From: Methylobacteriaceae bacterium
GTDB lineage: Bacteria; Pseudomonadota; Alphaproteobacteria; Rhizobiales; Beijerinckiaceae
Assembly (NCBI GenBank): GCA_016793505.1
Contig: JAEULW010000160.1
Span: forward strand, 4,756-68,755
Direction: 5' to 3'
DNA length: 64,000 nucleotides
A program made the position numbers and the translations under genes. Shown piece by piece: positions 1-64,000 of this stretch. The notes under the pieces are model-generated. The model saw nothing but the letters and a program-made list of their open reading frames with translations. It had not been told where the DNA came from and ran no database searches. How positions within the stretch are numbered: position 1 is the first letter of the stretch; each line of letters begins with the position of its first letter.

Positions 1-234
1 GTGCGCACCGGCGACGTGATCAGCGTCGACGTCCCCGCGCGCCGCATTGCGCTCGAGGTTGCTGACGCAGAACTCTCTGCGCGCCGGGCGGCGTTGGCGA
101 CGCCGGCGCCGCGCTACGAACGCGGCTATGGCTGGATGTTCTCGCAGCACATCAGGCAAGCCGACGAAGGCTGCGATTTCGATTTCCTCGAGACCGGATT
201 CGGCGCGCCAGTCGGCGAGCCCGCGATCTATTGA
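1..234 (+). CDS. IlvD/Edd-family dehydratase, C-terminal fragment (gene continues upstream of the window)
   Basis: Frame open from base 1 to TGA 232-234. The tail RTGDVISVDVPARRIALEV...GYGWMFSQHI...GCDFDFLE resembles the C-terminus of dihydroxy-acid / sugar-acid dehydratases. Confidence 0.6.
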   Translation: MRTGDVISVDVPARRIALEVADAELSARRAALATPAPRYERGYGWMFSQHIRQADEGCDFDFLETGFGAPVGEPAIY

Positions 235-242
235 GGGCGACG

Positions 243-959
243 ATGAGCCTTTCCGAAGATGCCCGCGAGGCCCTGCGCCACGTGTCGACGGCGACGCTGT
301 GCACGGCGCTGTTCAAGCGCGGGCTGCGCCATCAGTTCATTCAGGATGTGCGGCCGCTCAATCCGAACCTGCCCAATATGGTCGGCGAAGCCTTCACGCT
401 GCGCTATATTCCGGCGCGGGAGGATCTCAATCCGCTGAGCGTGTTTCAGGATCGCGGCCATCCGCAGCGCAAGGCGGTCGAGACCTGCCCGCCGGGCGCG
501 GTGATGGTGATCGACAGCCGCAAGGACGCGCGGGCCGCGTCAGCGGGCGGCATCCTCGTCTCGCGACTGATGATGCGCGGCGTCGCCGGCGTGGTGACGG
601 ATGGCGGATTTCGCGATTCGCCGGAGATCGCCGCGCTGAGCATCCCCGCCTATCATCAGCGCCCGTCTTCGCCGACCAATCTGACGCTGCATCAGGCGGT
701 CGACATCAATGTGCCGATCGGTTGCGGCGACGCCCCGGTATGGCCCGGCGACATCGTCGTCGGCGATCGGGAGGGCGTCGTCGTCATCCCGGCGGCGCTG
801 GCCGACGAGGTGGCGCGCGAAGCGACGGAGATGACAGCGTTCGAAGATTTCGTGACCGAGAAGGTGCTGGAGGGCCGCTCGATTCTCGGCCTGTATCCGC
901 CGACCGATCCGCAGACCGGCGTCGATTTCGCCGCCTGGCGGGCGGCGAAACGGCGCTGA
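243..959 (+). CDS. RraA-family protein (RraA / 4-hydroxy-4-methyl-2-oxoglutarate aldolase-like)
   Basis: ATG 243 is preceded by GAGGG. GGILVSRLMMRGVAGVVTDGGFRD and DIVVGDREGVVVIP are typical of the RraA fold. An alternative TTG at 231 overlaps the previous stop. Confidence 0.7.
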   Translation: MSLSEDAREALRHVSTATLCTALFKRGLRHQFIQDVRPLNPNLPNMVGEAFTLRYIPAREDLNPLSVFQDRGHPQRKAVETCPPGAVMVIDSRKDARAASAGGILVSRLMMRGVAGVVTDGGFRDSPEIAALSIPAYHQRPSSPTNLTLHQAVDINVPIGCGDAPVWPGDIVVGDREGVVVIPAALADEVAREATEMTAFEDFVTEKVLEGRSILGLYPPTDPQTGVDFAAWRAAKRR

Positions 960-977
960 GGCTGCGGTGTTGCGCGG

Positions 978-1295
978 CTACTGCAGCGGCGAGAAGAAGG
1001 CCGGCCGAATGATGCGGTTCTCCATCTTTTCGATGTAGGTCGCCGTCTTCGGCACGAAGGCGAGCCAGTCAGGGTCCGCGTAGAGCCGGTCACGCCGGGT
1101 CTCGCGATCAGCGTGGCTGTCATACCGCCACATCATCATGACCTGATTCAATTCGCCGACTTCTGTGAAGAACCAGCCGACGGGCGGTCCGAGATGGCGG
1201 CAGTGAACGTCGAACCCTTCGCGATGATAGAGTTGGAGATACTCCTGAACGAGGCCGGTGCGGATCGTGTAGGTGCGTTGTTCGAAGATCGACAT
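978..1295 (-). CDS. NIPSNAP-family protein
   Basis: ATG at 1295 gives MSIFEQRTYTIRTGLVQEYLQLYHREG..., about 105 aa and NIPSNAP-like. The extension to 1472 in the ORF track is Arg/Pro-rich and unsupported. Confidence 0.6.
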   Translation of the reverse strand: MSIFEQRTYTIRTGLVQEYLQLYHREGFDVHCRHLGPPVGWFFTEVGELNQVMMMWRYDSHADRETRRDRLYADPDWLAFVPKTATYIEKMENRIIRPAFFSPLQ

Positions 1296-1567
1296 GCTGC
1301 TCCATCCCCGGCGGGCGTATTTCGCCAGCCGTCCCGTCAGCTCGACACCGTCAGGCTGAGGCCGCGGCGAGCGATGCGCAAGGGCGAGGCCGGGCGCCGC
1401 ATCGTTCGGCGGGCGCGCGCCGACGACGATTTTTTGCCGATTCCACCGTGGCGGCGGCGATGTTTGTTTCATACCTGCTGATATGAACCCGATTCTGTGT
1501 TGTCGCGCCGCGCGGGCCTGCGCTAGCCTTGCTGGAGACGGGACGCAGTTCCCGCAGGGAGGGAGCG

Positions 1568-3469
1568 ATGAAGCGCCTGAAGTCCTTGCTTCTGACAGCC
1601 TCGATTCTCGCAGCCGCGTCGATGGCCAGCGCCCTGCCGGGCTCGGCCCAGAGCATTCCGCAGAACATCCCGCGGAAGGAACTCCTCATCCTCGAAAATC
1701 CCGAAGGCACGATCAAGAACGCGGGCTGGTTCAACATCTGGGCGATCAACGCCGGCAGCCAGTCGAACGGGCTGCAGCAGGCGGCGCTCGACACGCTCTG
1801 GTACATCGACCCGGAGAAGGGCCTCGACGGGGCCTGGGACAATTCGCTGGCGGCGGAGAAGCCCGTCTACAACGCCGACTTCACCGAAATGCGCGTGAAG
1901 CTGCGGCGCGGCCTGTTCTGGTCAGACGGCGTCGAGTTCTCCTCGGCTGACGTGAAGGCGACGGTCGATCTGCAGATCAAGTTTCCGAACATGCGCTTTT
2001 CGGCGGTGCTCGCCAACAATGTCGCCTCCGTCGAGGCGCCCGACGCCGAGACGGTCATCTTCAAGCTGAAGCGGCCGAATTCACGCTTCCATGCCAACTT
2101 CACGGTGCGGTGGGGCGCGATCTGGATCCTGCCCAAGCACGTGTTCGAGAAGGTCGAAGATCCAACGAAATTCGACTTCAACAAGCCGGTTTCGCTGTCG
2201 GCCTACACGCTGAACAGCTTCGATCCGGACGGCAAGTGGTACATCTGGCAGCTGCGTGAAGACTGGCAGCGCACCTCGCTCGGCCGTTTCGGCAAGCCGG
2301 GGCCGAAATATCTCGCCTATGTCGATCCCGGCCCGCCGGACAAGCGCGTCATCGCGCAGCTCAATCACGAGCTCGACGTCATTCATGACATTGCGCCGGA
2401 GGGCATGTTCACGCTCGCCAAACAGAACAAGGCGACGAAGGCATGGTTCGACGGCTTTCCGTACGGCCATCCCGATCCCACCCTCGCCAGCGTCGTTTTC
2501 AACACGCAGAACGAGCAGTTGAAGAACCGCGACGTGCGCTGGGCGCTGACGCTGATGATCGATGTGAAACGCGTGATGATGGCGGCCTATCGCGGCGCCG
2601 CCACCATCTCCGCGATCGCCGTGCCGCCGACCGGCGTTCATCCCGAAGCCTATCACAAGCCGATGGAAGAATGGGTGAAGGGCTATGAACTCGACACCGG
2701 CAAGTCGAAGATCAAGCCCTACGATCCTGGCGTCGGCAAGCAGCTTGCGGACATGTTGCGCCCCTCGATGGGCGAGGCCATACCTTCCGATCCGGCGGTC
2801 ATCGCCAACTCCTTCGGTCTTGGCTGGTGGAAGCGCGACCTCAAGGCCGCCGGCGAGTTGCTGGAGCGGGCCGGCTATCGGCGTCAGGGCAATCAATGGA
2901 TGACGCCGGACGGCAAGCCGTTCACGGTCAAGCTGATGGTCGAGGGCGATCTGCGGCCGGTGATGACCCGCGCCGGATCGATGATCGTCGAGCAATGGAA
3001 GGAGGCGGGCGTCGATGCGCGCGTCGACATCGCGCAGGGCACGCTGCTGACGCGCCGGGCAGCCGGCGACTTCGACGCCTTCATCGGCTGGTCCGTCGAG
3101 ACCTGGGGCGGACACAATGATCTCAGCTACTTTATGGACAGCTGGCATTCCGCCTTCGTCGCCGAGCCAGGCAAGCCCCAGCCGCTGCGTAACTGGCAGC
3201 GCTGGAAGCACCCCGAACTCGACAAGCTGATCGAACAGACACGCCAGATCGGCTTCGATGATCCCAAGGGCATCGAGATCGGCAAGGACTACATCAAGCT
3301 GATGGTCAACGAGATGCCGATCATCCCGCTGATGTCCTACAACGTCTTCACGGCGATGGATCACACCTACTGGACCGGCTTCCCGACCAAGAGCAACCCC
3401 TACGCCAATCCCGTCACGAACTGGGGCAATTCGCGATACATGTTCGTCAGACTGAAGCCCGCCAACTGA
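1568..3469 (+). CDS. ABC transporter substrate-binding protein, family 5 (peptide/oligosaccharide type)
   Basis: ATG 1568 follows GGGAGGGAG. Signal peptide MKRLKSLLLTASILAAASMASA. Length and sequence are typical of the SBP_bac_5 family. Confidence 0.85.
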   Translation: MKRLKSLLLTASILAAASMASALPGSAQSIPQNIPRKELLILENPEGTIKNAGWFNIWAINAGSQSNGLQQAALDTLWYIDPEKGLDGAWDNSLAAEKPVYNADFTEMRVKLRRGLFWSDGVEFSSADVKATVDLQIKFPNMRFSAVLANNVASVEAPDAETVIFKLKRPNSRFHANFTVRWGAIWILPKHVFEKVEDPTKFDFNKPVSLSAYTLNSFDPDGKWYIWQLREDWQRTSLGRFGKPGPKYLAYVDPGPPDKRVIAQLNHELDVIHDIAPEGMFTLAKQNKATKAWFDGFPYGHPDPTLASVVFNTQNEQLKNRDVRWALTLMIDVKRVMMAAYRGAATISAIAVPPTGVHPEAYHKPMEEWVKGYELDTGKSKIKPYDPGVGKQLADMLRPSMGEAIPSDPAVIANSFGLGWWKRDLKAAGELLERAGYRRQGNQWMTPDGKPFTVKLMVEGDLRPVMTRAGSMIVEQWKEAGVDARVDIAQGTLLTRRAAGDFDAFIGWSVETWGGHNDLSYFMDSWHSAFVAEPGKPQPLRNWQRWKHPELDKLIEQTRQIGFDDPKGIEIGKDYIKLMVNEMPIIPLMSYNVFTAMDHTYWTGFPTKSNPYANPVTNWGNSRYMFVRLKPAN

Positions 3470-3490
3470 TCCCGTCGACTGAGAAACGCG

Positions 3491-3512
3491 CCCCCGTCGC
3501 TCGCGACGGGGG
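3491..3512 (+). promoter_or_regulatory. Intercistronic stem-loop between the SBP and permease genes (no T-tract)
   Basis: CCCCCGTCG (3491-3499) pairs perfectly with CGACGGGGG (3504-3512) around a 4-nt loop. It is followed by AGGAGG and the permease ATG. Such hairpins are the type often proposed to stabilise the SBP message in ABC operons. Confidence 0.5.
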
Positions 3513-3527
3513 CAGGAGGCGGAGGCG

Positions 3528-4532
3528 ATGGGCGACTACATCCGCTACGCCATGAAGCGTCTCGGACAGTTCGTCCTCGTCGTATTCATCGGCGTCAATC
3601 TCGCCTATGTCATCACCCACGCAACCCCGATCGATCCGGTCGAGCAGTCGATTTCGGCGTCGACCTCCTTCGGCAACGCCGCCCCTGAAGCCATTGCCGA
3701 AATGCGCCGATCCCTGGAGGAGCTCTACGGACTGAAGGGAAGCTGGAGCGAGCAATATCTCGCTTTCTGGAGTCGGGTGATCCGCGGTGATTTCGGCCCC
3801 TCCATGTCGGCTTTTCCGACTCCGGTCTCGAGCCTGATCGCGCGCGCGATGCCATGGACCATCGGACTGCTCGTCACCTCGACGATCATCACCTGGGCGC
3901 TCGGAAACTATCTCGGCGCGCTCGCCGGATACCATCAGCGCAGCCGTGCGCTGAAGGCCTTCGGCCTCGCAGCGATGGGCCTTCATCCGGTGCCGTACTA
4001 TATCGTCGCGCTCGTGCTGTTGATCGTGTTCGGCTATGTCTGGCCCATCCTGCCAATCTCGGGCGGCGCGGCGATGAACATGCCGCAGGGCTGGAACTGG
4101 CCCTATGTCGCAAGCGTACTCAAGCATTCGGCGCTACCGGCGCTCTCGCTGATCCTCATCGGCCTCGGATCGTGGTTCCTCGGCATGCGATCTCTGGTCT
4201 CGAACATCATCACCGATGATCATGTCGTCTATGCCGAAATCGGCGGAGTCGATCGGCGACGCATCCTTCGGTCCTATGTGATGCGCAATGCGCTGGCGCC
4301 GCAACTGACGGGGCTGGCGATGTCGCTCGGCGGCATTTTCAACGGCGCGGTCATCACGGAGAAGGTCTTCGGCTATCCCGGCGTCGGCACGCTTCTGGTC
4401 GACGCCGTCTATGCGGGCGACTACGGACTGGTGCTCGGCGTCACCACCGTGTCGATCGTCGGCGTGTCGCTGGGCGTTCTGATCATCGACCTGATCTATC
4501 CGTTGATCGATCCGCGCGTGCAGGTGGACTGA
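3528..4532 (+). CDS. ABC transporter permease (DppB/OppB-like)
   Basis: Polytopic membrane protein with a binding-protein-dependent transport inner-membrane component. Its stop overlaps the next start (ATGA at 4532). Confidence 0.85.
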   Translation: MGDYIRYAMKRLGQFVLVVFIGVNLAYVITHATPIDPVEQSISASTSFGNAAPEAIAEMRRSLEELYGLKGSWSEQYLAFWSRVIRGDFGPSMSAFPTPVSSLIARAMPWTIGLLVTSTIITWALGNYLGALAGYHQRSRALKAFGLAAMGLHPVPYYIVALVLLIVFGYVWPILPISGGAAMNMPQGWNWPYVASVLKHSALPALSLILIGLGSWFLGMRSLVSNIITDDHVVYAEIGGVDRRRILRSYVMRNALAPQLTGLAMSLGGIFNGAVITEKVFGYPGVGTLLVDAVYAGDYGLVLGVTTVSIVGVSLGVLIIDLIYPLIDPRVQVD

Positions 4533-5398
4533 TGGGCGCGATCCTCAAGGACCTCCTGAAATACAACATCGAGTTTCGCGTCGGCTCCATGCTGATCGCG
4601 ATCGTGCTGGTCATGTCCGCGCTGTCATTCGTGTCGCCCTATCCGCCGTCGGACACTTTTGTGGTCGCGCCCGACGCGCCGCCGAGCGCCGCGCACTGGT
4701 TCGGCACCACGTCGCGCGGTCAGGACGTGTTCTGGCAATTGACTTTCGCCATCCGCAACACGCTGGCCTTCGGCGTTCTTGTCGCGATGCTATCGCGCGT
4801 GTTGTCGCTGTCGATCGGACTCCTGGCCGGCTACAAGGGCGGCTGGATCGATCGAATCCTGATGTCGGTGAACGACACCTTCATCGTCATCCCTCTGTTT
4901 CCGATCCTGATCCTGTTCTACTTCGTCCTTCGCGACTCCATGTCGACGTTGTTGCTCGCCGTCATCATGGCGTGCCTCGGCTGGGCCTATGACGCGCGTC
5001 TGATCCGATCGGTGGCAATGAGTCTCAAGGCGCGCGAGTTCACCCAGGTGTCCATCTACTCCGGCATGACGACGCGGGAGATCCTCGTTCGCGAACACCT
5101 GCCCTACGTGATGCCGATCGTGTTCTCGACCACGATGAACAACATGAACTGGTCGATCGGGCTTGAGGTGACGCTGGCCGTGCTCGGCTTCATGGATATC
5201 AATTCGCCGACGATCGGCGGTATGTTGTACTGGGCCAATCAGCATACGGCCGTCGTCGCCGGCATCTGGTGGTGGATCGCGTTTCCGATCGCGCTGGTCG
5301 TCGCGGCTTTCGTCGGCCTGTTTCTCCTGGCCGTTTCGATGAACGAATATATCGATCCGCGCTCGCGGCTGGCGCGGATGGGCGGAGGCGCCCGGTGA
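4532..5398 (+). CDS. ABC transporter permease (DppC/OppC-like)
   Basis: Polytopic membrane protein, translationally coupled on both sides. Confidence 0.85.
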   Translation: MGAILKDLLKYNIEFRVGSMLIAIVLVMSALSFVSPYPPSDTFVVAPDAPPSAAHWFGTTSRGQDVFWQLTFAIRNTLAFGVLVAMLSRVLSLSIGLLAGYKGGWIDRILMSVNDTFIVIPLFPILILFYFVLRDSMSTLLLAVIMACLGWAYDARLIRSVAMSLKAREFTQVSIYSGMTTREILVREHLPYVMPIVFSTTMNNMNWSIGLEVTLAVLGFMDINSPTIGGMLYWANQHTAVVAGIWWWIAFPIALVVAAFVGLFLLAVSMNEYIDPRSRLARMGGGAR

Positions 5399-6387
5399 GC
5401 GCCGCGCCGATCCTGCAGGTGCGAAACCTTCGGGCCGCGTTCCGTACGCACCATTTCGGAGTGAGGCGCGACGTTCCGGCCGTCGACGACATCTCCTTCG
5501 ATGTGCGCGCCAATGAAATCTATGGGCTTGCGGGGGAATCCTCGTCAGGCAAGACGACCCTCATCAAGACCATTGCGGGCGTGATCAAGCCGCCGCTCGA
5601 GCTCGTCGGCGGCTCGGCTCGGTTTGCTTTCCTGCCGGACTGTGAGTCACTCGCGCAGGCGTCGCCGGCGGCCGTTGCGGCGATCCGCTGGTCGAAGCTC
5701 GCCTATATCATGCAGGGTTCGATGAACGTGCTCAATCCGGTGCGCCGCATCGGCAAGACGTTCGAGGATTTCGCATTGCGGCACATCGGCTCCGCAGGCG
5801 ACTTCCAGCAACGTGTCGAGGCGCATCTCCAGCGGGTCCGGCTGGAGCCTTCCGTCCTGCGCTCCTATCCGCATGAACTGTCTGGAGGCATGCGTCAACG
5901 GGTGACGATCGCGCTGGCGACGATCTGCGCGCCGGACTTCATCATCGCCGATGAGCCGACGACAGCGCTGGACGTGATCGTCCAGAAGGACGTGTTGGCA
6001 ATGATGCGCGACATCCAGGGCGCCATGGGCGCGTCGATCCTGTTCGTCACGCACGATATGGGCGTTCACGCCGCGCTGACGGATCGGCTCGGGATCATGT
6101 ATGCGGGCCGACTCGTCGAGGAGGCGCCGACCGACGTGATTTTTCGCGGCGCCCTTCACCCTTACACGCGCCATCTGATCGCGAGCCTGCCGCGCATCGG
6201 CGATCGGTCGGAGCGGAAAAGCCTGACCGGCGTTCCGCCCAATTTGGCGAACGCGCCGCCTGGGTGCCGCTTCCATCCCAGATGTCCGCTTGCCGTCGAT
6301 ATCTGTCGCGTTCAGGCGCCCGCGATGACCGAACTGGCGACACAGCATCGCGTCGCCTGCCACGTCGTGACCGGCGAGGCGGCATGA
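5395..6387 (+). CDS. ABC transporter ATP-binding protein (DppD/OppD-like)
   Basis: GTG 5395 overlaps the previous stop (GTGA). Walker A GESSSGKTT, signature LSGGMRQR, and the C-terminal oligopeptide-type CRFHPRCP motif. Confidence 0.85.
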   Translation: MSAAPILQVRNLRAAFRTHHFGVRRDVPAVDDISFDVRANEIYGLAGESSSGKTTLIKTIAGVIKPPLELVGGSARFAFLPDCESLAQASPAAVAAIRWSKLAYIMQGSMNVLNPVRRIGKTFEDFALRHIGSAGDFQQRVEAHLQRVRLEPSVLRSYPHELSGGMRQRVTIALATICAPDFIIADEPTTALDVIVQKDVLAMMRDIQGAMGASILFVTHDMGVHAALTDRLGIMYAGRLVEEAPTDVIFRGALHPYTRHLIASLPRIGDRSERKSLTGVPPNLANAPPGCRFHPRCPLAVDICRVQAPAMTELATQHRVACHVVTGEAA

Positions 6388-7211
6388 GCCCTCTCCTTTC
6401 AGCCGAGCATGTTTCGAAGGTCTTCGTGCGGGGCGGACTATTCTCGAGGCAGCGCGTGACTGCAGTTGACGACGTCAGCTTCTCGATGGTCGCAGACGCG
6501 CCGGAGGTTCTGACGATCATTGGCGAGTCCGGCTCGGGGAAGTCGACGCTGGCGCGCATGATTCTTGGAATCCACGCACCGTCGTCGGGTCGCATCGTCT
6601 TCGAAGGCGAGGAGGTCAGCGCGCGTGTGGCGCGGGACCGACATGCATTCATGGCGAAGGTTCAACCCATCTTCCAGAATCCGTTCGAGTCGTTCAATCC
6701 GCTGAAAAAGCTGGATCGGTATCTTTTCATGACGGCCGAGCGGTTCGGACGGGCCGGGCGCGGCAATGTCGAGCGGGTTTGCGACGAAGCATTGGGCGCC
6801 GTGGGCCTGTCGCTGGCCGAGGTGCGCGGGCGATTTCCGCATGAACTGTCCGGCGGCCAGCTGCAGCGTGCGGCGATTGCGCGCGCCCTCGTGTCGAGGC
6901 CGCGCCTGATCGTTGCAGACGAGCCTGTGTCGATGGTCGACGCATCACTGCGCATGTCGATCGTCAATCTCTTCTCGCGCCTGAAGCGGGAATTCGGGCT
7001 GACGATCATCTACATCACGCATGATCTGGCCACCGCCTATCACATATCGGACCGTCTCATCATCATGCGACGTGGCCAGATCGTCGAGACGGGCGAAGCG
7101 CGCGGTGTTCTGAGCGCGCCGAAACATCCCTATTCGCAGATGCTGAAGGACGCTGTGCTCACGCCCGACAGTGCGGGAATTTTCCGGTCATCTGTCCAAT
7201 CCAGACTCTAA
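6384..7211 (+). CDS. ABC transporter ATP-binding protein (DppF/OppF-like)
   Basis: ATG 6384 overlaps the previous stop (ATGA). Walker A GESGSGKST and signature LSGGQLQR. Confidence 0.85.
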   Translation: MSPLLSAEHVSKVFVRGGLFSRQRVTAVDDVSFSMVADAPEVLTIIGESGSGKSTLARMILGIHAPSSGRIVFEGEEVSARVARDRHAFMAKVQPIFQNPFESFNPLKKLDRYLFMTAERFGRAGRGNVERVCDEALGAVGLSLAEVRGRFPHELSGGQLQRAAIARALVSRPRLIVADEPVSMVDASLRMSIVNLFSRLKREFGLTIIYITHDLATAYHISDRLIIMRRGQIVETGEARGVLSAPKHPYSQMLKDAVLTPDSAGIFRSSVQSRL

Positions 7212-7227
7212 CCTGCGAGGATCCGCC

Positions 7228-8766
7228 ATGCAGACCGCGTCGATCATGTTCGATCGGGATTTCACGATCGGCGAGACCGATCCGCGCCTCTTCGGCGCTT
7301 TTGTCGAGCACCTCGGCCGGTGCGTCTATGGCGGCATCTATGAGCCCGGGCATCCGACGGCGGACAAGCGCGGGTTCCGCAAGGATGTGCTGGCGCTGGT
7401 CCGTGAATTGGGGCCGACGATCATGCGCTATCCCGGCGGCAATTTCGTGTCGGGATACAACTGGGAAGACGGGGTCGGCCCGGTCAAGGATCGGCCCGCG
7501 CGGCTCGATCTAGCCTGGTTCTCGACCGAGCCGAATACATTCGGCACGAACGAGTTCGTCGACTGGTGCCGCGCCGCCGATGTCGAGCCGATGCTGGCGG
7601 TCAATCTGGGCACGCGGGACGGCGATGCGGCGCGCAATCTTGTCGAGTACTGCAATCATCCGGGCGGCAGCGCGTGGTCGGATCTGCGCATCCGCCATGG
7701 ATGGAAGCGGCCGCATGGAATCAAGTTCTGGTGCCTCGGCAACGAAATGGACGGGCCATGGCAGATGGAGCACAAGACGGCCTCGGAATATGGCCGCAAG
7801 GCGGTCGAGGCGGCGAAGATGATGCGATGGATCGATCCTTCCATCGAACTGGCGGCGTGCGGCTCCTCGGGTCGAAACATGCCGAGCTATGGACGTTGGG
7901 AGGACGAGGTGCTCGAGCATACGTTCGAGCAGGTCGAGTACATCTCGCTGCACACCTATTTCAACAACTACGCCGACGATCTGCCGGCGTTTCTGGCAAG
8001 CCCGGACATCATGGATCGCTTCATCGAGGAGGTGGTGGCGATCGCGGATGGGGTGGCCGCGCGTCGGCGCTCGCACAAGAAGATCATGCTGTCGTTCGAC
8101 GAATGGAATGTCTGGTATCGGACGCGGCGCAAGCGCGCTGATCGCGTCAAGGAGGGTTGGCCGGTTGCGCCGCCGATCCTGGAGGAAATCTATTCGATGG
8201 AGGATGCGCTGGTCTTCGGCGGCGCCTGCATTTCGCTGCTCAATCACGCCGATCGCGTGAAGACGGCGTGTCTTGCGCAGCTCGTCAATGTCATCGCGCC
8301 GATCATGACCCAGACCGGCGGACCGGCCTGGCGGCAGACCATCTTTTGGCCGTTTGCGCAGATGAGTCGTCTGGGGCGGGGCGCCGTGCTGAGGGCGAAA
8401 GTCGACTCGAAGAGCTATTCAGCATCCTACTATGACCCGCGCGGGCCCCAGGATCTGCATTTTCCGGTCGAGGCGCCCTATCTGAAGGCGGCCGTCGTGG
8501 CGGACGGGGAAGGCGGCGTCAGTCTTTTCCTCCTCAATCGCCATCTGACGGAGGCCATGAAGGTTTCGATCGATGCGCGCGGTTTCGGGAAGCTCGGCGT
8601 CAAGGAGGCGACAGAGTTGCAGCACAAGGATCTCAAGGCGGTCAATGACAGCAAGAACCCGCTTCGCGTCCAGCCGGCGGCGTTGAAGGACGTTCGCGCC
8701 GCCCGGCAAGGAATTGTCGCGGAGCTCAAGCCGGCGTCATGGAATGTGCTCCGATTGACGCCGTGA
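7228..8766 (+). CDS. abfA: Alpha-L-arabinofuranosidase, GH51 family
   Basis: MQTASIMFDRDFTIGETDPRLFGAFVEHLGRCVYGGIYEPGHP...RYPGGNFVSGYNWEDGVGP...WCLGNEMDGPWQ is a close match to the GH51 AbfA pattern. Confidence 0.85.
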   Translation: MQTASIMFDRDFTIGETDPRLFGAFVEHLGRCVYGGIYEPGHPTADKRGFRKDVLALVRELGPTIMRYPGGNFVSGYNWEDGVGPVKDRPARLDLAWFSTEPNTFGTNEFVDWCRAADVEPMLAVNLGTRDGDAARNLVEYCNHPGGSAWSDLRIRHGWKRPHGIKFWCLGNEMDGPWQMEHKTASEYGRKAVEAAKMMRWIDPSIELAACGSSGRNMPSYGRWEDEVLEHTFEQVEYISLHTYFNNYADDLPAFLASPDIMDRFIEEVVAIADGVAARRRSHKKIMLSFDEWNVWYRTRRKRADRVKEGWPVAPPILEEIYSMEDALVFGGACISLLNHADRVKTACLAQLVNVIAPIMTQTGGPAWRQTIFWPFAQMSRLGRGAVLRAKVDSKSYSASYYDPRGPQDLHFPVEAPYLKAAVVADGEGGVSLFLLNRHLTEAMKVSIDARGFGKLGVKEATELQHKDLKAVNDSKNPLRVQPAALKDVRAARQGIVAELKPASWNVLRLTP

Positions 8767-8776
8767 GGTCGAGCCG

Positions 8777-9787
8777 ATGAAGGCGAGAACCGGCGGGCGC
8801 GCGTCCGGCCAGTCGACGCGTCGCTCGCCGCCGCGACTCGAGGATGGTCGGCCCGGGAAGTCCTTCCTCGTCGTCAACGCCGAGGGCCAGCATCATCTGT
8901 TACATGCGCTCGCCTCGCCGGTGCGGCTGCGCATCCTTCGCCTGCTGCTTCGGCAGGGCCCTCGGAACATCTCGCAGATCGCCGGAGCGCTTGAGCTGCC
9001 GCAGTCGACGATTGCGACGAATGTTCAGGTGCTGGAAGAATCGGAATTGATCACGGCCCAGCTCGGCAAGGCCGCGAAGGGTCAGCAGAAGATCTGTTCA
9101 GCGAGATACGCCGAGATCATCGTCAATCTCGATCCTGAGGACAGCAGCCGCAAGGCCAATGTCATCGAGGTTGAGATGCCGCTCGGGCTCTATACGAGTT
9201 CGAACGTGTCGGCGCCCTGCGGTCTGTGTTCGACCGAACGCATCCTGGGTGTTCTCGACGTGCCGGAGCTGTTCCTCGATCCCGTGCGCGTTCAGGCGGC
9301 GCTGATCTGGTTCGGCCGCGGCTATGTGGAATACAAGTTCCCGAACAACGCCAAGGTGCTGAAAGCGGAAATCGCGGAGCTGGAATTCTCCATGGAGCTG
9401 TCGTCGGAAACGCCGGGCACCAATCCCGACTGGCCTTCGGACATCAGCCTCTGGGTCAACGGCGTCAAGCTTGGAACCTGGTCGAGCCCCGGCGACTATG
9501 GCGACCGCCGCGGCCTGCTGACGCCGGCCTGGTGGAAACTCGAGGGGTCGCAATACGGCATCCTGACGAGTTGGCGCGTCACACGTGACGGCGCGTTTTG
9601 CGGCGCGGAACGGATCAGCGATGTATCTGTGCGCGATCTGGCTCTCGACGAACATCATTCGATCAAGCTGCGGGTCGGCATCGACGAGCGGGGCGGCCGT
9701 CCGGGAGGGGTCAACATTTTCGGCAAGGGATTTGGCAATCACAATCAGGATATTAGAATGAGGCTCGTTCTGGCGTCACGGTCCTGA
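8777..9787 (+). CDS. ArsR-family HTH regulator with a roughly 200-aa C-terminal domain of unknown function
   Basis: Winged-helix segment LHALASPVRLRILRLLLRQGPRNISQIAGALELPQSTIATNVQVLEESELI. The exact start is uncertain. Confidence 0.7.
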   Translation: MKARTGGRASGQSTRRSPPRLEDGRPGKSFLVVNAEGQHHLLHALASPVRLRILRLLLRQGPRNISQIAGALELPQSTIATNVQVLEESELITAQLGKAAKGQQKICSARYAEIIVNLDPEDSSRKANVIEVEMPLGLYTSSNVSAPCGLCSTERILGVLDVPELFLDPVRVQAALIWFGRGYVEYKFPNNAKVLKAEIAELEFSMELSSETPGTNPDWPSDISLWVNGVKLGTWSSPGDYGDRRGLLTPAWWKLEGSQYGILTSWRVTRDGAFCGAERISDVSVRDLALDEHHSIKLRVGIDERGGRPGGVNIFGKGFGNHNQDIRMRLVLASRS

Positions 9788-9871
9788 CGCGGCAGGCGCC
9801 GCGGGCTTGCGCGCGGGACGTTCGCCAGTCAATGTCTCGCCTCGTCAAGGCGGAGACGCTCGGGGACGGAG

Positions 9872-10582
9872 ATGGACGCAGCTGCGATGCGCGCTGTTCC
9901 GGCAACGCAGGAGGATGTCTGGACGATCAGACACTCGCCGCTGTTTGGTCGCCTGCCGGAAGCGACGTTCCAAAGGTTGTTCGAGGGGCAGCCGGTGCAT
10001 TTGCTCGGCAAGGATGCGCGCCTGTTCGAGTGGGGCCGACCTGCCAGCACATGCTTCGTGCTGCTTCAGGGCCTCGTCAAGCTGTATCGCGCGTCGGAGT
10101 CTGGCGAGCGCGCGGTGCTCTCCATCTGTGGGCCCGGGCGCGCCCTGATGCTGGCCGAGGGATTGACCGGCAAGCCCTATTCGGCGAGCGCCGAGACCGT
10201 CAGCCCGACGCGCCTGCTGATGCTCGATGTGACCGAGTTGCGCGACAGGATGCAGGCGGATGTGCGGCTGTCGATGGCGCTTCTGGCGGCGGCCGCGGCC
10301 GACCTGAGGCAGCTCGTGGCGCATGTCGAGGAGCTGAAGGCGATGACCGGTCCGGCGCGCCTGGCCGCTATGATCCTCAATCTTTCCGAAGCGCGGGCGG
10401 GCGCGATGCAGGTGACGTTGCCCTACGAAAAGCAGCTCATCGCGGGCCGGCTCGGTATGACCCCCGAGAGCTTCTCGCGCGCCATGCGGCAGTTGAAGGA
10501 ACATGGCGTGCGCGTCAGTCGCGACAGGCTGGTCATCACCGACATCGGCCGGTTGCGCGGCCTTCTCGAGTCGTCAGGCTAG
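9872..10582 (+). CDS. Crp/Fnr-family transcriptional regulator, paralogue 1 (NnrR/Dnr-like, no N-terminal Cys cluster)
   Basis: cNMP-binding-like beta-roll followed by the C-terminal HTH IAGRLGMTPESFSRAMRQL (E--SR recognition helix). There is no FNR-type CX2CX5C motif. Confidence 0.85.
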   Translation: MDAAAMRAVPATQEDVWTIRHSPLFGRLPEATFQRLFEGQPVHLLGKDARLFEWGRPASTCFVLLQGLVKLYRASESGERAVLSICGPGRALMLAEGLTGKPYSASAETVSPTRLLMLDVTELRDRMQADVRLSMALLAAAAADLRQLVAHVEELKAMTGPARLAAMILNLSEARAGAMQVTLPYEKQLIAGRLGMTPESFSRAMRQLKEHGVRVSRDRLVITDIGRLRGLLESSG

Positions 10583-10613
10583 CGGTTCTATCGTATCGGC
10601 GGCGCCCGGCGTC

Positions 10614-11348
10614 TCAGCTCCTTGCGCCGCGGCGGGACGGCCGAACGAAGGCAGACAGACGGGCGACATCGGAAATGGCGACATGATCGCGTACGACGTC
10701 GACGCCCAGCTTGCGCAGCGTCGCCAGCGCACGCGACAGACTCTCCGGCGTCATGCCGAGGCGGCCGGCCAGCAGCGCCTTTTCATAGGGCAGGACCACC
10801 GTTGCGTTGCCGGCGCCGGGGGGCGTCTGCCGAAGCAGGAAGTCGGCAAGGCGCCGTGGGGTCGAGAGGAGCTTGAGGCTTGCGATTTCAGCAAAAAGCC
10901 TGTCCGTATGCTGGACGACCGAGCCGAGCAGCGTCGCCGCAAGACCGGTGTCGTTTTCGATCGCTTCGTTGAAACGCCCGGCGTCGATCTTGAGGAGTCG
11001 CAGATGGCTGGCCGCTTCGGCGCTGGCGGGATAGGCGCCGCCGAGAAAGAACACAGCCTCGGCGAAGGTCTCGCCGCGCGTGAAAACGCCGACGATCGCC
11101 TCGTCGCCGGACGCGGTGCTGCGGAACAGTTTGACCCAGCCGTCGAGCACGAGGAAAAAGCCGTCGGCGCGATCGCCCTGGGAAAAGATCAGCTGGTGCG
11201 GCGCATAGCTCGCCGGATGCTGATGGCCGCACAGCCGCGCGAGAATGTCGCGATGCACCTCGCTGAACATGGCCGAGGCGCACAAAGTCCGCCAGTCGGC
11301 GTCGTCCAGCGCGACGCCCGCTTGATGAATGTCACGTGCTTCCCTCAC
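10614..11348 (-). CDS. Crp/Fnr-family transcriptional regulator, paralogue 2 (NnrR/Dnr-like)
   Basis: HTH LAGRLGMTPESLSRALATL. Convergent with paralogue 1, separated by a 31-bp gap. The start could also be the internal Met 26 codons downstream of the annotated start codon at 11348 (at about 11270). Confidence 0.85.
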   Translation of the reverse strand: MREARDIHQAGVALDDADWRTLCASAMFSEVHRDILARLCGHQHPASYAPHQLIFSQGDRADGFFLVLDGWVKLFRSTASGDEAIVGVFTRGETFAEAVFFLGGAYPASAEAASHLRLLKIDAGRFNEAIENDTGLAATLLGSVVQHTDRLFAEIASLKLLSTPRRLADFLLRQTPPGAGNATVVLPYEKALLAGRLGMTPESLSRALATLRKLGVDVVRDHVAISDVARLSAFVRPSRRGARS

Positions 11349-11840
11349 GTCACCTCCCGGCGGGTTGCGACGAACAGCATTGGCGCCGCGGCGGCCGCGT
11401 CAAGCCGACGGACATATTTTGGCAGGTTGGCCGGCGGACTGTCGCTGGCCATCTGCGCGGTCGCGGCCGCCTCGAGGGCCGACGCCCAACGCGACGGCGT
11501 CGCGGACGCGCTCGCCGGCCACCAGGCGGAAATGCGACAGCTGGCCGGCGAAGACCCTTACAGAAGAGCGTTTTTCTTCGACGCCGTGGAGGTCGAGAGC
11601 CCCAATCCCGGCGTGCCTTGCGACCATATCGCCAGCCGGCGACCGGAAGCGGTCGCCGGCCAGGGCCGGGTCGTTCTGCTCGAGTCGGCGTCCGATCCGG
11701 CTCGCCGGCTGAGATTCTGGGCGGCGCCTGACTTCGATCAAGGCGCAGATGCTGTCGCTGCGGCGATCGCCTTCGCCCAGTCCGCCAAGTTCGGTCCGCA
11801 TCGTGTCGTCGGCATGCGTCAGTTCGCCTGGTGCCGGTGA
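11325..11840 (+). CDS. Hypothetical small exported protein with a twin-arginine-like signal (SRRTYFG + hydrophobic core + ADA)
   Basis: This is the 3' part of track ORF 10503..11840. Third-position GC is high from about 11340 to the TGA at 11838-11840. ATG 11325 is the only canonical start upstream of the RR motif, and TTG 11427 would remove the signal. No family recognised. Confidence 0.45.
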   Translation: MNVTCFPHVTSRRVATNSIGAAAAASSRRTYFGRLAGGLSLAICAVAAASRADAQRDGVADALAGHQAEMRQLAGEDPYRRAFFFDAVEVESPNPGVPCDHIASRRPEAVAGQGRVVLLESASDPARRLRFWAAPDFDQGADAVAAAIAFAQSAKFGPHRVVGMRQFAWCR

Positions 11841-11854
11841 ATTCGGCGAGGAAC

Positions 11855-11868
11855 TTATCTCTTCTCAA
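11855..11868. promoter_or_regulatory. Candidate FNR/NnrR-type box upstream of nirS (TTATC-TCTT-CTCAA)
   Basis: 14-bp dyad centred about 69.5 bp upstream of the nirS ATG. The right half CTCAA is shared with the boxes at 13669 and 24070. The left half deviates from TTGAT. Confidence 0.35.
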
Positions 11869-11930
11869 TTACGTGCGGCCGCTCCTCGCTAGCCTCCCAC
11901 GCCGTATTCATCCGTAAGGAGATCGGCGTC

Positions 11931-13580
11931 ATGACCGGCAAGGCGCATGGGGCAAGCATACTGGGATTGGCGTTCGGCGCATTTCTGGCGAGCACGGCGC
12001 TGACGCCCGTGTCGGCGCAGACGGCGGCGCCCGGCCCGAGCCTTTCGAAGGAGGCCATGGAGGCCTCCGGCAAGATTTACTTCCAGCGCTGCGCCGGCTG
12101 CCATGGCGTGTTGCGCAAGGGCGCCACCGGCAAGAATCTCGAGCCGCAGAACAGCGCCAAGCTCGGACAGGACCGCCTCGAGAAGATCATCGCACTCGGC
12201 ACCGAAGGCGGGATGGTCAATTTCGACGACATCCTGACCAAGCAGGAGATCAAGGACGTCGCGACGTATATCCAGCTTCCTCCGCAGGTCCCGCCGGAAT
12301 GGGGCATGAAGGACATGCTGGCGTCGTGGAAGAACATCGTGCCGGTCGACAAGCGACCGACGAAGCAGATGAACGCCTACAATCTGAAGAACGTCTTCTC
12401 GGTGACGCTGCGCGACGCCGGCGAGGTGGCGCTGATCGACGGCGACACCAAGCAGATCCTCAGCCGCGTGAAGACCGGCTACGCCGTGCATATCTCGCGC
12501 CTGTCGGCCTCAGGCCGCTATATCTACGTGATCGGCCGCGACGGCCTGCTGTCGCTGATCGACTTGTGGATGGAGAAGCCGGCCGTCGTCGCAGAAATGA
12601 AGTCCGGGCTCGACGCGCGCTCGGTCGACGTCTCGAAGTTCAAGGGCTTCGAGGACAAGTATGCGATCGCCGGGTCCTACTGGCCGCCGCAATACGTGAT
12701 CATGGAAGGCGACACGCTGAAGCCTCTCAAGGTCGTCTCGACCCGCGGCGTGACGGTGGACGGCGAGTATCATCCCGAGCCGCGCGTCGCCTCGATCGTC
12801 GCTTCGGTCACCAAGCCCGAATGGGTGGTGAACATCAAGGAGACCGGGCTGATCCAGCTGGTCGACTATTCCGACATCAAGAACCTGAAGACGACCACGA
12901 TCGAGTCGGCCAAGTTCCTGCACGACGGCGGCTGGGACGCCTCGAAGCGCTACTTCCTGGTCGCGGCGAACGCCTCGAACAAGGTGGCGGTCGTGGACAC
13001 CAAGGAAGGCAAGCTCGCCGCGCTCGTCGATACGGCCAAGATCCCGCATCCCGGCCGCGGCGCGAACTTCACCCATCCGAAGTTCGGACCGGTATGGGCG
13101 ACAGGCCATCTCGGCGCGGACGTGATCTCGCTGATCGGCACGGATCCCGAGAAGAACAAGGACAGCGCCTGGAAGGTCGTGCAGGAACTCAAGACGCACG
13201 GGGCCGGCAATCTGTTCGTCAAGACGCATCCGAAGTCCAAGAATCTGTGGGCCGACGCGCCGCAGAATCCGGAGAAGGACGTCGCCGAATCGGTCGCCGT
13301 CTACGATCTCAACGACCTCACCAAGAAGCCGGAAATCATCAACATCGCCAAGCTGTCGGGCCTGCCGGAATCCAAGGCGATCAAGCGCGCCGTGCATCCG
13401 GAATATGACGAGACGGGCACGGAGGTGTGGATCTCGCTGTGGGCCGGCAAGACCGAACCGTCGGCGATCGTCGTCATGGACGATGCGACGCGCAAGGTGA
13501 AGAAGGTGATCACCGATCCGAACATGATCACCCCGACCGGCAAGTTCAACGTCAACAACACCCAGCACGACGTCTACTGA
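11931..13580 (+). CDS. nirS: Cytochrome cd1 nitrite reductase
   Basis: Signal peptide, haem c site CAGCH in KIYFQRCAGCHGVLRKGATGKNL, then a d1 beta-propeller domain. 549 aa. Confidence 0.95.
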   Translation: MTGKAHGASILGLAFGAFLASTALTPVSAQTAAPGPSLSKEAMEASGKIYFQRCAGCHGVLRKGATGKNLEPQNSAKLGQDRLEKIIALGTEGGMVNFDDILTKQEIKDVATYIQLPPQVPPEWGMKDMLASWKNIVPVDKRPTKQMNAYNLKNVFSVTLRDAGEVALIDGDTKQILSRVKTGYAVHISRLSASGRYIYVIGRDGLLSLIDLWMEKPAVVAEMKSGLDARSVDVSKFKGFEDKYAIAGSYWPPQYVIMEGDTLKPLKVVSTRGVTVDGEYHPEPRVASIVASVTKPEWVVNIKETGLIQLVDYSDIKNLKTTTIESAKFLHDGGWDASKRYFLVAANASNKVAVVDTKEGKLAALVDTAKIPHPGRGANFTHPKFGPVWATGHLGADVISLIGTDPEKNKDSAWKVVQELKTHGAGNLFVKTHPKSKNLWADAPQNPEKDVAESVAVYDLNDLTKKPEIINIAKLSGLPESKAIKRAVHPEYDETGTEVWISLWAGKTEPSAIVVMDDATRKVKKVITDPNMITPTGKFNVNNTQHDVY

Positions 13581-13605
13581 CCGCGCTGCATGCGGCGGAC
13601 GGACA

Positions 13606-13636
13606 GGGGCGGCCTCAGGGCCGCCCCTTGTTTTTT
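13606..13636 (+). terminator. Rho-independent terminator immediately after nirS
   Basis: GGGGCGGCC-TCAG-GGCCGCCCC (perfect 9-bp GC stem) followed by TTGTTTTTT, 26 nt after the nirS stop. Confidence 0.8.
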
Positions 13637-13668
13637 GCTGCGACCCGCCGGCCGCGCCGAACGCGGTC

Positions 13669-13682
13669 TTACCAACTCTCAA
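13669..13682. promoter_or_regulatory. Candidate FNR/NnrR-type box upstream of the nirT-fusion gene (TTACC-AACT-CTCAA)
   Basis: 14-bp dyad downstream of the nirS terminator, centred about 63.5 bp upstream of ATG 13739. Same right half-site as the nirS and regulator-3 boxes. Confidence 0.35.
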
Positions 13683-13738
13683 GGTCAGCAGCGCCCATGC
13701 CCCTAGAGTCGGGCGAACACGTCTCCATGGAGTGGCTG

Positions 13739-15580
13739 ATGTCCGACGCTTCGCCCGCCCGCCCCGAGGGTCGGATCGCCCGCCTTTGGGCGACGTTGAA
13801 GCGGCCGACAGCGCGGTACTCCCTCGCCACGCTGCTCGTCGGCGGCTTCGCCGCGGGCGTGGTCTTCTGGGGCGGCTTCAACACGGCGATGGAAGCCACC
13901 AACACCATGACATTCTGCATCTCGTGTCACGAGATGCGTGAAAACGTCTACAAGGAGTATGACAAGACAATCCACCACTCGAACCGCACCGGCGTGCAGG
14001 CGACATGCTCCGACTGCCACGTGCCGAAGGAGTGGACGCACAAGCTCGTGCGCAAGATCCAGGCCTCGAACGAGGTGTTCCACTGGCTGCTCGGCTCGGT
14101 CGACACGCCCGAGAAGTTCGACGCCAAGCGCCTGACGCTCGCCAAGAATGTCTGGAGTTCGATGAAGCGCACGGACAGCCGTGAGTGCCGCAACTGTCAC
14201 ACGCTCCAATCGATGAACCCGGAATTCCAGAGGCCGCGCGCACGCCAGCAGCATCTTTCAGCGATGGAGACGGGCGGAACCTGCATCGACTGCCACAAAG
14301 GCATCGCCCACAAGAGCGTGCGCGCCAAGCTCACCGACGCGGAGCTCGAAGAGCTCGAGAAGCCGTTGCAGCAGTATGTTCGTGAGATTCCGCAGAGCTA
14401 CCGCGATGGTCTGGTTCGCGCCGCGCAGCGCGAGAAGGACGCGGAGGCCAAGCGTCAGTCCGAGGTGGACGACAAGGTCAAGTCCGCCGTCGCGGCTGCA
14501 GAGGCTAGGGCCGCCGCCGCCATCGCCGCCGCCCAGAAGGCCGCAGCCGATGCGCAGGCGCAGACCGGCGCGGCTGCGCCGGCGACGGCCGCCGCCACGG
14601 CGCCGGCGGCGCCTGCCGCCGCCGCGGCCGCAGGGCCGGGCAAGATCGACTGGGCTGCGGCGCCGGCCAAGACGATCGGCTTCTTCTATCCCGGCCAGAC
14701 GTCCTACGAGTGGGTGCAGAACGGCCGCGATCACGGCGGCGCGCGCGCCTTCCTGCGCGGCGGCGACCGCTGCGTCACCTGCCATGACAAAGAAGTGCGC
14801 GAGATGGGCGCCAAGCTGGTCTCTGGCGAGAAGGCGGAAGCCACGCCGATCAAGGGCAAGCGCGGCTCGGTCGACGTGCAGGTGCAAGTCGCACATGACA
14901 AGGAGAAGATATACTTCCGCTTCCAGTTCCCCAAAGCGCCGCACACGCCGGTTGACGGCTACGCCGACGGCAAGATGGACCCGGCCAATGAGACCAAGGT
15001 CTCGGTGATGGTCTCGGGGCCCTCGATCGAGCGCGCAGAACTCGCAGGCTGCTGGGTGACCTGCCATCACGACGCGCGCAACATGCCCGATACGCCCAAG
15101 GACGACGCGTTGAAGGCCTTCGCCGCCGACGCCGGACTCGACCTGTCGAACGGCGTGACGAAATACGTGCCGGAATCGCGCAGCGCCATCGAGTTGCGCG
15201 AGGCGCCGCGCGGCGGCTGGAACAAGCTGAAGTCGAAGGACGAACTCGCCAAGCTGGTCGCCGAAGGCGGCGCCATGGAGCTCATGCGCTATCGCTCCGG
15301 CGGCGACCCGGAGCACGGATTGATCGCCGCCCAACGCGTCATGACAGGGCTTTCGCCGATCGAGGCGTCGGGTGGCCTGGCTGGCGATACCTGGACCGTG
15401 GTCATCGCCCGTGCGCTGAAAGGCGCCGCTCCCGGCGAGATCGCGCTGGAGCCGGGCAAGAAATATGTCGTGTCCTTCGCCCTGCACGAGGATTTCACGG
15501 CCTCGCGCTTCCATCACGTGTCGCTCGCCTACGAGCTGTCCCTCGACGGCGAAGGCGAACTCGTCGCCAAGGCGCAATGA
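13739..15580 (+). CDS. nirT: NapC/NirT-family tetrahaem quinol dehydrogenase fused through an Ala/Pro-rich linker to a second periplasmic cytochrome domain (EB_dh / cytochrome c-552-like by eye)
   Basis: ATG 13739 has GGAG 6 nt upstream; alternative in-frame ATGs lie at 13697 and 13727. One N-terminal TM helix, four CXXCH (CISCH, CSDCH, CRNCH, CIDCH), a low-complexity linker, then about 370 aa containing CVTCH and CWVTCHH. Confidence 0.8.
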   Translation: MSDASPARPEGRIARLWATLKRPTARYSLATLLVGGFAAGVVFWGGFNTAMEATNTMTFCISCHEMRENVYKEYDKTIHHSNRTGVQATCSDCHVPKEWTHKLVRKIQASNEVFHWLLGSVDTPEKFDAKRLTLAKNVWSSMKRTDSRECRNCHTLQSMNPEFQRPRARQQHLSAMETGGTCIDCHKGIAHKSVRAKLTDAELEELEKPLQQYVREIPQSYRDGLVRAAQREKDAEAKRQSEVDDKVKSAVAAAEARAAAAIAAAQKAAADAQAQTGAAAPATAAATAPAAPAAAAAAGPGKIDWAAAPAKTIGFFYPGQTSYEWVQNGRDHGGARAFLRGGDRCVTCHDKEVREMGAKLVSGEKAEATPIKGKRGSVDVQVQVAHDKEKIYFRFQFPKAPHTPVDGYADGKMDPANETKVSVMVSGPSIERAELAGCWVTCHHDARNMPDTPKDDALKAFAADAGLDLSNGVTKYVPESRSAIELREAPRGGWNKLKSKDELAKLVAEGGAMELMRYRSGGDPEHGLIAAQRVMTGLSPIEASGGLAGDTWTVVIARALKGAAPGEIALEPGKKYVVSFALHEDFTASRFHHVSLAYELSLDGEGELVAKAQ

Positions 15581-15587
15581 GGACGCC

Positions 15588-15995
15588 ATGCGGCTGTTTC
15601 TCGTACTTCTGATGCTAGGCGCCGCTGCTCCGGCGGCGGCGCAGCCGAAAGACGACACGGCCGAGCGCTGCGCCGAGGCGGCCGCGCGTTATCAGGAACT
15701 GTACGGACGGGACCACAGGGCCGAGGGGGTCAAGACAGTCCTCATGTACAAGTATCGCTTCTGCCCGGCCGATGTGACGATCAAGGCGGGCGAGCGGCTG
15801 CGCTACGTCAATGTCGACAAGCGGACCTCGCATTCGGTCTGGCTGAAGGCCGCGGGACAGGCGGAGTCCGAGCGCGTCTTCCATGAAGGCGTCATCGAGG
15901 TCGACACGCGCCTGCCGGCTGGCGAGCATGAGGTGCTGTGCGGTCCACACTGGGAGACCGACAAGATGGTCGGCAAGATCACGGTGGAGAAGTAG
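15588..15995 (+). CDS. Secreted cupredoxin (type-1 blue copper protein)
   Basis: Signal peptide MRLFLVLLMLGAAAPAAAQ. Candidate ligand set is His in KRTSHSVW plus C-G-P-H-W-E-T-D-K-M (Cys-X2-His-X5-Met). It lies 8 nt after the upstream stop. Confidence 0.7.
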   Translation: MRLFLVLLMLGAAAPAAAQPKDDTAERCAEAAARYQELYGRDHRAEGVKTVLMYKYRFCPADVTIKAGERLRYVNVDKRTSHSVWLKAAGQAESERVFHEGVIEVDTRLPAGEHEVLCGPHWETDKMVGKITVEK

Positions 15996-15996
15996 G

Positions 15997-16812
15997 ATGT
16001 CGAAGGGACATGTGGCGCTGGTCGGCGCCGGCCCGGGCGATCCGGAGTTGCTCACTCTGAAGGCTGTCAAGGCGCTGGCGCAGGCCGAGATCGTCGTGCA
16101 TGACCGACTGGTCTCGGACGCGGTGCTGAAAGTGGCGCCGGATTCGGCGATGCGCATCTCGGTCGGCAAGGAGGCGGGGCGGCATTCCTACAAGCAGGAA
16201 GAGATCAACGGCCTGCTGGTGCATCTCGCCCTGCAGGGCAAGAATATCGTGCGGCTGAAGGGCGGCGATCCCTTCGTCTTCGGTCGCGCCTGCGAGGAGA
16301 TCGAGGCGCTCGAGGCGCACGGGATCTCCTGGTCCGTCGTGCCCGGAATCACTGCGGCGCAGGGCTGCGCCGCCTCGGCGCGCGTGCCGCTGACGCATCG
16401 CGGCCTGGCGCGCTCCTTGCGATTTGTCACGGGCCATTGCCGAGGCGATCAGCCGCTCGAACTCGACTGGAGAGGCCTCGCCGATCCGCAAACCACCGTC
16501 GCCTTCTACATGGGCGCGGCGACGGCCCCGCAATTGTCAGCCCGATTGATCGAAAACGGCCTTCCGCCGGAAACGCCGGCGCTTTGCATAAGTCAAGGCA
16601 CGACGCCGCAGGAACAGCGAGTGTTCACCAGCCTCGACCGTCTGACAGCGGATCTGGACCGGGCGTCTCTGCCGAGCCCCATCCTGATCATCGTCGGCGC
16701 GGCGATGGGATGGCGACCGAACGAACCCTCGGGTGAGCACAGTGACGATGCGCGCCTTGCTCCTGTCGAAGCTGATCGTCGCGATCTGCGCGACAAGCGC
16801 GCTCGCCGCTGA
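15997..16812 (+). CDS. nirE: Uroporphyrinogen-III C-methyltransferase (SUMT) of the haem d1 pathway
   Basis: VALVGAGPGDPELLTLKAV...VRLKGGDPFVFGR... is the classic SUMT pattern. Its 3' tail overlaps nirC by 65 nt. Confidence 0.9.
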   Translation: MSKGHVALVGAGPGDPELLTLKAVKALAQAEIVVHDRLVSDAVLKVAPDSAMRISVGKEAGRHSYKQEEINGLLVHLALQGKNIVRLKGGDPFVFGRACEEIEALEAHGISWSVVPGITAAQGCAASARVPLTHRGLARSLRFVTGHCRGDQPLELDWRGLADPQTTVAFYMGAATAPQLSARLIENGLPPETPALCISQGTTPQEQRVFTSLDRLTADLDRASLPSPILIIVGAAMGWRPNEPSGEHSDDARLAPVEADRRDLRDKRARR

Positions 16813-17059
16813 GCTCGATCGCGAGCGCCTGAAGCATCTGGTCGTCCAGGAATGCGGCTCCTGCCATGGGCTCGTCCTCAAGGGCGGCCTCGGCCGGCCA
16901 TTGACGCAGGACGCGCTGGCGCACTTCCCGCAGGAGACCGTGCGGGACATCATTCTTGACGGGATCCCGGGCACGCCGATGCCGCCCTGGCGACCGCTGC
17001 TTTCCGAAAACGAAGCGGCGGCGATCGCCGTCATGCTGAAAAACGGAGACATCCGATGA
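16748..17059 (+). CDS. nirC: Monohaem cytochrome c55X
   Basis: Signal peptide MRALLLSKLIVAICATSALAA and a single CGSCH. About 100 aa, positioned between nirE and nirF. GTG 16733 is an alternative start. Confidence 0.8.
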   Translation: MRALLLSKLIVAICATSALAAELDRERLKHLVVQECGSCHGLVLKGGLGRPLTQDALAHFPQETVRDIILDGIPGTPMPPWRPLLSENEAAAIAVMLKNGDIR

Positions 17060-18246
17060 TCGACCGCCGCAGCGTTCTGGCGATTGCGCCGCTGGCGCTC
17101 GCGCCCCGGCTGGCCTTCGCGCAGGCGCCAGCGCCGCAGATGCGCGGCACCGGCGATCTCGGCGTCATCATCGAGCGCGCGACAGGCAGCGTCCTGATCG
17201 TGGAGACGACCGACCGGACCGTGCTGACGCGCATCGAAGGACTCGGCGATCTGTCCCACGCCTCGGTCTGTTTCTCGCGCGACGAGCGGTTCGCCTTCGT
17301 CTTTGGTCGCGACGGCGGTCTGTCGAGGATCGACCTTCTCGGCGGGCGCATCGCCAAACGGATCGTCCAGGGCGGCAACGCTATCGGCGGCGCCGTCTCC
17401 GACGACGGCCGTCTCGTCGCGGTGTCGAATTATGAGCCCGGCGGCGTTCGGGTGTTCGACGCCGAGACGCTGGCGCTGGTCGCCGACGTGCCCGCGACTT
17501 CACGCTCGGCGGCGCGATCCAAGACCGTCGGCCTCGTCGACATTCCTGGACGCGCTTTCGTCTACGCCCTCTACGACGCCGGCGAAATCTGGCGGCTTGA
17601 AATTCCGGTGTCCGAGGCGCCGCGGCTGACCCGGCTCGAGAACGTCGGCAAGCTGCCCTATGACGGCAATGTGACGAGCGACGGGCGGCACTACTTCGCC
17701 GGCCTGTTCGGCGAGGACGGCGTCGTGCATGTCGATCTGTGGAAGGAGCCGCTCAAGGCCGAGCGCGTGCTCGACGGTTACGGCCGCGGCGAAGCGCCGT
17801 TGCCCGTCTACAAGATGCCGCACTTCGAGGGCTGGGCGGCGACGCAGAACATGCTTTTCCTGCCTGCGGTCGGGCGCGACGAACTGCTGGTCTTCGATCT
17901 TTCCACGCTGAAAGAACTTGGACGCGTGCAGACATATGGTCAGCCTGTCTTCGCCGTCGCACGACCGGACGGCCGGCACGTCTGGGTCAACTACGCCTAT
18001 CCGAAGAACAACGTCGTCGAGATCGTCGATTCGCAGTCTCTTGCGATCGTGAAGCGACTGGAGCCAGGCCCAGCGGTCCTGCACCTCGAATTCGCGCCGC
18101 GTGGACACGAAGTCTGGGTTTCCTCGCGCGATGCGGACGCCGTCATCGTCTACGACACCAGAAGCTTTCAGGAGAAGGCGCGGATCAAGGCGTCGAAACC
18201 CTCGGGAATCTTCTTCACCGCGCGTGCGCATGTGATCGGAAAGTAG
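17056..18246 (+). CDS. nirF: Haem d1 biosynthesis protein NirF (cd1-like beta-propeller, no haem c domain)
   Basis: ATGA overlap with nirC. Exported (MIDRRSVLAIAPLALAPRLAFA). Similar to the NirS d1 domain along its whole length. Confidence 0.9.
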   Translation: MIDRRSVLAIAPLALAPRLAFAQAPAPQMRGTGDLGVIIERATGSVLIVETTDRTVLTRIEGLGDLSHASVCFSRDERFAFVFGRDGGLSRIDLLGGRIAKRIVQGGNAIGGAVSDDGRLVAVSNYEPGGVRVFDAETLALVADVPATSRSAARSKTVGLVDIPGRAFVYALYDAGEIWRLEIPVSEAPRLTRLENVGKLPYDGNVTSDGRHYFAGLFGEDGVVHVDLWKEPLKAERVLDGYGRGEAPLPVYKMPHFEGWAATQNMLFLPAVGRDELLVFDLSTLKELGRVQTYGQPVFAVARPDGRHVWVNYAYPKNNVVEIVDSQSLAIVKRLEPGPAVLHLEFAPRGHEVWVSSRDADAVIVYDTRSFQEKARIKASKPSGIFFTARAHVIGK

Positions 18247-18247
18247 C

Positions 18248-19258
18248 GTGTCGAACGCCCTGGCCATCAACCAGTTCGATGAAGCGACGCGCCTGCTCGT
18301 CGATCGCTATCAACGCGATTTTCCGCTGTCGCCGCAACCGTTCGCGCTGATCGGCGATCAACTCGGCCTGCGCGAGGCGGATGTCATTGAGCGACTCGCG
18401 CGCTTGCGGGAGATCGGCGCCGTCAGCCGCGTCGGCGCTGTCGTCCGGCCGAATGCGGCCGGGGCATCCACCCTCGCGGCGATCGCGGCGCCGCCCGCCG
18501 ACATCGAACGCATTGCTGGGATCGTCAACTCGCAGCGCGGCGTCAATCACAACTATGAGCGCGAGCACGAATTCAATCTCTGGTTTGTCGTGACAGGCCG
18601 GACCGGCGACGACGTTCATTCCGCGATCGACGAGATCGAGCGCGAAACCGGACTCGATGTGCTCGATCTGCCGCTCGAGCAATCCTATCACATCGACCTT
18701 GGCTTTCCCTTGTTCGACGCGCCATCGCGTAACGCACCATGCATCGAGTCGCGCGAGGTCGCGGGCGAGGCCGATGTGCGACTGCTGGCGGCGATCGAGA
18801 GCGGGCTGCCGTTGACGCCGCGGCCCTACGCTGTGATCGCCGGCGCGATCGGAGAAGGCGAAGATGCGGTCATCGACCGACTGGCGTCAATGCAGGCGCG
18901 GGGAATCGTCAAGCGGTTCGGGGTCGTCGTCAGGCATCGCGCCTTCGGCTATGACGCGAACGCCATGGCGGTCTGGGACGTTCCCGATGCAGCCGTCGAC
19001 CGCGTGGCCGCGCGGTTCGTCGAGGCCCCGCAGGTCACCCTCTGCTATCGACGCCCACGGCGGCCGCCCCGCTGGCGCTACAATCTGTTCACGATGGTTC
19101 ACGGCGTTGCGCGCGACAACGTCCTGGACGTGATCGGAGGACTGACCGAACGCGCCCGCGGCCAATGCGATGCGAGCGCTGTGCTGTTTTCGCGCCGATG
19201 CTTCAAGCAGCGCGGCGCCACCTTCGTCAGACGCGAGGCGCAACATGCCGACGCTTGA
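18248..19258 (+). CDS. nirDL: Sirohaem decarboxylase NirD-NirL fusion
   Basis: GTG start 1 nt after the nirF stop. Two tandem Lrp/AsnC-like modules, each carrying the HNYEREH.FNLWF motif. Confidence 0.9.
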   Translation: MSNALAINQFDEATRLLVDRYQRDFPLSPQPFALIGDQLGLREADVIERLARLREIGAVSRVGAVVRPNAAGASTLAAIAAPPADIERIAGIVNSQRGVNHNYEREHEFNLWFVVTGRTGDDVHSAIDEIERETGLDVLDLPLEQSYHIDLGFPLFDAPSRNAPCIESREVAGEADVRLLAAIESGLPLTPRPYAVIAGAIGEGEDAVIDRLASMQARGIVKRFGVVVRHRAFGYDANAMAVWDVPDAAVDRVAARFVEAPQVTLCYRRPRRPPRWRYNLFTMVHGVARDNVLDVIGGLTERARGQCDASAVLFSRRCFKQRGATFVRREAQHADA

Positions 19259-19697
19259 TCCCATCGATCGCGCCATCATCAACGGATTGCAGGGCGGCTT
19301 TCCGATCAGCGAACGGCCATTTGCAGAAGCAGGGGAAGCTCTGGGACTGACGGAGAGCGCGCTGATCGAGCGGCTTCGAAAACTTGAGCAGGCGGGCGCC
19401 ATGTCACGATTCGGGCCGCTCTGGAATTCAGAAGGTCTCGGCGGCGCCGTCTGCCTGGCGGCCATGGCTGTTCCTGCCGAAAGGTTCGAATCGATCGCAG
19501 CCATCGTGAACGCGCATCCGCAGGTGGCGCACAATTACGAGCGCGAGCACCATCTCAACATGTGGTTCGTCATCTCGACTCTCGAGCCTGAAGGAATTGT
19601 CTCGACCGCCGCCGCAATCGAGGCCGAAACGGGTCTCGAGGTGTGGCTCATGCCGAAAGAGGAGGAGTATTTCGTCGAGTTCCGGGTGGCCGTATGA
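19245..19697 (+). CDS. nirG: Sirohaem decarboxylase subunit NirG
   Basis: MPTLDPIDRAIINGLQGGFPISERPF...HPQVAHNYEREHHLNMWF. Overlaps nirDL by 14 nt. Confidence 0.9.
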   Translation: MPTLDPIDRAIINGLQGGFPISERPFAEAGEALGLTESALIERLRKLEQAGAMSRFGPLWNSEGLGGAVCLAAMAVPAERFESIAAIVNAHPQVAHNYEREHHLNMWFVISTLEPEGIVSTAAAIEAETGLEVWLMPKEEEYFVEFRVAV

Positions 19698-20188
19698 GAC
19701 TGTCGTCAACCGATCGCAACCTTCTTGCCGCAACGTCCGGCGGACTTCCGCTCGACCCCGATCCTTATGGCGACGTCGCGCGACGCGTCGGTTGCGATCG
19801 GCAGACGGTTCTCGCGCGGTTCGAGGCGCTGCTGCGGTCTGGCGCCATCCGTCGCATCGGGCTCATACCGAACCACTACGCGCTTGGCGTCGTCGCCAAT
19901 GGCATGAGCGTATGGGACATCGCGGACGAGGCCATCGACCGGATCGGTGCGATGGTTGGCGAACTTCCGTTCGTGTCGCATTGCTACAGGCGACCACGGC
20001 ACATGCCATTGTGGCCGTACAACCTGTTCGCGATGGCGCATGGCTGCACGCGCGCGGAGGTCCTGGCGAAAGTCGAGGAGATCTCCAGACTGATCGGGCC
20101 GGCGTCGCGGGGCCACGAAGTGCTGTTCTCGAAGCGTATCCTGAAGAAGTCCGGGTTGCAGATGCCGGGCGGCCGAACCGCCGTCTGA
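19694..20188 (+). CDS. nirH: Sirohaem decarboxylase subunit NirH
   Basis: ATGA overlap with nirG. Lrp/AsnC-like, with VSHCYRRPRHMPLWPYNLFAM. Confidence 0.9.
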   Translation: MRLSSTDRNLLAATSGGLPLDPDPYGDVARRVGCDRQTVLARFEALLRSGAIRRIGLIPNHYALGVVANGMSVWDIADEAIDRIGAMVGELPFVSHCYRRPRHMPLWPYNLFAMAHGCTRAEVLAKVEEISRLIGPASRGHEVLFSKRILKKSGLQMPGGRTAV

Positions 20189-20201
20189 AAGGGGATGGAA
20201 C

Positions 20202-21431
20202 ATGTTTCGCCTTTCACATTACCTGCGTGCGGTGATGACGCCGGGGCATAGCGCGCCTGCGCACGGGCCGAAGGGTAGTGCGCCGCCGCTGCGGATGACC
20301 GGGCCAGTCGTCATCTGGAACCTCATCAGGCGCTGCAATCTGACCTGCACGCATTGCTACTCGATTTCTGGCGATGTCGACTTTCCAGGCGAACTTTCCA
20401 CGCAGGACGTCTTCTGCGTCCTGGATGATCTGCGTGAGGCGGGCGTTCCCGTCCTCATTCTGTCAGGCGGCGAGCCGCTTCTGCGACGCGACATTTTCGA
20501 TATTGCGAAGCGTGCGCGCGAGCTCGGATTCTTTTTGTGCCTGTCGACGAACGGCACGCTGATCGACGAGAAGGTGGCGACTCGCATCGCTGAGGCCGAT
20601 TTCGATTATGTCGGGATTTCGCTGGACGGACTGGCGCAGACGCATGACGAGGTGCGGCGCAGCGCGGGCGCGTTCGACCGATCGGTGGCGGCGTTGCGGC
20701 TGCTGCGCGACCGGGGCGTGAAGGTCGGCGTCCGCTTCACGATGACGCAGAAGAACGAGCGTCACCTCGAGCCGCTCATTGATCTTTGCGAGTCGGAACG
20801 GTTTCCGAAATTCTATCTTTCGCACCTTGTCTATGCCGGACGCGGCAACAAGAATCGAGGTCAGGATTCAGCGTGGGAATCGACGCGCAAGGCGATGGAC
20901 ATTCTCATCGCACGAGCAGCGTCGGCGATCGAAGACGGCCGCGATCTGGAGATCGTCACCGGCAACAATGACGCCGATGCGGTCTATCTGCTGCACTGGA
21001 CGCAGGCGCGTTACCCCGATCAGGCGATGCGACTGAAGCGCATGCTCGAACGCTGGGGTGGAAACGCGTCAGGCGTCAATGTCGCCAACATCGACAATAT
21101 CGGCGACGTCCATCCCGATACGATGTGGTGGCACCATCGGCTCGGCAATGTCAAATCGCGGTCGTTCGGGGAAATCTGGAGCGACAGGTCGGATCCCGTT
21201 TTCGCCGGGCTGAAGCAGAGGCCGCGCGCTGTCAAAGGCCGATGCGGCGCGTGCGCGCATCTCGACATTTGCGGCGGCAACACGCGCATCAGGGCGCTGA
21301 AGATAACGGGAGATCCGTGGGCCGAGGATCCGGGCTGCTATCTGACGGACGCCGAGATCGGCGTCGAGAGCTCCGGCTCCAGACTTTCCGTCACACCTTT
21401 CCGCGGGAGCCGTCATGAAGCGGTTGTCTGA
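20202..21431 (+). CDS. nirJ: Radical SAM haem d1 biosynthesis enzyme NirJ
   Basis: CNLTCTHCY radical-SAM cluster motif plus a C-terminal Cys-rich auxiliary cluster region (CGACAHLDICGG). Confidence 0.9.
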   Translation: MFRLSHYLRAVMTPGHSAPAHGPKGSAPPLRMTGPVVIWNLIRRCNLTCTHCYSISGDVDFPGELSTQDVFCVLDDLREAGVPVLILSGGEPLLRRDIFDIAKRARELGFFLCLSTNGTLIDEKVATRIAEADFDYVGISLDGLAQTHDEVRRSAGAFDRSVAALRLLRDRGVKVGVRFTMTQKNERHLEPLIDLCESERFPKFYLSHLVYAGRGNKNRGQDSAWESTRKAMDILIARAASAIEDGRDLEIVTGNNDADAVYLLHWTQARYPDQAMRLKRMLERWGGNASGVNVANIDNIGDVHPDTMWWHHRLGNVKSRSFGEIWSDRSDPVFAGLKQRPRAVKGRCGACAHLDICGGNTRIRALKITGDPWAEDPGCYLTDAEIGVESSGSRLSVTPFRGSRHEAVV

Positions 21432-22899
21432 CGCCATCGCAATGGCGCTGTTGAGCCTGACTCTGTCGGCGTCCGCTGCATCTGCGGATGCGTCTCAACT
21501 TTATGAGACGCATTGCGTCGCCTGTCACGGCGAACAGCGCCTGGGCGGAATCGGCCCCGCGCTGCTGCCGGAAAACATGGGGCGACTGCGCGGCGCGGCG
21601 GTTCAGAAGGTGATTGCAGACGGCCGCGATGCGACGCAGATGCCGGCCTTTGGTCAGGTTCTGAGCAAAGCGGAAATCGAGTCGATCGTCGCCTACATCG
21701 CCAAGCCGCTCGCTCAACCGCCGGTGTGGGGCATGGCGGAGATCGCGGCGAGCCGTAGGATCGAGACAATTCCGGCGCGGGAGCAGAAGCCGGTCTTTTC
21801 CGCCGATCCGCTGAATCTGTTCGTCGTGGTGGAAGTCGGCGATCATCATGCGACGATTCTGGACGGTGACGCGCTGGAGCCGCTGGCGCGGTTTCCAACA
21901 CGATTTGCGTTGCATGGCGGACCGAAGTTTTCCGCTGACGGACGCTTTGTGTATTTCATGTCCCGCGACGGATGGGTCGAGAAGTACGATATCTGGTCGC
22001 TGCAGAAGGTTGGCGAGGTGCGCGCGGGGATCAATTCGCGCAACATTGCGCTTTCGCCCGACGGCGAAACGATCGCTGTGGCGAATTACCTGCCGAAGTC
22101 GCTGGTTCTGTTGTCCGCCAGCGATCTTGCGCCAATACGCACGTTCGATGCGCAGGACGCGAACGGAGCGTCGTCGCGCGTTTCGGCCGTCTATCAGGCG
22201 CGGCCGCGCAACAGCTTCGTCGTCGCCTTGAAGGATGTGGCCGAGATGTGGGAGATCTCAACGCAGAAGGGCGACTTCAAGCTGAGACGGATCAAGACGG
22301 ATGAACCGCTGGACGATTTTTTCTTCGATCCGGGCTATGCCCATGTCCTGGGGTCGGCTCGGGAGGGGGCGGTTTCGAAAGTGTATGCGCTGGATACCGG
22401 ACGAGAAGTAGCCGCCTTGTCATTGCCGGGATTGCCGCATCTGGGTTCGGGAATCTCATTCGTATACGACGGCCGCCGGGTGATGGCGACGCCGCACATT
22501 CGATCCGGGCTGGTGTCGATCATCGCCATGGACGACTGGTCGCCCGTCAAGACGGTTCCGACGCCCGGGCCAGGTTTCTTCATGCGCAGTCATGAGAACT
22601 CGCGATTCGCCTGGACCGATTCGATGATGTCCAAAGCCAAGGACACGATGTCGATCCTCGACAAGACAAGTCTCGAGATCGTGCGGTCGATCACGCCGAG
22701 CGCCGGAAAGACCGCAGCGCATGTCGAGTTCGATCGATATGGCAAGCGCGTGCTTGTCTCCGTCTGGGAGGATCCCGGCGAGCTCGTCGTGTACGACGCA
22801 GAGACTTTCGTCGAGATCAAGCGACTGGCGATGCGCAAGCCGTCGGGCAAGTACAATGTCTTCAACAAGATCAATCTGTCGGAAGGGACCAGCCATTGA
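21415..22899 (+). CDS. nirN: Dihydro-haem d1 dehydrogenase NirN (cd1-like cytochrome)
   Basis: Signal peptide, CVACH haem c site, then a d1-type propeller. Overlaps nirJ by 17 nt. Confidence 0.9.
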   Translation: MKRLSDAIAMALLSLTLSASAASADASQLYETHCVACHGEQRLGGIGPALLPENMGRLRGAAVQKVIADGRDATQMPAFGQVLSKAEIESIVAYIAKPLAQPPVWGMAEIAASRRIETIPAREQKPVFSADPLNLFVVVEVGDHHATILDGDALEPLARFPTRFALHGGPKFSADGRFVYFMSRDGWVEKYDIWSLQKVGEVRAGINSRNIALSPDGETIAVANYLPKSLVLLSASDLAPIRTFDAQDANGASSRVSAVYQARPRNSFVVALKDVAEMWEISTQKGDFKLRRIKTDEPLDDFFFDPGYAHVLGSAREGAVSKVYALDTGREVAALSLPGLPHLGSGISFVYDGRRVMATPHIRSGLVSIIAMDDWSPVKTVPTPGPGFFMRSHENSRFAWTDSMMSKAKDTMSILDKTSLEIVRSITPSAGKTAAHVEFDRYGKRVLVSVWEDPGELVVYDAETFVEIKRLAMRKPSGKYNVFNKINLSEGTSH

Positions 22900-23336
22900 C
22901 GCCGATGCCGGCTCGCGCGCCGCAATTGCCGCTCGGCGTTGCGGAGATGGACGAGGACCATGCGCGACTTGAAGCGATGATGGAGGCCGCGGCCCTGGTG
23001 GTCGAGAGCGATCTCGCTGCGGCTCTGGCCGCTGTTCAGCGTGAACTTGCTGCACACTTCGTGCGGGAAGAGACGCTTCTGGCAGAGGCCGGTTTTCCGG
23101 CGCTGGGCTGCCATGTCGCCCAGCATCGGCGATTGCTTGAACTCGCCGCCGAGGCCATGGCCACGAGTGCGGCGCGGCCAGCGGAGTTGAGGGGCTTTCT
23201 GGCGGACGTGTTGCCGGGTCTGGTCGCCGGCCATATCGCCAGCATCGATCGGGTGTCGGCCGAGTTCCTGAATGGCCGGATATCCGGGGCGATGTTCGGC
23301 TCGTTGCGCGCCGCCGGGCAAGGGGCGGCCTCGTGA
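22896..23336 (+). CDS. Hemerythrin-like metal-binding protein (bacteriohemerythrin family)
   Basis: TTG 22896 overlaps the nirN stop (TTGA); ATG 22905 is an alternative. Diiron ligand pattern: DEDH, AHFVREE (H-X3-E), HVAQH (H-X3-H), GHIASID (H-X4-D). Confidence 0.75.
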   Translation: MTPMPARAPQLPLGVAEMDEDHARLEAMMEAAALVVESDLAAALAAVQRELAAHFVREETLLAEAGFPALGCHVAQHRRLLELAAEAMATSAARPAELRGFLADVLPGLVAGHIASIDRVSAEFLNGRISGAMFGSLRAAGQGAAS

Positions 23337-23806
23337 AGCCGGCCGGAGTGACCGGCGCAACAATGGACCGCCGCGTCATCTATTGGGGGCTCGGCCTGTC
23401 CGCTCTCCTTGCCGCGCCGATTGTTGCAGTTCTGGCGATGCAATCCGTGCTTTTCATGTCGTGTTCGACAGAAAAACTCGCGGACGGCGTGCTGAGCGGT
23501 CATATTGCGTGGCGGATCACGCGTATGCAGTGCGGTGAGGGCGCCGATGTATTCTATGACGTTGCAATCGGGGCGGAGGACAAGACGCTTACGACAGCGT
23601 TGACCTCGCGCGGCAGCCCGGCGCCGGTCGAGGTCGTGCGCCTGGAGGAAGGGATCGTCGGCGTGCGACTGGACCGCCCCCCGACGGGCGGGGTAGAAGG
23701 CTTGGTCAAGATTGGCCTGCGCCGTTCCGGATCGCCAAAGGAGCGCATCGACCTGCAGGAGCGACAAGCCTTCGACGGCGGCAACCGGCCCGGTCGAGCG
23801 AAGTGA
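23333..23806 (+). CDS. Hypothetical membrane-anchored or lipoprotein-like protein
   Basis: GTG 23333 overlaps the hemerythrin stop (GTGA); ATG 23363 is an alternative. N-terminal hydrophobic segment YWGLGLSALLAAPIVAVLAM followed by FMSC. Coding-like third-position GC. No family recognised. Confidence 0.45.
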   Translation: MKPAGVTGATMDRRVIYWGLGLSALLAAPIVAVLAMQSVLFMSCSTEKLADGVLSGHIAWRITRMQCGEGADVFYDVAIGAEDKTLTTALTSRGSPAPVEVVRLEEGIVGVRLDRPPTGGVEGLVKIGLRRSGSPKERIDLQERQAFDGGNRPGRAK

Positions 23807-23830
23807 TGACGGAGAGAGGAGCCTTCTGAA

Positions 23831-24073
23831 ATGGGGAGGAGCGCTTTCGGCAACAACGCGTTCGATCCCGCAATGTGCCCCTTGCTCGCCGGGTTGACGC
23901 CGGACGAGCAGAAGAAGGCCATGGAGACGAACCCGATGATCCGGGCTTGCATTCATTCGGTCGAGGCCGGGCAGGACTATCCGCATCAATGTCGGACGCC
24001 GCCGAGGCCGCAGGCGGGGACGGCGCCGGCGCGCGGAAAGCGTCAGCGGCCGGTTCTCGAGACGGAGACTTGA
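23831..24073 (+). CDS. Hypothetical small Cys-containing protein (80 aa)
   Basis: ATG with GGAGAGAGGAG upstream and coding-like codon usage. Three Cys (MCP, ACIH, HQC). No family recognised. Confidence 0.3.
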   Translation: MGRSAFGNNAFDPAMCPLLAGLTPDEQKKAMETNPMIRACIHSVEAGQDYPHQCRTPPRPQAGTAPARGKRQRPVLETET

Positions 24074-24083
24074 CGGTTCTCAA
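24070..24083. promoter_or_regulatory. Candidate FNR/NnrR-type box upstream of Crp/Fnr paralogue 3 (TTGAC-GGTT-CTCAA)
   Basis: TTG-N8-CAA dyad centred about 75.5 bp upstream of ATG 24152. It overlaps the last 4 nt of the small ORF. Confidence 0.45.
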
Positions 24084-24151
24084 GGCTCTAGCCGGCGTGC
24101 TCGCCGAAGATGGCCAAGCATCGACATGCTGTGGCCTCAAGGAGGCGCCGG

Positions 24152-24859
24152 ATGGCCGCTCCGATCGACTCCTCAGAGTACAAATCGTTGAAATCGACGG
24201 CGATGTTCCGGGCGTTGTCACCGCGAATCGCCGAGAAGCTGCTGGCGGACTGCGTCACCGAGCTGCATCCGGCGTCGAGTCTCCTGTTCCGGCAGGATGA
24301 GCCGGCGCACAGCTTCTTTCTGATGCTCGACGGCTGGGCCAAAGTCGTGCGACAGGCCCCGAACGGGGTCGCGACCGTCATCGGCGTCTTCTCGCGCGGA
24401 CAGACGCTGGCCGAGGCCGTGGCGATCGCTGGCGGTTTCTATCCGGCGTCCGCCGAAACCGTGACCCGCGCGCGCGTCGTCAGGATCGACGCAGAGCGCA
24501 TTCGCTCCACCATTCACAGCGATCCGGACATCGCGCTCGGCATGATCGCGTCTGCCGCGCAGCATCTGCTTTCGTTGATGCGGCAGATCGAAAACCTCAA
24601 GGCGCTGAAGGGCCCGGAACGCGTTGCGGAATTCCTTCTTTCCTTGACCGATGTCGACGGCGGCCCTGCCTGTATCGCGCTGCCCTTTGACAAGACCCTG
24701 ATCGCCGCCCGGCTCGGCATGCAGCCCGAGTCGCTTTCCCGCGCCTTCCTGCGCTTGCGGGAGGCGGGCGTCCAGGTCGACGGCGCAGACGTTCGCATCG
24801 CCGATGTCGGCCAGCTTGCCTCGTATGTGCGGACCCTCGAAACGGCGGTCGCGCACTGA
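24152..24859 (+). CDS. Crp/Fnr-family transcriptional regulator, paralogue 3 (NnrR/Dnr-like)
   Basis: ATG 24152 has GGAGG 6 nt upstream; track ORF start 24110 lacks an RBS. HTH IAARLGMQPESLSRAFLRL. No FNR Cys cluster. Confidence 0.85.
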   Translation: MAAPIDSSEYKSLKSTAMFRALSPRIAEKLLADCVTELHPASSLLFRQDEPAHSFFLMLDGWAKVVRQAPNGVATVIGVFSRGQTLAEAVAIAGGFYPASAETVTRARVVRIDAERIRSTIHSDPDIALGMIASAAQHLLSLMRQIENLKALKGPERVAEFLLSLTDVDGGPACIALPFDKTLIAARLGMQPESLSRAFLRLREAGVQVDGADVRIADVGQLASYVRTLETAVAH

Positions 24860-24863
24860 AGCC

Positions 24864-25139
24864 TCACGCGAGCCGCGCGATCAGGGACAGCGCTGCGATC
24901 ACGATCAGCAGGACTGCGGCGCTGGCGCGCAAAGCGCGATTCCAGGCAGCCGCGCGCCTGAGGTCGAGATAGTGATTCATCAGGATCGCGACCTTCATGA
25001 AGGTCGCAGCCAGCAGCAGAAGGGTCAACGCGGCGCCGAGCGGTCGCATGTCGTCGGCGCGGCCGACGGGAATCGCAGCTGCGGACAGGGCCATCATGTA
25101 GGCCCAGGCGCGAAGCAGGCGTGACGAGGCGGGCGCCAT
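24864..25139 (-). CDS. Small two-TM membrane protein, NorF-like / prokaryotic cytochrome oxidase subunit IV-like
   Basis: ATG 25139 overlaps the norE stop by 1 nt. MAPASSRLLRAWAYMMALSAAAI...LLLLAATFMKVAILMNHYLDL. The call rests mainly on position after norE. Confidence 0.5.
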   Translation of the reverse strand: MAPASSRLLRAWAYMMALSAAAIPVGRADDMRPLGAALTLLLLAATFMKVAILMNHYLDLRRAAAWNRALRASAAVLLIVIAALSLIARLA

Positions 25140-25693
25140 CACCTGACCAGATAAAGAACTGGAAAGACGAGCAGCCAGACGAGATCGACCATGTGCCAGA
25201 ACACGGCGCCGGATTCGATGTTGGCGACAGTCGGCCATCGCCCGACAATCGCGAGGATGACGATGCCCAGCACGACGTGCAGCGCATGGAAGCCGGTGAT
25301 CAGATAGTAGAGCGTGAAGAACGCGCCGCTGTCGATGGTGAAGCCGTCGGCGATGTGCCGGGCGTATTCAGCGCCTTTCGCCGCCAGGAAGACAAAGCCC
25401 AGCAGCCCGGCCATGGCAAGGTGACGTCTGGCGACATCTGGCGCGTCGCGGCGCATCGCCTCGACCGCCAGAGCAGCGAAAAGGCCGCTCGTGACGAGAA
25501 TCATCACGTTGAACAGACCGGCGAGGCGGTCGAGATGATCCTGGGCGGCCTGGAACCCGGAGGGGTCGGCGATCCGTGCGGCCGAGAAGGCGATGAGCGC
25601 GCCGCCGAAGACGAGCAACTCGGAGCCGACCAGAATCCACATCATCGGATGGCCGGGCAGGCCCTCGAAGGGATCGGTCTGAGATCGGTTCAT
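25139..25693 (-). CDS. norE: NorE, cytochrome c oxidase subunit III-like protein
   Basis: Five-TM CoxIII-like sequence (FFTLYYLITGFHALHVVLGIV...WHMVDLVWLLVFPVLYL), immediately downstream of norD. Confidence 0.85.
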   Translation of the reverse strand: MNRSQTDPFEGLPGHPMMWILVGSELLVFGGALIAFSAARIADPSGFQAAQDHLDRLAGLFNVMILVTSGLFAALAVEAMRRDAPDVARRHLAMAGLLGFVFLAAKGAEYARHIADGFTIDSGAFFTLYYLITGFHALHVVLGIVILAIVGRWPTVANIESGAVFWHMVDLVWLLVFPVLYLVR

Positions 25694-25728
25694 CGATCAG
25701 GTTCGAGCGAGGGCTGGCCTGCGCCGTC

Positions 25729-27660
25729 TCACCCGGCGACGTGCCGGTAGATGTCGGGCAAGGCCTCGAGCAGCTTTTCGGCGTCCGGCGTCATCGCGAA
25801 TCCGTTCTGACCAAAAATATGTGGAATGTAGTCGCGCGCGCGCGCGTCGACCGTGATCGCAAACACCGCCTGTCCGATGCGACGCGCCTCCTGCACGGCG
25901 CGGCGCGTGTCCTCGACGCCATGCCGGCCTTCATAGTGATCGAGATCATTCGGCTTGCCGTCCGTGATCACGAGCAGCAGGCGACGCTGGGCGTCGCGTC
26001 GGGCAAGATAGGCCGAAACATGGCGGATCGCGGCGCCCATGCGCGTATAGAAGCGGGGCGAGAGGCCCATGATCCGGCGGCGGATCGCGGTGTCATTGGC
26101 TTCGCCGAAGTCCTTCACGCGCTCGATCATGACGCGGTCGCGGCGCAGCGAGGAGAATGCGTGAACGGACACGGCGTCGCCGCACGCGTCGACCCCGCCG
26201 ACGAGCGCAACCAGCGCCTCGCGCGCGATCTCGATCACCGGGCGCCCGGCGACGGAACTTTCGGTGGAGCGCGAGACGTCGATGAGGACGCTGACGCAGA
26301 GATCGCGTTCGTCGTCACGGATCGCCTGGTAGAGGCGGTCGCTCGCCTGACCCGAAGCTCCGAGATCGCAATGCGCGCGCACGACCTCGTCGAGGTCGAG
26401 GTCGAACCCGTCGACTTGCCGCCTGACGATGCGGCGGCGCGGCCGCAGCGCCTCGAACTGCCGCTTGACGCGTTCAACACGGCGGCGCGTCCGCGGTCTG
26501 TCGAACGCGTCGGCGTCCTTCTCTTCTGCAAGGCGCTCCTGCACGCAGACGTGATCGGGCAGATAACTTCCGCTCTTCCAGTCCCATTCGGGATAGGTCG
26601 TCTCCCCGATCAGCCGCTCGCGGTCGACGTCGCGCGGCGAGAGATCGAGATGGAACTTCAACTTCGTCTTCGATGAACGCGAGTTTCTGGCCAGAGAAAT
26701 CTCGTCGAGGTCTTCTGCGGCCTTCCTGGCGTTGTCCTCGTCATCGTCCTCGATGGCGCGATTGATGTTGAGGAACTCGACCCAGGACATGATCGATTCG
26801 AAGCGATGCAGAATCAGGCTGTCCTTTCGGTTGGCCTGATCGGCGTCATGGCGCTTTGCGCGCAGGGTTTTTTCCGACCCCTCGTTCGACGGAGCGCCGG
26901 GCGCGGCCGGATCATCGTCGGCCTGGCCGCGGTCCGCCGGACGTTCGGGGGCCAACAGCGGCCACATGGCGACGGGACGAAACGTCTTGTAGTCGTCCGG
27001 CGTCGCCAGGTCGGCAGGATCGCCGTCGCCGAGGATGGCGGCGTGCATGCGGTTGGCCTCGAGCGGCGCGTCGGCGAGCAGCAACCGGATCGCCTGCTCG
27101 AGTTCCGCTTCGACCGGCGGCAGACGCGGCGTCGGCCGCGATGCGAGCAAAGCGGCGGCGAGTTCGGCGCGAACCGCGCGCAGGCCAGGCATCGCCCGGA
27201 GCAGCGACTGCTCGGCGGCGTGAAGCGCTCGCAGCATCGCGACGTCGCTGGCCAGCGGCGCTTCGGGTGCGATGAACGGCGTCTCGACGAACGCCGCGAG
27301 CGCGGCAATCCAGAGGTAGAGGCGGCGGTTGAGCGCTACTTCGGGAAACAGCGCAACAGCGGCGGGCAAGGCGAGCGTCTGGCCGTCATAGCTGGCGCGC
27401 GTCACATGATCCACGTCATGGCCGAGGCGGCGCCGGCCGGTGACGCGGCTGCGGCTGGCCGTCGCCGCCGAAGGCAGGATCTCGGCGCCGGTTGCGCCGC
27501 CCGCGGCGCGATAGAAAAGGCCGACCGATGTCGACACCGAGGGGTAGTCGATGGCGGCTTCCGGATAGCGCGGCTCGGCGCCCCAGTCGCGCACGACGTC
27601 ATGCCATGCCGAGCCAACGGTCTCCTCCGGCTCCCAGAAGTGCGGAATGCGTATCGCCAC
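25729..27660 (-). CDS. norD: NorD, von Willebrand factor A-domain NOR activation protein
   Basis: GTG start with GAGGAA upstream. C-terminal VWA domain (VLIDVSRST...LLLVITDGKPND...AITVD). Confidence 0.9.
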   Translation of the reverse strand: MAIRIPHFWEPEETVGSAWHDVVRDWGAEPRYPEAAIDYPSVSTSVGLFYRAAGGATGAEILPSAATASRSRVTGRRRLGHDVDHVTRASYDGQTLALPAAVALFPEVALNRRLYLWIAALAAFVETPFIAPEAPLASDVAMLRALHAAEQSLLRAMPGLRAVRAELAAALLASRPTPRLPPVEAELEQAIRLLLADAPLEANRMHAAILGDGDPADLATPDDYKTFRPVAMWPLLAPERPADRGQADDDPAAPGAPSNEGSEKTLRAKRHDADQANRKDSLILHRFESIMSWVEFLNINRAIEDDDEDNARKAAEDLDEISLARNSRSSKTKLKFHLDLSPRDVDRERLIGETTYPEWDWKSGSYLPDHVCVQERLAEEKDADAFDRPRTRRRVERVKRQFEALRPRRRIVRRQVDGFDLDLDEVVRAHCDLGASGQASDRLYQAIRDDERDLCVSVLIDVSRSTESSVAGRPVIEIAREALVALVGGVDACGDAVSVHAFSSLRRDRVMIERVKDFGEANDTAIRRRIMGLSPRFYTRMGAAIRHVSAYLARRDAQRRLLLVITDGKPNDLDHYEGRHGVEDTRRAVQEARRIGQAVFAITVDARARDYIPHIFGQNGFAMTPDAEKLLEALPDIYRHVAG

Positions 27661-27751
27661 GCCCGTTTCCTCGGCCTTTCCGTCGAAGCGGGAGGCAGGC
27701 TCTTGCGCCCTTGCCGCCCGCCGCAGTGAAGTCGCCCGACCGCGGCGCCGC

Positions 27752-28570
27752 TCAGCCGAAGACGGCGACTACCAGGTCTGTGAGCGCGCGCTTCACGTCG
27801 GGGTCGTCGGTCAGCGGCTCGATGAGCGCTACTTCGATGGCGTCATTGATCTTCATGCCGGCGTGAATGAGCGCGCCGGCATAGACCAGCAGGCGCGTCG
27901 AGGCGCCTTCCTCCAGATCGCGACCCTTGAGCTTGCGGATGTGACCTGCCAGTGCGACGAGCCGCTCGGCGACATTGCGACTGACGCCGGTCTCGGCGAC
28001 GAGGACCTCGGCTTCGACCGCCGCCGGCGGATAGTCGAACTCGATCGCCATGAAGCGCTGGCGCGTGGAGGGCTTGAGGCTTTTCAGGATGTTCTGGTAA
28101 CCGGGATTGTAGGACACGACGAGCATGAAGTCGTCGGGCGCGGCAAGCGTCTCACCAGTGCGGTCGAGCGGCAGAATGCGCCGGTCGTCGGTCAGCGGAT
28201 GAAGAACGACCGTGACGTCCTTGCGCGCCTCGACGACCTCGTCGAGATAGCAGACGCCGCCGGATCGCACCGCGCGGGTCAAGGGACCGTCCTGCCAGAT
28301 CGTCTCGCCGCCGCGAATGAGCCAGCGCCCCGTCAGGTCGGACGCTGTCAGATCGTCGTGACAGGACACGGTCGTCAGCGGTATGCCGAGGCGTGCGGCC
28401 ATGTGCGCGACAAAGCGCGTCTTGCCGCAGCCGGTCGGTCCCTTGACCAGCAAGGGCATGCGATTGCGGAACGCAGCCTCGAATACGGCGCATTCCCTGC
28501 CGATCTCGCGATAGTAGGGGATCGGCTGGCCGCCAGTCGTCACGGGGTTCGTCATGGGGGCGTTCATCAT
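27752..28570 (-). CDS. norQ: NorQ, MoxR/CbbQ-type AAA+ ATPase
   Basis: ATG 28570 gives 272 aa. Walker A LVKGPTGCGKT and Walker B VCYLDEV. The N-terminal 347 aa of track ORF 27752..29611 are antisense to norB and were discarded. Confidence 0.9.
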   Translation of the reverse strand: MMNAPMTNPVTTGGQPIPYYREIGRECAVFEAAFRNRMPLLVKGPTGCGKTRFVAHMAARLGIPLTTVSCHDDLTASDLTGRWLIRGGETIWQDGPLTRAVRSGGVCYLDEVVEARKDVTVVLHPLTDDRRILPLDRTGETLAAPDDFMLVVSYNPGYQNILKSLKPSTRQRFMAIEFDYPPAAVEAEVLVAETGVSRNVAERLVALAGHIRKLKGRDLEEGASTRLLVYAGALIHAGMKINDAIEVALIEPLTDDPDVKRALTDLVVAVFG

Positions 28571-28623
28571 GGCTCCTGCGGGGCCCGTGTGTGCGGGCGC
28601 GCCGGTAGGGCGCGCCCGGCGCG

Positions 28624-29994
28624 TCATTCGGCCGGCGACAGCGCGGCGCCTTCCAGACCGGTCGCTTCCTTGCGCGGACCGATCGTCGCGTAGATGAAGA
28701 TCAGCGCGCCGACGACGACGGCGACGCCGGCGCCGAAACGCATCCAGTAGAAGAGCGCGAGCTGATCCTGCACCTCCATGAAGCTCATGCCCATGACGCG
28801 CTGCAGATGCGTCTGGACCGCTCCGGCGAAGGTCAGCACGAAGGTCATGAAGGCCATCGCGCTCGACATCATCCAGAACGACACCATGTTGGCGATCTGG
28901 TTGTAGGGATTGATGCGGAAGATGGAGGGGAACGCATAGGTCATGATCGCCAGGTTCAGCGAGACGTAGGCGCCGAAGAAGGCGAGATGGCCGTGCGCTG
29001 CGGTCACCTGCGTTCCATGCGTGTAGTAGTTGATCGGATGCAGCGTGTGCATGAAGCCCCACACGCCGGCGCCGAAGAAGGCCAGCGTCGAGCAGCCGAG
29101 CGCCCACAGCAGCGCCGCCTTGTTGGGATGATTGCGCTTGCCCTTCCACACCATCATGAAGGTGAAGACGACCATGGCGAAGAAGGGGATCACTTCCAGC
29201 GACGAGAAGATCGAGCCGATCCAGGTCCAGTAGCCGGGCGCGCCGATCCAGTAGTAGTGGTGGCCGGTGCCCAGCACGCCGGTGAACAGCGAGGTCGCGA
29301 CGATCACGTAAAGCCACTTCTCGATGACCTCGCGGTCGACGCCGGTCAGCTTGAGCATGATGAAGGCGAGCACCGAAGCCATCACCAGCTCCCAGACGCC
29401 TTCCACCCACAGATGCACGACCCACCACCAGTAGATCTTGTCGAGCACGAGGTTGGCCGGGTTGTAGAGGCCGAAGAGGAAGAAGATGGCGATGCCCCAA
29501 AGGCCCAGCAACAGCACGTTGGTGATCGCCGTCTTGCGGCCGGCGAGCACCGTAAAGGTGATGTTGTAGAGGAAGGCGAGGGCTGCGACGACGATGCCGA
29601 GCTTGACCCACAGCGGCTGCTCGAGGAATTCACGGCCCTGCTTGCCGAGAATAGGGTTGCCGTCGAACAGGTTGAACATGTAGGTCAGCACCGCGCCGAG
29701 CGTGCCGACGACCAGCAGAATCAGCTGGAAGTAAGCGATGGCCGGCGAGTGGATTTCGCGCTCGGCCTCCTCGGGGATGATGTAGTAGGCCGCGCCGAAG
29801 AAGCCGAGCAGCAGCCAGACGATCAGCGCATTCGAGTGCAGCATGCGCAGAATGTTGAAGGGCAGCAGCTCGGACAGGAAATTCGGCTGCACGTAGACAT
29901 AGCCGGCGATGAGCCCCATCAGCACCTGGACGGCAAACAGCGCGAGCGCGGCGAACCAGTACCACTTGGCGATGGCTTGGGTTTCGTATTTCAT
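28624..29994 (-). CDS. norB: Nitric oxide reductase large subunit (cNOR)
   Basis: MKYETQAIAKWYWFAALALFAVQVLMGL..., 12-TM haem-copper oxidase fold, 456 aa. Confidence 0.95.
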   Translation of the reverse strand: MKYETQAIAKWYWFAALALFAVQVLMGLIAGYVYVQPNFLSELLPFNILRMLHSNALIVWLLLGFFGAAYYIIPEEAEREIHSPAIAYFQLILLVVGTLGAVLTYMFNLFDGNPILGKQGREFLEQPLWVKLGIVVAALAFLYNITFTVLAGRKTAITNVLLLGLWGIAIFFLFGLYNPANLVLDKIYWWWVVHLWVEGVWELVMASVLAFIMLKLTGVDREVIEKWLYVIVATSLFTGVLGTGHHYYWIGAPGYWTWIGSIFSSLEVIPFFAMVVFTFMMVWKGKRNHPNKAALLWALGCSTLAFFGAGVWGFMHTLHPINYYTHGTQVTAAHGHLAFFGAYVSLNLAIMTYAFPSIFRINPYNQIANMVSFWMMSSAMAFMTFVLTFAGAVQTHLQRVMGMSFMEVQDQLALFYWMRFGAGVAVVVGALIFIYATIGPRKEATGLEGAALSPAE

Positions 29995-30021
29995 CTGACG
30001 ATCCTCGAATTCGGGTCCGAC

Positions 30022-30474
30022 TCAGCCGGCATTGTTCGGCGGCCAGTTGTTCGTCTTGATCGTGCTCGACCATTCCAGGAACGAGATCAGATCGTCGAGT
30101 TCCTTCTCAGTGAACGCGAATTTGGGCATCTGCCGACGGCCGGGGATGCCGGTCGGCTGGTTCAGCATCCAGGCCTTGAGCGCCTCGCGCGCAACCTTGG
30201 GATCCTTGTCGCCGCCATAGCGGAGCCAGACATTGCCGAGTTCGGGCGCGAAATAGGCGCCCTCTCCGAGAATGGTGTGGCAGTTGATGCAGGCGTGGCG
30301 CTCCCATTGATGTTTGCCGTTGGCCACCGCGACCGTCAATTTCGATTCGTCGGTGGACACGGTGCGCGCATAGATGTGCGTATGCGCGACAAGTCCGACG
30401 AAGATCGCGAAGAAGAACAGCGAGCCGCCATAAAAGATGTTTCGCGCTGCGGATTTCGTGAGAAGTTCGCTCAT
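30022..30474 (-). CDS. norC: Nitric oxide reductase cytochrome c subunit
   Basis: ATG 30474 gives MSELLTKSAARNIFYGGSLFFFAIF... with CINCH, 150 aa. The upstream extension of the track ORF was rejected. Confidence 0.9.
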   Translation of the reverse strand: MSELLTKSAARNIFYGGSLFFFAIFVGLVAHTHIYARTVSTDESKLTVAVANGKHQWERHACINCHTILGEGAYFAPELGNVWLRYGGDKDPKVAREALKAWMLNQPTGIPGRRQMPKFAFTEKELDDLISFLEWSSTIKTNNWPPNNAG

Positions 30475-30574
30475 GCGCCTGCCCCGGAGTTCAGCCTGAC
30501 CGGGGCGCATAGTCCGGCGGCCCCCCCGGAGCGTCCTTGATGAATGGTAATCCGGAGGGTCAGGCCGGCGGCGC

Positions 30575-30588
30575 TTGTCGAAGGTCAA
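30575..30588. promoter_or_regulatory. Candidate FNR/NnrR-type box in the divergent norC / cysG-like promoter region (TTGTC-GAAG-GTCAA)
   Basis: TTG-N8-CAA dyad, 4 of 5 palindromic. Centred about 107 bp from the norC ATG and about 71 bp from the ATG at 30653. Confidence 0.5.
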
Positions 30589-30652
30589 GGCCGCAGCCCC
30601 GGCCGCAGCTATGTTCAGGCGACGCTGATCGGCGCTGCAGGAGATGTGAGTC

Positions 30653-31660
30653 ATGAGGGACGCGGGCGGCGCAGGCGAGGCGATAGGCGTCCTGTCGAAA
30701 TTGCCGGTCTTCCTGGAACTCGCGGGCCGTCGCGCGGTGGTTGCAGGCGATTCGTCGGGTCTGGCCTGGAAAGCGGAGCTTCTGGCGGCCGCCGGCGCGG
30801 ATGTGCTCGTACTCTCGCCCGATCCGTCGCCGGAAATGCGGGCGCTGCTCGCGCGTCCGCGCGCGGCAAGGACGGGCGTGATCACGTTCGAGGCGCGGGC
30901 GTGGTCAGCGGTGGATCTGGCAGGCGCGGCCGTGGCGGTGGCCGATCTCGCGGCGGACGAGGCCAAGGCGTTCAAGGCGGCGGCGCAAGCGGCCGGTGTG
31001 ATCGCCAACACCGTCGACAAGCCTGCGACCTGCGATTTCTACTTCGGCTCGATCGTCAGCCGTTCGCCGGTCGTGATCGGGATTTCCACCGACGGCCTCG
31101 CGCCGATCCTCGGTCAGGCGATCCGACGGGCGGTCGAAATCGCGGCGCCCGAATGGCTGGGCGGATGGGCCGAACTGGCGCGCGAGCTGCGTCCCGAAGC
31201 AATGCGACGGCTCGATCGCGGCGGGCAGCGGCGCGCCTTCTGGGAGGCGTTCTCGGACGCGGCGATGGCGGGGCCGCTCGACGAGGCGAGTCGCGCCGAC
31301 ATGATCGCGCATCTGCAGCAGATCGAGCGCGAAGGAAGCGGGCGCGCCGGATCGCTGCATGAGATCGTCGCGCCGTTGCATGCGGACTGTCTGCGCATCT
31401 GTGACGTCAAGCGCTTGCAGGCGGCGGACGTGATCATCGAGGAGCCGGGGGCGCCAGCCGCGATCCGCGTCTACTATCGGCGCGAGGCGAGGCGGTTGCG
31501 GGTCGGCGCCGCGGATGCGCCGGGCCAGATCGGCGCGACGGCGCTCGACGGTCTGTGCGCCGGCGAGGCGAGTGCCGGCAAGCGCGTCGTCGTGGTTCGC
31601 GCAGCGGGCGGCGCCCGGTCGTGCCGGTGCGCACGCGTCGCGGAAAGGGCGACGCCATGA
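30653..31660 (+). CDS. CysG-derived precorrin-2 dehydrogenase / sirohydrochlorin ferrochelatase (SirC/Met8-like) with a decayed, truncated SUMT domain
   Basis: The N-terminal roughly 215 aa align by eye to the CysG N-domain (LPVFLELAGRRAVVAG..., ANTVDKPATCDFYFGSIV, VIGISTDGLAPILGQAIRR). Residues from about 225 follow the start of the SUMT domain, but GAGPGD is replaced by APLHAD and the ORF stops after about 110 aa. Confidence 0.65.
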   Translation: MRDAGGAGEAIGVLSKLPVFLELAGRRAVVAGDSSGLAWKAELLAAAGADVLVLSPDPSPEMRALLARPRAARTGVITFEARAWSAVDLAGAAVAVADLAADEAKAFKAAAQAAGVIANTVDKPATCDFYFGSIVSRSPVVIGISTDGLAPILGQAIRRAVEIAAPEWLGGWAELARELRPEAMRRLDRGGQRRAFWEAFSDAAMAGPLDEASRADMIAHLQQIEREGSGRAGSLHEIVAPLHADCLRICDVKRLQAADVIIEEPGAPAAIRVYYRREARRLRVGAADAPGQIGATALDGLCAGEASAGKRVVVVRAAGGARSCRCARVAERATP

Positions 31661-31809
31661 CCGAATGGAAGATCGGACTCGTCGTCGCCCCGATCCTGAT
31701 CGCGAGCATGGCGATGCTGCTGTATCGACAACGCGCGATATCCAGGGCGACGCTGACGATCGCTCTGCTCGCCACGGGCGCGATAACGGCGGTCCTGTTC
31801 TCGACCTAG
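31657..31809 (+). CDS. Hypothetical 50-aa two-TM micro-protein
   Basis: ATG 31657 overlaps the upstream stop (ATGA). MTEWKIGLVVAPILIASMAMLLYRQRAISRATLTIALLATGAITAVLFST. Confidence 0.35.
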   Translation: MTEWKIGLVVAPILIASMAMLLYRQRAISRATLTIALLATGAITAVLFST

Positions 31810-31850
31810 GACCTGCGCGCCGACATTTTGTTCCGCCTCAGGTTCGGCTA

Positions 31851-31889
31851 GGCTGCGCCGACCGGATGGCCGAAGCGCGCGGCGCAGCC
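31851..31889. repeat. Perfect 10-bp inverted repeat with a 19-nt loop (hairpin or REP-like element)
   Basis: GGCTGCGCCG (31851-31860) pairs with CGGCGCAGCC (31880-31889). No T-tract follows, so it is not called as a terminator. Confidence 0.4.
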
Positions 31890-31941
31890 CGCGGGCGCCG
31901 GCGCGATCGGGCGATTTCGGGCGCAATCAGGCGGCAAGGCC

Positions 31942-32268
31942 ATGATCGACGGCGAGACGGACGAACACGATCCCCGGCTCCTGCTCCTGTCAGGGCGCGA
32001 CAATGTGCTGGTGGCGCGCGAGACAATCCGGCCTGGCGAAACGGTGCTGGTCGGCAGGCGCAAAGTCGTTCTGGCCCGCGGCGTCGCGCGCGGACACAAG
32101 CTGGCGCGCCTGCCGATCCCGGCCGGCGAGAAGATCCTCAAATACGGCGCGCCGATCGGGTCGGCGACACGGCCAATCGAGGTCGGCGAGCATGTTCATG
32201 TCCACAACGTGAAAAGCGACTACACGGCGACGCACCTGATCGACGCATCGGCGGGAGCGGAGCCATGA
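31942..32268 (+). CDS. UxaA-family dehydratase, small SAF-domain subunit
   Basis: About 108 aa with DNVLVARETIRPGE...GHKLARLPIPAGEKILKYGAPIG...GEHVHVHN, typical of the N-terminal SAF part of altronate/galactarate dehydratases. Confidence 0.7.
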   Translation: MIDGETDEHDPRLLLLSGRDNVLVARETIRPGETVLVGRRKVVLARGVARGHKLARLPIPAGEKILKYGAPIGSATRPIEVGEHVHVHNVKSDYTATHLIDASAGAEP

Positions 32269-33458
32269 GCCTGCGCGGCTATCTGCGACAGGACGGCCGC
32301 AAGGGCGTGCGCAACGTCGTCGTCGTCGCCTATCTGGTGGAGTGCGCGCATCATGTGGCGCGTCAGATCACCACGCGCTTCGAGGAGGCCGACGTTCATC
32401 TCATCGGCTTTCCTGGCTGCTTTCCGAACGCCTATGCGCAGCGCATGATGGAGCGCCTCTGCACGCATCCGAATGTCGGCGCCGCGCTACTGCTGTCGCT
32501 CGGCTGCGAGAGTTTCAACAAATATTCGCTGGAGCGGATCATCGCGGCGAGCGGCCGGCCGGTGTCGACGCTGACGATCCAGGAGGCGGGCGGAACGAAG
32601 GCGACGATCGAGGCGGGCCGCGCCTGGATCGCGACGCAGCTCGATATCCTGCGACGGCAGCCGCGCGTCGCGATGGGCGTCAGCGAGCTCGTCGTCGGCA
32701 CGGTGTGCGGCGGTTCGGACGGAACCAGCGGCCTCACCGGCAATCCCGCCGCCGGACGCGCCTTCGACAGGCTGGTGGCGGCAGGCGCCGCCTGCATCTT
32801 CGAGGAGACTGGCGAACTGATCGGCTGCGAGGAGATCATGGCGGCGCGCGCCGTCACGCCGGCGCTCGGCGAGGAGCTGAGGCGTTCGGTCGCCAAGGCG
32901 GCGCGCTATTACGCGACGCTCGGCTATGGCAGTTTCGCGCCGGGCAACGCCGATGGCGGGCTGACCACCATCGAGGAGAAGTCGATGGGCGCCTACGCCA
33001 AGTCGGGCGCCTCGCCGATCGCCGGCCTGATCAAGCCAGGGGACATTCCGCCACGCGGCGGGCTGTATCTGATGGACGTCGTGCCCGACGGCGAGGTGCG
33101 GTTCGGCTTCCCCAACATCTCGGACAATGCCGAGATCGTCGAAATGATCGCCTCGGGCTGCCAGGTCGTGTTCTTCATCACCGGACGCGGCTCGGTGTCG
33201 GGCTCGGCGCTCGCGCCGGTCATCAAGATCTGCGCCAATCCCGACACCTACCGCCGGCTCGCCGACGATATGGACGTCGACGCCGGGCGCATCCTCGAAG
33301 GCCGGGCGACGCTGGACGAGGTGGGCGAGGAGATTTATGCGCTGCTGCTGCGCGTGGCCTGCGGCGAGCAAACGAAGTCCGAGGCGCTCGGCCATCAGGA
33401 ATTCATTCTGACCTACAAGTCCTTCGAGCCGATCGGGCCGGCCTGTCTGCCGGTCTGA
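32265..33458 (+). CDS. UxaA-family dehydratase, large subunit
   Basis: ATG 32265 overlaps the previous stop (ATGA). GYLRQDGRKGVRN...GCES...CGGSDGTSG...VFFITGRGS is the UxaA C-terminal domain pattern. Confidence 0.75.
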   Translation: MSLRGYLRQDGRKGVRNVVVVAYLVECAHHVARQITTRFEEADVHLIGFPGCFPNAYAQRMMERLCTHPNVGAALLLSLGCESFNKYSLERIIAASGRPVSTLTIQEAGGTKATIEAGRAWIATQLDILRRQPRVAMGVSELVVGTVCGGSDGTSGLTGNPAAGRAFDRLVAAGAACIFEETGELIGCEEIMAARAVTPALGEELRRSVAKAARYYATLGYGSFAPGNADGGLTTIEEKSMGAYAKSGASPIAGLIKPGDIPPRGGLYLMDVVPDGEVRFGFPNISDNAEIVEMIASGCQVVFFITGRGSVSGSALAPVIKICANPDTYRRLADDMDVDAGRILEGRATLDEVGEEIYALLLRVACGEQTKSEALGHQEFILTYKSFEPIGPACLPV

Positions 33459-33470
33459 GCGACCGCGCCG

Positions 33471-34229
33471 TCAGGGCAGGGAGCGACGCTCGAGGCGTCG
33501 CACGAGCCATGACACGATGACGATGATGACCAGATACTCGACCACCAGAAAGGTGTAGATCTCGAGCGGCCTGTATTCGATCAATGTCAGCTCATTGGCC
33601 CGTCGCGTCAGCTCCTGATAGCCGATGACGGAGACGAGCGACGACATCTTCAACACATAAACGAACTGGTTGCCGAGCGCCGGCAGAATTTTTCGGATCG
33701 CCTGCGGCAGGATGACGAAGCGCATGACGTCACGCCGCGTCAGGCCGAGACTCTCGCCGGCCTCCCACTGGCCTTTGGGAATCGCCTGGATGCCGGCGCG
33801 GAAAATCTCGGCCTCGAAAGCCGAATCCGACAGCGACAGGGCGATCACGCCGGCCGCGAAGACGCCGAACTGGATGCCGGCGACGACGGGCAGGCCGTAA
33901 TAGACCCACAGGATCAGCACGAGCAGGGGAATCGAGCGGAACAGCTCGACATAGGTGCGGTTGAACAGGCGCAGCCAGCCGCGCTTCGACAGCGCGGCGA
34001 ACGCAACCAGCAGGCCGAGCGTCATGGCGATGAGGATTGACACGACGGAAATCAGCAGCGTCGCCCAGAAGCCGGCGGTCAGGAACAGCAGGTTGGCGAG
34101 GCCGCGCTGATCAAAGGGCAACACAACGTGCCAGCCCCAGGTGTAGCCGGGGCCGGCGCATCCGGAGAGCGCCAGCGCGGCGGCAGCCACGACGACGAAG
34201 GCTGCGAGCCGCCGCGCCGAAATGCTCAT
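33471..34229 (-). CDS. Amino-acid ABC transporter permease (His/Glu/Gln/Arg/opine family)
   Basis: ATG 34229. EAA-loop region EAGESLGLTRRDVMRFVILPQA. Confidence 0.8.
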   Translation of the reverse strand: MSISARRLAAFVVVAAAALALSGCAGPGYTWGWHVVLPFDQRGLANLLFLTAGFWATLLISVVSILIAMTLGLLVAFAALSKRGWLRLFNRTYVELFRSIPLLVLILWVYYGLPVVAGIQFGVFAAGVIALSLSDSAFEAEIFRAGIQAIPKGQWEAGESLGLTRRDVMRFVILPQAIRKILPALGNQFVYVLKMSSLVSVIGYQELTRRANELTLIEYRPLEIYTFLVVEYLVIIVIVSWLVRRLERRSLP

Positions 34230-34239
34230 CGACCGGTCT

Positions 34240-35052
34240 TCAGGCCTGCAGCCATTTCGATTCAAGGCCGGCGAAGAAGCCCTCGATGCGCTTCAGCGTC
34301 ACCCAGGTGTTGACGTAATTGAGCCAGGTGACGTCGTCCTGCGGCACCACATAGGCGAAGGGGCGCTTGTTGCGCATCTCTGCGCCCGGCACGGTGACGG
34401 TCAGCTGATCGAAGCGCTTGGCGAGAGTCGAGGCCTCGACATTGCTGGTGATGGTGACGTCGGCGCGGCCCGCCAGAACCTCCTGGAAGCCGGTGGCCGG
34501 GGCCTGCACGGCGTTGATCGTCGCCTTGGGGAAATGCTGCTTGGCCTGATCGTGAAAGACCGTGCCCATGCTCACCGCGACGCGGACGCCCGAATCGTTG
34601 ATCGACTCCCATGTCTTGAACTTGCCGGCGTTCGCCTTGGACGCGAGCGGAACGGTGCCGGCCTCGAGATAGGGGACGCTGAAATTGACGGTGCGGGCGC
34701 GGCCCATCGCCACCGAGGCGCCGGAGAAAATGTCGAAGCGGTTGCCGGCGATGCCGGCGACCAGCGTCGCCCATTCGGTCGGCACCCATTCGACCTTGAC
34801 GCCGAGATCGGCGGCGAACTGCGTCATCGCCTCGATGTCGAAGCCGACATATTCGTTCGAGCCGGGATTGCGGAACGACATCGGATTGAAATCGCCCGTC
34901 GTGCCGATGCGCACGTTGCCGCGTCGCAGAACTTCTGCCAGACGCGAGGCGCCGGTCGGGGCGGGGGCGGCGGGAGCCTGAGCCTGCGCGCGCGTCGCGG
35001 CGACGGCAGCAGCGCCGACGAGAAGGGACTTGGCGAGATCGCGACGTTTCAT
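34240..35052 (-). CDS. Amino-acid ABC transporter substrate-binding protein (family 3)
   Basis: ATG 35052. Signal MKRRDLAKSLLVGAAAVAATRAQA. Family-3 SBP pattern (GFDIEA..., WDGLIAG-like segment). Confidence 0.8.
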   Translation of the reverse strand: MKRRDLAKSLLVGAAAVAATRAQAQAPAAPAPTGASRLAEVLRRGNVRIGTTGDFNPMSFRNPGSNEYVGFDIEAMTQFAADLGVKVEWVPTEWATLVAGIAGNRFDIFSGASVAMGRARTVNFSVPYLEAGTVPLASKANAGKFKTWESINDSGVRVAVSMGTVFHDQAKQHFPKATINAVQAPATGFQEVLAGRADVTITSNVEASTLAKRFDQLTVTVPGAEMRNKRPFAYVVPQDDVTWLNYVNTWVTLKRIEGFFAGLESKWLQA

Positions 35053-35096
35053 ACGCTCCTCCTGCTGGCGCGCTTGCGCCGGTTCGTTGATCTGTT

Positions 35097-35753
35097 TCAG
35101 CGACGTTCCGCCTGTACCGACAGAAAGCGCAACCGCGGCGTCAGCACCTTGTGGATGCCGTAGCGGATTTCCGCGTCGAGGCAGACGGAGTCGCCCTCGG
35201 CAAGACGGATTTCCTCGCGACCATAGCGATAAATGCTCTCGCCCTCCAAGACATAGATGAAGACGCAACCGTGCCCCGTATAGGTCGGCGGCGAGGTCTG
35301 TCCGGTGCGCTCGATTTCGACCAGCAGCGCCTCGAACTGCAGATCGAGGCGACGATGGAAGCCAAGCACGACGAAGGAATGGGCGTGCTGGCCCATCAGG
35401 CGCTTCGAGCGCAGGCCCTGACCCTTGCGCACATGGGTGAAGTCGGCGATCGGCGATCCGGCGTTCGAGAACAGGCTGGCGAGCGGCACTTCCAGCGCGC
35501 CGGCCAGCGCCTCGAGAATTCCGAGCGAGGGCGAAACCTGGCCGTTCTCGACGCGCGAGACCATGGCGGCTGAGATTCCGGCGCGCGCGGCCAGATCGCG
35601 CGCCGTCAGGCCGCGCAGCTCGCGAATCTCGCGCAGACCCCGACCAACGGCGGCGCTGACGCCGCCGGCGGCGCCGTGCTCGCTGGTCTCGAGCGCCGCC
35701 GCGCGGCCGACCGGGCGTCGGCCGGGCCGGCTCGCATCACCCGTCGGCGCCAA
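35097..35753 (-). CDS. XRE-family HTH regulator with a C-terminal cupin domain
   Basis: There is no in-frame ATG. TTG 35753 has GGAGGA 6 nt upstream and overlaps the upstream gene by 17 nt. HTH LRGLTARDLAARAGISAAMVSRVENG, with a cupin at the C-terminus. Confidence 0.7.
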   Translation of the reverse strand: MAPTGDASRPGRRPVGRAAALETSEHGAAGGVSAAVGRGLREIRELRGLTARDLAARAGISAAMVSRVENGQVSPSLGILEALAGALEVPLASLFSNAGSPIADFTHVRKGQGLRSKRLMGQHAHSFVVLGFHRRLDLQFEALLVEIERTGQTSPPTYTGHGCVFIYVLEGESIYRYGREEIRLAEGDSVCLDAEIRYGIHKVLTPRLRFLSVQAERR

Positions 35754-36843
35754 GTCCGATCCTCCGTTCCGGCCGATCGAATAGTGCGCGCAATTCGGGG
35801 CTGCGCTCAAGCACGGCCGCGACGCCGGGCGCCTGGTCGATGTCGATCCGCCCGTTGCGCCAGATGGCGAGGCCGTCGACAAGTATGGTCGGGTCGAAGA
35901 CGTTCCAGCAGATTTCGCCGGGCGCGTAGTCGCCGCATGTGTGGAAGTGCAGGATGCGCGGATTGCCGAAGGCGCAGCCGCTCCAGCGCTCGAAATTGTC
36001 CTCGATGCGGCCGTCAAAGGCGCAGGCGGGGTGGATGCCCGCATGCCAGGAATGAACGACGTCCGGGTCGATGCCGAATTCGTCGGCGACGCGCCGGTAG
36101 TGCGCCTCGACGCTGCGGCGCGCATCGGCCGGGCCCTCGAAACGCAACAGCCGGCCGGCCTCGAAATGCGCCTCGACCGGCTGCTCGAGCCGCAGCTGGT
36201 AAGGCTCGTAGTAGCGCGAGCCGGTGCCGAGCAGATACGGACCGAGCGCCACCTTGCCGGCGAAGCCGCGCGCATCGAGCGGGGCGAAAACCGTCATCGG
36301 GAAGCGCTGGATCGTCACGTCGGGCGGCTCGGCAGACTCCTGCGTCGGCAACGCGCCGCTGAAATCGGTGCCAAGCGGGCATGTGACGCGAATATGTCTT
36401 GCGCCGGCGAGAAGTTCGTTGAGCGCCGACTTGAGCGCCACGAAGCCCGTATAGGAGGCGCCGGCGAATTCGGAGGCGAAGCTGCGACGATCGACGGCGT
36501 AGCTGACGATCGGACGGCTGCCAGGCGGCATCGCGCAGAAGCGCAGCTGGTCGCCGAGCCGCGCCAGAAAAAGCGCATGATCGGCCTCGCCGAGCGCGCG
36601 GCGCACAGGCTCGCTCAACGTCGGATCGCGCGGCGCGAAGTCGACGCGCATCTGCCGCACGTCGAGCCCGAAGCCGGACATGGCCTCCGCCAACGCGTCG
36701 TGCAGGCCGGCTTCATAGAAGCCGAGCGCCGGATCCTCGTGAAAGATGACGAGTCTTTCGCCCGGCTGCGCGCCGGCGCATTCGACGAGCAGGTTGCGCA
36801 CCCCGCGTTCGAACGCCAATTGATCGGCCGCCCACGCCCCCAT
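35737..36843 (-). CDS. Peptidase-M29 / NicX-superfamily-like protein, function unknown
   Basis: 368 aa. By eye the architecture resembles aminopeptidase T / 2,5-dihydroxypyridine dioxygenase NicX (RVTCPLGTDF, HSWHAGIHP, HFHTCGDY). Weak recognition only. Confidence 0.4.
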   Translation of the reverse strand: MGAWAADQLAFERGVRNLLVECAGAQPGERLVIFHEDPALGFYEAGLHDALAEAMSGFGLDVRQMRVDFAPRDPTLSEPVRRALGEADHALFLARLGDQLRFCAMPPGSRPIVSYAVDRRSFASEFAGASYTGFVALKSALNELLAGARHIRVTCPLGTDFSGALPTQESAEPPDVTIQRFPMTVFAPLDARGFAGKVALGPYLLGTGSRYYEPYQLRLEQPVEAHFEAGRLLRFEGPADARRSVEAHYRRVADEFGIDPDVVHSWHAGIHPACAFDGRIEDNFERWSGCAFGNPRILHFHTCGDYAPGEICWNVFDPTILVDGLAIWRNGRIDIDQAPGVAAVLERSPELRALFDRPERRIGLGADG

Positions 36844-36867
36844 TGACCGACATCTCCCCCATGGTAC

Positions 36868-36883
36868 TGTTTACTAATAGACA
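36868..36883. promoter_or_regulatory. Imperfect 16-bp dyad (TGTTTACTAATAGACA) in a conspicuously AT-rich patch, within a divergent promoter region
   Basis: 12 of 16 positions are palindromic (TGT-N10-ACA). It lies between the M29-like/XRE operon (minus strand) and the Rieske oxygenase operon (plus strand). Confidence 0.3.
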
Positions 36884-36945
36884 AGAAATATACGCAGCCG
36901 CAACGGGCGGCGCGGCCGTCGGGCCGATCGGGCGAGGGCGGGGGC

Positions 36946-37977
36946 ATGTATCTGAGGAACTGCTGGTACGTCGCGGCATGGTCCAAGGACGTCGGCGCGC
37001 GGCTGACCGCGACGCGCCTGCTCGGCGAGAACATCGTTCTCTATCGCAGGGCGAATGGCGAGGTCGCCGCGCTGGAGGACGCCTGCCCGCATCGCAAGCT
37101 GCCGCTGTCGAAAGGCCAGCTGAAGGATGACCGGGTCGTGTGCGGCTATCACGGGCTGACGTTCGATGCGGGCGGCGTCTGTGTCGCAGCGCCGACGCAA
37201 GAGCGCATTCCGACCGGCGCACAGGTCCGACGCTATGCCGCGCTCGAGCGCTACGGCTTCGTCTGGCTGTGGATGGGCGCAGCCGAGTCGGCGGACGCCT
37301 CGCGCCTCGTCGACATTCCGAATTATGACGACCCGCGCTGGGGCCGGACCGCCGGCGGCGACATGGCGATCGCCTGCAACTATCTCTACATCACCGACAA
37401 TCTGCTCGATCCTTCACATGTCGCCTGGGTGCATCTGACGTCGTTCGCCGGGGCCAAGGCGGATTCGGCGCCATTGTCGATCGACGTCGGCGCCGAGGGC
37501 GTCACGGTGTGGCGCTGGATGATGGACGTCGCGCCGCCCGACTACTATGCGCCTCTGGTCAAATTTCGCGGGGCCTGCGATCGCAAGCAGCATTACGAGT
37601 GCCGGATCCCTTCGATCGGCGTGAACAAGTCGATCTTCGCTCCGGCCGGCCATGGCGGTCCGGACAAGTCGCTGCACGAGAAGACTTTCGTCAACATCTC
37701 TTACAACTTCATGACGCCGGTCGACGAGGACAACACGCTCTACTACTGGTTCCAGCATCGCAATACAGATCCGGAAGACGCGGCGATCTCCGAGTCGATG
37801 AACAAGGGCGCCTATATGGCCTTCAACGAGGACAAGGAGGTGCTGGAGGCGGTGCATCTGGGCATGAAGCATCGTACGACGCCCTATCTGGATCTCGGGC
37901 TGGACGCCGGCGCGCTACGCTTCCGTCGCCTTCTGAAGGCGCGGATCGAGGCCGAACAGGCTGCGGCGGCGGCGTGA
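36946..37977 (+). CDS. Rieske [2Fe-2S] non-haem iron oxygenase, VanA/DdmC-like (class IA O/N-demethylase type)
   Basis: MYLRNCWYVAAWSKDV...CPHRKLPLSKG...VCGYHG Rieske motif. 343 aa. Confidence 0.85.
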   Translation: MYLRNCWYVAAWSKDVGARLTATRLLGENIVLYRRANGEVAALEDACPHRKLPLSKGQLKDDRVVCGYHGLTFDAGGVCVAAPTQERIPTGAQVRRYAALERYGFVWLWMGAAESADASRLVDIPNYDDPRWGRTAGGDMAIACNYLYITDNLLDPSHVAWVHLTSFAGAKADSAPLSIDVGAEGVTVWRWMMDVAPPDYYAPLVKFRGACDRKQHYECRIPSIGVNKSIFAPAGHGGPDKSLHEKTFVNISYNFMTPVDEDNTLYYWFQHRNTDPEDAAISESMNKGAYMAFNEDKEVLEAVHLGMKHRTTPYLDLGLDAGALRFRRLLKARIEAEQAAAAA

Positions 37978-39038
37978 CGGCGAAGGAGGCCGACTGGCGC
38001 CCCTATCGCGTCATCGACCGCAAGGTCGAGTCCGAGACGATCGTCTCGCTCGATCTGGCGCCGGCGGATGGTTCGCCGCCGCCGCCCTTTCGCCCTGGCC
38101 AATATCTGACTTTCCGCTTCGCCGATCGCGCAGGCGCGCCGACGCAGCGCACCTACAGCATTTCCAGCGATCCGGCGGACGGGACGCGCCGGCGCATCAG
38201 CGTCAAGCGCGAGCCGGGCGGAGTCGGTTCAGGCCACATGCATGACAGGATGCCGCCCGGCGCGACGATCGAGACGCTCGCGCCCAAGGGCGCCTTCACG
38301 CTGGATGAGACATCGAACCGGCCGGTGATCCTGCTGGCCGGCGGCATCGGCGTCACGCCGCTGCTCGCGATGGCGCATGCGCTGGCGCGCACGGCGCGTC
38401 GCGCGACGCTCATCCATGCCTGCCAGAACGGCGCCGTTCAGCCTTTTGCGCGGGAACTCGGCGCGCTTGCCCGGGAATGCGCCAGCCTGCGCTACGCCGT
38501 GTGCCTCGCCGAGCCGACAGCCGCCGATCTCGCCGCGCGCGCTTTCGATTTTCAGGGTTTCGTGACACGCGAGATCCTTCAAGCGCTGCTGCCGATCGAC
38601 GACTACGAGGTCTATCTGTGCGGCCCGACGCCGTTCATGCGGGCGATGTTCACGCTGCTGACCTTGCTCGGCGTCGCCGAGCCGCGCATCGCCTATGAAT
38701 TTTTCGGCGCCGGGCAGTCGCTGCGCGCCGCCGACGTCTCCGCCGCGCCTGCAACGCCGCGCACCGGGGCCGCGCCGCAGGCCGACGGCGACATGGTGGT
38801 TTTCGCCCGGTCCGGGCTCTCTGTGCCCTGGGACGGCCGACATCGCAGCCTGCTGGAACTGGCCGAAGCGCATGGGCTGACGCCCGCCTTCTCCTGCCGG
38901 GCCGGGGTGTGTAGCACCTGCCTGTGCGAGATCGAGGGCCGCGTGCGTTATTTCGAGGAGCCGCTCGATATTCCCCCGGCCGGCCAGGCGCTGATATGTT
39001 GCTCGACGCCGGACGGACCGGTCACGTTGCAGATCTGA
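37974..39038 (+). CDS. Oxygenase reductase: flavin/NAD(P)-binding domain plus C-terminal plant-type 2Fe-2S ferredoxin (VanB/phthalate dioxygenase reductase type)
   Basis: GTG 37974 overlaps the upstream stop (GTGA). RTYSISS flavin motif, LLAGGIGVTP NAD motif, and the C-terminal CRAGVCSTCLC cluster. Confidence 0.85.
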   Translation: MTAKEADWRPYRVIDRKVESETIVSLDLAPADGSPPPPFRPGQYLTFRFADRAGAPTQRTYSISSDPADGTRRRISVKREPGGVGSGHMHDRMPPGATIETLAPKGAFTLDETSNRPVILLAGGIGVTPLLAMAHALARTARRATLIHACQNGAVQPFARELGALARECASLRYAVCLAEPTAADLAARAFDFQGFVTREILQALLPIDDYEVYLCGPTPFMRAMFTLLTLLGVAEPRIAYEFFGAGQSLRAADVSAAPATPRTGAAPQADGDMVVFARSGLSVPWDGRHRSLLELAEAHGLTPAFSCRAGVCSTCLCEIEGRVRYFEEPLDIPPAGQALICCSTPDGPVTLQI

Positions 39039-39061
39039 CGCCGGGGGAGGGGGCGCAACGG

Positions 39062-39907
39062 ATGACGAAGGCCGGACAGGGGAGCAGCCAATCGCTCTCG
39101 CCACGCGAAACGCGGGCGCGGCGCGCGCGGCGCGCCCGCGCGCTCGACGCTGCGCTGTTCGCCGCGTGTCTGGCGGCGCTCGCATGGATCGTGCTGCGCG
39201 GCGCGCAGGCGATGGGTTACAACTGGCAATGGTTCCGCGTGCCGCGTTATCTATGGCGCATCGTCGACGGCGAAGTGATCCTCGGCGCGCTGATCAAGGG
39301 GTTGATCGTGACGCTGCAGATTTCGGCGCTGGCGATGCTGTGCGCCGCCGCATTCGGTCTCGTCACGGCGCTGCTGCGCCTGTCGCGCAGTCCGGTCGGC
39401 CGCGCCCTCGCCTATGGCTACATCGAGATCGCGCGCAACACGCCGCTGCTGCTGCAGGTGCTGGTCTTCTATTTCATCATCGCCTACATCCTCGGCATCT
39501 CACGTTTCTGGGCGGGCGTTCTGTCGCTGGCCTTCTACGAAGGCGCCTTCGCCGCCGAGATCATCCGCGGCGGCGTTCTGGCGGTGCGTAAGGGCCAATG
39601 GGAAGCAGCGCGCTCGCTCGGGCTCGGACCGTTCGACACCTATCGCGACGTGATCCTGCCGCAAGCGCTGCCGCTGATGCTGCCGCCGATGGCGGGCGTG
39701 CTCGTCAATCTCGTCAAGCATTCCTCGATCGTCAGCGCGATCGCCATCTTCGATCTGACGACGGAGGGCCGCACCATCGTCGCCGACACTTTCATGGCGT
39801 TCGAGATCTGGCTGACGGTGGCCGGCATTTACCTTGTCATCACGCTGAGCCTGTCGCTGGCGGTGGCGGGGCTCGAGCGACGATACGGCTTCGCGCGCGG
39901 CCACTGA
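39062..39907 (+). CDS. Amino-acid ABC transporter permease
   Basis: EAARSLGLGPFDTYRDVILPQA EAA loop, with a long N-terminal extension. Confidence 0.8.
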   Translation: MTKAGQGSSQSLSPRETRARRARRARALDAALFAACLAALAWIVLRGAQAMGYNWQWFRVPRYLWRIVDGEVILGALIKGLIVTLQISALAMLCAAAFGLVTALLRLSRSPVGRALAYGYIEIARNTPLLLQVLVFYFIIAYILGISRFWAGVLSLAFYEGAFAAEIIRGGVLAVRKGQWEAARSLGLGPFDTYRDVILPQALPLMLPPMAGVLVNLVKHSSIVSAIAIFDLTTEGRTIVADTFMAFEIWLTVAGIYLVITLSLSLAVAGLERRYGFARGH

Positions 39908-39948
39908 CGGCGTGCGCGTCGGACCGACATCAAGAAGGAGGAGCACAA

Positions 39949-40794
39949 ATGAGCATCCCGAAGGTCTTCACGTCAGCCCTGTCCGGTCTCGTCGGCCTCG
40001 GCCTCCTCGCTGCGACGACGCTCGAGGCGAGCGCGCAGAGTGCGCCCGCGCCAGCCGCCCAGGGCAATCTCGTCGATACGATCAAGCGCCGCGGCAAGCT
40101 CATTGTCGGCATGGCGAGCTTCGTGCCCTGGGCGATGCGCGATTCGAAGAACGAGTGGATCGGCTTCGAGATCGACGTGGCCAAGAAGCTCGCTGCCGAC
40201 ATGGAGGTCGAGCTGGAACTCGTTCCGACCGCCTGGGACGGCATCATCCCGGCGCTGATTTCGAGCCGCTTCGACACCATCATCGGCGGCCTCAGCATCA
40301 CCGCGGCGCGCGCGATGCAGGTCAATTTCACGATTCCCTATTCGCAGTCGGGCACTGGCGTCGTCGCGAACAAGGAAAAGACGGCGAAGATGAAATGGCC
40401 GGCCGACTACAACAGCGCCGACGTGACCTTCACCTGCCGACGCGGGGCCTTGCCCTGCCGCTACATCGAGGCGACTTTTCCGAAGGCGACGATCCGGCAG
40501 TTCGACGACAACGCCGTGATGGTGCAGGAAGTGATCAACGGCACAGCCCACGCGAGCATCGGCAGCGAGCCCTTGCCGACCTTCTCCGTGTTGCAGAACG
40601 CGGACAAGCTGCACAAGCCGGCGGAAGGCTATCTCGCCACATCGACCGAGGGCTTTGCGATCCGCAAGGGCGATCCCGACGCGCTGGCCTTCTTCAACGC
40701 CTGGATCGCCGCGCATCAGGCGAATGGCTGGTTGAAGGGACGTCACGACTACTGGTTCAAGACACGCGACTGGGCGAGCCGCGTCGGTCAGTGA
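39949..40794 (+). CDS. Amino-acid ABC transporter substrate-binding protein (family 3)
   Basis: ATG 39949 follows AAGGAGGAG. Signal peptide ending EASAQ. GFEIDVAKKLA...WDGIIPALISSRFD. Confidence 0.8.
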   Translation: MSIPKVFTSALSGLVGLGLLAATTLEASAQSAPAPAAQGNLVDTIKRRGKLIVGMASFVPWAMRDSKNEWIGFEIDVAKKLAADMEVELELVPTAWDGIIPALISSRFDTIIGGLSITAARAMQVNFTIPYSQSGTGVVANKEKTAKMKWPADYNSADVTFTCRRGALPCRYIEATFPKATIRQFDDNAVMVQEVINGTAHASIGSEPLPTFSVLQNADKLHKPAEGYLATSTEGFAIRKGDPDALAFFNAWIAAHQANGWLKGRHDYWFKTRDWASRVGQ

Positions 40795-40810
40795 CGCAGC
40801 GCCGTCGCTC

Positions 40811-41725
40811 ATGATGACGCAGAGTCGGCCGGAAGAGGGGCGGGCGCCTCCGCTGCGCGCGCGGGGCGCCTTTTTTGGCTGGCTCGACATCGTGCTGCTC
40901 GCCGCAGCGCTGGTGGTCTGCGGCTATTTTGTCTGGCGCACCAACGTCCAGCTGCACTATCGCTGGAACTGGAGCGTGATCTGGCCATGGGTGGCGCGCT
41001 TCGAGGACAAGGAGGGCTTCGTCGCCGGTCCCATTCTCGTCGGCCTTGCGGTGACTTTGCGCCTCGCCGTCTGGGGCATCCTTCTGGCGACGATGATCGG
41101 CGTCGTCATGGGCTTTGCGCGCACCAGCCGGCGCCTGTTCTTCCGCCTCGTGGCCAGCGGCTATGTGATGCTGATCCGCAACATTCCGCCGCTGGTCTTC
41201 GTCTTTGTCTTCGTGTTCTTCATCACCAGCCAGGTCCTGCCCGCACTCGGCGTTTCCGAACGCGTCAAGGCATGGTCGCCTGCGACGCAATGGGTGGTCG
41301 AAGCCTTGTTCGGGCCGGTCGCGCGGCTCGAGAATTTTCTCGTCGGCCTTATCTGTCTGGCGGTGTTCACCGGCGCCTATGTCACCGAGATCGTCCGCGC
41401 CGGACTGCAATCGGTGCCGCGCGCGCAGATCGAGGCGGGCGAGAGTCTCGGCTTGTCGGCCTTCGACGTGCGGCGCTACGTCGTCTTCCCGCAGGCGCTA
41501 AAAAACGTCGTGCCGGCGCTGTCCAACCAGTTCATCCAGATGATCAAGGATTCCTCTCTGGTCTCGCTGGTGTCGGTGCAGGAGCTGGCCTTCATGGCGC
41601 AGGACATCCAGACTTCGACGCGCCGCGTCTTCGAGGTGCTTCTGTTCGTCGGGGCGCTGTATTTCATCATCTGCTGGAGTCTGTCGCTGCTCTTCGCGCG
41701 GCTTGAACACCGGAACCAGTCATGA
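40811..41725 (+). CDS. Amino-acid ABC transporter permease
   Basis: EAGESLGLSAFDVRRYVVFPQA EAA loop. Confidence 0.8.
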   Translation: MMTQSRPEEGRAPPLRARGAFFGWLDIVLLAAALVVCGYFVWRTNVQLHYRWNWSVIWPWVARFEDKEGFVAGPILVGLAVTLRLAVWGILLATMIGVVMGFARTSRRLFFRLVASGYVMLIRNIPPLVFVFVFVFFITSQVLPALGVSERVKAWSPATQWVVEALFGPVARLENFLVGLICLAVFTGAYVTEIVRAGLQSVPRAQIEAGESLGLSAFDVRRYVVFPQALKNVVPALSNQFIQMIKDSSLVSLVSVQELAFMAQDIQTSTRRVFEVLLFVGALYFIICWSLSLLFARLEHRNQS

Positions 41726-42741
41726 CGCGACCGCCGATCTCCTGCAGTATCGATCTTGAATCGCCGGGCAAACGCGTCGGTTTTCTGCGACTGGCATGGT
41801 CGGATGTCGAGAACGCCTATGGCGTTATTCCTGTGCCTATTGCGGTGGTGCGCGGCGGCGAGGGGCCGACGGGCCTCGTGACGGCCGGCGTGCATGGCGA
41901 TGAATATGAGGGCCTGTTGATCGCCCGCCGGCTGATCGCCGAGATCGCGCCCGCGGAGGTCGCGGGCCGGCTGATCGTCATGCCGGGAGTCAACTGGCCC
42001 GCCGTGCTCGCGCGGGCGCGCACCTCGCCGATCGATCAGCAGAACATGAACCGCGCCTTTCCTGGCGACGCGCAGGACGGGCCAACGGCGATGATCGCCG
42101 ATTTCATCGAGCGCGTGTTGCTGCCCGGCGTCGACGTGGCGATCGATCTCCATTCCGGCGGAACAAAGTCGATCTACAGCCCCTGCGGCTATGTCTATGG
42201 CATGGGCGCGCCGGCGTTCCGGGCGAACAAGCTCGCTGCGGCGCATGCTTTTGGCGCGCCGGCGACGGTGGTGGTGACGGCGACATCGTCGTCCGGTTCT
42301 TTGTCGAGCGCCTGCGAGCGCCATGGCGTGCCGATGGTGGCGACAGAGCTCGGCGGCGGCGCGCGGCTCGACGCCGGGGCCTTCCGCATCGGCCGCGACG
42401 GAACGCGCAATCTGCTGCGTCACGCCGGCGTGTTGCGCGGCGCGCCTGTCCCGACGCGCACTGCGCTGTTGCACACGCGGTCCGCAGAGTCTTTCGTCAT
42501 GGCGCCGATCGACGGCCTGTTCGAGCCGGCGCGCGGCCTCGGCGAGGATGTGGCGGCGGGCGCGCTCGCCGGCATGATCTGGCCGATGGATGATCTGGAG
42601 CGTCCGCCGGTCGAAGTTCCCTTCGCCGCCGCCGGCCGGGTGCTCTGCGTCCGCACCACCCCACTGGTGCGGCGCGGCGATTTCCTTTGTCACACCGGGT
42701 CGCCGATCGGCGACGTCGAATTCCTGGATGGGCTCGGATGA
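41722..42741 (+). CDS. Succinylglutamate desuccinylase / aspartoacylase-family (M14-like) deacylase, DoeB-like
   Basis: ATGA overlaps at both ends. GVHGDEYEG zinc motif, NMNRAFPG, DLHSGG. Confidence 0.7.
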   Translation: MTRPPISCSIDLESPGKRVGFLRLAWSDVENAYGVIPVPIAVVRGGEGPTGLVTAGVHGDEYEGLLIARRLIAEIAPAEVAGRLIVMPGVNWPAVLARARTSPIDQQNMNRAFPGDAQDGPTAMIADFIERVLLPGVDVAIDLHSGGTKSIYSPCGYVYGMGAPAFRANKLAAAHAFGAPATVVVTATSSSGSLSSACERHGVPMVATELGGGARLDAGAFRIGRDGTRNLLRHAGVLRGAPVPTRTALLHTRSAESFVMAPIDGLFEPARGLGEDVAAGALAGMIWPMDDLERPPVEVPFAAAGRVLCVRTTPLVRRGDFLCHTGSPIGDVEFLDGLG

Positions 42742-43481
42742 CCGATACGCCGATGATCGCGGTGCGAAGCGTCAACAAGTGGTTCGGCGCCTTTCATGTG
42801 CTGAAGGATGTCGATCTTGTCGTGCAGCGCGGCCAGAAGGTGGTGGTGTGCGGGCCGTCGGGATCGGGCAAGTCGACGCTGATCCGCTGCATCAACCGGC
42901 TCGAAGAGCATGACGAGGGCGAGATCATCGTCGACGGCATTCGTCTCGACGAAAGCCTCGAACACATCGCCGCGATCCGCCGCGAGGTCGGCATGGTGTT
43001 CCAGCAGTTCAACCTGTTCCCTCATCTCACCGTGCTGGAAAATTGCGTTCTTGCGCAGGTGCGCGCTCGCAAGACGCCGCGGGCGGACGCCGAGGCGCGC
43101 GCGATGCAATATCTGGCGCGAGTGCGCATTCCGGAGCAGGCGAGCAAGTATCCTGGCCAGCTCTCCGGCGGGCAGCAGCAACGCGTGGCGATCGCGCGTT
43201 CGCTGTGCATGGAGCCCAAGGTGATGCTCTTCGACGAGCCGACATCGGCGCTCGATCCGGAGATGATCAAGGAAGTGCTGGACGTGATGACGGACCTCGC
43301 CCAGTCCGGCATGACAATGATCTGCGTGACGCACGAGATGGGCTTTGCGCGCAAGGTCGCCGATCTCATGGTGTTCATGGATCACGGCCGCGTGGTCGAG
43401 TCCTCGCCGCCGGCCGAGTTCTTCGCCGCGCCCAGGTCGGACCGAACGCGGCAGTTTCTCGACCAGATCCTGTCACACTGA
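42738..43481 (+). CDS. Amino-acid ABC transporter ATP-binding protein
   Basis: Walker A GPSGSGKST, signature LSGGQQQR, Walker B MLFDEPTSALD. Confidence 0.9.
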   Translation: MTDTPMIAVRSVNKWFGAFHVLKDVDLVVQRGQKVVVCGPSGSGKSTLIRCINRLEEHDEGEIIVDGIRLDESLEHIAAIRREVGMVFQQFNLFPHLTVLENCVLAQVRARKTPRADAEARAMQYLARVRIPEQASKYPGQLSGGQQQRVAIARSLCMEPKVMLFDEPTSALDPEMIKEVLDVMTDLAQSGMTMICVTHEMGFARKVADLMVFMDHGRVVESSPPAEFFAAPRSDRTRQFLDQILSH

Positions 43482-43483
43482 AG

Positions 43484-44473
43484 TTATCCCAGACGGTCGA
43501 GAATTTGCTCGGCGGTTCCGCGCCGAATCAGCGCCTTCTGTTCTGGCGTAAGGCGCGCATCGTCGATGGCGCGCAGCGCCGGTTCGGGAGCGAAGATCGG
43601 GTAGTCCGTGCCGAACATGACGCGATCGGCGCCGAACGTTTCCACGGCGAGTTCGAGCGCGCGGGGCCCGAGCGAGGCGCAATCATACACCATGCCGCGC
43701 AAAGCCCGACGCGGGAAGGGTGTGTGCGGCGGCCGCGACAGCGCGACAGCCTCGAGGCGCTCGAGAACGAAGGGGATGGTTCCCCCGAGATTGACGATCT
43801 GGAAGGCGATGTTGGGATAGGCTTCGGCGAGGCCGTCGGCGATGATCGTCATCGCCATGTGCGCAAGGCTCGCCTGCAGATTCAGCACGGACGCGCGATA
43901 CACCGCAGCGTCGGCCGGCGGAGCCGGCGGCGGCTCGCCACACATCAGGCCGGGATGGATCATCAGCAGCGCGCCACATGCGTCGGCCGCCTGGAAAACC
44001 GGCGCCAGCGACCGCGCGCTTTCCACCGACAGGAAGTAGTTGCCGGGCAGAATAGCGCCGACGAGGCGTAGCTCGCGGCGCGCGCGCTGCATCTCCCGGG
44101 CGGCGCGCCGGATGTCCGCGAGCGGCAGGCCTGCGAGGCCGACGAAGCGTCCGGACGATCGCGCGCAGATCGCGGCGAGGCCGGTGTTGAAGTCGGCGAT
44201 CGGCGCGGCGACTTCTTCGATCGGTAGAACATCGACGCCGAGAGCGCCCGGAAAGGTGAGAAGCTGCATCGCGATGCCGGCGCCGTTCATCCAGGAGAGG
44301 CGGGCGTCGATATCGACATAGCCAGGCGTCATCACGGTCGAGGCGGTCATGGCGTTGAGGACGAGCCGTCCCTGCGCGTCGCGCGAGACAAAGGGACGGC
44401 GCTCGCGCCGCATCAGATCGTCGACAAGGCCGCCGTAAAAGTGGGCGTGCATGTCGATCGCGCCGGCTGTCAT
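43484..44473 (-). CDS. Amidohydrolase-2 (ACMSD-like) family metal-dependent hydrolase/decarboxylase
   Basis: IDMHAHF N-terminal metal motif, internal MIHPG, and C-terminal FGTDYP. Confidence 0.65.
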   Translation of the reverse strand: MTAGAIDMHAHFYGGLVDDLMRRERRPFVSRDAQGRLVLNAMTASTVMTPGYVDIDARLSWMNGAGIAMQLLTFPGALGVDVLPIEEVAAPIADFNTGLAAICARSSGRFVGLAGLPLADIRRAAREMQRARRELRLVGAILPGNYFLSVESARSLAPVFQAADACGALLMIHPGLMCGEPPPAPPADAAVYRASVLNLQASLAHMAMTIIADGLAEAYPNIAFQIVNLGGTIPFVLERLEAVALSRPPHTPFPRRALRGMVYDCASLGPRALELAVETFGADRVMFGTDYPIFAPEPALRAIDDARLTPEQKALIRRGTAEQILDRLG

Positions 44474-45243
44474 GGCGCTGCGCCTCGCATCAGCATGTGG
44501 CCGCCATCATAGACCAGCTTCGCGCCGGTCACGAGCATCAGGCTGTAGATGACACCGAAGAACCGGTCGGGCGGCAATCTGCGCACCAGCCAGACGCCGA
44601 ACAGCGTCGCGGCGACGGCAAGGGGGGCGAGGACGAGCGCGGCGAGCAGCGTCTGACGATCCAGCAGCCCGAGCCCGGCGAAGAACGGCGCCTTCATCAG
44701 GTTGACGATGGCGAAATACCAGGCCGCCGTCCCGGCCATGGCGTCGCGCGAAAGACCGCGCGAGAGAATCCATATCTGCAAGGGCGGACCACCAGCGTGG
44801 CTGACTTGGCTGGCGAAGCCGGACAAAGCGCCCCAGACCGCCCCAGCCACCGGGCCGGACGCCCAGCGCGTGCGGGCGAGACGTGGTCCGAAGCCGGCGA
44901 GCGCGTTGACCGCGAAAGCGAGCGCGATGACTCCGATGACGATGCGGATCGCAGCATCAGACACATAGGCGGCGGTCGCCGCGCCAAGCGCGACGCCGAG
45001 GAAAGCGCCAGGCGCGAGAATGCGCAATGACTTCGAATCATAGTCGCGGCGATAGGCCCACAGCGAAACTACATCCTGAAGGATCAGGATCGGCAGCATG
45101 ATCGCCGCGGCGCGGGCCGGCGCCATGACCAGCGAGAGAATGCTCATGCCAAGAATGACGAGACCGGCAAAACCGCCCTTGGCCAGACCGACAAGAATGG
45201 TGGCGAGGCTCGCCGCGCTCCAGAACAGAGCATCGTCCGGCAC
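44470..45243 (-). CDS. TauE/SafE-family anion exporter
   Basis: GTG 45243 lies 5 nt after the soxG stop. About 8 TM helices with LAKGGFAG and GGPPLQIW segments. Its stop overlaps the amidohydrolase ATG (ATGA). Confidence 0.65.
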   Translation of the reverse strand: MPDDALFWSAASLATILVGLAKGGFAGLVILGMSILSLVMAPARAAAIMLPILILQDVVSLWAYRRDYDSKSLRILAPGAFLGVALGAATAAYVSDAAIRIVIGVIALAFAVNALAGFGPRLARTRWASGPVAGAVWGALSGFASQVSHAGGPPLQIWILSRGLSRDAMAGTAAWYFAIVNLMKAPFFAGLGLLDRQTLLAALVLAPLAVAATLFGVWLVRRLPPDRFFGVIYSLMLVTGAKLVYDGGHMLMRGAAP

Positions 45244-45248
45244 GTCGG

Positions 45249-45824
45249 TCAGGCCGCCGGAGGCGGCGCGCGCATGACGCCGGGCGCCTCGTCGCCATCC
45301 GCCTCGCCGGCGGCGACGCGCAGCCAGTTCTCGACATAGCCGGCGTATGAGGCGTCGACGAGGATGTCGAAACAGTGCGGCTGGGCGGCGCGACGCTCGA
45401 AGATCACTGTTGCGTCCCACAGGCGAGCGCCAGTGGCGGCGCCCTGCGGAAACGCTGGGAGGCCGAGATCGAGCGGGGCGCCCTGACGCAACACATCGAG
45501 GGCGCCTGGTCCCGAGACGCAAAATATCGCAGTCATGTCGCTGACGAGCGCGCAATTGGCGGTCGGAACGGCGGCAAAGGCGCTGTCCAATGCGGCGCGC
45601 AGTTCCTGCTCTAGCGCAAGCGGCGCGCGGATGACGATGCGCTTTGCGCCGAGGCGCAGCAGATTGCAGCCTTGCGCGTCACGCGCCATGCGATGCGTCT
45701 GCTCCGGCCATGCGAGGCCTGCGGCGCGGCAGGCCGCCTCGAGTTCCGAGGCGGGTCCGCGCGCCTCGAACACAGCTTCCATGAGTCGGCGCTCGATCCG
45801 GACATCATAGCGCTGCGTGGTCAT
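45249..45824 (-). CDS. soxG: Sarcosine oxidase gamma subunit
   Basis: About 190 aa, following soxA with an ATGA overlap. Confidence 0.75.
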   Translation of the reverse strand: MTTQRYDVRIERRLMEAVFEARGPASELEAACRAAGLAWPEQTHRMARDAQGCNLLRLGAKRIVIRAPLALEQELRAALDSAFAAVPTANCALVSDMTAIFCVSGPGALDVLRQGAPLDLGLPAFPQGAATGARLWDATVIFERRAAQPHCFDILVDASYAGYVENWLRVAAGEADGDEAPGVMRAPPPAA

Positions 45825-48745
45825 GACTTCACCCTCTGGCGATCGGCGTCATGGAACACCGGATCGACGACGCGCAGCGCAATCGTCTCGCCGCGCACAT
45901 GCGCATGCACGGTCTGCCCGCGCCGCGCGCGGCCATCGCGCAACAGGCCGAGTGCGACAACGCGACCGAGCGCCACGCTGGCGACGCAAGCCGAGACGAA
46001 TCCTTCCTGATCCGTCCCGCCGATCGGGACGATCGGCGCGCCCTCCGGAATTTTCCTTTGCGGATCGTCGGGCAGGAAGCCGACCAGTTCCGGGCGCACG
46101 GGATCGGTGCGCCGGCGAATTTCCATGGCGCGTTTGCCGATGAAGTCCGTCTTGTTGCGCGACACGATGGCGCCGAGACCGAGATCGTAGACGTCAGCTG
46201 TACCGTCGACCTCGTGACCGATGGAGATGTAGCCGGCCTCGACACGCAGAATGTGATTGGCTTCGGATCCGACTGGCGCAATGCCGAACGGAGCGCCAGC
46301 AGTCATGACGCGGCGCCACAGCTCTTCGGCATGACGGGCCGGCGTGTTCAGCTCGAAGCTCGCCTCGCCAGTCCAGCTGACGCGAAAAACCCGCACAGGG
46401 ATATCGCCGAGACGACCTTCAGCCATACCCATGAAAGGCAGGGCGTCGCGCGAGATGTCGAAGTCCGGATCGAGACATGCGAGCGCCTCGCGCGCGCGGG
46501 GGCCGCAGATCGCGACGTTCGCCCATTGGGAAGTCACCGGAATGACGCTGACGCGCCAGTGCGGGCGGTGAATCTGCAGCACCTGCTCGAGATGTGCATA
46601 GACGCGATCCGCCGCGCCGGTCGAGGCGTGCAGCAGCCATTCTCTGTCGTTCAAACGGAAGGTGACGCCGTCATCGAGCACCAACCCGTCATCCGACATC
46701 ATCACGCCATACTTGCCGCGGCCGGGGCGTAGTTTGCCGAAGTCGCCGACATAGACCAGATCGAGCAGCGCCGCCGCGTCAGGCCCTTTGATCAGGAGTT
46801 TTCCGAGGGGCGCGCCGTCATACACGCCGACCGCCTCACGGACAGCGCGCGCTTCGCGCTGCGCCGCAGCTTCCCAGTTCTCGCCGGGCTTGGAATAGTA
46901 GCCCGGCCTCTGCCAGCGCAGGCCGGCCTCGTACATGACTGCGCCATTCGCCAGATGCCAGCGCGTCAACGGCGTGTGCCGCCATGGGTATAGCCGGGCG
47001 CCTCGACGTTGGCCGGCGATCGCGCCGAATTCTACGGGCGCATAGGGCGGCCGAAACGTCGTCACGCCGACCGCATCGACAGACTTGCCGGCCATCGCCG
47101 CGACGACGCCGATGACGTTCACATTGCCGGTCTTGCCCTGGTCCACGCCCATGCCGGCGGTCGTGTAGCGTTTGACGAGCTCGATGGAATCGTAGCCCTC
47201 GCGGAGGGCGAGGGCGAGATCGGCCGTGGTCACATCGCCGGACAGGTCGACGAACGTCTTGCCCCGGACTTTGCCGGGCTGAGGCCATGAGGGCGCGACG
47301 CTCTGCGCTACGAACGCGTCCGCCAGCTCTGGCGGCGGCGCCGGATCCACGGTGCGCCCCAATGCAAGAAGCGCAGATCGCGCCGCCTCTGCGCCGTCGG
47401 CCGCGCAGTCGGACGCAGCGAAGACGCCTGCCGCCGCGCCTGCGACGCGCAGCGGCGCGTCGGTCTCGCATCGCGCCACAAAGGAGGAGATCTCGTCATT
47501 CCACACCGATGTTGCCCGCCGCGACTGCGAGGCAAGATGGTAAGCAGGATTCCAGCCGCCGGAGACGGCGATCAGGTCGCATGCAATGCGTCGCGACCTG
47601 CCGTCCGCCAGCATGATGTCGGCGCCTGACACGCGGCGACGGCCGCGCGCAGCGACGATGCGCGATCCCGGCAGCACGTCGACGCCCGAATCCTTCGCGG
47701 CGTCGAGACAGGATTGGGCCGGCGCCGAGCGCGTATCGACGATCGCGACATCCGCGCCGGCGGCCGCCAGCGTCACCGCGGCGCCGTAGGCGGAATCGTT
47801 GTTCGTGCAAACGAGAATGCGCTCCCCACACAAGACCCCGTGACGCATAAGATGGCTGCGCGCGGCGGAGGCCAGCATGATTCCCGGACGATCATTGTCG
47901 GCAAAGAGCAGACCGCGCTCGTGCGCGCCTGTCGCAACCAGCACTTGGCGCGCGCGAATCTTCCAGTTGCGGAAGTCGAGGCCGGCGCCGTCGCGCGGCG
48001 CGCGCTCCAGCACGGCGAGCAAATTGTGCTCGTGCAGCGCCCAGACCGTCGATCGGCGCAAGATCTTCAGGTTCGGGAGGCTGGTGAAGGCTTGCGAGAG
48101 GCCGTTGACCCAGCCCGTCGCGTCGGCGCAATCGATGGACAGACGGCCGCCTGGCTCATCGCCATCGTCGACCAGGATTGTCTCTGCGCCGGCTTGCGCG
48201 GCCGTCAAGGCCGCCGCGAGACCGGCCGGCCCTGCGCCGGCGATCAGGAGTTCGCAGTCGCCAAAGCGGCTCTCGCAGACGGGTCGCCAGGCTTCTTGCG
48301 GCACACTGCCGAGGCCGGCCGCGGCGCGGACGAAAGGCTCGAACAGGCGCCAGTTCGGCCGCATGAAGGTCTTGTAGTAGAAGCCCGCCGGCAGCAGCGG
48401 CGCGAAGAACTGGGCGAGCGCGCCGAGATCGCGACTGGCGTCGGGAAACGTCGAGACGCTGCGATAGGCGGCGCCGTCCTCGATCGCCGTCACTGTCGCG
48501 AGTTGATTGGCGGCCGGACGCGGCGCCAGCCGATCGACCATGACTGCGTCGTCGTAACCCGCCCCGAAAACGCCGCGTGGGCGGTGCAATTTGAAGCTGC
48601 GGGCGATGAGAAGCTCATCCTGCGCAAGCAGCGCAGAGGCGAGCGTATCGCCAGCGTAGCCGCGGAAGGGCCGGCGGTCGAATGTGAAGGCGATCTCGCG
48701 CGAGCGATCGATCGCGCTGCCGCCAGCGACGCGACGGGCGCTCAT
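45821..48745 (-). CDS. soxA: Sarcosine oxidase alpha subunit
   Basis: Internal ATG 48745 (MSARRVAGGSAIDRSREIAFTFDRRPFRGYAGDTLASALL...) overlaps the soxD stop (ATGA). About 975 aa with a C-terminal GcvT-like folate-binding domain. Confidence 0.9.
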   Translation of the reverse strand: MSARRVAGGSAIDRSREIAFTFDRRPFRGYAGDTLASALLAQDELLIARSFKLHRPRGVFGAGYDDAVMVDRLAPRPAANQLATVTAIEDGAAYRSVSTFPDASRDLGALAQFFAPLLPAGFYYKTFMRPNWRLFEPFVRAAAGLGSVPQEAWRPVCESRFGDCELLIAGAGPAGLAAALTAAQAGAETILVDDGDEPGGRLSIDCADATGWVNGLSQAFTSLPNLKILRRSTVWALHEHNLLAVLERAPRDGAGLDFRNWKIRARQVLVATGAHERGLLFADNDRPGIMLASAARSHLMRHGVLCGERILVCTNNDSAYGAAVTLAAAGADVAIVDTRSAPAQSCLDAAKDSGVDVLPGSRIVAARGRRRVSGADIMLADGRSRRIACDLIAVSGGWNPAYHLASQSRRATSVWNDEISSFVARCETDAPLRVAGAAAGVFAASDCAADGAEAARSALLALGRTVDPAPPPELADAFVAQSVAPSWPQPGKVRGKTFVDLSGDVTTADLALALREGYDSIELVKRYTTAGMGVDQGKTGNVNVIGVVAAMAGKSVDAVGVTTFRPPYAPVEFGAIAGQRRGARLYPWRHTPLTRWHLANGAVMYEAGLRWQRPGYYSKPGENWEAAAQREARAVREAVGVYDGAPLGKLLIKGPDAAALLDLVYVGDFGKLRPGRGKYGVMMSDDGLVLDDGVTFRLNDREWLLHASTGAADRVYAHLEQVLQIHRPHWRVSVIPVTSQWANVAICGPRAREALACLDPDFDISRDALPFMGMAEGRLGDIPVRVFRVSWTGEASFELNTPARHAEELWRRVMTAGAPFGIAPVGSEANHILRVEAGYISIGHEVDGTADVYDLGLGAIVSRNKTDFIGKRAMEIRRRTDPVRPELVGFLPDDPQRKIPEGAPIVPIGGTDQEGFVSACVASVALGRVVALGLLRDGRARRGQTVHAHVRGETIALRVVDPVFHDADRQRVKS

Positions 48746-49002
48746 CGCCAGGCATCCTGCGCGTTTGCGGACACCGCATGGGTGAGGGTATCGCGGCTCA
48801 GCGCGAAGATCATACCGCAGCACGCAAAGTGCCACCAGCGCTCGACGTGCTGGCCACGCCTGTTGGCGCGTTCGTGGATGTAACCGGCCCATTGCGCGTC
48901 GTCGAGCGTGGCGGGCTCGGGTCGTGACGTCACGGCTTCGCCGAGACACTGGAACTCGTTTTCAGGCCGGACGCCGCAGTCGGGACAGGGAATAAGCAAC
49001 AT
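48742..49002 (-). CDS. soxD: Sarcosine oxidase delta subunit
   Basis: MLLIPCPDCGVRPENEFQCLGEA..., 86 aa, zinc-ribbon type. Confidence 0.9.
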   Translation of the reverse strand: MLLIPCPDCGVRPENEFQCLGEAVTSRPEPATLDDAQWAGYIHERANRRGQHVERWWHFACCGMIFALSRDTLTHAVSANAQDAWR

Positions 49003-49012
49003 GCTGTACGTC

Positions 49013-50260
49013 CTAGCGCTGCGCCACGGTGCCGGCCTCGAGCAGATAACGCAGTCCGCCGAAGCGCCCGAGCGTGAAGGCCTCGGCCAAAGCGTGTGGA
49101 CGTCCCGTCGCGATGAGGTGCGCGAATGTCAGACCGCCGATCGGGATCGATTTGAAGCCGCCATACCAGCCGGTACTGACGAACAGGCCGTCGCGGGGCG
49201 TCGCCGAAATGATGGGGCTCGCATCGTAGGCGAATTCGATGGCGCCGCCCCACTGCCTGAGCATCTTGAGCGCGCCGAAGCGCGGGAAGACCTCGATCAG
49301 CGAGGCGACGACGTCTTCGAACGTCGCGAAATGGCAGCCTTGTCGATAGGAAGGATAGGGGTCCGTTCCGCCGCCGATCACCAGCTCGCCCTTGTCGGAT
49401 TGCATCACGTAGAGCCCGACATCGGGACAATTGACGATGACGTCAATAATGGGCTTCACCGGCTCGGAGACGAAGGCCTGAAGGTTGCGCGTGACCAGCG
49501 GCAAGGTCAGACCGGCGCGCGCGATGACGTGGCTGGTGTTGCCGGCCGTCGCCAACGCCACCTTGCCCGCGCGAACGACGCCGCGGCTGGTCTCGACACC
49601 GACGACGGCGCCGCGCGCATCGGAGAGAAAGCCGGTCACCTCAGTGTGCTGATGAATCTCGACGCCGCGGGCGTCGGCGGCGCGCGCATAGGACCAAGCG
49701 ACGGCGTCGTGCCGGGCCATAGCGCCTTCCGGATGCAAGACTCCGGCGAGCGGAGGCAGCCTGACATTCTGAAGGTCGCCCATCGCCGGAATGCGACGGC
49801 GCAATTCGTCGACTGAGATCAGCTGATAAGTCGGACCATGCAGCGCCATGGCGAGGGAACGGCGACGCAGATCGCGCAATTTGCCCCAGCTCTGGACGAG
49901 ATCGATCATGCTGCGCTGGCTGAAAAGGATATTGTAGTTCAGCTCAGCGGACATCTGCTCGTAAAGCTTGACCGAGGCGTCGTGAAACCGGATCGACACG
50001 TCGCGCAGATAGTTCGAGCGGATCGTATGCGTGTTGCGCGCGGTATTGCCGCCGCCGAGCCAGCCTTTCTCGATCACGGCGACATTCGAGACGCCGTGCT
50101 CCTTGGCCAGATGGTAGGCCGTGGAGAGGCCGTGGCCGCCCGCGCCGACGATGACGACGTCGTAGGATGGCCGCAACGGCGGGCTGCGCCAGGCGCGCGC
50201 CCAATCCTGGTGTCGGGTCAGCGCGTTACGCGCCAGAGTGAAAAACGAATAGCGCTGCAT
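49013..50260 (-). CDS. soxB: Sarcosine oxidase beta subunit
   Basis: MQRYSFFTLARNALTRHQDWARAW...VVIVGAGGHGLSTAYHLA. ATG 50284 is an alternative start. Confidence 0.9.
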   Translation of the reverse strand: MQRYSFFTLARNALTRHQDWARAWRSPPLRPSYDVVIVGAGGHGLSTAYHLAKEHGVSNVAVIEKGWLGGGNTARNTHTIRSNYLRDVSIRFHDASVKLYEQMSAELNYNILFSQRSMIDLVQSWGKLRDLRRRSLAMALHGPTYQLISVDELRRRIPAMGDLQNVRLPPLAGVLHPEGAMARHDAVAWSYARAADARGVEIHQHTEVTGFLSDARGAVVGVETSRGVVRAGKVALATAGNTSHVIARAGLTLPLVTRNLQAFVSEPVKPIIDVIVNCPDVGLYVMQSDKGELVIGGGTDPYPSYRQGCHFATFEDVVASLIEVFPRFGALKMLRQWGGAIEFAYDASPIISATPRDGLFVSTGWYGGFKSIPIGGLTFAHLIATGRPHALAEAFTLGRFGGLRYLLEAGTVAQR

Positions 50261-50291
50261 CAGGCGCAAGGTTCCAAAGCCCATAAGATTA

Positions 50292-50301
50292 TTGAATTCA
50301 A
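50292..50301. promoter_or_regulatory. Perfect 10-bp palindrome TTGAATTCAA in the soxB / LysR divergent intergenic region (candidate LysR operator)
   Basis: Read directly from the sequence. It sits in an AT-rich stretch (ATTATTGAATTCAAATTCGAAAAG) between two divergent starts. Confidence 0.4.
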
Positions 50302-50345
50302 ATTCGAAAAGATGCAAGCTGCGTTATGTGTCGCGCGCGCCGGCC

Positions 50346-51272
50346 ATGGCTCTGACGTTCAAGCAGCTCGAGGCGTTCCGGGCGGTCATCGCGGCTGGAA
50401 GCGTCACACGGGCGGCGGCTGCGCTGCGTGTCTCCCAACCAGCGATCAGCCGGCTGCTGGCCGAGATGGAGCAGCAGGCGGGATTTGCGCTGTTCGTCCG
50501 CTCGTCGCGCAGTTTGTCGCCGACTGCGCGGGCCCGCGCGCTACATGCCGAGGTCGAGCGCAGTTTCGTCGGGTTTCGACGGATCGAGTCGGTGATCATG
50601 GCGTTGCGCGAGCGGGGCGAGGGGCAATTGCGTCTCGCCGTCGTGCCAAGTCTGGCATCTATCGTCAGCAGTCGGCTGATCGGACCATTCGTCGAACGCC
50701 ATCCGCAGGCGTCGGTGTCGCTCGAAATCGTGGCGACGCTGAACGCACTCGACTGGCGGTCCACGGGCGCCGTCGATCTCGGCGTGACCTTCGAGCCGAC
50801 CACCGCGCCGGGCGTCCACAGCGTCCGGATCGGGCGGACTGAGGCCGTCTGCGTGACGCCGGTCGGGCATCCACTGACGCGGCTCGGCCGTGATGTGCGT
50901 CCGCAGGACTTGCGAGGCGCGACCTTTGTCTCTTATCAGAGCGACTCGCTTTTCCGCGGCGAGGTCGATCGCCTCTTTGCAGCCCGTGATGTGCGCCGCG
51001 ACATGCGCCTCGACGCCCGAACCACAGCCGCTGTCTGCGAACTGGTGGCGGCGACGGGCGGCGTGGCGATCGCGCCCTGCCCAGGCCCGGACATCGTTGC
51101 GGATGCGCGGCTCGCGCTGCTTCGCTTTCGACCGCGCATGGCCTCGCAAGTGACGATCGTGACGCCTTCCGGCGCGACGCCGTCTCTCGTCCAGTCGTTC
51201 ATTGCGCATGCATGCGCCGAGAAAGTCGATTTCGCCGGCGATCTTCCTATCCGACGCAGCAGGGCGGCATGA
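50346..51272 (+). CDS. LysR-family transcriptional regulator
   Basis: MALTFKQLEAFRAVIAAGSVTRAAAALRVSQPAISRLL. Confidence 0.9.
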   Translation: MALTFKQLEAFRAVIAAGSVTRAAAALRVSQPAISRLLAEMEQQAGFALFVRSSRSLSPTARARALHAEVERSFVGFRRIESVIMALRERGEGQLRLAVVPSLASIVSSRLIGPFVERHPQASVSLEIVATLNALDWRSTGAVDLGVTFEPTTAPGVHSVRIGRTEAVCVTPVGHPLTRLGRDVRPQDLRGATFVSYQSDSLFRGEVDRLFAARDVRRDMRLDARTTAAVCELVAATGGVAIAPCPGPDIVADARLALLRFRPRMASQVTIVTPSGATPSLVQSFIAHACAEKVDFAGDLPIRRSRAA

Positions 51273-52369
51273 TGAACCAGCGCGGCTTCATTCGACCTGC
51301 GGTCGACCGCATTCCGGCGTTCGGCGGCGTGCCGACCTGCGACACGGCAGGCATGGCCGGCCAAGCGTTTCTGCACCTGAACGAATGCCCCTATCCGCCT
51401 TCGCCGCGCGTCGTGGAGGCCATCACGCACGGCGCGGCCGGCGTCAATCGGTATGGAGAGCCCCGTCCGCAATTGCTGGCCGAGCGCCTTGCGCAACTTG
51501 CGGGCGTTGAGGCGGACCGCATTGTGATTGGCAACGGATCGGACGAGGTGCTGGCGATGATCGCGAGCGCGACGCTCGAGGCGGGGGATGTCGCCGTTGC
51601 GCCGACGCCGTCCTTTCCGAGATACAGGATTTCCGCCGCGATCCAGGGTGCGCAGACGCGACTGGTGAAGTTGCTCTTGGACGGGCGCAACGATGTGGCC
51701 GGACTTCTTGGCGCGATCGACGGGGCGACACGCGTCGTCTATTGCTGCACGCCGAACAATCCCAGCGGCGCGCCGCTCGAGCCGGAGGAGATCGCGCATT
51801 TGTGCGAGCGCGTTCCCGCAGACGTGCTGCTCGTCGTCGACGAGGCCTATGCCGAATTCCATCGACATGAAGGCGGAGTCGATGCGTTGCCGGCGCTGGC
51901 GCGGCGAAACGGACCATGGGCGTCTGTGCGCACCTTTTCCAAGGCCTATGCTCTGGCTGGACTCAGACTCGGCTATGCGATCGTTTCCGACGGCGCCATC
52001 GCCGCAGCTCTGACCAAGGTCAAGCTCAACTTCAATCTCAGCCGTATCGCGGTGCAGGCGGGACTTGCGGCGCTGGACGACAAGGAATATGCGGACGGTC
52101 TCATCGCTGCGATGGTCGTGGAACGTGAACGTCTGGCCGGGTCTTTGGCCGCGATGGGCTTTGCGCCCTTGCCGTCGCGGGCCAATTTCGTTTCCTTCGA
52201 TCTCCGCCGCCCAGCGATGCCGGTGATGGCGGCGATGGCTCGGCGCGGCGTTCTCGTCCGGGAATGGCGCGATCCGGGCTATGAAACGTACATTCGGTTC
52301 AGCGTCGGTCTGCCGGCGGAGAACGATCGCGCGGTTGCTGCGCTGCGGCTTGCACTCGGGGAAGCATGA
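51269..52369 (+). CDS. Class II pyridoxal-phosphate aminotransferase (histidinol-phosphate aminotransferase-like)
   Basis: Overlaps the LysR stop. NPNNPSG-like CTPNNPSG, DEAYAEF, and the TFSKAYALAGLRLGY lysine motif. Confidence 0.8.
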   Translation: MMNQRGFIRPAVDRIPAFGGVPTCDTAGMAGQAFLHLNECPYPPSPRVVEAITHGAAGVNRYGEPRPQLLAERLAQLAGVEADRIVIGNGSDEVLAMIASATLEAGDVAVAPTPSFPRYRISAAIQGAQTRLVKLLLDGRNDVAGLLGAIDGATRVVYCCTPNNPSGAPLEPEEIAHLCERVPADVLLVVDEAYAEFHRHEGGVDALPALARRNGPWASVRTFSKAYALAGLRLGYAIVSDGAIAAALTKVKLNFNLSRIAVQAGLAALDDKEYADGLIAAMVVERERLAGSLAAMGFAPLPSRANFVSFDLRRPAMPVMAAMARRGVLVREWRDPGYETYIRFSVGLPAENDRAVAALRLALGEA

Positions 52370-52373
52370 CACG

Positions 52374-53426
52374 ATGACGGCGCAGGCGTCGCCCGCGAGT
52401 TGGCTGGAGACCTGGCGAGGGCGAGCGCCGGGTCTGGCGCTGGCGCTCGCGGTTGCGCTCATGTCCGTCGTCGCCGCGCCGGTGGTCAAAGCGGCCAGCC
52501 ATGGCCTCATTGCTTTGCCGGACATGGTGATGGCGCTGATTCTCGGCATCGCCTTGCACCGGGCGGCGCTGACGCCGCTGTTCCAGGCCGGGCTGACCTA
52601 TGCGGTGAAGACCCTGCTGCGCTACGCGATCGCACTGCTCGGCCTGCGCATCGCGCTCGGCGACATCATTGGTCTTGGGGCGGGGGTCGTCGCCGTGGTG
52701 ATCGCGGCCATGGCGATCACGCTCGTGAGCGGCGTCGTGCTGGCGCGGCTCGTCGGGCGGGAGACCGGGCTGGGGGCGCTGGCAGGCGCGGCGAACGCCG
52801 TCTGCGGCGCCTCGGCGACGCTCGCGACGGCCACCGTCGTGCCGGACTACAAGTCCAAGCATGCCGACATCGCCTTCACCGTGGTGATGGCGAATGCGAT
52901 CTCGACGCTCGCCATGCTGGCCTATCCGCCGCTCTGCGCCTGGCTCGGGCTTTCGCCGCGTCAGACAGGCGTGATGTTCGGCGTGACGATCCAGGACATG
53001 GCGCAGGTCGTCGGGGCGGGCTATGCGGTGTCGGATCCAGTCGGCGATGTTGCGGTCATCGTCAAGCTGTTCCGCGTTCTGCTGCTCCTGCCTGTGGTGT
53101 TGGCGATCGGCGCCTGGTTCGCGCGGCGCGGCTCGCCAACGGGGGAGGCGCGGGTGCCGGCGCCGCTGTTCGCAGCGGCGTTCATCGCGCTTGCCATCGT
53201 CAACACCATTGTCGGCGGCACGTCTCTGGCCGCCAGCTTCGCGCCGCTGAAGGCGACTCTCATCGAGGCGTCGCGGTGGGGATTGCTCGTCGCCATCGCG
53301 GCGCTGGGGCTCGGCACGTCGGTGGCCTCGCTCGCCGCCGTAGGCTGGCGACATCTCGCGGTCTTTTGCGGCGCTGCGCTGGTCGTTCTGGCGATCGGCC
53401 TCGGCGGCGCGATGCTCGTCGGATGA
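52374..53426 (+). CDS. YeiH/UPF0324-family membrane protein (putative sulfate/anion exporter)
   Basis: About 350 aa and polytopic. AVCGASATLA and the overall pattern are typical of YeiH. Confidence 0.65.
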   Translation: MTAQASPASWLETWRGRAPGLALALAVALMSVVAAPVVKAASHGLIALPDMVMALILGIALHRAALTPLFQAGLTYAVKTLLRYAIALLGLRIALGDIIGLGAGVVAVVIAAMAITLVSGVVLARLVGRETGLGALAGAANAVCGASATLATATVVPDYKSKHADIAFTVVMANAISTLAMLAYPPLCAWLGLSPRQTGVMFGVTIQDMAQVVGAGYAVSDPVGDVAVIVKLFRVLLLLPVVLAIGAWFARRGSPTGEARVPAPLFAAAFIALAIVNTIVGGTSLAASFAPLKATLIEASRWGLLVAIAALGLGTSVASLAAVGWRHLAVFCGAALVVLAIGLGGAMLVG

Positions 53427-53430
53427 CGGG

Positions 53431-54201
53431 TTACTCGGCGCCACAAAAGGCGCGGAAATCGACTGCGAGGTCGGCGCTGGCTAGGGCTATCAATCTGTCG
53501 CCGGCTTCGCGCGTCGCCAGCGCCGAATGCGAGATCACGCGCCCGTCCGGATAGCGCCGCCGGAAATCGGCGGCGTCGTAGTAGTTGTCCCCGGCGTGCA
53601 TGAGAATGTCGCCGGTCGACACGGCGGGCGGCGGCCTATTGAAGGGCGCGATCGCGTCAGGACAGGCGGCGAGCGTGACGGCGACTTCCGAAGGCGTCGC
53701 GTGGTAGCCCTCCTGCGCGCCGTAGAGCTCGCGTCGCAGAGCGTCGGCGCCGGGCATTTCCCACCAGCTCTTCAGTCGGCAATGCACCGGCGTCGGCGTC
53801 GCAGCTCCGGCCATAGAGCGCGCCGCGTAATATTCCTGCACCGCGCAGCGGATCGGCGCGACATTGCCGCCATGTCCGTTGAAGAAATAGATGCGGGTGA
53901 AGCCGGTGGCGGCGAGGGAGCAGATCAGGTCGAGCGCGACGGCCGTGAGCGTCGAGGGCCGCAGAGACATCGTCCCCGGAAAGCCGAGATGGAATTGCGA
54001 CATGCCGTAGGCGAGGGTCGGCGCGACGAGTATGTCATGCTCGCGACCGCAGCGACGGGCGATCGCCTCGGCGCAAAGATGATCGGTTCCGATCAGCGCG
54101 TCGGGCCCGTGCTGCTCGGTCGCGCCGACCGGCACGATGAGCCCAGGGCAATCGCCCAGATATCGCTCGACGGCCGCGCTGGTCATCATTTCGAGACGCA
54201 T
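53431..54201 (-). CDS. Creatininase-family amidohydrolase
   Basis: VPVGATEQHGP...FFNGHGGN motifs. Confidence 0.75.
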   Translation of the reverse strand: MRLEMMTSAAVERYLGDCPGLIVPVGATEQHGPDALIGTDHLCAEAIARRCGREHDILVAPTLAYGMSQFHLGFPGTMSLRPSTLTAVALDLICSLAATGFTRIYFFNGHGGNVAPIRCAVQEYYAARSMAGAATPTPVHCRLKSWWEMPGADALRRELYGAQEGYHATPSEVAVTLAACPDAIAPFNRPPPAVSTGDILMHAGDNYYDAADFRRRYPDGRVISHSALATREAGDRLIALASADLAVDFRAFCGAE

Positions 54202-54278
54202 CGTGACGGCTCCCTTCCGGCTCGCGGCGGCGATGCGCTACGCTCGGCGCCAGGGCTGGAGCTGAGCGGGGCGCATTC

Positions 54279-54935
54279 ATGCACATCTATCAACTGCCGA
54301 TCTCGCTTTACAGCTTCAAATTGCGGCTGGCGTTGCGGCTCAAGGATATCGAGATCCCCTTCCGCGAGCCGCCCGGCGGCTATCGTTCCGACGCCTTCGC
54401 GCAGATCAATCCGGCACGAACGATTCCTGCGCTGGGCGATGGGGCGTTCTGGCTGGCCGAATCCGACGCGATCATCGAGTATCTGGATGATGCAGTCCTA
54501 GGTCGCCCGTTGCGATCCGACGATCTGCAGGCGCGGGCTCGGGACCGGATGCTGTCGCGCTGGTGCGATTTCGGGCTCGAGCCCGCTGTCCGTCGGCTGT
54601 TTCCGCTGGTGGCGCCAGAGACTCGCCAGCCTTCGGCGGTGGCGGAATGCGCCGAGATCGTGACGGTTCGGCTGGATCGTCTCGAGGCAGGGCTCGACGC
54701 GATCGGCCCGTTCGCGGCCGGCCCGACGCCGGGTTTGGCGGATTGCGGCCTCACCGCGACCTGTGCGTGGATCGACGCCCTGGCGGACGTCGGGCTGCTG
54801 GGCCGGCTCGAACAGCCGCGACTGCAAAGAACATTGTCGGCCATGCGCGCGCATCGCGCCTGCATGGCGGAGATCGCGGCCTACCGCGCGCTGACCGAGG
54901 GTTGGGTGCGCGCCAAGATCGGCGCGGCGCCATGA
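54279..54935 (+). CDS. Glutathione S-transferase family protein
   Basis: N-terminal thioredoxin-like GST fold (YSFKLRLAL...IPAL...ESDAIIEYLDD). Confidence 0.7.
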   Translation: MHIYQLPISLYSFKLRLALRLKDIEIPFREPPGGYRSDAFAQINPARTIPALGDGAFWLAESDAIIEYLDDAVLGRPLRSDDLQARARDRMLSRWCDFGLEPAVRRLFPLVAPETRQPSAVAECAEIVTVRLDRLEAGLDAIGPFAAGPTPGLADCGLTATCAWIDALADVGLLGRLEQPRLQRTLSAMRAHRACMAEIAAYRALTEGWVRAKIGAAP

Positions 54936-55124
54936 GACCGCGACTGCGACCATCGCGCGAAGCCACTTGCGTCACGCGCGGGGCGCTGCGGGGTGTGCTG
55001 AATTCGAGGCGATCGCGCGGGCGCGGCTCCAGAACGTAGGCGCCAGCGCTGGCGTTGCAGGCGTGGTTGCTCTAGAAGCACGTTGGGATCGCCGCGGCCG
55101 AGCATGCGGCGGAGGAAGCGTCTC

Positions 55125-55667
55125 ATGTTGTCCAGACGCGCGCTTCTTGCGCTGACCATGACTATCCTGGCGACGCCGTCGCGCGCCGGAACGCTCGAAC
55201 TGGCAGGCACGCGACATGACGGATCGCGATACGATCCGGCTGCGGTCACGGGTTGGAAGCTCGTCTATTTCGGCTATGCCCGCTGCCCGGACGTCTGTCC
55301 GGTCGGACTGCAGACGATGAGCGACGCGATCGACCGCCTGCGTGCGCTCGGCGAGCGCGTCACGCCGGTCTTTGTCACAGTTGATCCGGAGCGCGACACG
55401 CCGAGCGCAATGGCCGACTACGTCGCCTTTTTCCATCCGCGCATGATCGGGATTTCACCCTCTGCGGAGGAACTTGCCTCCATCGCCGCCGCCTGGCGGG
55501 TGAAATATGTGCGCGTCGAGATCGGCGAGGGGCGACCCTATCTGATGGATCACACGGCGAGCGTGTTTCTTGTCGATGCGCGCGGCGAACTGGCGGCTCG
55601 CTTCCCGCACGACATCACCGCTGACCGGATGGCGGCGCTGATCCAGAAAGCGTTCGAGCGTCGCTAG
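55125..55667 (+). CDS. SCO1/SenC-family copper chaperone
   Basis: ATG 55125 (MLSRRALLALTM...). CPDVCP (CXXXC) motif and the downstream DHTASVF histidine. Confidence 0.85.
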   Translation: MLSRRALLALTMTILATPSRAGTLELAGTRHDGSRYDPAAVTGWKLVYFGYARCPDVCPVGLQTMSDAIDRLRALGERVTPVFVTVDPERDTPSAMADYVAFFHPRMIGISPSAEELASIAAAWRVKYVRVEIGEGRPYLMDHTASVFLVDARGELAARFPHDITADRMAALIQKAFERR

Positions 55668-55669
55668 AC

Positions 55670-56188
55670 TCAACCGCGCGGCGCGATGAGCACGCGCAGC
55701 TGCTCGCGCGTGACGCGGGCGTCCCAATCGATCGCGCCGAGCGCGCGGGCGACCTCGCGGCCGGCGGGATCGAGCACGATCGTCGTCGGCAGACGATCGA
55801 CGCCGGTCGCAAGCGTCGCCTCGCGATTGAGGTCGTGAAACAGTTCGACCTCGGCGAGGCCAAGGTTCTCCACCGTGCGGTCGATCACGGGCCAGCCCAG
55901 CCGATCGATCGAGATGGCTGCGATCCGCAGGCCCTCGCCGCGCATGTCGCGTTGCAGCGCCTCCAGCGCGGCGAATTCCTCGCGACAACCGACGCACCAG
56001 CTCGCCCAGAAGTGGGCGAGCGTCGGCCGTCCGGCGAAACTGCCGACGTCATGGACGCGCCCATGGCGGTCGTACACGGCGAAGGCGATCGGTCGCGGCG
56101 CGGACAGGCGCCATTCGCCGGCGCCGGCGCGAGCCGGCGCAGCGAACAGCGCCGGAGCGAGAGCAAGCGCGGCGCGGCGGGTGATCAT
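55670..56188 (-). CDS. TlpA-like periplasmic thiol:disulfide oxidoreductase
   Basis: ATG 56188 overlaps the upstream stop (ATGA). Signal/anchor MITRRAALALAPALFAAPARA and the WASWCVGC active site. Confidence 0.8.
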   Translation of the reverse strand: MITRRAALALAPALFAAPARAGAGEWRLSAPRPIAFAVYDRHGRVHDVGSFAGRPTLAHFWASWCVGCREEFAALEALQRDMRGEGLRIAAISIDRLGWPVIDRTVENLGLAEVELFHDLNREATLATGVDRLPTTIVLDPAGREVARALGAIDWDARVTREQLRVLIAPRG

Positions 56189-57108
56189 GGCCGCCACCAA
56201 AGGAGGAGGGCGACGAGCAACGCCAGAATGGCCTGAAAGCGCGCGGTGTCGGCAAGACGCAGATTGATCGCGCGACCGACCGGCGTCGCGGCGAGGCGGC
56301 GGGCGAGCGGAAGCGCGCCGACGGCGCTCGCGGCGACGACGCCGGCGCCGATCATGGTCAGCGGCGCGAGCGCGACAGCTGCGATCAGGCTGGCGGCGAC
56401 GAGTTCGCCGGCGTAAAGCGCGACCGTGCGTTCGGGACCAAGCCGGATCGCCAGCGTGCGGCGCCCGTTGCCTGCGTCCTCGACGCGATCGCGATGATTG
56501 TTGACGGTGAGCACCGCGGCGGCGGGCAGACCGATGGCGAGGCCGAGCAGAAGCGCCGTGGGATCGACCCGGCCCGCCCCGAGCCAGACCGTCCCCGTCA
56601 CTGCGGCGACGCCGAAGAACAGGACGACGAAAATCTCGCCCAGCGGCGAGGCGGAGATCGGCCGCGGCCCGTAAGAGTAGCCCCAGCCGGCCAGCAGCGA
56701 TGCGACGCCGATCGCCAGAATCGGCCAGCCGCCGTGGAAGACGGCGATGGCGCCGAACAGCGCGGCGATGAGCGTGGCGGCCAGCGCGCCGCCGGCGACG
56801 GTCGACGCGGGCATCAAACCCGCGCCGGTGAGACGCTGCGGTCCGAGTCGCGCCGGGCCGTCGCCGCCGCGCGCCCCGTCCGCCGCGTCATTGGCCAGAT
56901 TCGTGGCGATCTGGATCGCCAGCGCTGAGATCGCCGCGGCGAGCACCGGCAGCTTCGCGACGACCGGGGTCAGCGTCGTCGCATGCGCGAACCCGACGAG
57001 AATCGGCGCGAACGAAATGAACAGCGTGCGCGGTCGCGCGCCGCGCAGCCACAGGACTGCGCGATCGAGGCGCCCGGCGCGCGCAGACGTGAAGGCGCTC
57101 TCGGTCAT
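56185..57108 (-). CDS. UbiA-superfamily prenyltransferase, MenA-like (1,4-dihydroxy-2-naphthoate polyprenyltransferase type)
   Basis: Polytopic, with NLANDAADGARG (N-D-x-x-D) and NNHRDRVEDAGNGRRTLA. These match the two Asp-rich MenA motifs (NDxxD and NNxRDxxxDxxxGxxTL). Confidence 0.65.
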   Translation of the reverse strand: MTESAFTSARAGRLDRAVLWLRGARPRTLFISFAPILVGFAHATTLTPVVAKLPVLAAAISALAIQIATNLANDAADGARGGDGPARLGPQRLTGAGLMPASTVAGGALAATLIAALFGAIAVFHGGWPILAIGVASLLAGWGYSYGPRPISASPLGEIFVVLFFGVAAVTGTVWLGAGRVDPTALLLGLAIGLPAAAVLTVNNHRDRVEDAGNGRRTLAIRLGPERTVALYAGELVAASLIAAVALAPLTMIGAGVVAASAVGALPLARRLAATPVGRAINLRLADTARFQAILALLVALLLWWRP

Positions 57109-57288
57109 GTCGCCGGCCTCATGCAGTCATGGCCAGGCTTGTCCCGGCTTTCCTCGCGGCGGCGGTTTCGAATGGCTTCGACATTGTGCGGCCGAGAGTC
57201 AGGCGTGGATGGCCGGGCCAAGTCCGGCCATGACGAGTAGCACCATATATGCGTCGAACCTCGCCTGCCAGCATCCTGCCGCGCGCCC

Positions 57289-58149
57289 TCATGGCAGATC
57301 CCCGCGGCGGAAAATCAGAAAGCCGACGAGGGCGCTGACGAGGCCCAGCGTCGCCGGCCAGGCGAAGGCCCAGATCATGAAGCCCATGCGGCCGAACAGA
57401 TCGAAGATCGTGTACGCCGTTGGGCCGAGCAGGACGAGTTGCGGATCGAACAGCAGCATCGAGCCGGTGCGGAACACCTGTAACGGATTGATGAGTGCGA
57501 TGGCGACGATCCCCTCGATCGCCATGCGCCCGCGGATCAGCGCGCCGAGCAGCACGAGATCGAGCGCGAGAACACAGACCAGCCAGACGAGGAAAGCGAC
57601 GGTCTGCGCCGTGTCGACCGTGCGCGTCGTCGCCGCTATAAGGAAGCCGAGGCCGACGAAGGCGAGGATCATCACGAGCAGAAGGCCGATGTCGAAGCCG
57701 AGCTCGGTCCATGGCACGGCGACGCCGCGGACGGCGCCATAGACCGCAGCCAGCAGCAGCGCGCCGACGACGGGCGCGGCGGCGAGGACGTAGCGACCGA
57801 AAAAGCGGCCCGCATACCAAGCGCCGACGCCGACAGGAAGGCCGAGCACATATTCGAAGACGCCAGCCTCGCGATCGCCGGCGAGCGAGCGCACGGTGGT
57901 GATCAGCACGAAGATCGGCAGGATCGCCATGACGAGCTGAACATAGGTGAGCAAGGTGCGCGACAGGCCGGTGAAACCGAGCACGCGCGCCTCTGTCAGC
58001 CCGAAGACGAGCAAGACGCCGACGAGCAGGATGAAGACGGCTGCATAGGCGAGAAACCAGCGCGCCCGCAGCGCCTCGGCGATCTCGAGCCGGAAGGTGG
58101 CGCGAAACCCGGGCCAGAAATCTCCCGTGCGGGCGTCGACCGCGCTCAA
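57289..58149 (-). CDS. nosY: NosY, ABC-2 type permease of the NosDFY complex
   Basis: TTG 58149 overlaps the nosL stop (TTGA). Six-TM ABC-2 permease. Confidence 0.8.
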   Translation of the reverse strand: MSAVDARTGDFWPGFRATFRLEIAEALRARWFLAYAAVFILLVGVLLVFGLTEARVLGFTGLSRTLLTYVQLVMAILPIFVLITTVRSLAGDREAGVFEYVLGLPVGVGAWYAGRFFGRYVLAAAPVVGALLLAAVYGAVRGVAVPWTELGFDIGLLLVMILAFVGLGFLIAATTRTVDTAQTVAFLVWLVCVLALDLVLLGALIRGRMAIEGIVAIALINPLQVFRTGSMLLFDPQLVLLGPTAYTIFDLFGRMGFMIWAFAWPATLGLVSALVGFLIFRRGDLP

Positions 58150-58631
58150 CTGCGGGCTCCTGCCGGGTGTTCGCAGCCGGCCTTGATCTTGATCGCCTTC
58201 GTCGCGGCTGCAAAGTCGAGCCCAAAGGCGGCGCCGGTTCCCGAGGCGTGGTCATAGCCCATCGGCGTCGGCGTCACGCGGAACATAGCGCTGCGCGCGT
58301 CGAGCCAGGTCTCGGGTTTCGTCTCGTCGATCGTCCAGAACTTTACGTCCTGCCTGTCCAGGGTTCCTGCGTCGAAAGCAGCGACCACGGCGCAGCCGAA
58401 ATCATCATAGATGCGCGGGCGGTTCTGCGTCGCGTCCCAGATCTGCGCGCCGTAGCGGCGGTCGCCGAAGGTCATGTGGCAGAACTCACAGAGATCTCGG
58501 CCCCAGCGGATCTTTCGCGGCGCGGCGACGGTCGGCGCGCAGGCGGGCAGACCCGCGGCGACTGCGACGGCGAACGCGGCGCGCATCAGCGCGCGACGCG
58601 AAACGCAACCCTCACGAGACGCGCGGCGCAT
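58146..58631 (-). CDS. nosL: NosL copper-chaperone lipoprotein
   Basis: Lipobox LPAC, then the CEFCHM metal motif typical of NosL. Overlaps nosF by 20 nt. Confidence 0.8.
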   Translation of the reverse strand: MRRASREGCVSRRALMRAAFAVAVAAGLPACAPTVAAPRKIRWGRDLCEFCHMTFGDRRYGAQIWDATQNRPRIYDDFGCAVVAAFDAGTLDRQDVKFWTIDETKPETWLDARSAMFRVTPTPMGYDHASGTGAAFGLDFAAATKAIKIKAGCEHPAGARS

Positions 58632-59493
58632 CGGCCTTCTCCCTTCGCGCCGCGTCGAGCCGCATCGCGCCGACGAGGCCGGCGTGACGGGCGAGGAAGC
58701 CGAGAAAGCGCAATCGGTCCGGGCCGGAGATGACGCCAGACCAGACGCGCGGCGGTCCTTCGGTCATCGCCCATTCAGCTGCGGCGCGGGCGAAACCTGG
58801 CTCGTCGCGCACCGTCTCGAGCCGCACATCGAAGTGCGAGCCGAGCGCGCCGGCGTCGGCGATCTCGTCATCGAGGACAATGCGGCCGCGATCGAGCTCG
58901 ACGACGCGATTCACCAGTCCGGCAATCTCGTCGATGCGGTGGGACGAAATGATCATCGTCGCATCCTGCGCGCGTTCGGCGAGCAGCGCAAACAGGCCGG
59001 CGCGGGCCTGCGGGTCGAGATTGGCGGCAGGCTCGTCCAGGATGAGCAGGCGCGCCCGTCGGCCGAGCGCCATGGCGATCAGAAGCTTCTGTTTCATGCC
59101 GCCGGAAAGCCGTACGAATGGGCGGCGGGCGACCTCCTCCGGGTCGAGGCCGAGGCGGCGCGAGACATCGGCCATCGACGCGACGGAGGCGCCGCATACG
59201 TCGGCGACATAGCGCATCAGGCCGCCGACCGGCGTGACCAGGCGCGGGGCGATCTGGGGCACGAAAGCGATGTCGCGCAGTACGGCGGCGCGCTCGGTGC
59301 GCGGATCGCGCCCGTCGATGGCGATCCGACCCCGATAGACATACTCGCCGAGCAGGCAGCGGAACAGCGTCGTCTTGCCGGCGCCGTTCTGGCCGATCAG
59401 GGCGATGCGCTGACCCTGCGACGCCGTGAGCGACAGGCCGTCGAGCACGGCCGCGCCGCCGAGCGTCTTGGTCAAGGCCTCGATCGCGATCAT
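58612..59493 (-). CDS. nosF: NosF, ABC ATPase of the NosDFY complex
   Basis: ATG 59493 overlaps the nosH stop (ATGA). Walker A GQNGAGKTT, signature LSGGMKQK, Walker B LILDEPAANLD. Confidence 0.85.
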   Translation of the reverse strand: MIAIEALTKTLGGAAVLDGLSLTASQGQRIALIGQNGAGKTTLFRCLLGEYVYRGRIAIDGRDPRTERAAVLRDIAFVPQIAPRLVTPVGGLMRYVADVCGASVASMADVSRRLGLDPEEVARRPFVRLSGGMKQKLLIAMALGRRARLLILDEPAANLDPQARAGLFALLAERAQDATMIISSHRIDEIAGLVNRVVELDRGRIVLDDEIADAGALGSHFDVRLETVRDEPGFARAAAEWAMTEGPPRVWSGVISGPDRLRFLGFLARHAGLVGAMRLDAARREKADAPRVS

Positions 59494-60545
59494 GCGGGCG
59501 GGGTCTCCGCGCCGACGCGCTCGGCCGGCGCGTCGAGGCGCGGGCGCGCGGGGCGCTGATAAGGCCTCGTGACGCCGGCGACCTCGAAGGTCAGAGCGCC
59601 GGTCGGGCAGGCGTCGAGACAGAGCGCGCAGCGCGTGCAGTCCGGCCCGATCGGCTCGCGCACTTCCGTGCCATAGCTCATCTTCGTCATGTCGAGCACA
59701 TGCGGCACGAGGCAAACCTGGCGGCACTTGCCTTCATGGAAGCAGGCGTCGGCGTTATAAACGATCTGCACCGGCGCGGCGACGCCGGCGAAGCCGTAGG
59801 TGAGCCCGATCGGGCAGATATAGCGGCACCAGAAGCGGCGCGACCACACAATCTCGATCGCCAGCAGCAGCGCAATCCAGATGAGCGCGACGAGCGTGCC
59901 ATAGGTGAGGGCGCGGGACAGAATGCCGACCGGCGAGATCGCCTCGAACAGCGTGTAGCCTGTGCCGAAGGCGAGCGCGGCGAAGATGACGAACATGACG
60001 ACGCGCAGGCGCCGGTCGAGTTCATGATCCTTGACGAGGCGCTTTTCGGCGAGCTTCAGGTGCAGCATCTCGGCAATTTCCGAGAGCAGATGATAGGGGC
60101 ACACCCAGGCGCAGAAGCTGCGGCCGCCGAACAGGATGTAGATCAGGAAGACGGTGGCGACGCCGATGACGAGATTGAGAACGACATGCTTGTGCGCCAG
60201 CATCAGCTGCAGCGACGAATTGAGATCGGCGAAATGAAAGCCGAGTACGCGCGAGGCGGTGAGCGCGCCTTCGACGAGTTGCAGGTCGAGCCAGTAGGAC
60301 AGAATGAAAATGCCGTTGAGGACGATGATCGAGGCCCAGCGGCGGGAGCGCCACTTCCACGACATCTCCTCGTGCTCGCGCTCGGCGGCGATCGCCTCCT
60401 TGCGGCGCTTGCGTTCGGATGGCGTCTTCTTGAAGGCGAGCAGCTCGCGGGCGTCGGCGCTCATCTCCTCGGGCGCCGGCTTGACCGGAACCTTGCCGAG
60501 CATAAGCGCGAGGCCCTTGATCGTGCGGGGCAGGAAGGCGCTCAT
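59490..60545 (-). CDS. nosH: NosH, NapH-like membrane-bound polyferredoxin (quinol dehydrogenase subunit)
   Basis: ATG 60545 shares 1 nt with the nosG stop. Four TM helices, two CX3CP motifs (CAWVCP, CRYICP), and two C-terminal 4Fe-4S motifs (CFHEGKCRQVC, CTRCALCLDACP). Confidence 0.8.
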   Translation of the reverse strand: MSAFLPRTIKGLALMLGKVPVKPAPEEMSADARELLAFKKTPSERKRRKEAIAAEREHEEMSWKWRSRRWASIIVLNGIFILSYWLDLQLVEGALTASRVLGFHFADLNSSLQLMLAHKHVVLNLVIGVATVFLIYILFGGRSFCAWVCPYHLLSEIAEMLHLKLAEKRLVKDHELDRRLRVVMFVIFAALAFGTGYTLFEAISPVGILSRALTYGTLVALIWIALLLAIEIVWSRRFWCRYICPIGLTYGFAGVAAPVQIVYNADACFHEGKCRQVCLVPHVLDMTKMSYGTEVREPIGPDCTRCALCLDACPTGALTFEVAGVTRPYQRPARPRLDAPAERVGAETPPA

Positions 60546-61333
60546 CAGGCCGCTCCTCTCGGCTTGGGCGCGCGCGCGCCGGGAGAGACGTCGATGACGA
60601 TGGCGGCCGGTTCGGCCGGGCACATCATCTCGCAGACGCCGCAGCCGACGCAACTCTTGTTCACGACCGGCGTGCGTCGCCGATCGGCGGGATCGGTTGA
60701 AACGGGTTCGAGCGCGATCGCGCCTTCGATCGGGCATTCGCGCACGCACAGATCGCAGAGGGCGAGATCATAGGGCTGCGAGGCGACGGGCCTGGGCTTC
60801 CAGCGATCCACCTTTGCGTAGCGCAACAGCCCACGAAACGCCTCGCCGCGCGCCGATCCTTTAAAGCCCTCACCCTTGCGGGCGAGGCAGGCGTCGGGCC
60901 GGGCGAGCCGCGCCACGCCCATCGTCACCTGCTCCTTCTTGTCGATGAGATGCGACAAGGCGCCGGTCGGGCAGGCGAGCACGCATTGCGTTGCGTCGCA
61001 GGAGAAGTCGCAGGCCTGGTCGCGCGCCACGATGTAGGGCGCGCCGTTGCCGACGCCTTCCTGAATGTCGGCGAGATGGATTGCCTTGACGGGGCAGACC
61101 TGCACGCATTGGCCGCACTTGATGCAGGCGGCGAGAAACTCTTTTTCGTCGAGCGCGCCGGGCGGGCGCAAACGCGGGGCGGCCTTCGCGACGTATTGCG
61201 GCAGCAGGCCGGCGAGAGCGGCGCAGGTCATCGCCGCCCCGACAGCCACGGAACGCATCAGTTTGCGGCGTTCCTCGTCGATCTTCTTGGAGGGACGGCG
61301 CACCGGCGCGGCGGACTCGGGGATATCGCTCAT
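60545..61333 (-). CDS. nosG: NosG, NapG-like periplasmic polyferredoxin
   Basis: ATG 61333 overlaps the nosD stop (ATGA). Twin-arginine-like ERRKLMRSVAVGAAM. Four Cys clusters (CIKCGQCVQVCP, CDATQCVLACP, CDLCVRECP, CVGCGVCEMMCP). Confidence 0.8.
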   Translation of the reverse strand: MSDIPESAAPVRRPSKKIDEERRKLMRSVAVGAAMTCAALAGLLPQYVAKAAPRLRPPGALDEKEFLAACIKCGQCVQVCPVKAIHLADIQEGVGNGAPYIVARDQACDFSCDATQCVLACPTGALSHLIDKKEQVTMGVARLARPDACLARKGEGFKGSARGEAFRGLLRYAKVDRWKPRPVASQPYDLALCDLCVRECPIEGAIALEPVSTDPADRRRTPVVNKSCVGCGVCEMMCPAEPAAIVIDVSPGARAPKPRGAA

Positions 61334-62739
61334 GAGCCTTTGTCCGCACGAGGCGCGCCCGCGCCGGCCGGCGGCGCGAACAAAGGCGCCGAGTCGCGAA
61401 TGATCAGCTGCGGCTCGTGAAAGGCGCCGAGACGCTCGACGAAATCGATGGCCTCGAGGGACGGCGCGGCGCGGAAGAATTGCGCGTCGGGGACATCCAT
61501 CCACAGCCGGTCGGCCCAGCTCCAGCTCTCATAGGGTGTGTCGCCGACGCCGTCGCGATTGCGGTCGAAGCCCTCGTAGTCATCCCAATAGTTGCCGTCC
61601 CATCGGTTGCGCTTCGCCGAGCGCGCGCCGGCGACCGTGACGGCGCGATGATTGCCGATGAAGGCGTTGTGCGCGAAGGCGTTGCCTTCCCAGTCGGAAT
61701 GGAAGGCTACGGCGACGCCGTTATAGGCGATGCGGTTCATCTCGAAGCGGTTGAAGCCTTCAGGATCGTAAGGCGAGGCGTCCATGAAGACGCCGCGGGC
61801 GTTGGCGAAGATGTCGTTGTTGACGACGAGCGTGTTCGACGATTCCTTGAAGCCGACGCCGATCCCGGACGGACCCTGACTGTAGGTGATGACGTTGCCG
61901 ACGATCTTCGTGTCGTTGGCGTACATCAGAAAGACGCCGACGGTGTTCGACATGAAGTGGTTCTTCTCGATCGAATTTCCGTGCGCATACATGAGGTGCG
62001 CACCGTAACGGCTCTCGCGGATGCGATTGCCGGCGATGCGGTTCTGCCCGGCATACCAGACGACGAGGTCGCGCGTGCGCTCGATGTCGTTGTCCTCGAT
62101 GATGTTGCCGGTGGAGTACCAGACGCGGATGGCGTCGCCGCGCAACGCCTCGGGCAGGCGCTTCGACTGGATGCGATTGCGACGAATGATGTTGCGATCG
62201 GCCTGCTTCAGCTCGAAGCCGAACAGACAGTTCTCGATCACGTTGTCCTTGAAGCTGCCGTGCTTGCCGCGCAGGCGGATTGCGGCGTCCGTCGTCTCGT
62301 GGCGCTCGCCGGAATTGCGCAGGGTCAGGCCCGAGATCGCCACGTCGTCAGCAGTCACCGTCACGATCGAACCGACGCCCCCGCCGTCGACGACGGCGCC
62401 TTTCTCGGCCTCGATGCGCATCTGGCGATCGACCCGGCCGGGCGCAGCGTAGACGCCGGGTCGCAGCGTCAGAACGCCGCCCGTCGGCGTCGCGTCGATC
62501 AGCGGCTGAAGCCGGGTCGCGCCGGGCGGGAAACGCCGGAGACTTTCGAGCTCGTCTTCGGAGCGCGGATCGGGCGGAGGCAGAGAGTGATCGGTGAAAC
62601 TCGCGTTGCGGGTCAGATCGTAGACGCCGAAGCGGGAGGCGACTTTCGTCACCGCGACGCCGACGACGACAGTGACGGCGAGTGCGGCGAGGCCCGTCGT
62701 CAGGCGCTTTGCCCAGAGCGTCGCGAGCGCGCGCGCCAT
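61330..62739 (-). CDS. nosD: NosD, periplasmic beta-helix protein of the NosDFY complex
   Basis: Parallel beta-helix repeats (NNDIFANARGVFM, NRIAYNGVAVAFH and others), 469 aa, N-terminal anchor. Confidence 0.9.
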   Translation of the reverse strand: MARALATLWAKRLTTGLAALAVTVVVGVAVTKVASRFGVYDLTRNASFTDHSLPPPDPRSEDELESLRRFPPGATRLQPLIDATPTGGVLTLRPGVYAAPGRVDRQMRIEAEKGAVVDGGGVGSIVTVTADDVAISGLTLRNSGERHETTDAAIRLRGKHGSFKDNVIENCLFGFELKQADRNIIRRNRIQSKRLPEALRGDAIRVWYSTGNIIEDNDIERTRDLVVWYAGQNRIAGNRIRESRYGAHLMYAHGNSIEKNHFMSNTVGVFLMYANDTKIVGNVITYSQGPSGIGVGFKESSNTLVVNNDIFANARGVFMDASPYDPEGFNRFEMNRIAYNGVAVAFHSDWEGNAFAHNAFIGNHRAVTVAGARSAKRNRWDGNYWDDYEGFDRNRDGVGDTPYESWSWADRLWMDVPDAQFFRAAPSLEAIDFVERLGAFHEPQLIIRDSAPLFAPPAGAGAPRADKGS

Positions 62740-62740
62740 G

Positions 62741-63982
62741 TCAGCACTTCTCCGCCTCTGGCAGGCTGCGACGGGTCAGGGTCGCCGCCGCCATGGCGAG
62801 GCCGACAACCGCCATCAGCGCAAAGCCAGTGGAGGGATAGGAGTGGGTCGAGAACTGCGCGACCTTGCCGTCGCCAAATACGGTCGGCATGAACGGCTTC
62901 AGCGTAAACGCGCCCATCTCGTTGAGGCTGTGGCCGTACCACCAGAGCCAGCCGGCATATTCCGCGACGAAGCCGATCGGCAGCATCATCGGCGCGAAAG
63001 CCAGCGCGTAGAAGAGCACGGAGCGCGGGCGCGTCGCCAGCCACAGCATGGCGAGCATGGCTAGGATCAGCCCGCCATAGAGCAGATGGGCGACGGTCGT
63101 CATGATGGCGACGAGGCGGCCATTCTTTGCCGGCTCGTTGAACCAGCGGCCGAGGCTTTCGGCATAGTGCCAGGCCATGACGTCGAGGCCGCGCCCGGTC
63201 CATTTCGGCGTGGGGTCGGTAAGGCTGACCGGCGCTTTCTGGTCATGCACGGTCTTGAGGATCTCGATCAATTGCGCCTTACTGGCGGAGGCGTCGACCT
63301 TTGGGCGGGACGCGTCGCCGAGGCCGCTCCTGGCCAGCGACTCCTTCAGCTGCTTGACGACGGGATGGAGGTTCTCGTCCTTCGTCTCGTCCTCGGAACG
63401 GCCGAGACTGTCGACAAGGCCGGCGACCCAACCCTTGCCAAGATACTGAACGCCATTCTGCGTGAACAGGGCGAGCGTCATCCATGCGACGATGCCGGCA
63501 AATCCGAGCGCCATCACGCCCGTGCGAAGCGCAGTTCCGGGCAGGGCGAAGCCGAGGATCAGCACGCCGAGGAAAGCGAACAGGAAGGGGGAGAACAGCT
63601 TTTCGACCGGGCCGCCGGAGGCGATCGGAAACATCCCGACGAAGTGATTGATGGTGTCCATCTCATGCACGCAGTCGAGCGCTTCTTTTTCGAGAACCTC
63701 GGAGCTCTTGCGCAGCGTGCAGCCGTTCGAGACGCGATCGACATGAAAGTTGATGCGCACACCGTCGGGGAAAGTGTGCGCAGGATAATTGGGGGCGCGC
63801 AACGCCACCCACCATGCCGGCTGGAAATAGGCCGCGCCGAGCGCCAGCAGCGCGATGACGCAGAGCGCGCGATAGATCAGCGCGGCGCGGGAGGGCGCAG
63901 TGGCGGCGGGCGCGGCGAGGCTGACGCCGACGGTCTCGGCGCTTTGGATCATGCCGCTTTCGTGCGTGGCGCTGTGGTTCAT
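62741..63982 (-). CDS. nosB: Six-TM membrane protein in the position of NosB (clade II nos signature gene)
   Basis: 413 aa with about 6 predicted TM helices and a roughly 100-aa soluble loop. It ends 1 nt before the nosD ATG. The assignment rests on position and topology, not on motif recognition. Confidence 0.5.
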   Translation of the reverse strand: MNHSATHESGMIQSAETVGVSLAAPAATAPSRAALIYRALCVIALLALGAAYFQPAWWVALRAPNYPAHTFPDGVRINFHVDRVSNGCTLRKSSEVLEKEALDCVHEMDTINHFVGMFPIASGGPVEKLFSPFLFAFLGVLILGFALPGTALRTGVMALGFAGIVAWMTLALFTQNGVQYLGKGWVAGLVDSLGRSEDETKDENLHPVVKQLKESLARSGLGDASRPKVDASASKAQLIEILKTVHDQKAPVSLTDPTPKWTGRGLDVMAWHYAESLGRWFNEPAKNGRLVAIMTTVAHLLYGGLILAMLAMLWLATRPRSVLFYALAFAPMMLPIGFVAEYAGWLWWYGHSLNEMGAFTLKPFMPTVFGDGKVAQFSTHSYPSTGFALMAVVGLAMAAATLTRRSLPEAEKC

Positions 63983-64000
63983 CGGTCGCGATCATCCGTG

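Follow-up and report, generated by a model that had tools for sequence, protein, structure and literature searches.

Organization of the nir locus

The window (the whole stretch of 64,000 nucleotides of Methylobacteriaceae DNA that was analysed, GCA_016793505.1 JAEULW010000160.1:4756-68755) contains on its plus strand a nir locus that opens with nirS (11931..13580), recognized as the gene of cytochrome cd1 nitrite reductase by a match to PF02239 (E 2e-150) together with an N-terminal cytochrome c domain. It is followed by a single ORF of 613 aa (13739..15580), here termed nirTB, which combines a quinol dehydrogenase of the NirT type with a dihaem cytochrome c-552 of the NirB type, and by a gene for a secreted type-1 cupredoxin of 135 aa (15588..15995). 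Next comes nirE (15997-16812, PF00590), so that the insertion of both genes between nirS and nirE, as proposed in the first-pass annotation of this DNA, is borne out by the coordinates. From nirE onwards the same strand carries the genes of haem d1 synthesis and maturation (nirE, nirC, nirF, nirDL, nirG, nirH, nirJ and nirN; 15997..22899), in an order that was matched in related loci (by tblastn) and in annotated records.

The ATG start codon of nirTB lies at 13739, with a GGAG 6 nt 5' of it. At the other end of the ORF, the cupredoxin ORF begins 7 nt after the nirTB stop codon (a small correction to the 8 nt given earlier), and its Shine-Dalgarno sequence, GAGGA, overlaps the nirTB TGA. Upstream, at 13605..13638 on the plus strand, a terminator-like hairpin (a stem of 10 bp, of which 9 are G-C, and then the T-run TGTTTTTTGC; a consensus match only) is found. 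As this strong hairpin separates nirS from nirTB, co-expression of the two genes is not guaranteed. A scan of positions 11300-16100 for sigma-70 promoters found none, and the only FNR/NNR boxes were sites with two mismatches near nirS (11322 and 11728), with none before nirTB; the count of such sites barely exceeds chance.

The NirT half and the linker

Residues 27-47 of the nirTB product (YSLATLLVGGFAAGVVFWGGF; 13817..13879) are its most hydrophobic stretch (Kyte-Doolittle 1.8 over 19 residues) and would form an N-terminal membrane anchor helix. They fall within a NapC/NirT tetrahaem domain (residues 23-194; 13805..14320) that matches PF03264 with E 8.8e-74 (Pfam) over profile positions 2-172 of 174 and holds four CXXCH motifs: CISCH 60-64, CSDCH 90-94, CRNCH 150-154 and CIDCH 182-186. 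The anchor and all four motifs are near-invariant among homologues, and NrfH of known structure (PDB 2j7a_C) matches this half with E 3e-5. The score against the curated NCBIfam model TIGR02161 (napC_nirT) is 274.9 bits, below the cut-off of 310.6; by that rule the NirT half classifies as a divergent or fused member of the family rather than a canonical NapC/NirT.

The domain is followed by a linker (residues 195-300; 14321..14638), in which a charged helical stretch gives way to a low-complexity segment rich in Ala, Pro and Gln. Alanine accounts for 39 of its 106 residues overall and for 33 of the 51 at positions 250-300, where 4 Pro and 3 Gln also occur. The transmembrane helix, the four CXXCH in NapC/NirT arrangement and the Ala/Pro/Gln linker of about 50 residues that had been read from the sequence at first inspection were thus all recovered.

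In its general design (a NapC/NirT tetrahaem quinol dehydrogenase extended at its C-terminus by a haem domain for docking to the terminal reductase) the protein resembles TorC and DorC. A TorC-like pentahaem protein was nevertheless rejected as an identity, since TIGR02162 (cut-off 478 bits) aligns to residues 15-213 only and scores 256 bits. TorC also ends in a monohaem, class-I-like domain, whereas the C-terminal domain of the window fusion has the EB_dh fold.

The C-terminal domain as a NirB-type cytochrome

The C-terminal domain (residues 301-613; 14639..15577) contains a CVTCH (residues 345-349; 14771-14785) and a CWVTCH (residues 438-443; 15050-15067). PF09459 (EB_dh) covers residues 351-595 with E 5e-30 (Pfam), a significant match to a haem-binding domain; the tail VSFALHEDFTASRFHHVSL, which had been likened to EB_dh by eye, falls inside it. 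Structure prediction recovered the same fold: for the AlphaFold2 (AF2) model of residues 301-613 (pLDDT 80) the top Foldseek matches were the ethylbenzene dehydrogenase gamma subunit (2ivf_C, E 1.9e-8) and NxrC (7b04_C), and profile comparison with 2ivf_C gave E 1e-7.

Fold and Pfam family are thus common to this domain and the gamma subunits of the EbdC/NxrC/type II DMSO reductase group. In subunits of the EbdC type a single haem b is ligated by Met and Lys, whereas the domain studied here has two haem-c motifs instead. A haem-b gamma subunit of a Mo-enzyme was rejected on unconserved ligand positions (EbdC residues 108 and 201 are matched by Leu and Val in the profile alignment) and on a TIGR03477 score of 19.4 bits against 169.85; a search of the window for Mo-enzyme genes beside nirTB found none. 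Across 25 diverse relatives, fused as well as stand-alone, there is no variation at C345, C348, H349, C438, C442, H443 or H592. Judged by conservation, H592, H583, H332 and M449 are candidate axial ligands. With the four motifs of the NirT half, the nirTB product is predicted to carry six c-type haems.

A CXXCH paired with an atypical CWXXCH is conserved in PcrO and in NirB of Pseudomonas stutzeri (PMC3884062). Since this pair of motifs marks the NirB type, the ORF is best described as a fusion of the two genes nirT and nirB known from P. stutzeri nirSTBM. NirB is one of the cytochrome genes that the first-pass annotation had itself placed, as separate genes, beside nirT in that species. In P. 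stutzeri RCH2 a protein annotated 'Ethylbenzene dehydrogenase' (EB_dh), Psest_0817, is listed in the nir cluster between NirS (Psest_0815) and NirF (Psest_0821); database homologues of the domain are named 'cytochrome c-552', and the domain itself adjoins a NapC/NirT domain by fusion and sits directly after nirS. The equation with P. stutzeri NirB is founded on published statements, the RCH2 annotation and the stand-alone homologues with their names. Overall, the C-terminal domain is a dihaem 'cytochrome c-552' of the NirB/PcrO/NapO type and no new cytochrome: the second cytochrome domain of the first-pass annotation is present, with its CVTCH and CWVTCH, but it is not novel.

The likeness to P. 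stutzeri nirSTBM extends to the order of functions (nirS, NirT, NirB and a small soluble carrier), to the domain families (PF03264, and EB_dh with CXXCH and CWXXCH) and to the presumed role of supplying cd1 with electrons. The differences are that nirT and nirB are separate genes in P. stutzeri and here form one ORF through an Ala-rich linker; that stand-alone relatives of the NirB domain begin with a signal-like sequence of their own, whereas the fused domain lacks one and is predicted to be tethered to the membrane, unlike the soluble periplasmic NirB type; and that the c-type carrier NirM (cytochrome c551) gives way here to a plastocyanin-like cupredoxin. The PcrQ/PcrO and NapC/NapO pairs of Azospira likewise consist of a NapC/NirT-type quinol dehydrogenase and, after it, a dihaem cytochrome that is EbdC-like and contains CXXCH and CWXXCH, but they are encoded by split genes, serve Mo-enzymes (perchlorate and nitrate reductases) rather than cd1 and have no cupredoxin.

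The adjoining cupredoxin

The 135-aa protein has a signal-peptide-like N-terminus, a Cys28-Cys59 pair and putative copper ligands H82, C118, H121 and M127 in the spacing C-X2-H-X5-M, in agreement with the secreted cupredoxin and His...Cys-X2-His-X5-Met ligand set noted at the outset. These six residues are invariant across 42 homologues, and the four copper-ligand residues are also conserved in 40 cupredoxin sequences derived from the loci described below. Against PF00127 the protein scores 23.2 bits, above the gathering cut-off of 21.2 (Pfam). The ligands align with the plastocyanin ligand loop, PDB sequence matches being no better than E 1e-3, and for the AF2 model (pLDDT 90) Foldseek returned plastocyanins and amicyanins with E ~3e-7 and TM scores of 0.68-0.79 on target. 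The cut-offs of the named subfamilies are not reached (27.8 against 87.85 bits for plastocyanin, TIGR02656; 17.4 against 93.8 for halocyanin). The protein represents a distinct subfamily of type-1 (blue) copper proteins within PF00127.

The gene occupies the place that nirM has in P. stutzeri nirSTBM. A literature search for any association of a cupredoxin with NirT or nirS, or for one in the nirM position, found nothing relevant. When four homologues were sampled by the cupredoxin sequence itself, all four adjoined a cd1 gene and three of them lay beside NirTB; in all contexts examined the subfamily was seen only next to cd1 genes.

Distribution and genomic context of the fusion

The long ORF could in principle be spurious, two separate genes nirT and nirB having been joined by faulty assembly or a frameshift, given that the window derives from a metagenome-assembled genome, that the two genes are split in P. 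stutzeri and that split NapC-like and EB_dh genes occur in other operons. A check of homologues spoke decisively against this. The nirTB protein is 100% identical to a full-length database protein (P0001, 613 aa); a protein database search with it gave 2651 matches, among them homologues of ~600 aa that are 66-79% identical over their full length; and the NirT and NirB halves stand in one frame in 48 other, independent loci. Among these are complete plasmids of the cultured Azospirillum brasilense Sp7 and Ruegeria, where the fusion has the same neighbours and is annotated as a single CDS, and the matches in a plasmid collection were of fused forms only. The linker differs in length and sequence between homologues, yet the frame is open throughout, and the fused domain is without the signal peptide of the stand-alone proteins. 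We regard an artefact as practically negligible: the fusion is real and common.

The first-pass annotation knew of no description of this fusion, but there is one in passing: a paper of 2026 (PMC13086519), citing Li et al. 2018, attributes a fused NirTB downstream of nirS to Halomonas sp. 2A, in one sentence that names no cupredoxin partner. Gammaproteobacterial fusions in our survey carry two NirB domains (as in a form of 940 aa), unlike the window fusion, which has one.

Of 45 loci with enough upstream sequence, 38 have a cd1 gene as the immediate upstream neighbour of the fusion. The strict order nirS, nirTB, cupredoxin was found at 30 of the 38 intact loci of the genome scan, and at one more in which nirS is frameshifted. 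This triplet persists where the nirECF...N genes are on the opposite strand and where NirS is only 46-49% identical to that of the window, and its order recurs in a gammaproteobacterial locus. The fused form together with the cupredoxin is the usual arrangement among many Hyphomicrobiales, Rhodospirillales, Rhodobacterales and sulfur-oxidising Gammaproteobacteria. At three nirS-nirTB loci (L007, L008 and L035) no cupredoxin was detectable, so the copper protein is not obligatory.

Whether the fusion always sits beside nirS, a question raised with the original reading, is therefore answered for most loci in the affirmative but not for all: in Rhodoplanes the same fusion family is found in a pcrABCD-like Mo-enzyme operon. 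There it would serve a different enzyme, which makes the module generic rather than specific to NirS. Split NapC-like and EB_dh-type genes of metagenomic relatives occur, in addition, in MtrA/MtrB-like operons. Such partners would suit a NirTB acting as a general periplasmic quinol dehydrogenase hub, with a cupredoxin that feeds NorCB and NosZ as well as NirS and an adjacency to nirS that reflects co-regulation; so would the norCBQD-like genes that follow the nir cluster of the window at a distance of ~3-8 kb, and the ability of NapC/NapO and PcrQ/PcrO to cross-feed each other's reductases (PMC5845722). We nevertheless consider such a hub unlikely, in view of the restriction of the cupredoxin subfamily to the neighbourhood of cd1 genes and of a triplet that stays unbroken where the remaining nir genes are inverted. 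Overall, the context points to nirS, nirTB and the cupredoxin gene as probably forming a dedicated electron supply line to nitrite reductase.

Proposed electron transfer to NirS

In the textbook route electrons reach cd1 from the bc1 complex and then through soluble c550, c551 or pseudoazurin, and the one through NirT and NirB in P. stutzeri has been a poorly characterised side-case since 1991. The nirTB-cupredoxin system is a variant of the latter and not new in kind. The interpretation that we favour, and hold to be likely albeit well short of certain, is that NirS is supplied with electrons by a hexahaem cytochrome, the NirT-NirB fusion 'NirTB', working with a dedicated cupredoxin that is plastocyanin-like; the two genes would be co-transcribed, and their translation is probably coupled. 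The membrane-anchored tetrahaem domain of NirT would oxidise quinol at the periplasmic face; its four haems would hand electrons on to the tethered NirB domain with its two c-haems, from which, most likely by way of the cupredoxin that stands in the place of NirM (c551), they would arrive at the c-haem domain of NirS.

Proteins of the NapC/NirT type act as quinol dehydrogenases, and NirT is needed for nitrite reduction by P. stutzeri, as established in the literature. The flow from NirT through NirB to NirS has itself been published as a hypothesis (PMC8954225). In Azospira suillum PS, NapC/NapO and PcrQ/PcrO are required for, and can replace each other in, electron transport between the quinone pool and periplasmic reductases, the NirB-type proteins NapO and PcrO being the obligatory next carrier; double mutants show no anaerobic growth (PMC5845722). 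These genetic data support the flow from quinol through NirT to NirB. The original idea of a chain from quinol to NirS thus fits both the tight synteny in distant lineages and the genetics of the split Azospira pairs. We infer the sequence NirB, cupredoxin, NirS, the independence from bc1 and a total of six haems. NirB-type cytochromes are, however, called low-potential in the title of Devreese et al. 2000, and with a low-potential NirB the step from quinol to NirB would be uphill.

Alternatively, the main role of NirTB, alone or together with the cupredoxin, would be to activate cytochrome cd1 by reduction or to maintain it: NirS would be held in its reduced, active conformation while the bulk of electrons travels from bc1 through soluble carriers. 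Catalytic activation of cd1 by NapC/NirT-type proteins is credited to Zajicek et al. 2004 in the citation given by PMC13086519, and the latter paper ties NirTB to nitrate regulation of NirS activity in Stutzerimonas. The cluster in the window has, moreover, retained nirC (a monohaem cytochrome c), and further, bc1-dependent donors may be encoded elsewhere in the genome, so that other donors could be at hand. Yet the homologous Azospira pairs carry the entire respiratory flux, as the growth defect of the double mutants indicates, and a six-haem protein with a dedicated copper carrier, kept across classes, would be elaborate for an activator. We therefore judge this role improbable in comparison with the supply of NirS by NirTB and the cupredoxin.

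A broader generalization can be offered tentatively, at somewhat less than even chances: nirS, nirTB and the cupredoxin gene may represent a conserved bc1-independent quinol:nitrite oxidoreductase chain of Alpha- and Gammaproteobacteria, with a previously unrecognised, NirS-dedicated blue-copper protein as its last carrier and an exchangeable front end, which would mostly be NirTB and, in a widespread marine lineage (L055), an NrfD/4Fe-4S/c3-like module.

Implications

The route by which electrons reach cd1 determines how much energy denitrification yields and how readily nitrite builds up, and hence the release of NO and N2O. All components of the system come from known families, which makes the finding useful to specialists rather than startling. 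Carriers of the fusion include culturable strains (Azospirillum brasilense Sp7, with the orthologue WP_059399791, and Ruegeria spp., with WP_152460365), which opens the question of a bc1 bypass to genetics, and the cupredoxin adds copper as a possible requirement for denitrifiers with the haem-type (NirS) enzyme. If the bc1-independent chain is true, a large share of environmental nirS denitrifiers would reduce nitrite at a lower energy yield, and with another dependence on inhibitors and copper, than textbooks describe for Paracoccus and P. aeruginosa.

Genomic context and architecture of the fused gene

The 613-codon nirTB gene (13739-15580, forward strand) and the 135-codon cupredoxin gene (15588-15995, forward), both delimited from the ORF list and the raw sequence, lie between nirS (11931-13580, forward; Pfam Cytochrom_D1, E 2e-150) and nirE (starting at 15997, forward; PF00590), with nirC, F, DL, G, H, J and N following downstream on the same strand (to 22899, ORF list). 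In the raw sequence GGAG stands six nt 5' of the nirTB ATG, 158 nt separate the gene from the nirS stop codon, and the Shine-Dalgarno sequence of the cupredoxin gene (GAGGA) overlaps the nirTB TGA; the gap between these two genes, given as 8 nt in the first-pass annotation, measures 7 nt. A strong hairpin resembling an intrinsic terminator (13605-13638, forward; 10-bp stem with 9 G-C pairs, then TGTTTTTTGC) occurs 25 nt past the nirS stop codon and ~100 nt ahead of the nirTB start, which suggests a monocistronic nirS transcript accompanied by read-through to nirTB. It may be set beside the single polycistronic mRNA reported for nirS, nirT and nirB of Pseudomonas stutzeri (PMC8954225).

On either side of the nir cluster are CRP/FNR-family regulator genes, three in all (9872-10582, forward; 10614-11348, reverse; 24110-24859, forward), two of them convergent and just upstream of nirS; FNR-box-like sites near nirS are only weak, with two mismatches each (11322 and 11728). 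A further cluster, nor-like and on the minus strand (25729-31020), includes a norD-like VWA-domain gene (25729-27660), a norB-like haem-copper oxidase family subunit (28624-29994) and a cytochrome c ORF (30022-31020) whose start was probably called too long, and the window therefore belongs to a denitrification island.

All structural elements originally described for the 613-aa protein were recovered: a hydrophobic stretch (hydrophobicity maximum at residues 27-47), four CXXCH motifs in the N-terminal part (residues 60, 90, 150 and 182), a charged stretch passing into an Ala-rich linker (residues 195-300, with 33 Ala within 250-300), and the CVTCH (345-349) and CWVTCH (438-443) haem-c motifs of the C-terminal domain. 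The NapC/NirT assignment held in the Pfam search (PF03264, residues 23-194, E 8.8e-74). The NCBIfam napC_nirT model gave 274.9 bits for the N-terminal half, under its cut-off of 310.6, TorC models matched the same half with their own N-terminal halves, and no full-length NCBIfam model covering the whole protein was matched. Among solved structures, sequence comparison found a single relative, the quinol dehydrogenase NrfH.

Identity of the C-terminal domain

The resemblance of the C-terminal domain to EB_dh, first noted by eye, was confirmed by Pfam (PF09459, residues 351-595, E 5e-30). For residues 301-613, an AlphaFold2 model based on 46 homologues reached a pLDDT of 80, and a profile of 25 diverse relatives recovered 2ivf_C (ethylbenzene dehydrogenase gamma, EbdC) by sequence as well (E 1e-7). 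In the alignment with this profile, EbdC residues 108 and 201, reportedly the haem-b ligands (Kloer et al. 2006), pair with Leu and Val, and the invariant His592 lies two residues off the position aligned with residue 201. We infer that the EB_dh haem pocket is retained in nirTB and would be occupied by a covalently bound haem c. The 25 relatives comprise fused and stand-alone proteins with just 28-47% identity to the window domain; C345, C348, H349, C438, C442, H443 and H592 are among the positions that never vary in them, and H332, M449 and H583 are conserved in at least 90%.

Database homologues, both fused and stand-alone, carry the names 'cytochrome C552' and 'cytochrome c-552 precursor'. 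In the nir cluster of P. stutzeri RCH2, the slot of Psest_0817 is where nirB is expected. This gene, located between those of NirS (Psest_0815) and NirF (Psest_0821), is annotated as 'Ethylbenzene dehydrogenase' (PMC5554334). Published, annotation and homologue evidence agree, and the window ORF is therefore a fusion, in a single gene, of nirT and nirB as they occur in the classical nirSTBM cluster, with six predicted c-haems. The link to P. stutzeri NirB draws on a published statement that NirB conserves CXXCH together with the atypical CWXXCH (PMC3884062), on annotation and on homologues.

Distribution of the fusion

The NirT and NirB halves share one frame in 48 loci, an identical 613-aa entry is present in the protein database (Methylobacteriaceae MAG), and the copies in the plasmid collection, on complete replicons of the cultured Azospirillum brasilense Sp7, three Ruegeria strains and Aliiroseovarius, are annotated as one CDS ('NapC/NirT family cytochrome c'); these observations rule out an assembly or frameshift artefact. 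A protein search with the 613-aa query returned 2651 matches (E <= 1e-5), not all of them fusions, since relatives with NapC/NirT only are picked up by the N-terminal domain as well. Among the 120 matches listed, one class (~590-630 aa) aligns end to end at 66-79% identity, and another (~940 aa, 50-56% identity; Sedimenticola, Chromatiales, Thiodiazotropha symbionts and Magnetovirga) combines NirT with two tandem NirB domains, each containing CXXCH and CWXXCH, for a total of eight predicted haems (e.g. locus L051, 8001-10868, and proteins P0007, P0111 and P0020). A one-genome-per-species scan identified 46 loci, nearly all of them in MAGs of Hyphomicrobiales and Rhodospirillales, with isolates of Rhodoplanes in addition. 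When the NirB domain alone was searched exhaustively, 449 clusters at 50% identity were obtained; among them are many stand-alone proteins of ~320 aa with signal-like N-termini.

Neighbourhoods were compared by tblastn of the window Nir proteins against all loci, the denominator being the 38 loci from the genome scan in which the fusion is intact and both flanks are present. The strict order nirS, fusion, cupredoxin was found in 30 of them and, with a frameshifted nirS, in one more (L010); three (L007, L008 and L035) have nirS and the fusion with no cupredoxin detected, and four, all from Rhodoplanes, have neither nirS nor cupredoxin. The triplet is kept where nirE-N lie on the opposite strand (L033, L034, L040-L044), and it is accompanied by NirS of two classes, one 78-91% and the other 46-49% identical to the window NirS. 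The same order appears in the annotation of A. brasilense Sp7 and Ruegeria sp. THAF33 (as nirS, fusion and a copper-protein gene) and around the gammaproteobacterial two-NirB fusion, on a 5.2-Mb contig with a 117-aa cupredoxin. A second cd1-type gene, ~57-59% identical to the window NirS where detected by tblastn, occurs close to the triplet in several loci (L006, 3430-5031; L008, 5738-7303; L045, 5182-6771; L034, 12775-14334; L044, 6588-8147; L049, 11031-12608); its position is immediately 3' of the cupredoxin gene in Azospirillum and in the locus from the Gammaproteobacteria.

In Rhodoplanes the fusion occurs with neither nirS nor cupredoxin nearby (R. serenus L025, 4630-12863; also L015, L027, L029 and L036). 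Ahead of it come genes for a molybdopterin oxidoreductase alpha subunit, for a beta subunit of the 4Fe-4S type, for a protein resembling cytochrome c554 and for a NarJ-like chaperone; MoaA follows. This gene content identifies a predicted pcrABCD-like operon (type II DMSO-reductase family) in which PcrQ and PcrO are fused. Genes for stand-alone NirB-like EB_dh dihaem proteins (L047, 5364-10375; L048, 4370-9342) are flanked by a NapC/NirT-type gene and by MtrA-like decahaem and MtrB/PioB porin genes; to judge from these neighbours, the loci look like porin-cytochrome operons of the kind used for extracellular electron transfer or for iron oxidation, with the same two-part quinol module. Because it also occurs in Rhodoplanes and Mtr-type operons, the pair of NapC-type and EB_dh-dihaem proteins is a reusable quinol-linked module, of which the window holds the NirS-linked, fused and cupredoxin-equipped version. 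The two-part carrier is homologous to PcrQ/PcrO and NapC/NapO of Azospira suillum, which are split whereas that of the window is fused.

The associated cupredoxin

The cupredoxin assignment withstood the Pfam check, the protein exceeding the gathering score for the plastocyanin/azurin family; it falls well under the NCBIfam cut-offs for plastocyanin proper and halocyanin. Its top PDB matches by sequence are plastocyanins (E ~1e-3), and Foldseek with its AlphaFold2 model (pLDDT 90) retrieved plastocyanins and amicyanins (E ~3e-7). The putative copper ligands H82, C118, H121 and M127 (C-G-P-H-x5-M) are invariant in 42/42 database homologues and also conserved in 40 locus-derived sequences. The alphaproteobacterial proteins have an additional N-terminal helix with an invariant Cys28 (window 15669-15671, forward), and an equally invariant Cys59 (15762-15764, forward) lies within the first strands, in a conserved 'FCP' motif; the two likely form a disulfide. 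The gammaproteobacterial cupredoxin (L051) has the equivalent of neither, and the Cys-stapled extension is probably lineage-specific.

Among four cupredoxin homologues sampled by their own sequence, all adjoin a cd1 gene and three adjoin the fusion. The fourth represents a widespread marine lineage (marine metagenome locus L055, 2495-8137; its cupredoxin is found in 39 blocks of the collection, with 24 carrying contigs examined) with the order nirS, 230-aa cytochrome c, cupredoxin, c3-like cytochrome, 4Fe-4S protein and NrfD-type membrane subunit. This looks like another putative quinol-oxidising front end replacing NirTB, with a copper protein of the same subfamily. No literature tying this cupredoxin to NirT, NirB or nirS was found in the searchable library.

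Proposed electron route and significance

The NirT and NirB components have been known since 1991, and the CXXCH and CWXXCH motif pair was described in 2013 (PMC3884062). Periplasmic-face quinol oxidation is established for NapC/NirT proteins, according to references cited in PMC3884062. That the split pair acts as a carrier was shown by genetics in 2018: in A. suillum, NapC/PcrQ and then the NirB homologues NapO/PcrO act as sequential, mutually replaceable carriers, and double mutants at either step lose nitrate or perchlorate respiration (PMC5845722). Nitrite reduction by P. stutzeri ZoBell needs NirT, as cited in PMC13086519; an electron path from NirT through NirB to NirS has already been proposed (PMC8954225), and the title of a reference therein reports a low potential for NirB-type cytochromes. 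The fusion itself, of which the first-pass annotation knew no description, is not new, as a fused NirTB of Halomonas sp. 2A is mentioned in PMC13086519, a 2026 paper.

We propose that the fusion would keep the dihaem domain of NirB tethered at the membrane via a flexible ~100-residue linker and that the co-translated cupredoxin would carry electrons to the NirS c-domain in the role of NirM, a route that would avoid bc1. Against it, nirC is kept in the window and the cupredoxin is absent in three loci; the terminator-like hairpin after nirS and the low potential reported for NirB-type cytochromes are further caveats.

Overall, the nirTB-cupredoxin arrangement is a genuine feature. Three aspects appear to be undescribed: the conserved cupredoxin in place of NirM, how widely the triplet occurs in Alpha- and Gammaproteobacteria, and the existence of fusions with one NirB domain and with two. 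The main interest is that culturable carriers put the long-standing question of a bc1 bypass within reach of testing.

Follow-up and report, generated by a model that had tools for sequence, protein, structure and literature searches.

A ten-gene clade II nos operon, of a layout known from dozens of genomes, in an alphaproteobacterium

Seven nos accessory genes on the minus strand

The window analysed here, i.e., the whole 64,000-nt stretch from a Methylobacteriaceae genome, ends in seven minus-strand genes, nosB, nosD, nosG, nosH, nosF, nosL and nosY. They are real genes of the clade II nos type, with open reading frames where the first-pass annotation had placed them and with GC3 values (0.78-0.85) typical for real genes of a 66% GC genome. 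Their junctions, computed after trimming of the start codons, consist of a 1-nt gap and overlaps of 1-20 nt (nosB/nosD +1, nosD/nosG -4, nosG/nosH -1, nosH/nosF -4, nosF/nosL -20, nosL/nosY -4), as had been claimed. This region is the accessory half (the downstream two-thirds) of a single intact clade II N2O-respiration operon of a soil/water alphaproteobacterium.

The gene nosB (62741..63982, minus strand), which adjoins nosD, encodes a long-form membrane protein of 413 aa, or of 403 aa if translation starts at the alternative M11 (window position 63952), as in a 93%-identical relative. The protein has six hydrophobic segments and contains an additional hairpin, about 155 residues long. Its proposed identity as NosB held in a BLASTP comparison with published reference NosB proteins (Sulfurimonas denitrificans and Sulfurospirillum multivorans, Text S1 of PMC11409646), which matched it in two blocks (query residues 302-406, E 1e-21, and 55-147, E 4e-14); no Pfam or NCBIfam model matched it. 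The motifs INHFVGM (residues 111-117) and YGHS (residues 349-352) were found, and H113, G116, M117, G350 and H351 were invariant among 29 sequences. Conserved periplasmic motifs of NosB, LNHYIGM and YGHN, are given by van Spanning, as quoted in PMC9697520. In an AlphaFold2 model built from the 29-sequence alignment (pLDDT 72, pTM 0.74) the transmembrane helices were confident and the conserved periplasmic loops were not, and a Foldseek comparison of this model with the PDB returned nothing below E 0.2 and no functional clue. NosB has at least 2070 homologues; at least one of them is labelled "H-NS histone family protein" at NCBI.

The six remaining genes encode the predicted maturation and electron transfer components. 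The product of nosD (61330..62739, minus strand) is the periplasmic beta-helix maturation protein (TIGR04247, 375 bits, cut-off 300; PF05048, E 5.5e-40). Downstream, nosG (60545..61333, minus strand) encodes a NapG-like periplasmic ferredoxin of 262 aa, starting at MSDIPES, with a Tat-like RRKLM motif and four [4Fe-4S] motifs, Cys clusters each of which ends in CP; its top matches were the NapG models NF007012 (142 bits) and TIGR00397 (138 bits), both under cut-off. The NapH-like membrane polyferredoxin encoded by nosH (59490..60545, minus strand; 351 aa) passes the NapH/MauN model TIGR02163 (228 bits, cut-off 213) and carries CX3CP at residues 145 and 240 and CxxCxxCxxxCP at the C-terminus. 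The ABC ATPase gene nosF (58612..59493, minus strand; 293 aa from MIAIEAL; PF00005, E 2e-25) keeps its position in 79 of 80 related loci. By orthology, nosL (58146..58631, minus strand) probably encodes a divergent copper-chaperone lipoprotein: the window NosL has no Pfam match at E<=1, eight of nine orthologues match PF05573 NosL (best E 1.3e-7), and both the lipobox Cys31 and the CxxCxM motif (C48-x2-C51-x-M53) are invariant. Finally, nosY (57289..58149, minus strand) encodes an ABC-2 permease with six to seven hydrophobic segments (PF12679, E 5e-11).

nosZ, two dihaem cytochromes c and the denitrification genes

The contig reaches 6.4 kb beyond the window, and nosZ and two cytochrome genes were found there. 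The first-pass annotation had predicted that the minus strand continues, immediately beyond base 64000, with a clade II nosZ of the Sec type. Gene, type and strand proved right, and the position did not, since the next two minus-strand genes encode dihaem cytochromes c (contig C334, 68820-69590 and 69620-70318, minus strand; PF00034 and PF13442), both of which have a signal peptide and carry the CXXCH motif twice. The full operon order is thus nosZ, dihaem cytochrome c, dihaem cytochrome c, nosB, nosD, nosG, nosH, nosF, nosL, nosY. NosZ falls in the Sec-type family (TIGR04246, 875 bits, cut-off 625), against 384 bits, under cut-off, with the Tat-type model TIGR04244. Read by eye, its N-terminus, MRSVWKSTVALGVLAGWLGASAAGA, has a single Arg and no RR ahead of the hydrophobic core, and just four further open codons lie upstream of the start. 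NosZ is without a CXXCH motif and hence has no haem c domain at its C-terminus; residues 642-763 form a three-helix bundle in an AlphaFold2 model (pLDDT >95), for which Foldseek returned just generic helical bundles (E >=0.8).

These genes bear directly on the earlier version of the module, in which NosGH functions without dedicated c-type cytochromes and nosZ lies directly upstream of nosB. The 1-nt overlap of nosG and nosH, on which that version drew, is correct and leaves no cytochrome gene between them, but the dihaem cytochrome genes occupy the gap between nosZ and nosB, so that the contig past the window refutes it and its probability is practically nil. The cytochromes had seemed to be missing because the window edge cut off the genes beyond. 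In essentially all related loci the pair is kept between nosZ and nosB. We regard the two proteins as counterparts of NosC1/C2 in position; the equivalence is a positional one because what they share with the monohaem NosC2 domain (E 2e-4 across 18 residues) is a likeness at the level of the haem motif only.

The other denitrification genes claimed for the window were borne out by profile matches. They are nirS, for the cytochrome cd1 nitrite reductase (11931..13580, plus strand; PF02239, E 2e-150, and a cytochrome c domain), and norB, for the cNOR catalytic subunit (28624..29994, minus strand; PF00115, E 9e-73), beside which lie a cytochrome c gene (norC) and a COX3-like gene (norE). NapA is encoded elsewhere in the genome. 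With NapA, NirS, cNOR and nosZ present, the full-denitrification gene set is therefore present; hence, of the complete denitrifier combining nirS, cNOR and clade II NosZ with a cytochrome-free NosGH that had been proposed, the gene set stands and the absence of cytochromes falls. An additional clade I nosZ was considered and ruled out, since a NosZ profile search of the genome found no second nosZ of either clade. As anticipated, the genome (94.9% complete) has neither nosR nor nosX: the sole match to NosR (NF046105) was NosH itself, at 29 bits, and ApbE/NosX (PF02424) had none. True NapGH paralogues adjoin napA on another contig (C168) and are 38% (NapG versus NosG) and 26% (NapH versus NosH) identical to the operon proteins; NosGH is therefore a dedicated pair. 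About 120 nt ahead of nosZ lies a TTATC-N4-GTCAA dyad, which suggests FNR/NnrR-type co-regulation with nirS and nor. A terminator and promoter scan of the gap between nosY and the following menA-like gene was uninformative.

Distribution and comparison with known nos clusters

The cluster is real but ordinary, since dozens of genomes in public databases have the ten genes laid out alike. Of 80 related loci, 79 are colinear in the order nosZ-cyt-cyt-nosB-D-G-H-F-L-Y, and 65 of the 80 hold all ten genes; the loci come from Hyphomicrobiales, Rhodobacterales and Chromatiales, with cultured Bradyrhizobium, Pinisolibacter and Thiocapsa among them. The combination is not an unusual one either, for at least 79 further genomes at species level, among them many of Alphaproteobacteria, have the same architecture. 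Bradyrhizobium nanningense CCBAU 53390, Pinisolibacter aquiterrae B13, Pseudothioclava nitratireducens, Thiocapsa marina 5811 and Rhodobium orientis share with the window genome the ten genes, their order and strand, the long-form NosB, the C-terminal extension of NosZ and the F-L-Y order. Compared with those relatives the core operon shows no difference in its layout, and the proteins are 45-92% identical; the window genome is without the UbiE-like gene of the Hyphomicrobiales relatives and its NosL is too divergent for Pfam. In a phylogeny, the NosZ of this genome is nested in an alphaproteobacterial clade (SH-like support 100).

Patchiness might be read as the mark of a recently transferred cluster, or of a decaying relic in which N2O reduction has been lost: nosB is found in 12 of 151 genomes across the order, three genomes of the same family all lack it, and the nos-linked UbiE paralogue is missing here. 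However, all ten operon ORFs are intact and native in GC and GC3, the CuA motif of NosZ and the Fe-S motifs are present, and the proteins are 54-92% identical to their orthologues, which makes such a history very improbable. An intact clade II nos operon that serves N2O respiration, with the electron route and maturation roles proposed below, is the best explanation overall, and one that we hold with considerable confidence.

The nos order of Wolinella succinogenes is reportedly nosZ-B-D-G-C1-C2-H-F-Y-L (Simon et al. 2004; Hein et al. 2017). The present operon resembles it in the Sec-type NosZ, NosB, NosD, the NapGH-like NosGH, c-type cytochromes and NosFYL, and in having neither NosR nor NosX. 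It differs in that the cytochromes are dihaem proteins encoded between nosZ and nosB, and not between nosG and nosH; in that NosZ carries the three-helix extension instead of a haem c domain; in that NosB has six segments and the inserted hairpin, against four segments in W. succinogenes; and in the order F-L-Y instead of F-Y-L. The Dechloromonas/Azospira type we take to be the same kind of clade II cluster. With the clade I arrangement nosRZDFYLX (Paracoccus, Bradyrhizobium diazoefficiens) the operon has in common the NosZ catalytic core, NosDFY, NosL and the partners nirS and cNOR, but not NosR, ApbE or NosX anywhere in the genome, and it has a Sec instead of a Tat signal and, in addition, NosB, NosGH and the cytochromes. 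NosG and NosH share the architectures of the NapG and NapH components of the NapGH quinol dehydrogenase, and NosH passes the model of its family; unlike NapGH, they form a separate paralogous pair, and NosG stays under the NapG cut-offs.

Clade II N2O reducers matter because no biological sink of this potent greenhouse gas is larger. The present case adds to them one Hyphomicrobiales genome with napA, nirS, cNOR and clade II nosZ, which by itself is routine annotation; the layout, fixed in this lineage, is usable as an annotation template.

Electron supply and the genes downstream of nosY

If the homologous systems of Wolinella succinogenes and Pseudomonas are a guide (for NosG, C1, C2, H and B, the W. 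succinogenes roles are those quoted in PMC11102522, PMC13685413 and PMC9697520), NosZ would cross the membrane unfolded through Sec and reduce N2O in the periplasm. Quinol would be oxidised by NosH in the membrane together with NosG, which would be exported by Tat and carry four [4Fe-4S] clusters, and the electrons would pass from NosGH to the two periplasmic dihaem cytochromes c and on to the CuA of NosZ, with the bc1 complex as a parallel feed. NosDFY and NosL may build the CuZ site, the neighbouring TlpA and Sco1 proteins probably serve CuA, and NosB would be a required membrane partner, its conserved His/Met motifs all predicted to face the periplasm.

The weight given to the two feeds could be reversed, i.e., electrons could reach NosZ mainly from bc1 via the two dihaem cytochromes, with NosGH not being the bulk route. 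A bc1 Rieske protein is present in the genome, and, judging from the title of Hein et al. 2017 in the citation given by PMC11409646, a Rieske/cytochrome bc complex is needed for N2O respiration of W. succinogenes as well. PMC13685413 calls NosHG a functional analogue of NosR, and NosH and NosR have a CX3CP membrane core in common, as reflected in the 29-bit match to NF046105. On the other hand, NosGH forms a strictly conserved, translationally coupled part of the operon (79/80 loci), and modules of the NapGH type are known quinol dehydrogenases. We consider a main route through bc1 rather unlikely and keep NosGH as a probable entry point of the proposed chain, beside bc1.

Which quinone NosGH would use is a question raised by the gene that follows nosY. 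It encodes a MenA-like prenyltransferase of the UbiA family (56185..57108, minus strand) that passes TIGR00751 menA (135.5 bits, cut-off 102), stays under the cut-off of NF004751 (219 bits against 264), carries both Asp-rich motifs, NDAAD and DRVED, and has UBIAD1 as its only PDB relative. Overlapping it by 16 nt is the gene for a TlpA-like periplasmic thiol:disulfide oxidoreductase (55670..56200, minus strand; PF00578, PF08534; NF047696 TlpA, E 9e-20, below cut-off), and convergent with the latter lies that of a Sco1/SenC copper chaperone (55083..55667, plus strand; PF02630, E 9e-38). Among the 80 related loci the menA-like gene is present in 53 and sco1 in 51. In Hyphomicrobiales, the menA-like gene occurs in all 12 genomes with nosB and in 4 of the 139 without it (p ~1e-14). 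The Hyphomicrobiales relatives have, in addition, a UbiE-like paralogue between sco1 and tlpA. An assignment of this nos-linked gene as an RquA-type rhodoquinone enzyme was tried and rejected, since it matches the complete UbiE/COQ5 profile (E 1e-56 to 1e-61).

Neither the classical nor the futalosine pathway of naphthoate supply was recovered in the window genome (95% complete): the best matches to MenD (66 bits, cut-off 244) and MenB (216 bits, cut-off 343) fell short, and MqnA/D (PF02621) had none. The UbiA of ubiquinone synthesis is present (332 bits). A literature search for a published link of clade II nosZ to a prenyltransferase, or of menA to a nos cluster, returned nothing relevant. 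That a MenA-type prenyltransferase, mostly together with a UbiE/MenG paralogue, travels with the operon raises the possibility that clade II N2O respiration is tied to a naphthoquinone in this lineage, even in Alphaproteobacteria of the ubiquinone type; this reading draws on co-occurrence, in a genome with no MenB, MenD or MqnA, and we lean against it while treating it as a serious candidate. If it is true, NosGH would run on a low-potential quinone, and the cell would need to salvage its head group from other microbes or obtain it by an unknown route. The steady company of the menaquinone-finishing and CuA-chaperone genes makes the question of the NosGH quinone testable in the cultured carriers.

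The seven-gene nos block and the identity of NosB

The nos cluster is an intact, ordinary clade II operon of a widespread proteobacterial type; what the first-pass annotation observed is confirmed, and its interpretation holds in part. Seven minus-strand ORFs span positions 57289-63982 of the window, and their GC3 of 0.78-0.85, a real-gene signature at a genome GC of 66%, indicates that they are genuine. Five of them were named by HMM searches: NosD (TIGR04247, 375 bits, cut-off 300), the NapG-like ferredoxin NosG, whose top matches were NapG models below their cut-offs, the NapH-like membrane polyferredoxin NosH (TIGR02163, 228 bits, cut-off 213), the ABC ATPase NosF and the ABC-2 permease NosY. 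NosG carries an RRKLM Tat-like motif and four Cys clusters, and the two CX3CP motifs of NosH lie at residues 145 and 240. When the NosG, NosH and NosF starts were trimmed to fit the upstream stops, the junctions in the order nosB-D-G-H-F-L-Y were +1, -4, -1, -4, -20 and -4 nt, in full agreement with the first-pass annotation. The 161-aa product of 58146-58631 (minus strand) gave no Pfam match even at E<=1, and 8 of 9 orthologues from related loci matched PF05573 (NosL). The lipobox cysteine and the C-x2-C-x-M motif are invariant, and from these sequence features we accept the protein as a divergent NosL, which automatic annotation would probably label 'hypothetical'.

The 413-aa protein (62741-63982, minus strand) has six hydrophobic segments and matched no Pfam or NCBIfam model in profile searches. 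We therefore compared it with the NosB-NosC2 fusions of Sulfurimonas denitrificans and Sulfurospirillum multivorans (Text S1, PMC11409646), which that study used as NosB references following Hein et al. 2017. In BLASTP, residues 302-406 (E 1e-21, 41-54% identity) and residues 55-147 (E 4e-14) matched the references, and the NosB motifs LNHYIGM and YGHN quoted in PMC9697520 appear in the window protein as INHFVGM and YGHS, invariant in a 29-sequence alignment. The two blocks and both motifs thus bear out the assignment to NosB. About 155 extra residues separate the blocks (residues 148-301, window 63079-63541); this insert is a hairpin that adds two hydrophobic membrane segments and a hydrophilic domain, predicted to be periplasmic, in which a WHY...F motif is invariant. 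In shorter relatives, about 200-270 aa long, the similarity is confined to the two outer blocks. The first periplasmic loop of the long form contains invariant cysteines, C88 and C104, that are absent from the Campylobacterota reference NosB, and by the positive-inside rule the conserved His/Met motifs would all face the periplasm. In the AlphaFold2 model (pLDDT 72) the helices are confident and the loops poorly defined, and Foldseek found no solved structural relative. The Siculibacillus NosB homologue is labelled 'H-NS histone family protein' by NCBI, probably a misannotation due to the hydrophilic insert.

nosZ and two dihaem cytochromes upstream of nosB

The window covers bases 4756-68755 of contig JAEULW010000160.1 (75,150 bp), which extends 6.4 kb beyond window base 64000. 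In contig coordinates, and all on the minus strand, this stretch encodes two dihaem cytochromes c, of 256 aa (68820-69590) and 232 aa (69620-70318), each with a signal peptide and two CXXCH motifs, and a 763-aa NosZ (70440-72731); a divergent LysR-type regulator gene lies upstream, beyond nosZ. The Sec-dependent model TIGR04246 (cut-off 625) gave NosZ 875 bits and the Tat-type model only 384 bits, and the N-terminus of NosZ has one arginine ahead of the hydrophobic core, with four open codons upstream. Hence, the predicted Sec-type clade II nosZ is there, as the third gene upstream of nosB and not as the next one. The view of NosGH as a module without the usual cytochromes has to be abandoned, since the two cytochrome genes stand between nosZ and nosB, instead of between nosG and nosH. 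These cytochromes are mutual paralogues (26% identity) that resemble the monohaem NosC2 domain in the haem motif only, so that their equivalence to NosC is positional and not demonstrated. NosZ also ends in about 120 additional residues without a haem motif (residues 642-763; contig 70440-70808, numbered 2440-2808 in segment L003). This C-terminal extension is conserved at 62-83% identity in 70 orthologues, and no solved NosZ structure contains it. It is confidently predicted to be a 3-helix bundle, for which a structure search returned no informative relative.

By homology, NosH and NosG would constitute a NapGH-type quinol dehydrogenase that passes electrons to periplasmic c-type cytochromes and then to NosZ, with the bc1 complex as a possible second feed, and NosDFY and NosL would mature CuZ. 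In Wolinella, NosB is required. A TTATC-AATG-GTCAA dyad situated some 120 nt before the nosZ start (L003 4851-4864, minus strand, past the window) belongs to the same TTnnC-N4-nTCAA family as sites preceding nirS and norC, a family that occurs 9 times in the window, where 2.6 occurrences are expected. This dyad is a candidate FNR/NnrR box, and the shared pattern suggests FNR/NnrR-type co-regulation with nirS and norC.

Denitrification gene set and distribution of the cluster

The assembly (4.12 Mb, 352 contigs, completeness estimate 94.9%) was searched with curated models. No second nosZ, ApbE/NosX or NarG was detected, and the sole match to NosR was NosH itself (29 bits), in agreement with the earlier claim that nosR and nosX are missing. 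NapA (1498 bits) and the bc1 Rieske protein were found. The window carries nirS with nirT-, E-, F-, DL-, J- and N-like genes, and norB with norC- and norE-like genes, so that, with NapA and the clade II nosZ, the full denitrification gene set proposed for this organism is present. On another contig, napA adjoins napG- and napH-like genes (C168 1896-6084) whose products share only 38% and 26% identity with NosG and NosH. At this distance NosGH is a dedicated pair, and nitrate and N2O reduction therefore each have a NapGH-type module of their own in this genome.

Homologues of the 413-aa protein number at least 2070 in a metagenome protein collection, and 451 relatives were found in GTDB species genomes. 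When the loci were compared by tblastn with all cluster proteins, the gapless order nosZ-cyt-cyt-nosB-D-G-H-F-L-Y was observed in 79 of the best 80, with all ten genes in 65. Carriers include the Hyphomicrobiales Siculibacillus, Pinisolibacter aquiterrae B13, Prosthecomicrobium, Bradyrhizobium nanningense, Rhodoblastus and Rhodoplanes, many Rhodobacterales, Rhodobium, Terasakiella, and gammaproteobacterial sulfur oxidisers such as Thiocapsa marina and Sedimenticola. Given this range and the few alphaproteobacterial clade II MAGs of PMC11409646, the combination of nirS, cNOR and clade II NosZ is not exceptional in an alphaproteobacterium. One genome of the same order has coordinates that coincide with those of the Pinisolibacter locus, which places the window organism in the Hyphomicrobiales. 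In this order the cluster is distributed patchily (12/151 genomes; 0/3 of the same family), and the NosZ of the window organism is basal in an 18-member Hyphomicrobiales clade (FastTree, SH-like support 100).

A MenA-like gene linked to the nos operon

A gene for a MenA-like prenyltransferase (56185-57108, minus strand; TIGR00751, over cut-off), whose sole PDB relative is UBIAD1, follows nosY at a distance of 180 nt. It overlaps a TlpA-like gene (55670-56200, minus strand), which is convergent with sco1 (55083-55667, plus strand). Of the 80 best loci, 53 have a MenA-like gene no more than 10 kb from the nos operon. In Hyphomicrobiales it follows nosY; in Rhodobacterales it lies on the upstream side of nosZ, adjoins a PCuAC chaperone gene and is coupled in translation to the gene of a UbiE/COQ5-family methyltransferase upstream of it. 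Most Hyphomicrobiales relatives have this UbiE paralogue between sco1 and tlpA. Across the relatives, the paralogue beside the MenA-like gene is encoded at L031 3814-4566, L036 3752-4582, L005 18176-18877 and equivalent sites. This paralogue is missing at the window site, where sco1 abuts tlpA, and the genome's sole UbiE homologue (40% identity) is on contig C150. Among 151 genomes of the order, the MenA-like gene is present in 12/12 with nosB versus 4/139 without it (Fisher p ~1e-14). The genome has UbiA (ubiquinone), and model searches found no MenD, MenB or MqnA/D over the curated cut-offs. That a MenA-like gene travels with nos in a genome lacking these enzymes hints that the nos module may need a naphthoquinone, the head group of which would be salvaged or come from a route yet to be recognised.

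The gap between nosY and the MenA-like gene also contains, at about 57209-57231 (minus strand), an 8-bp inverted repeat, ATGGCCGG-N7-CCGGCCAT, without a T tail.
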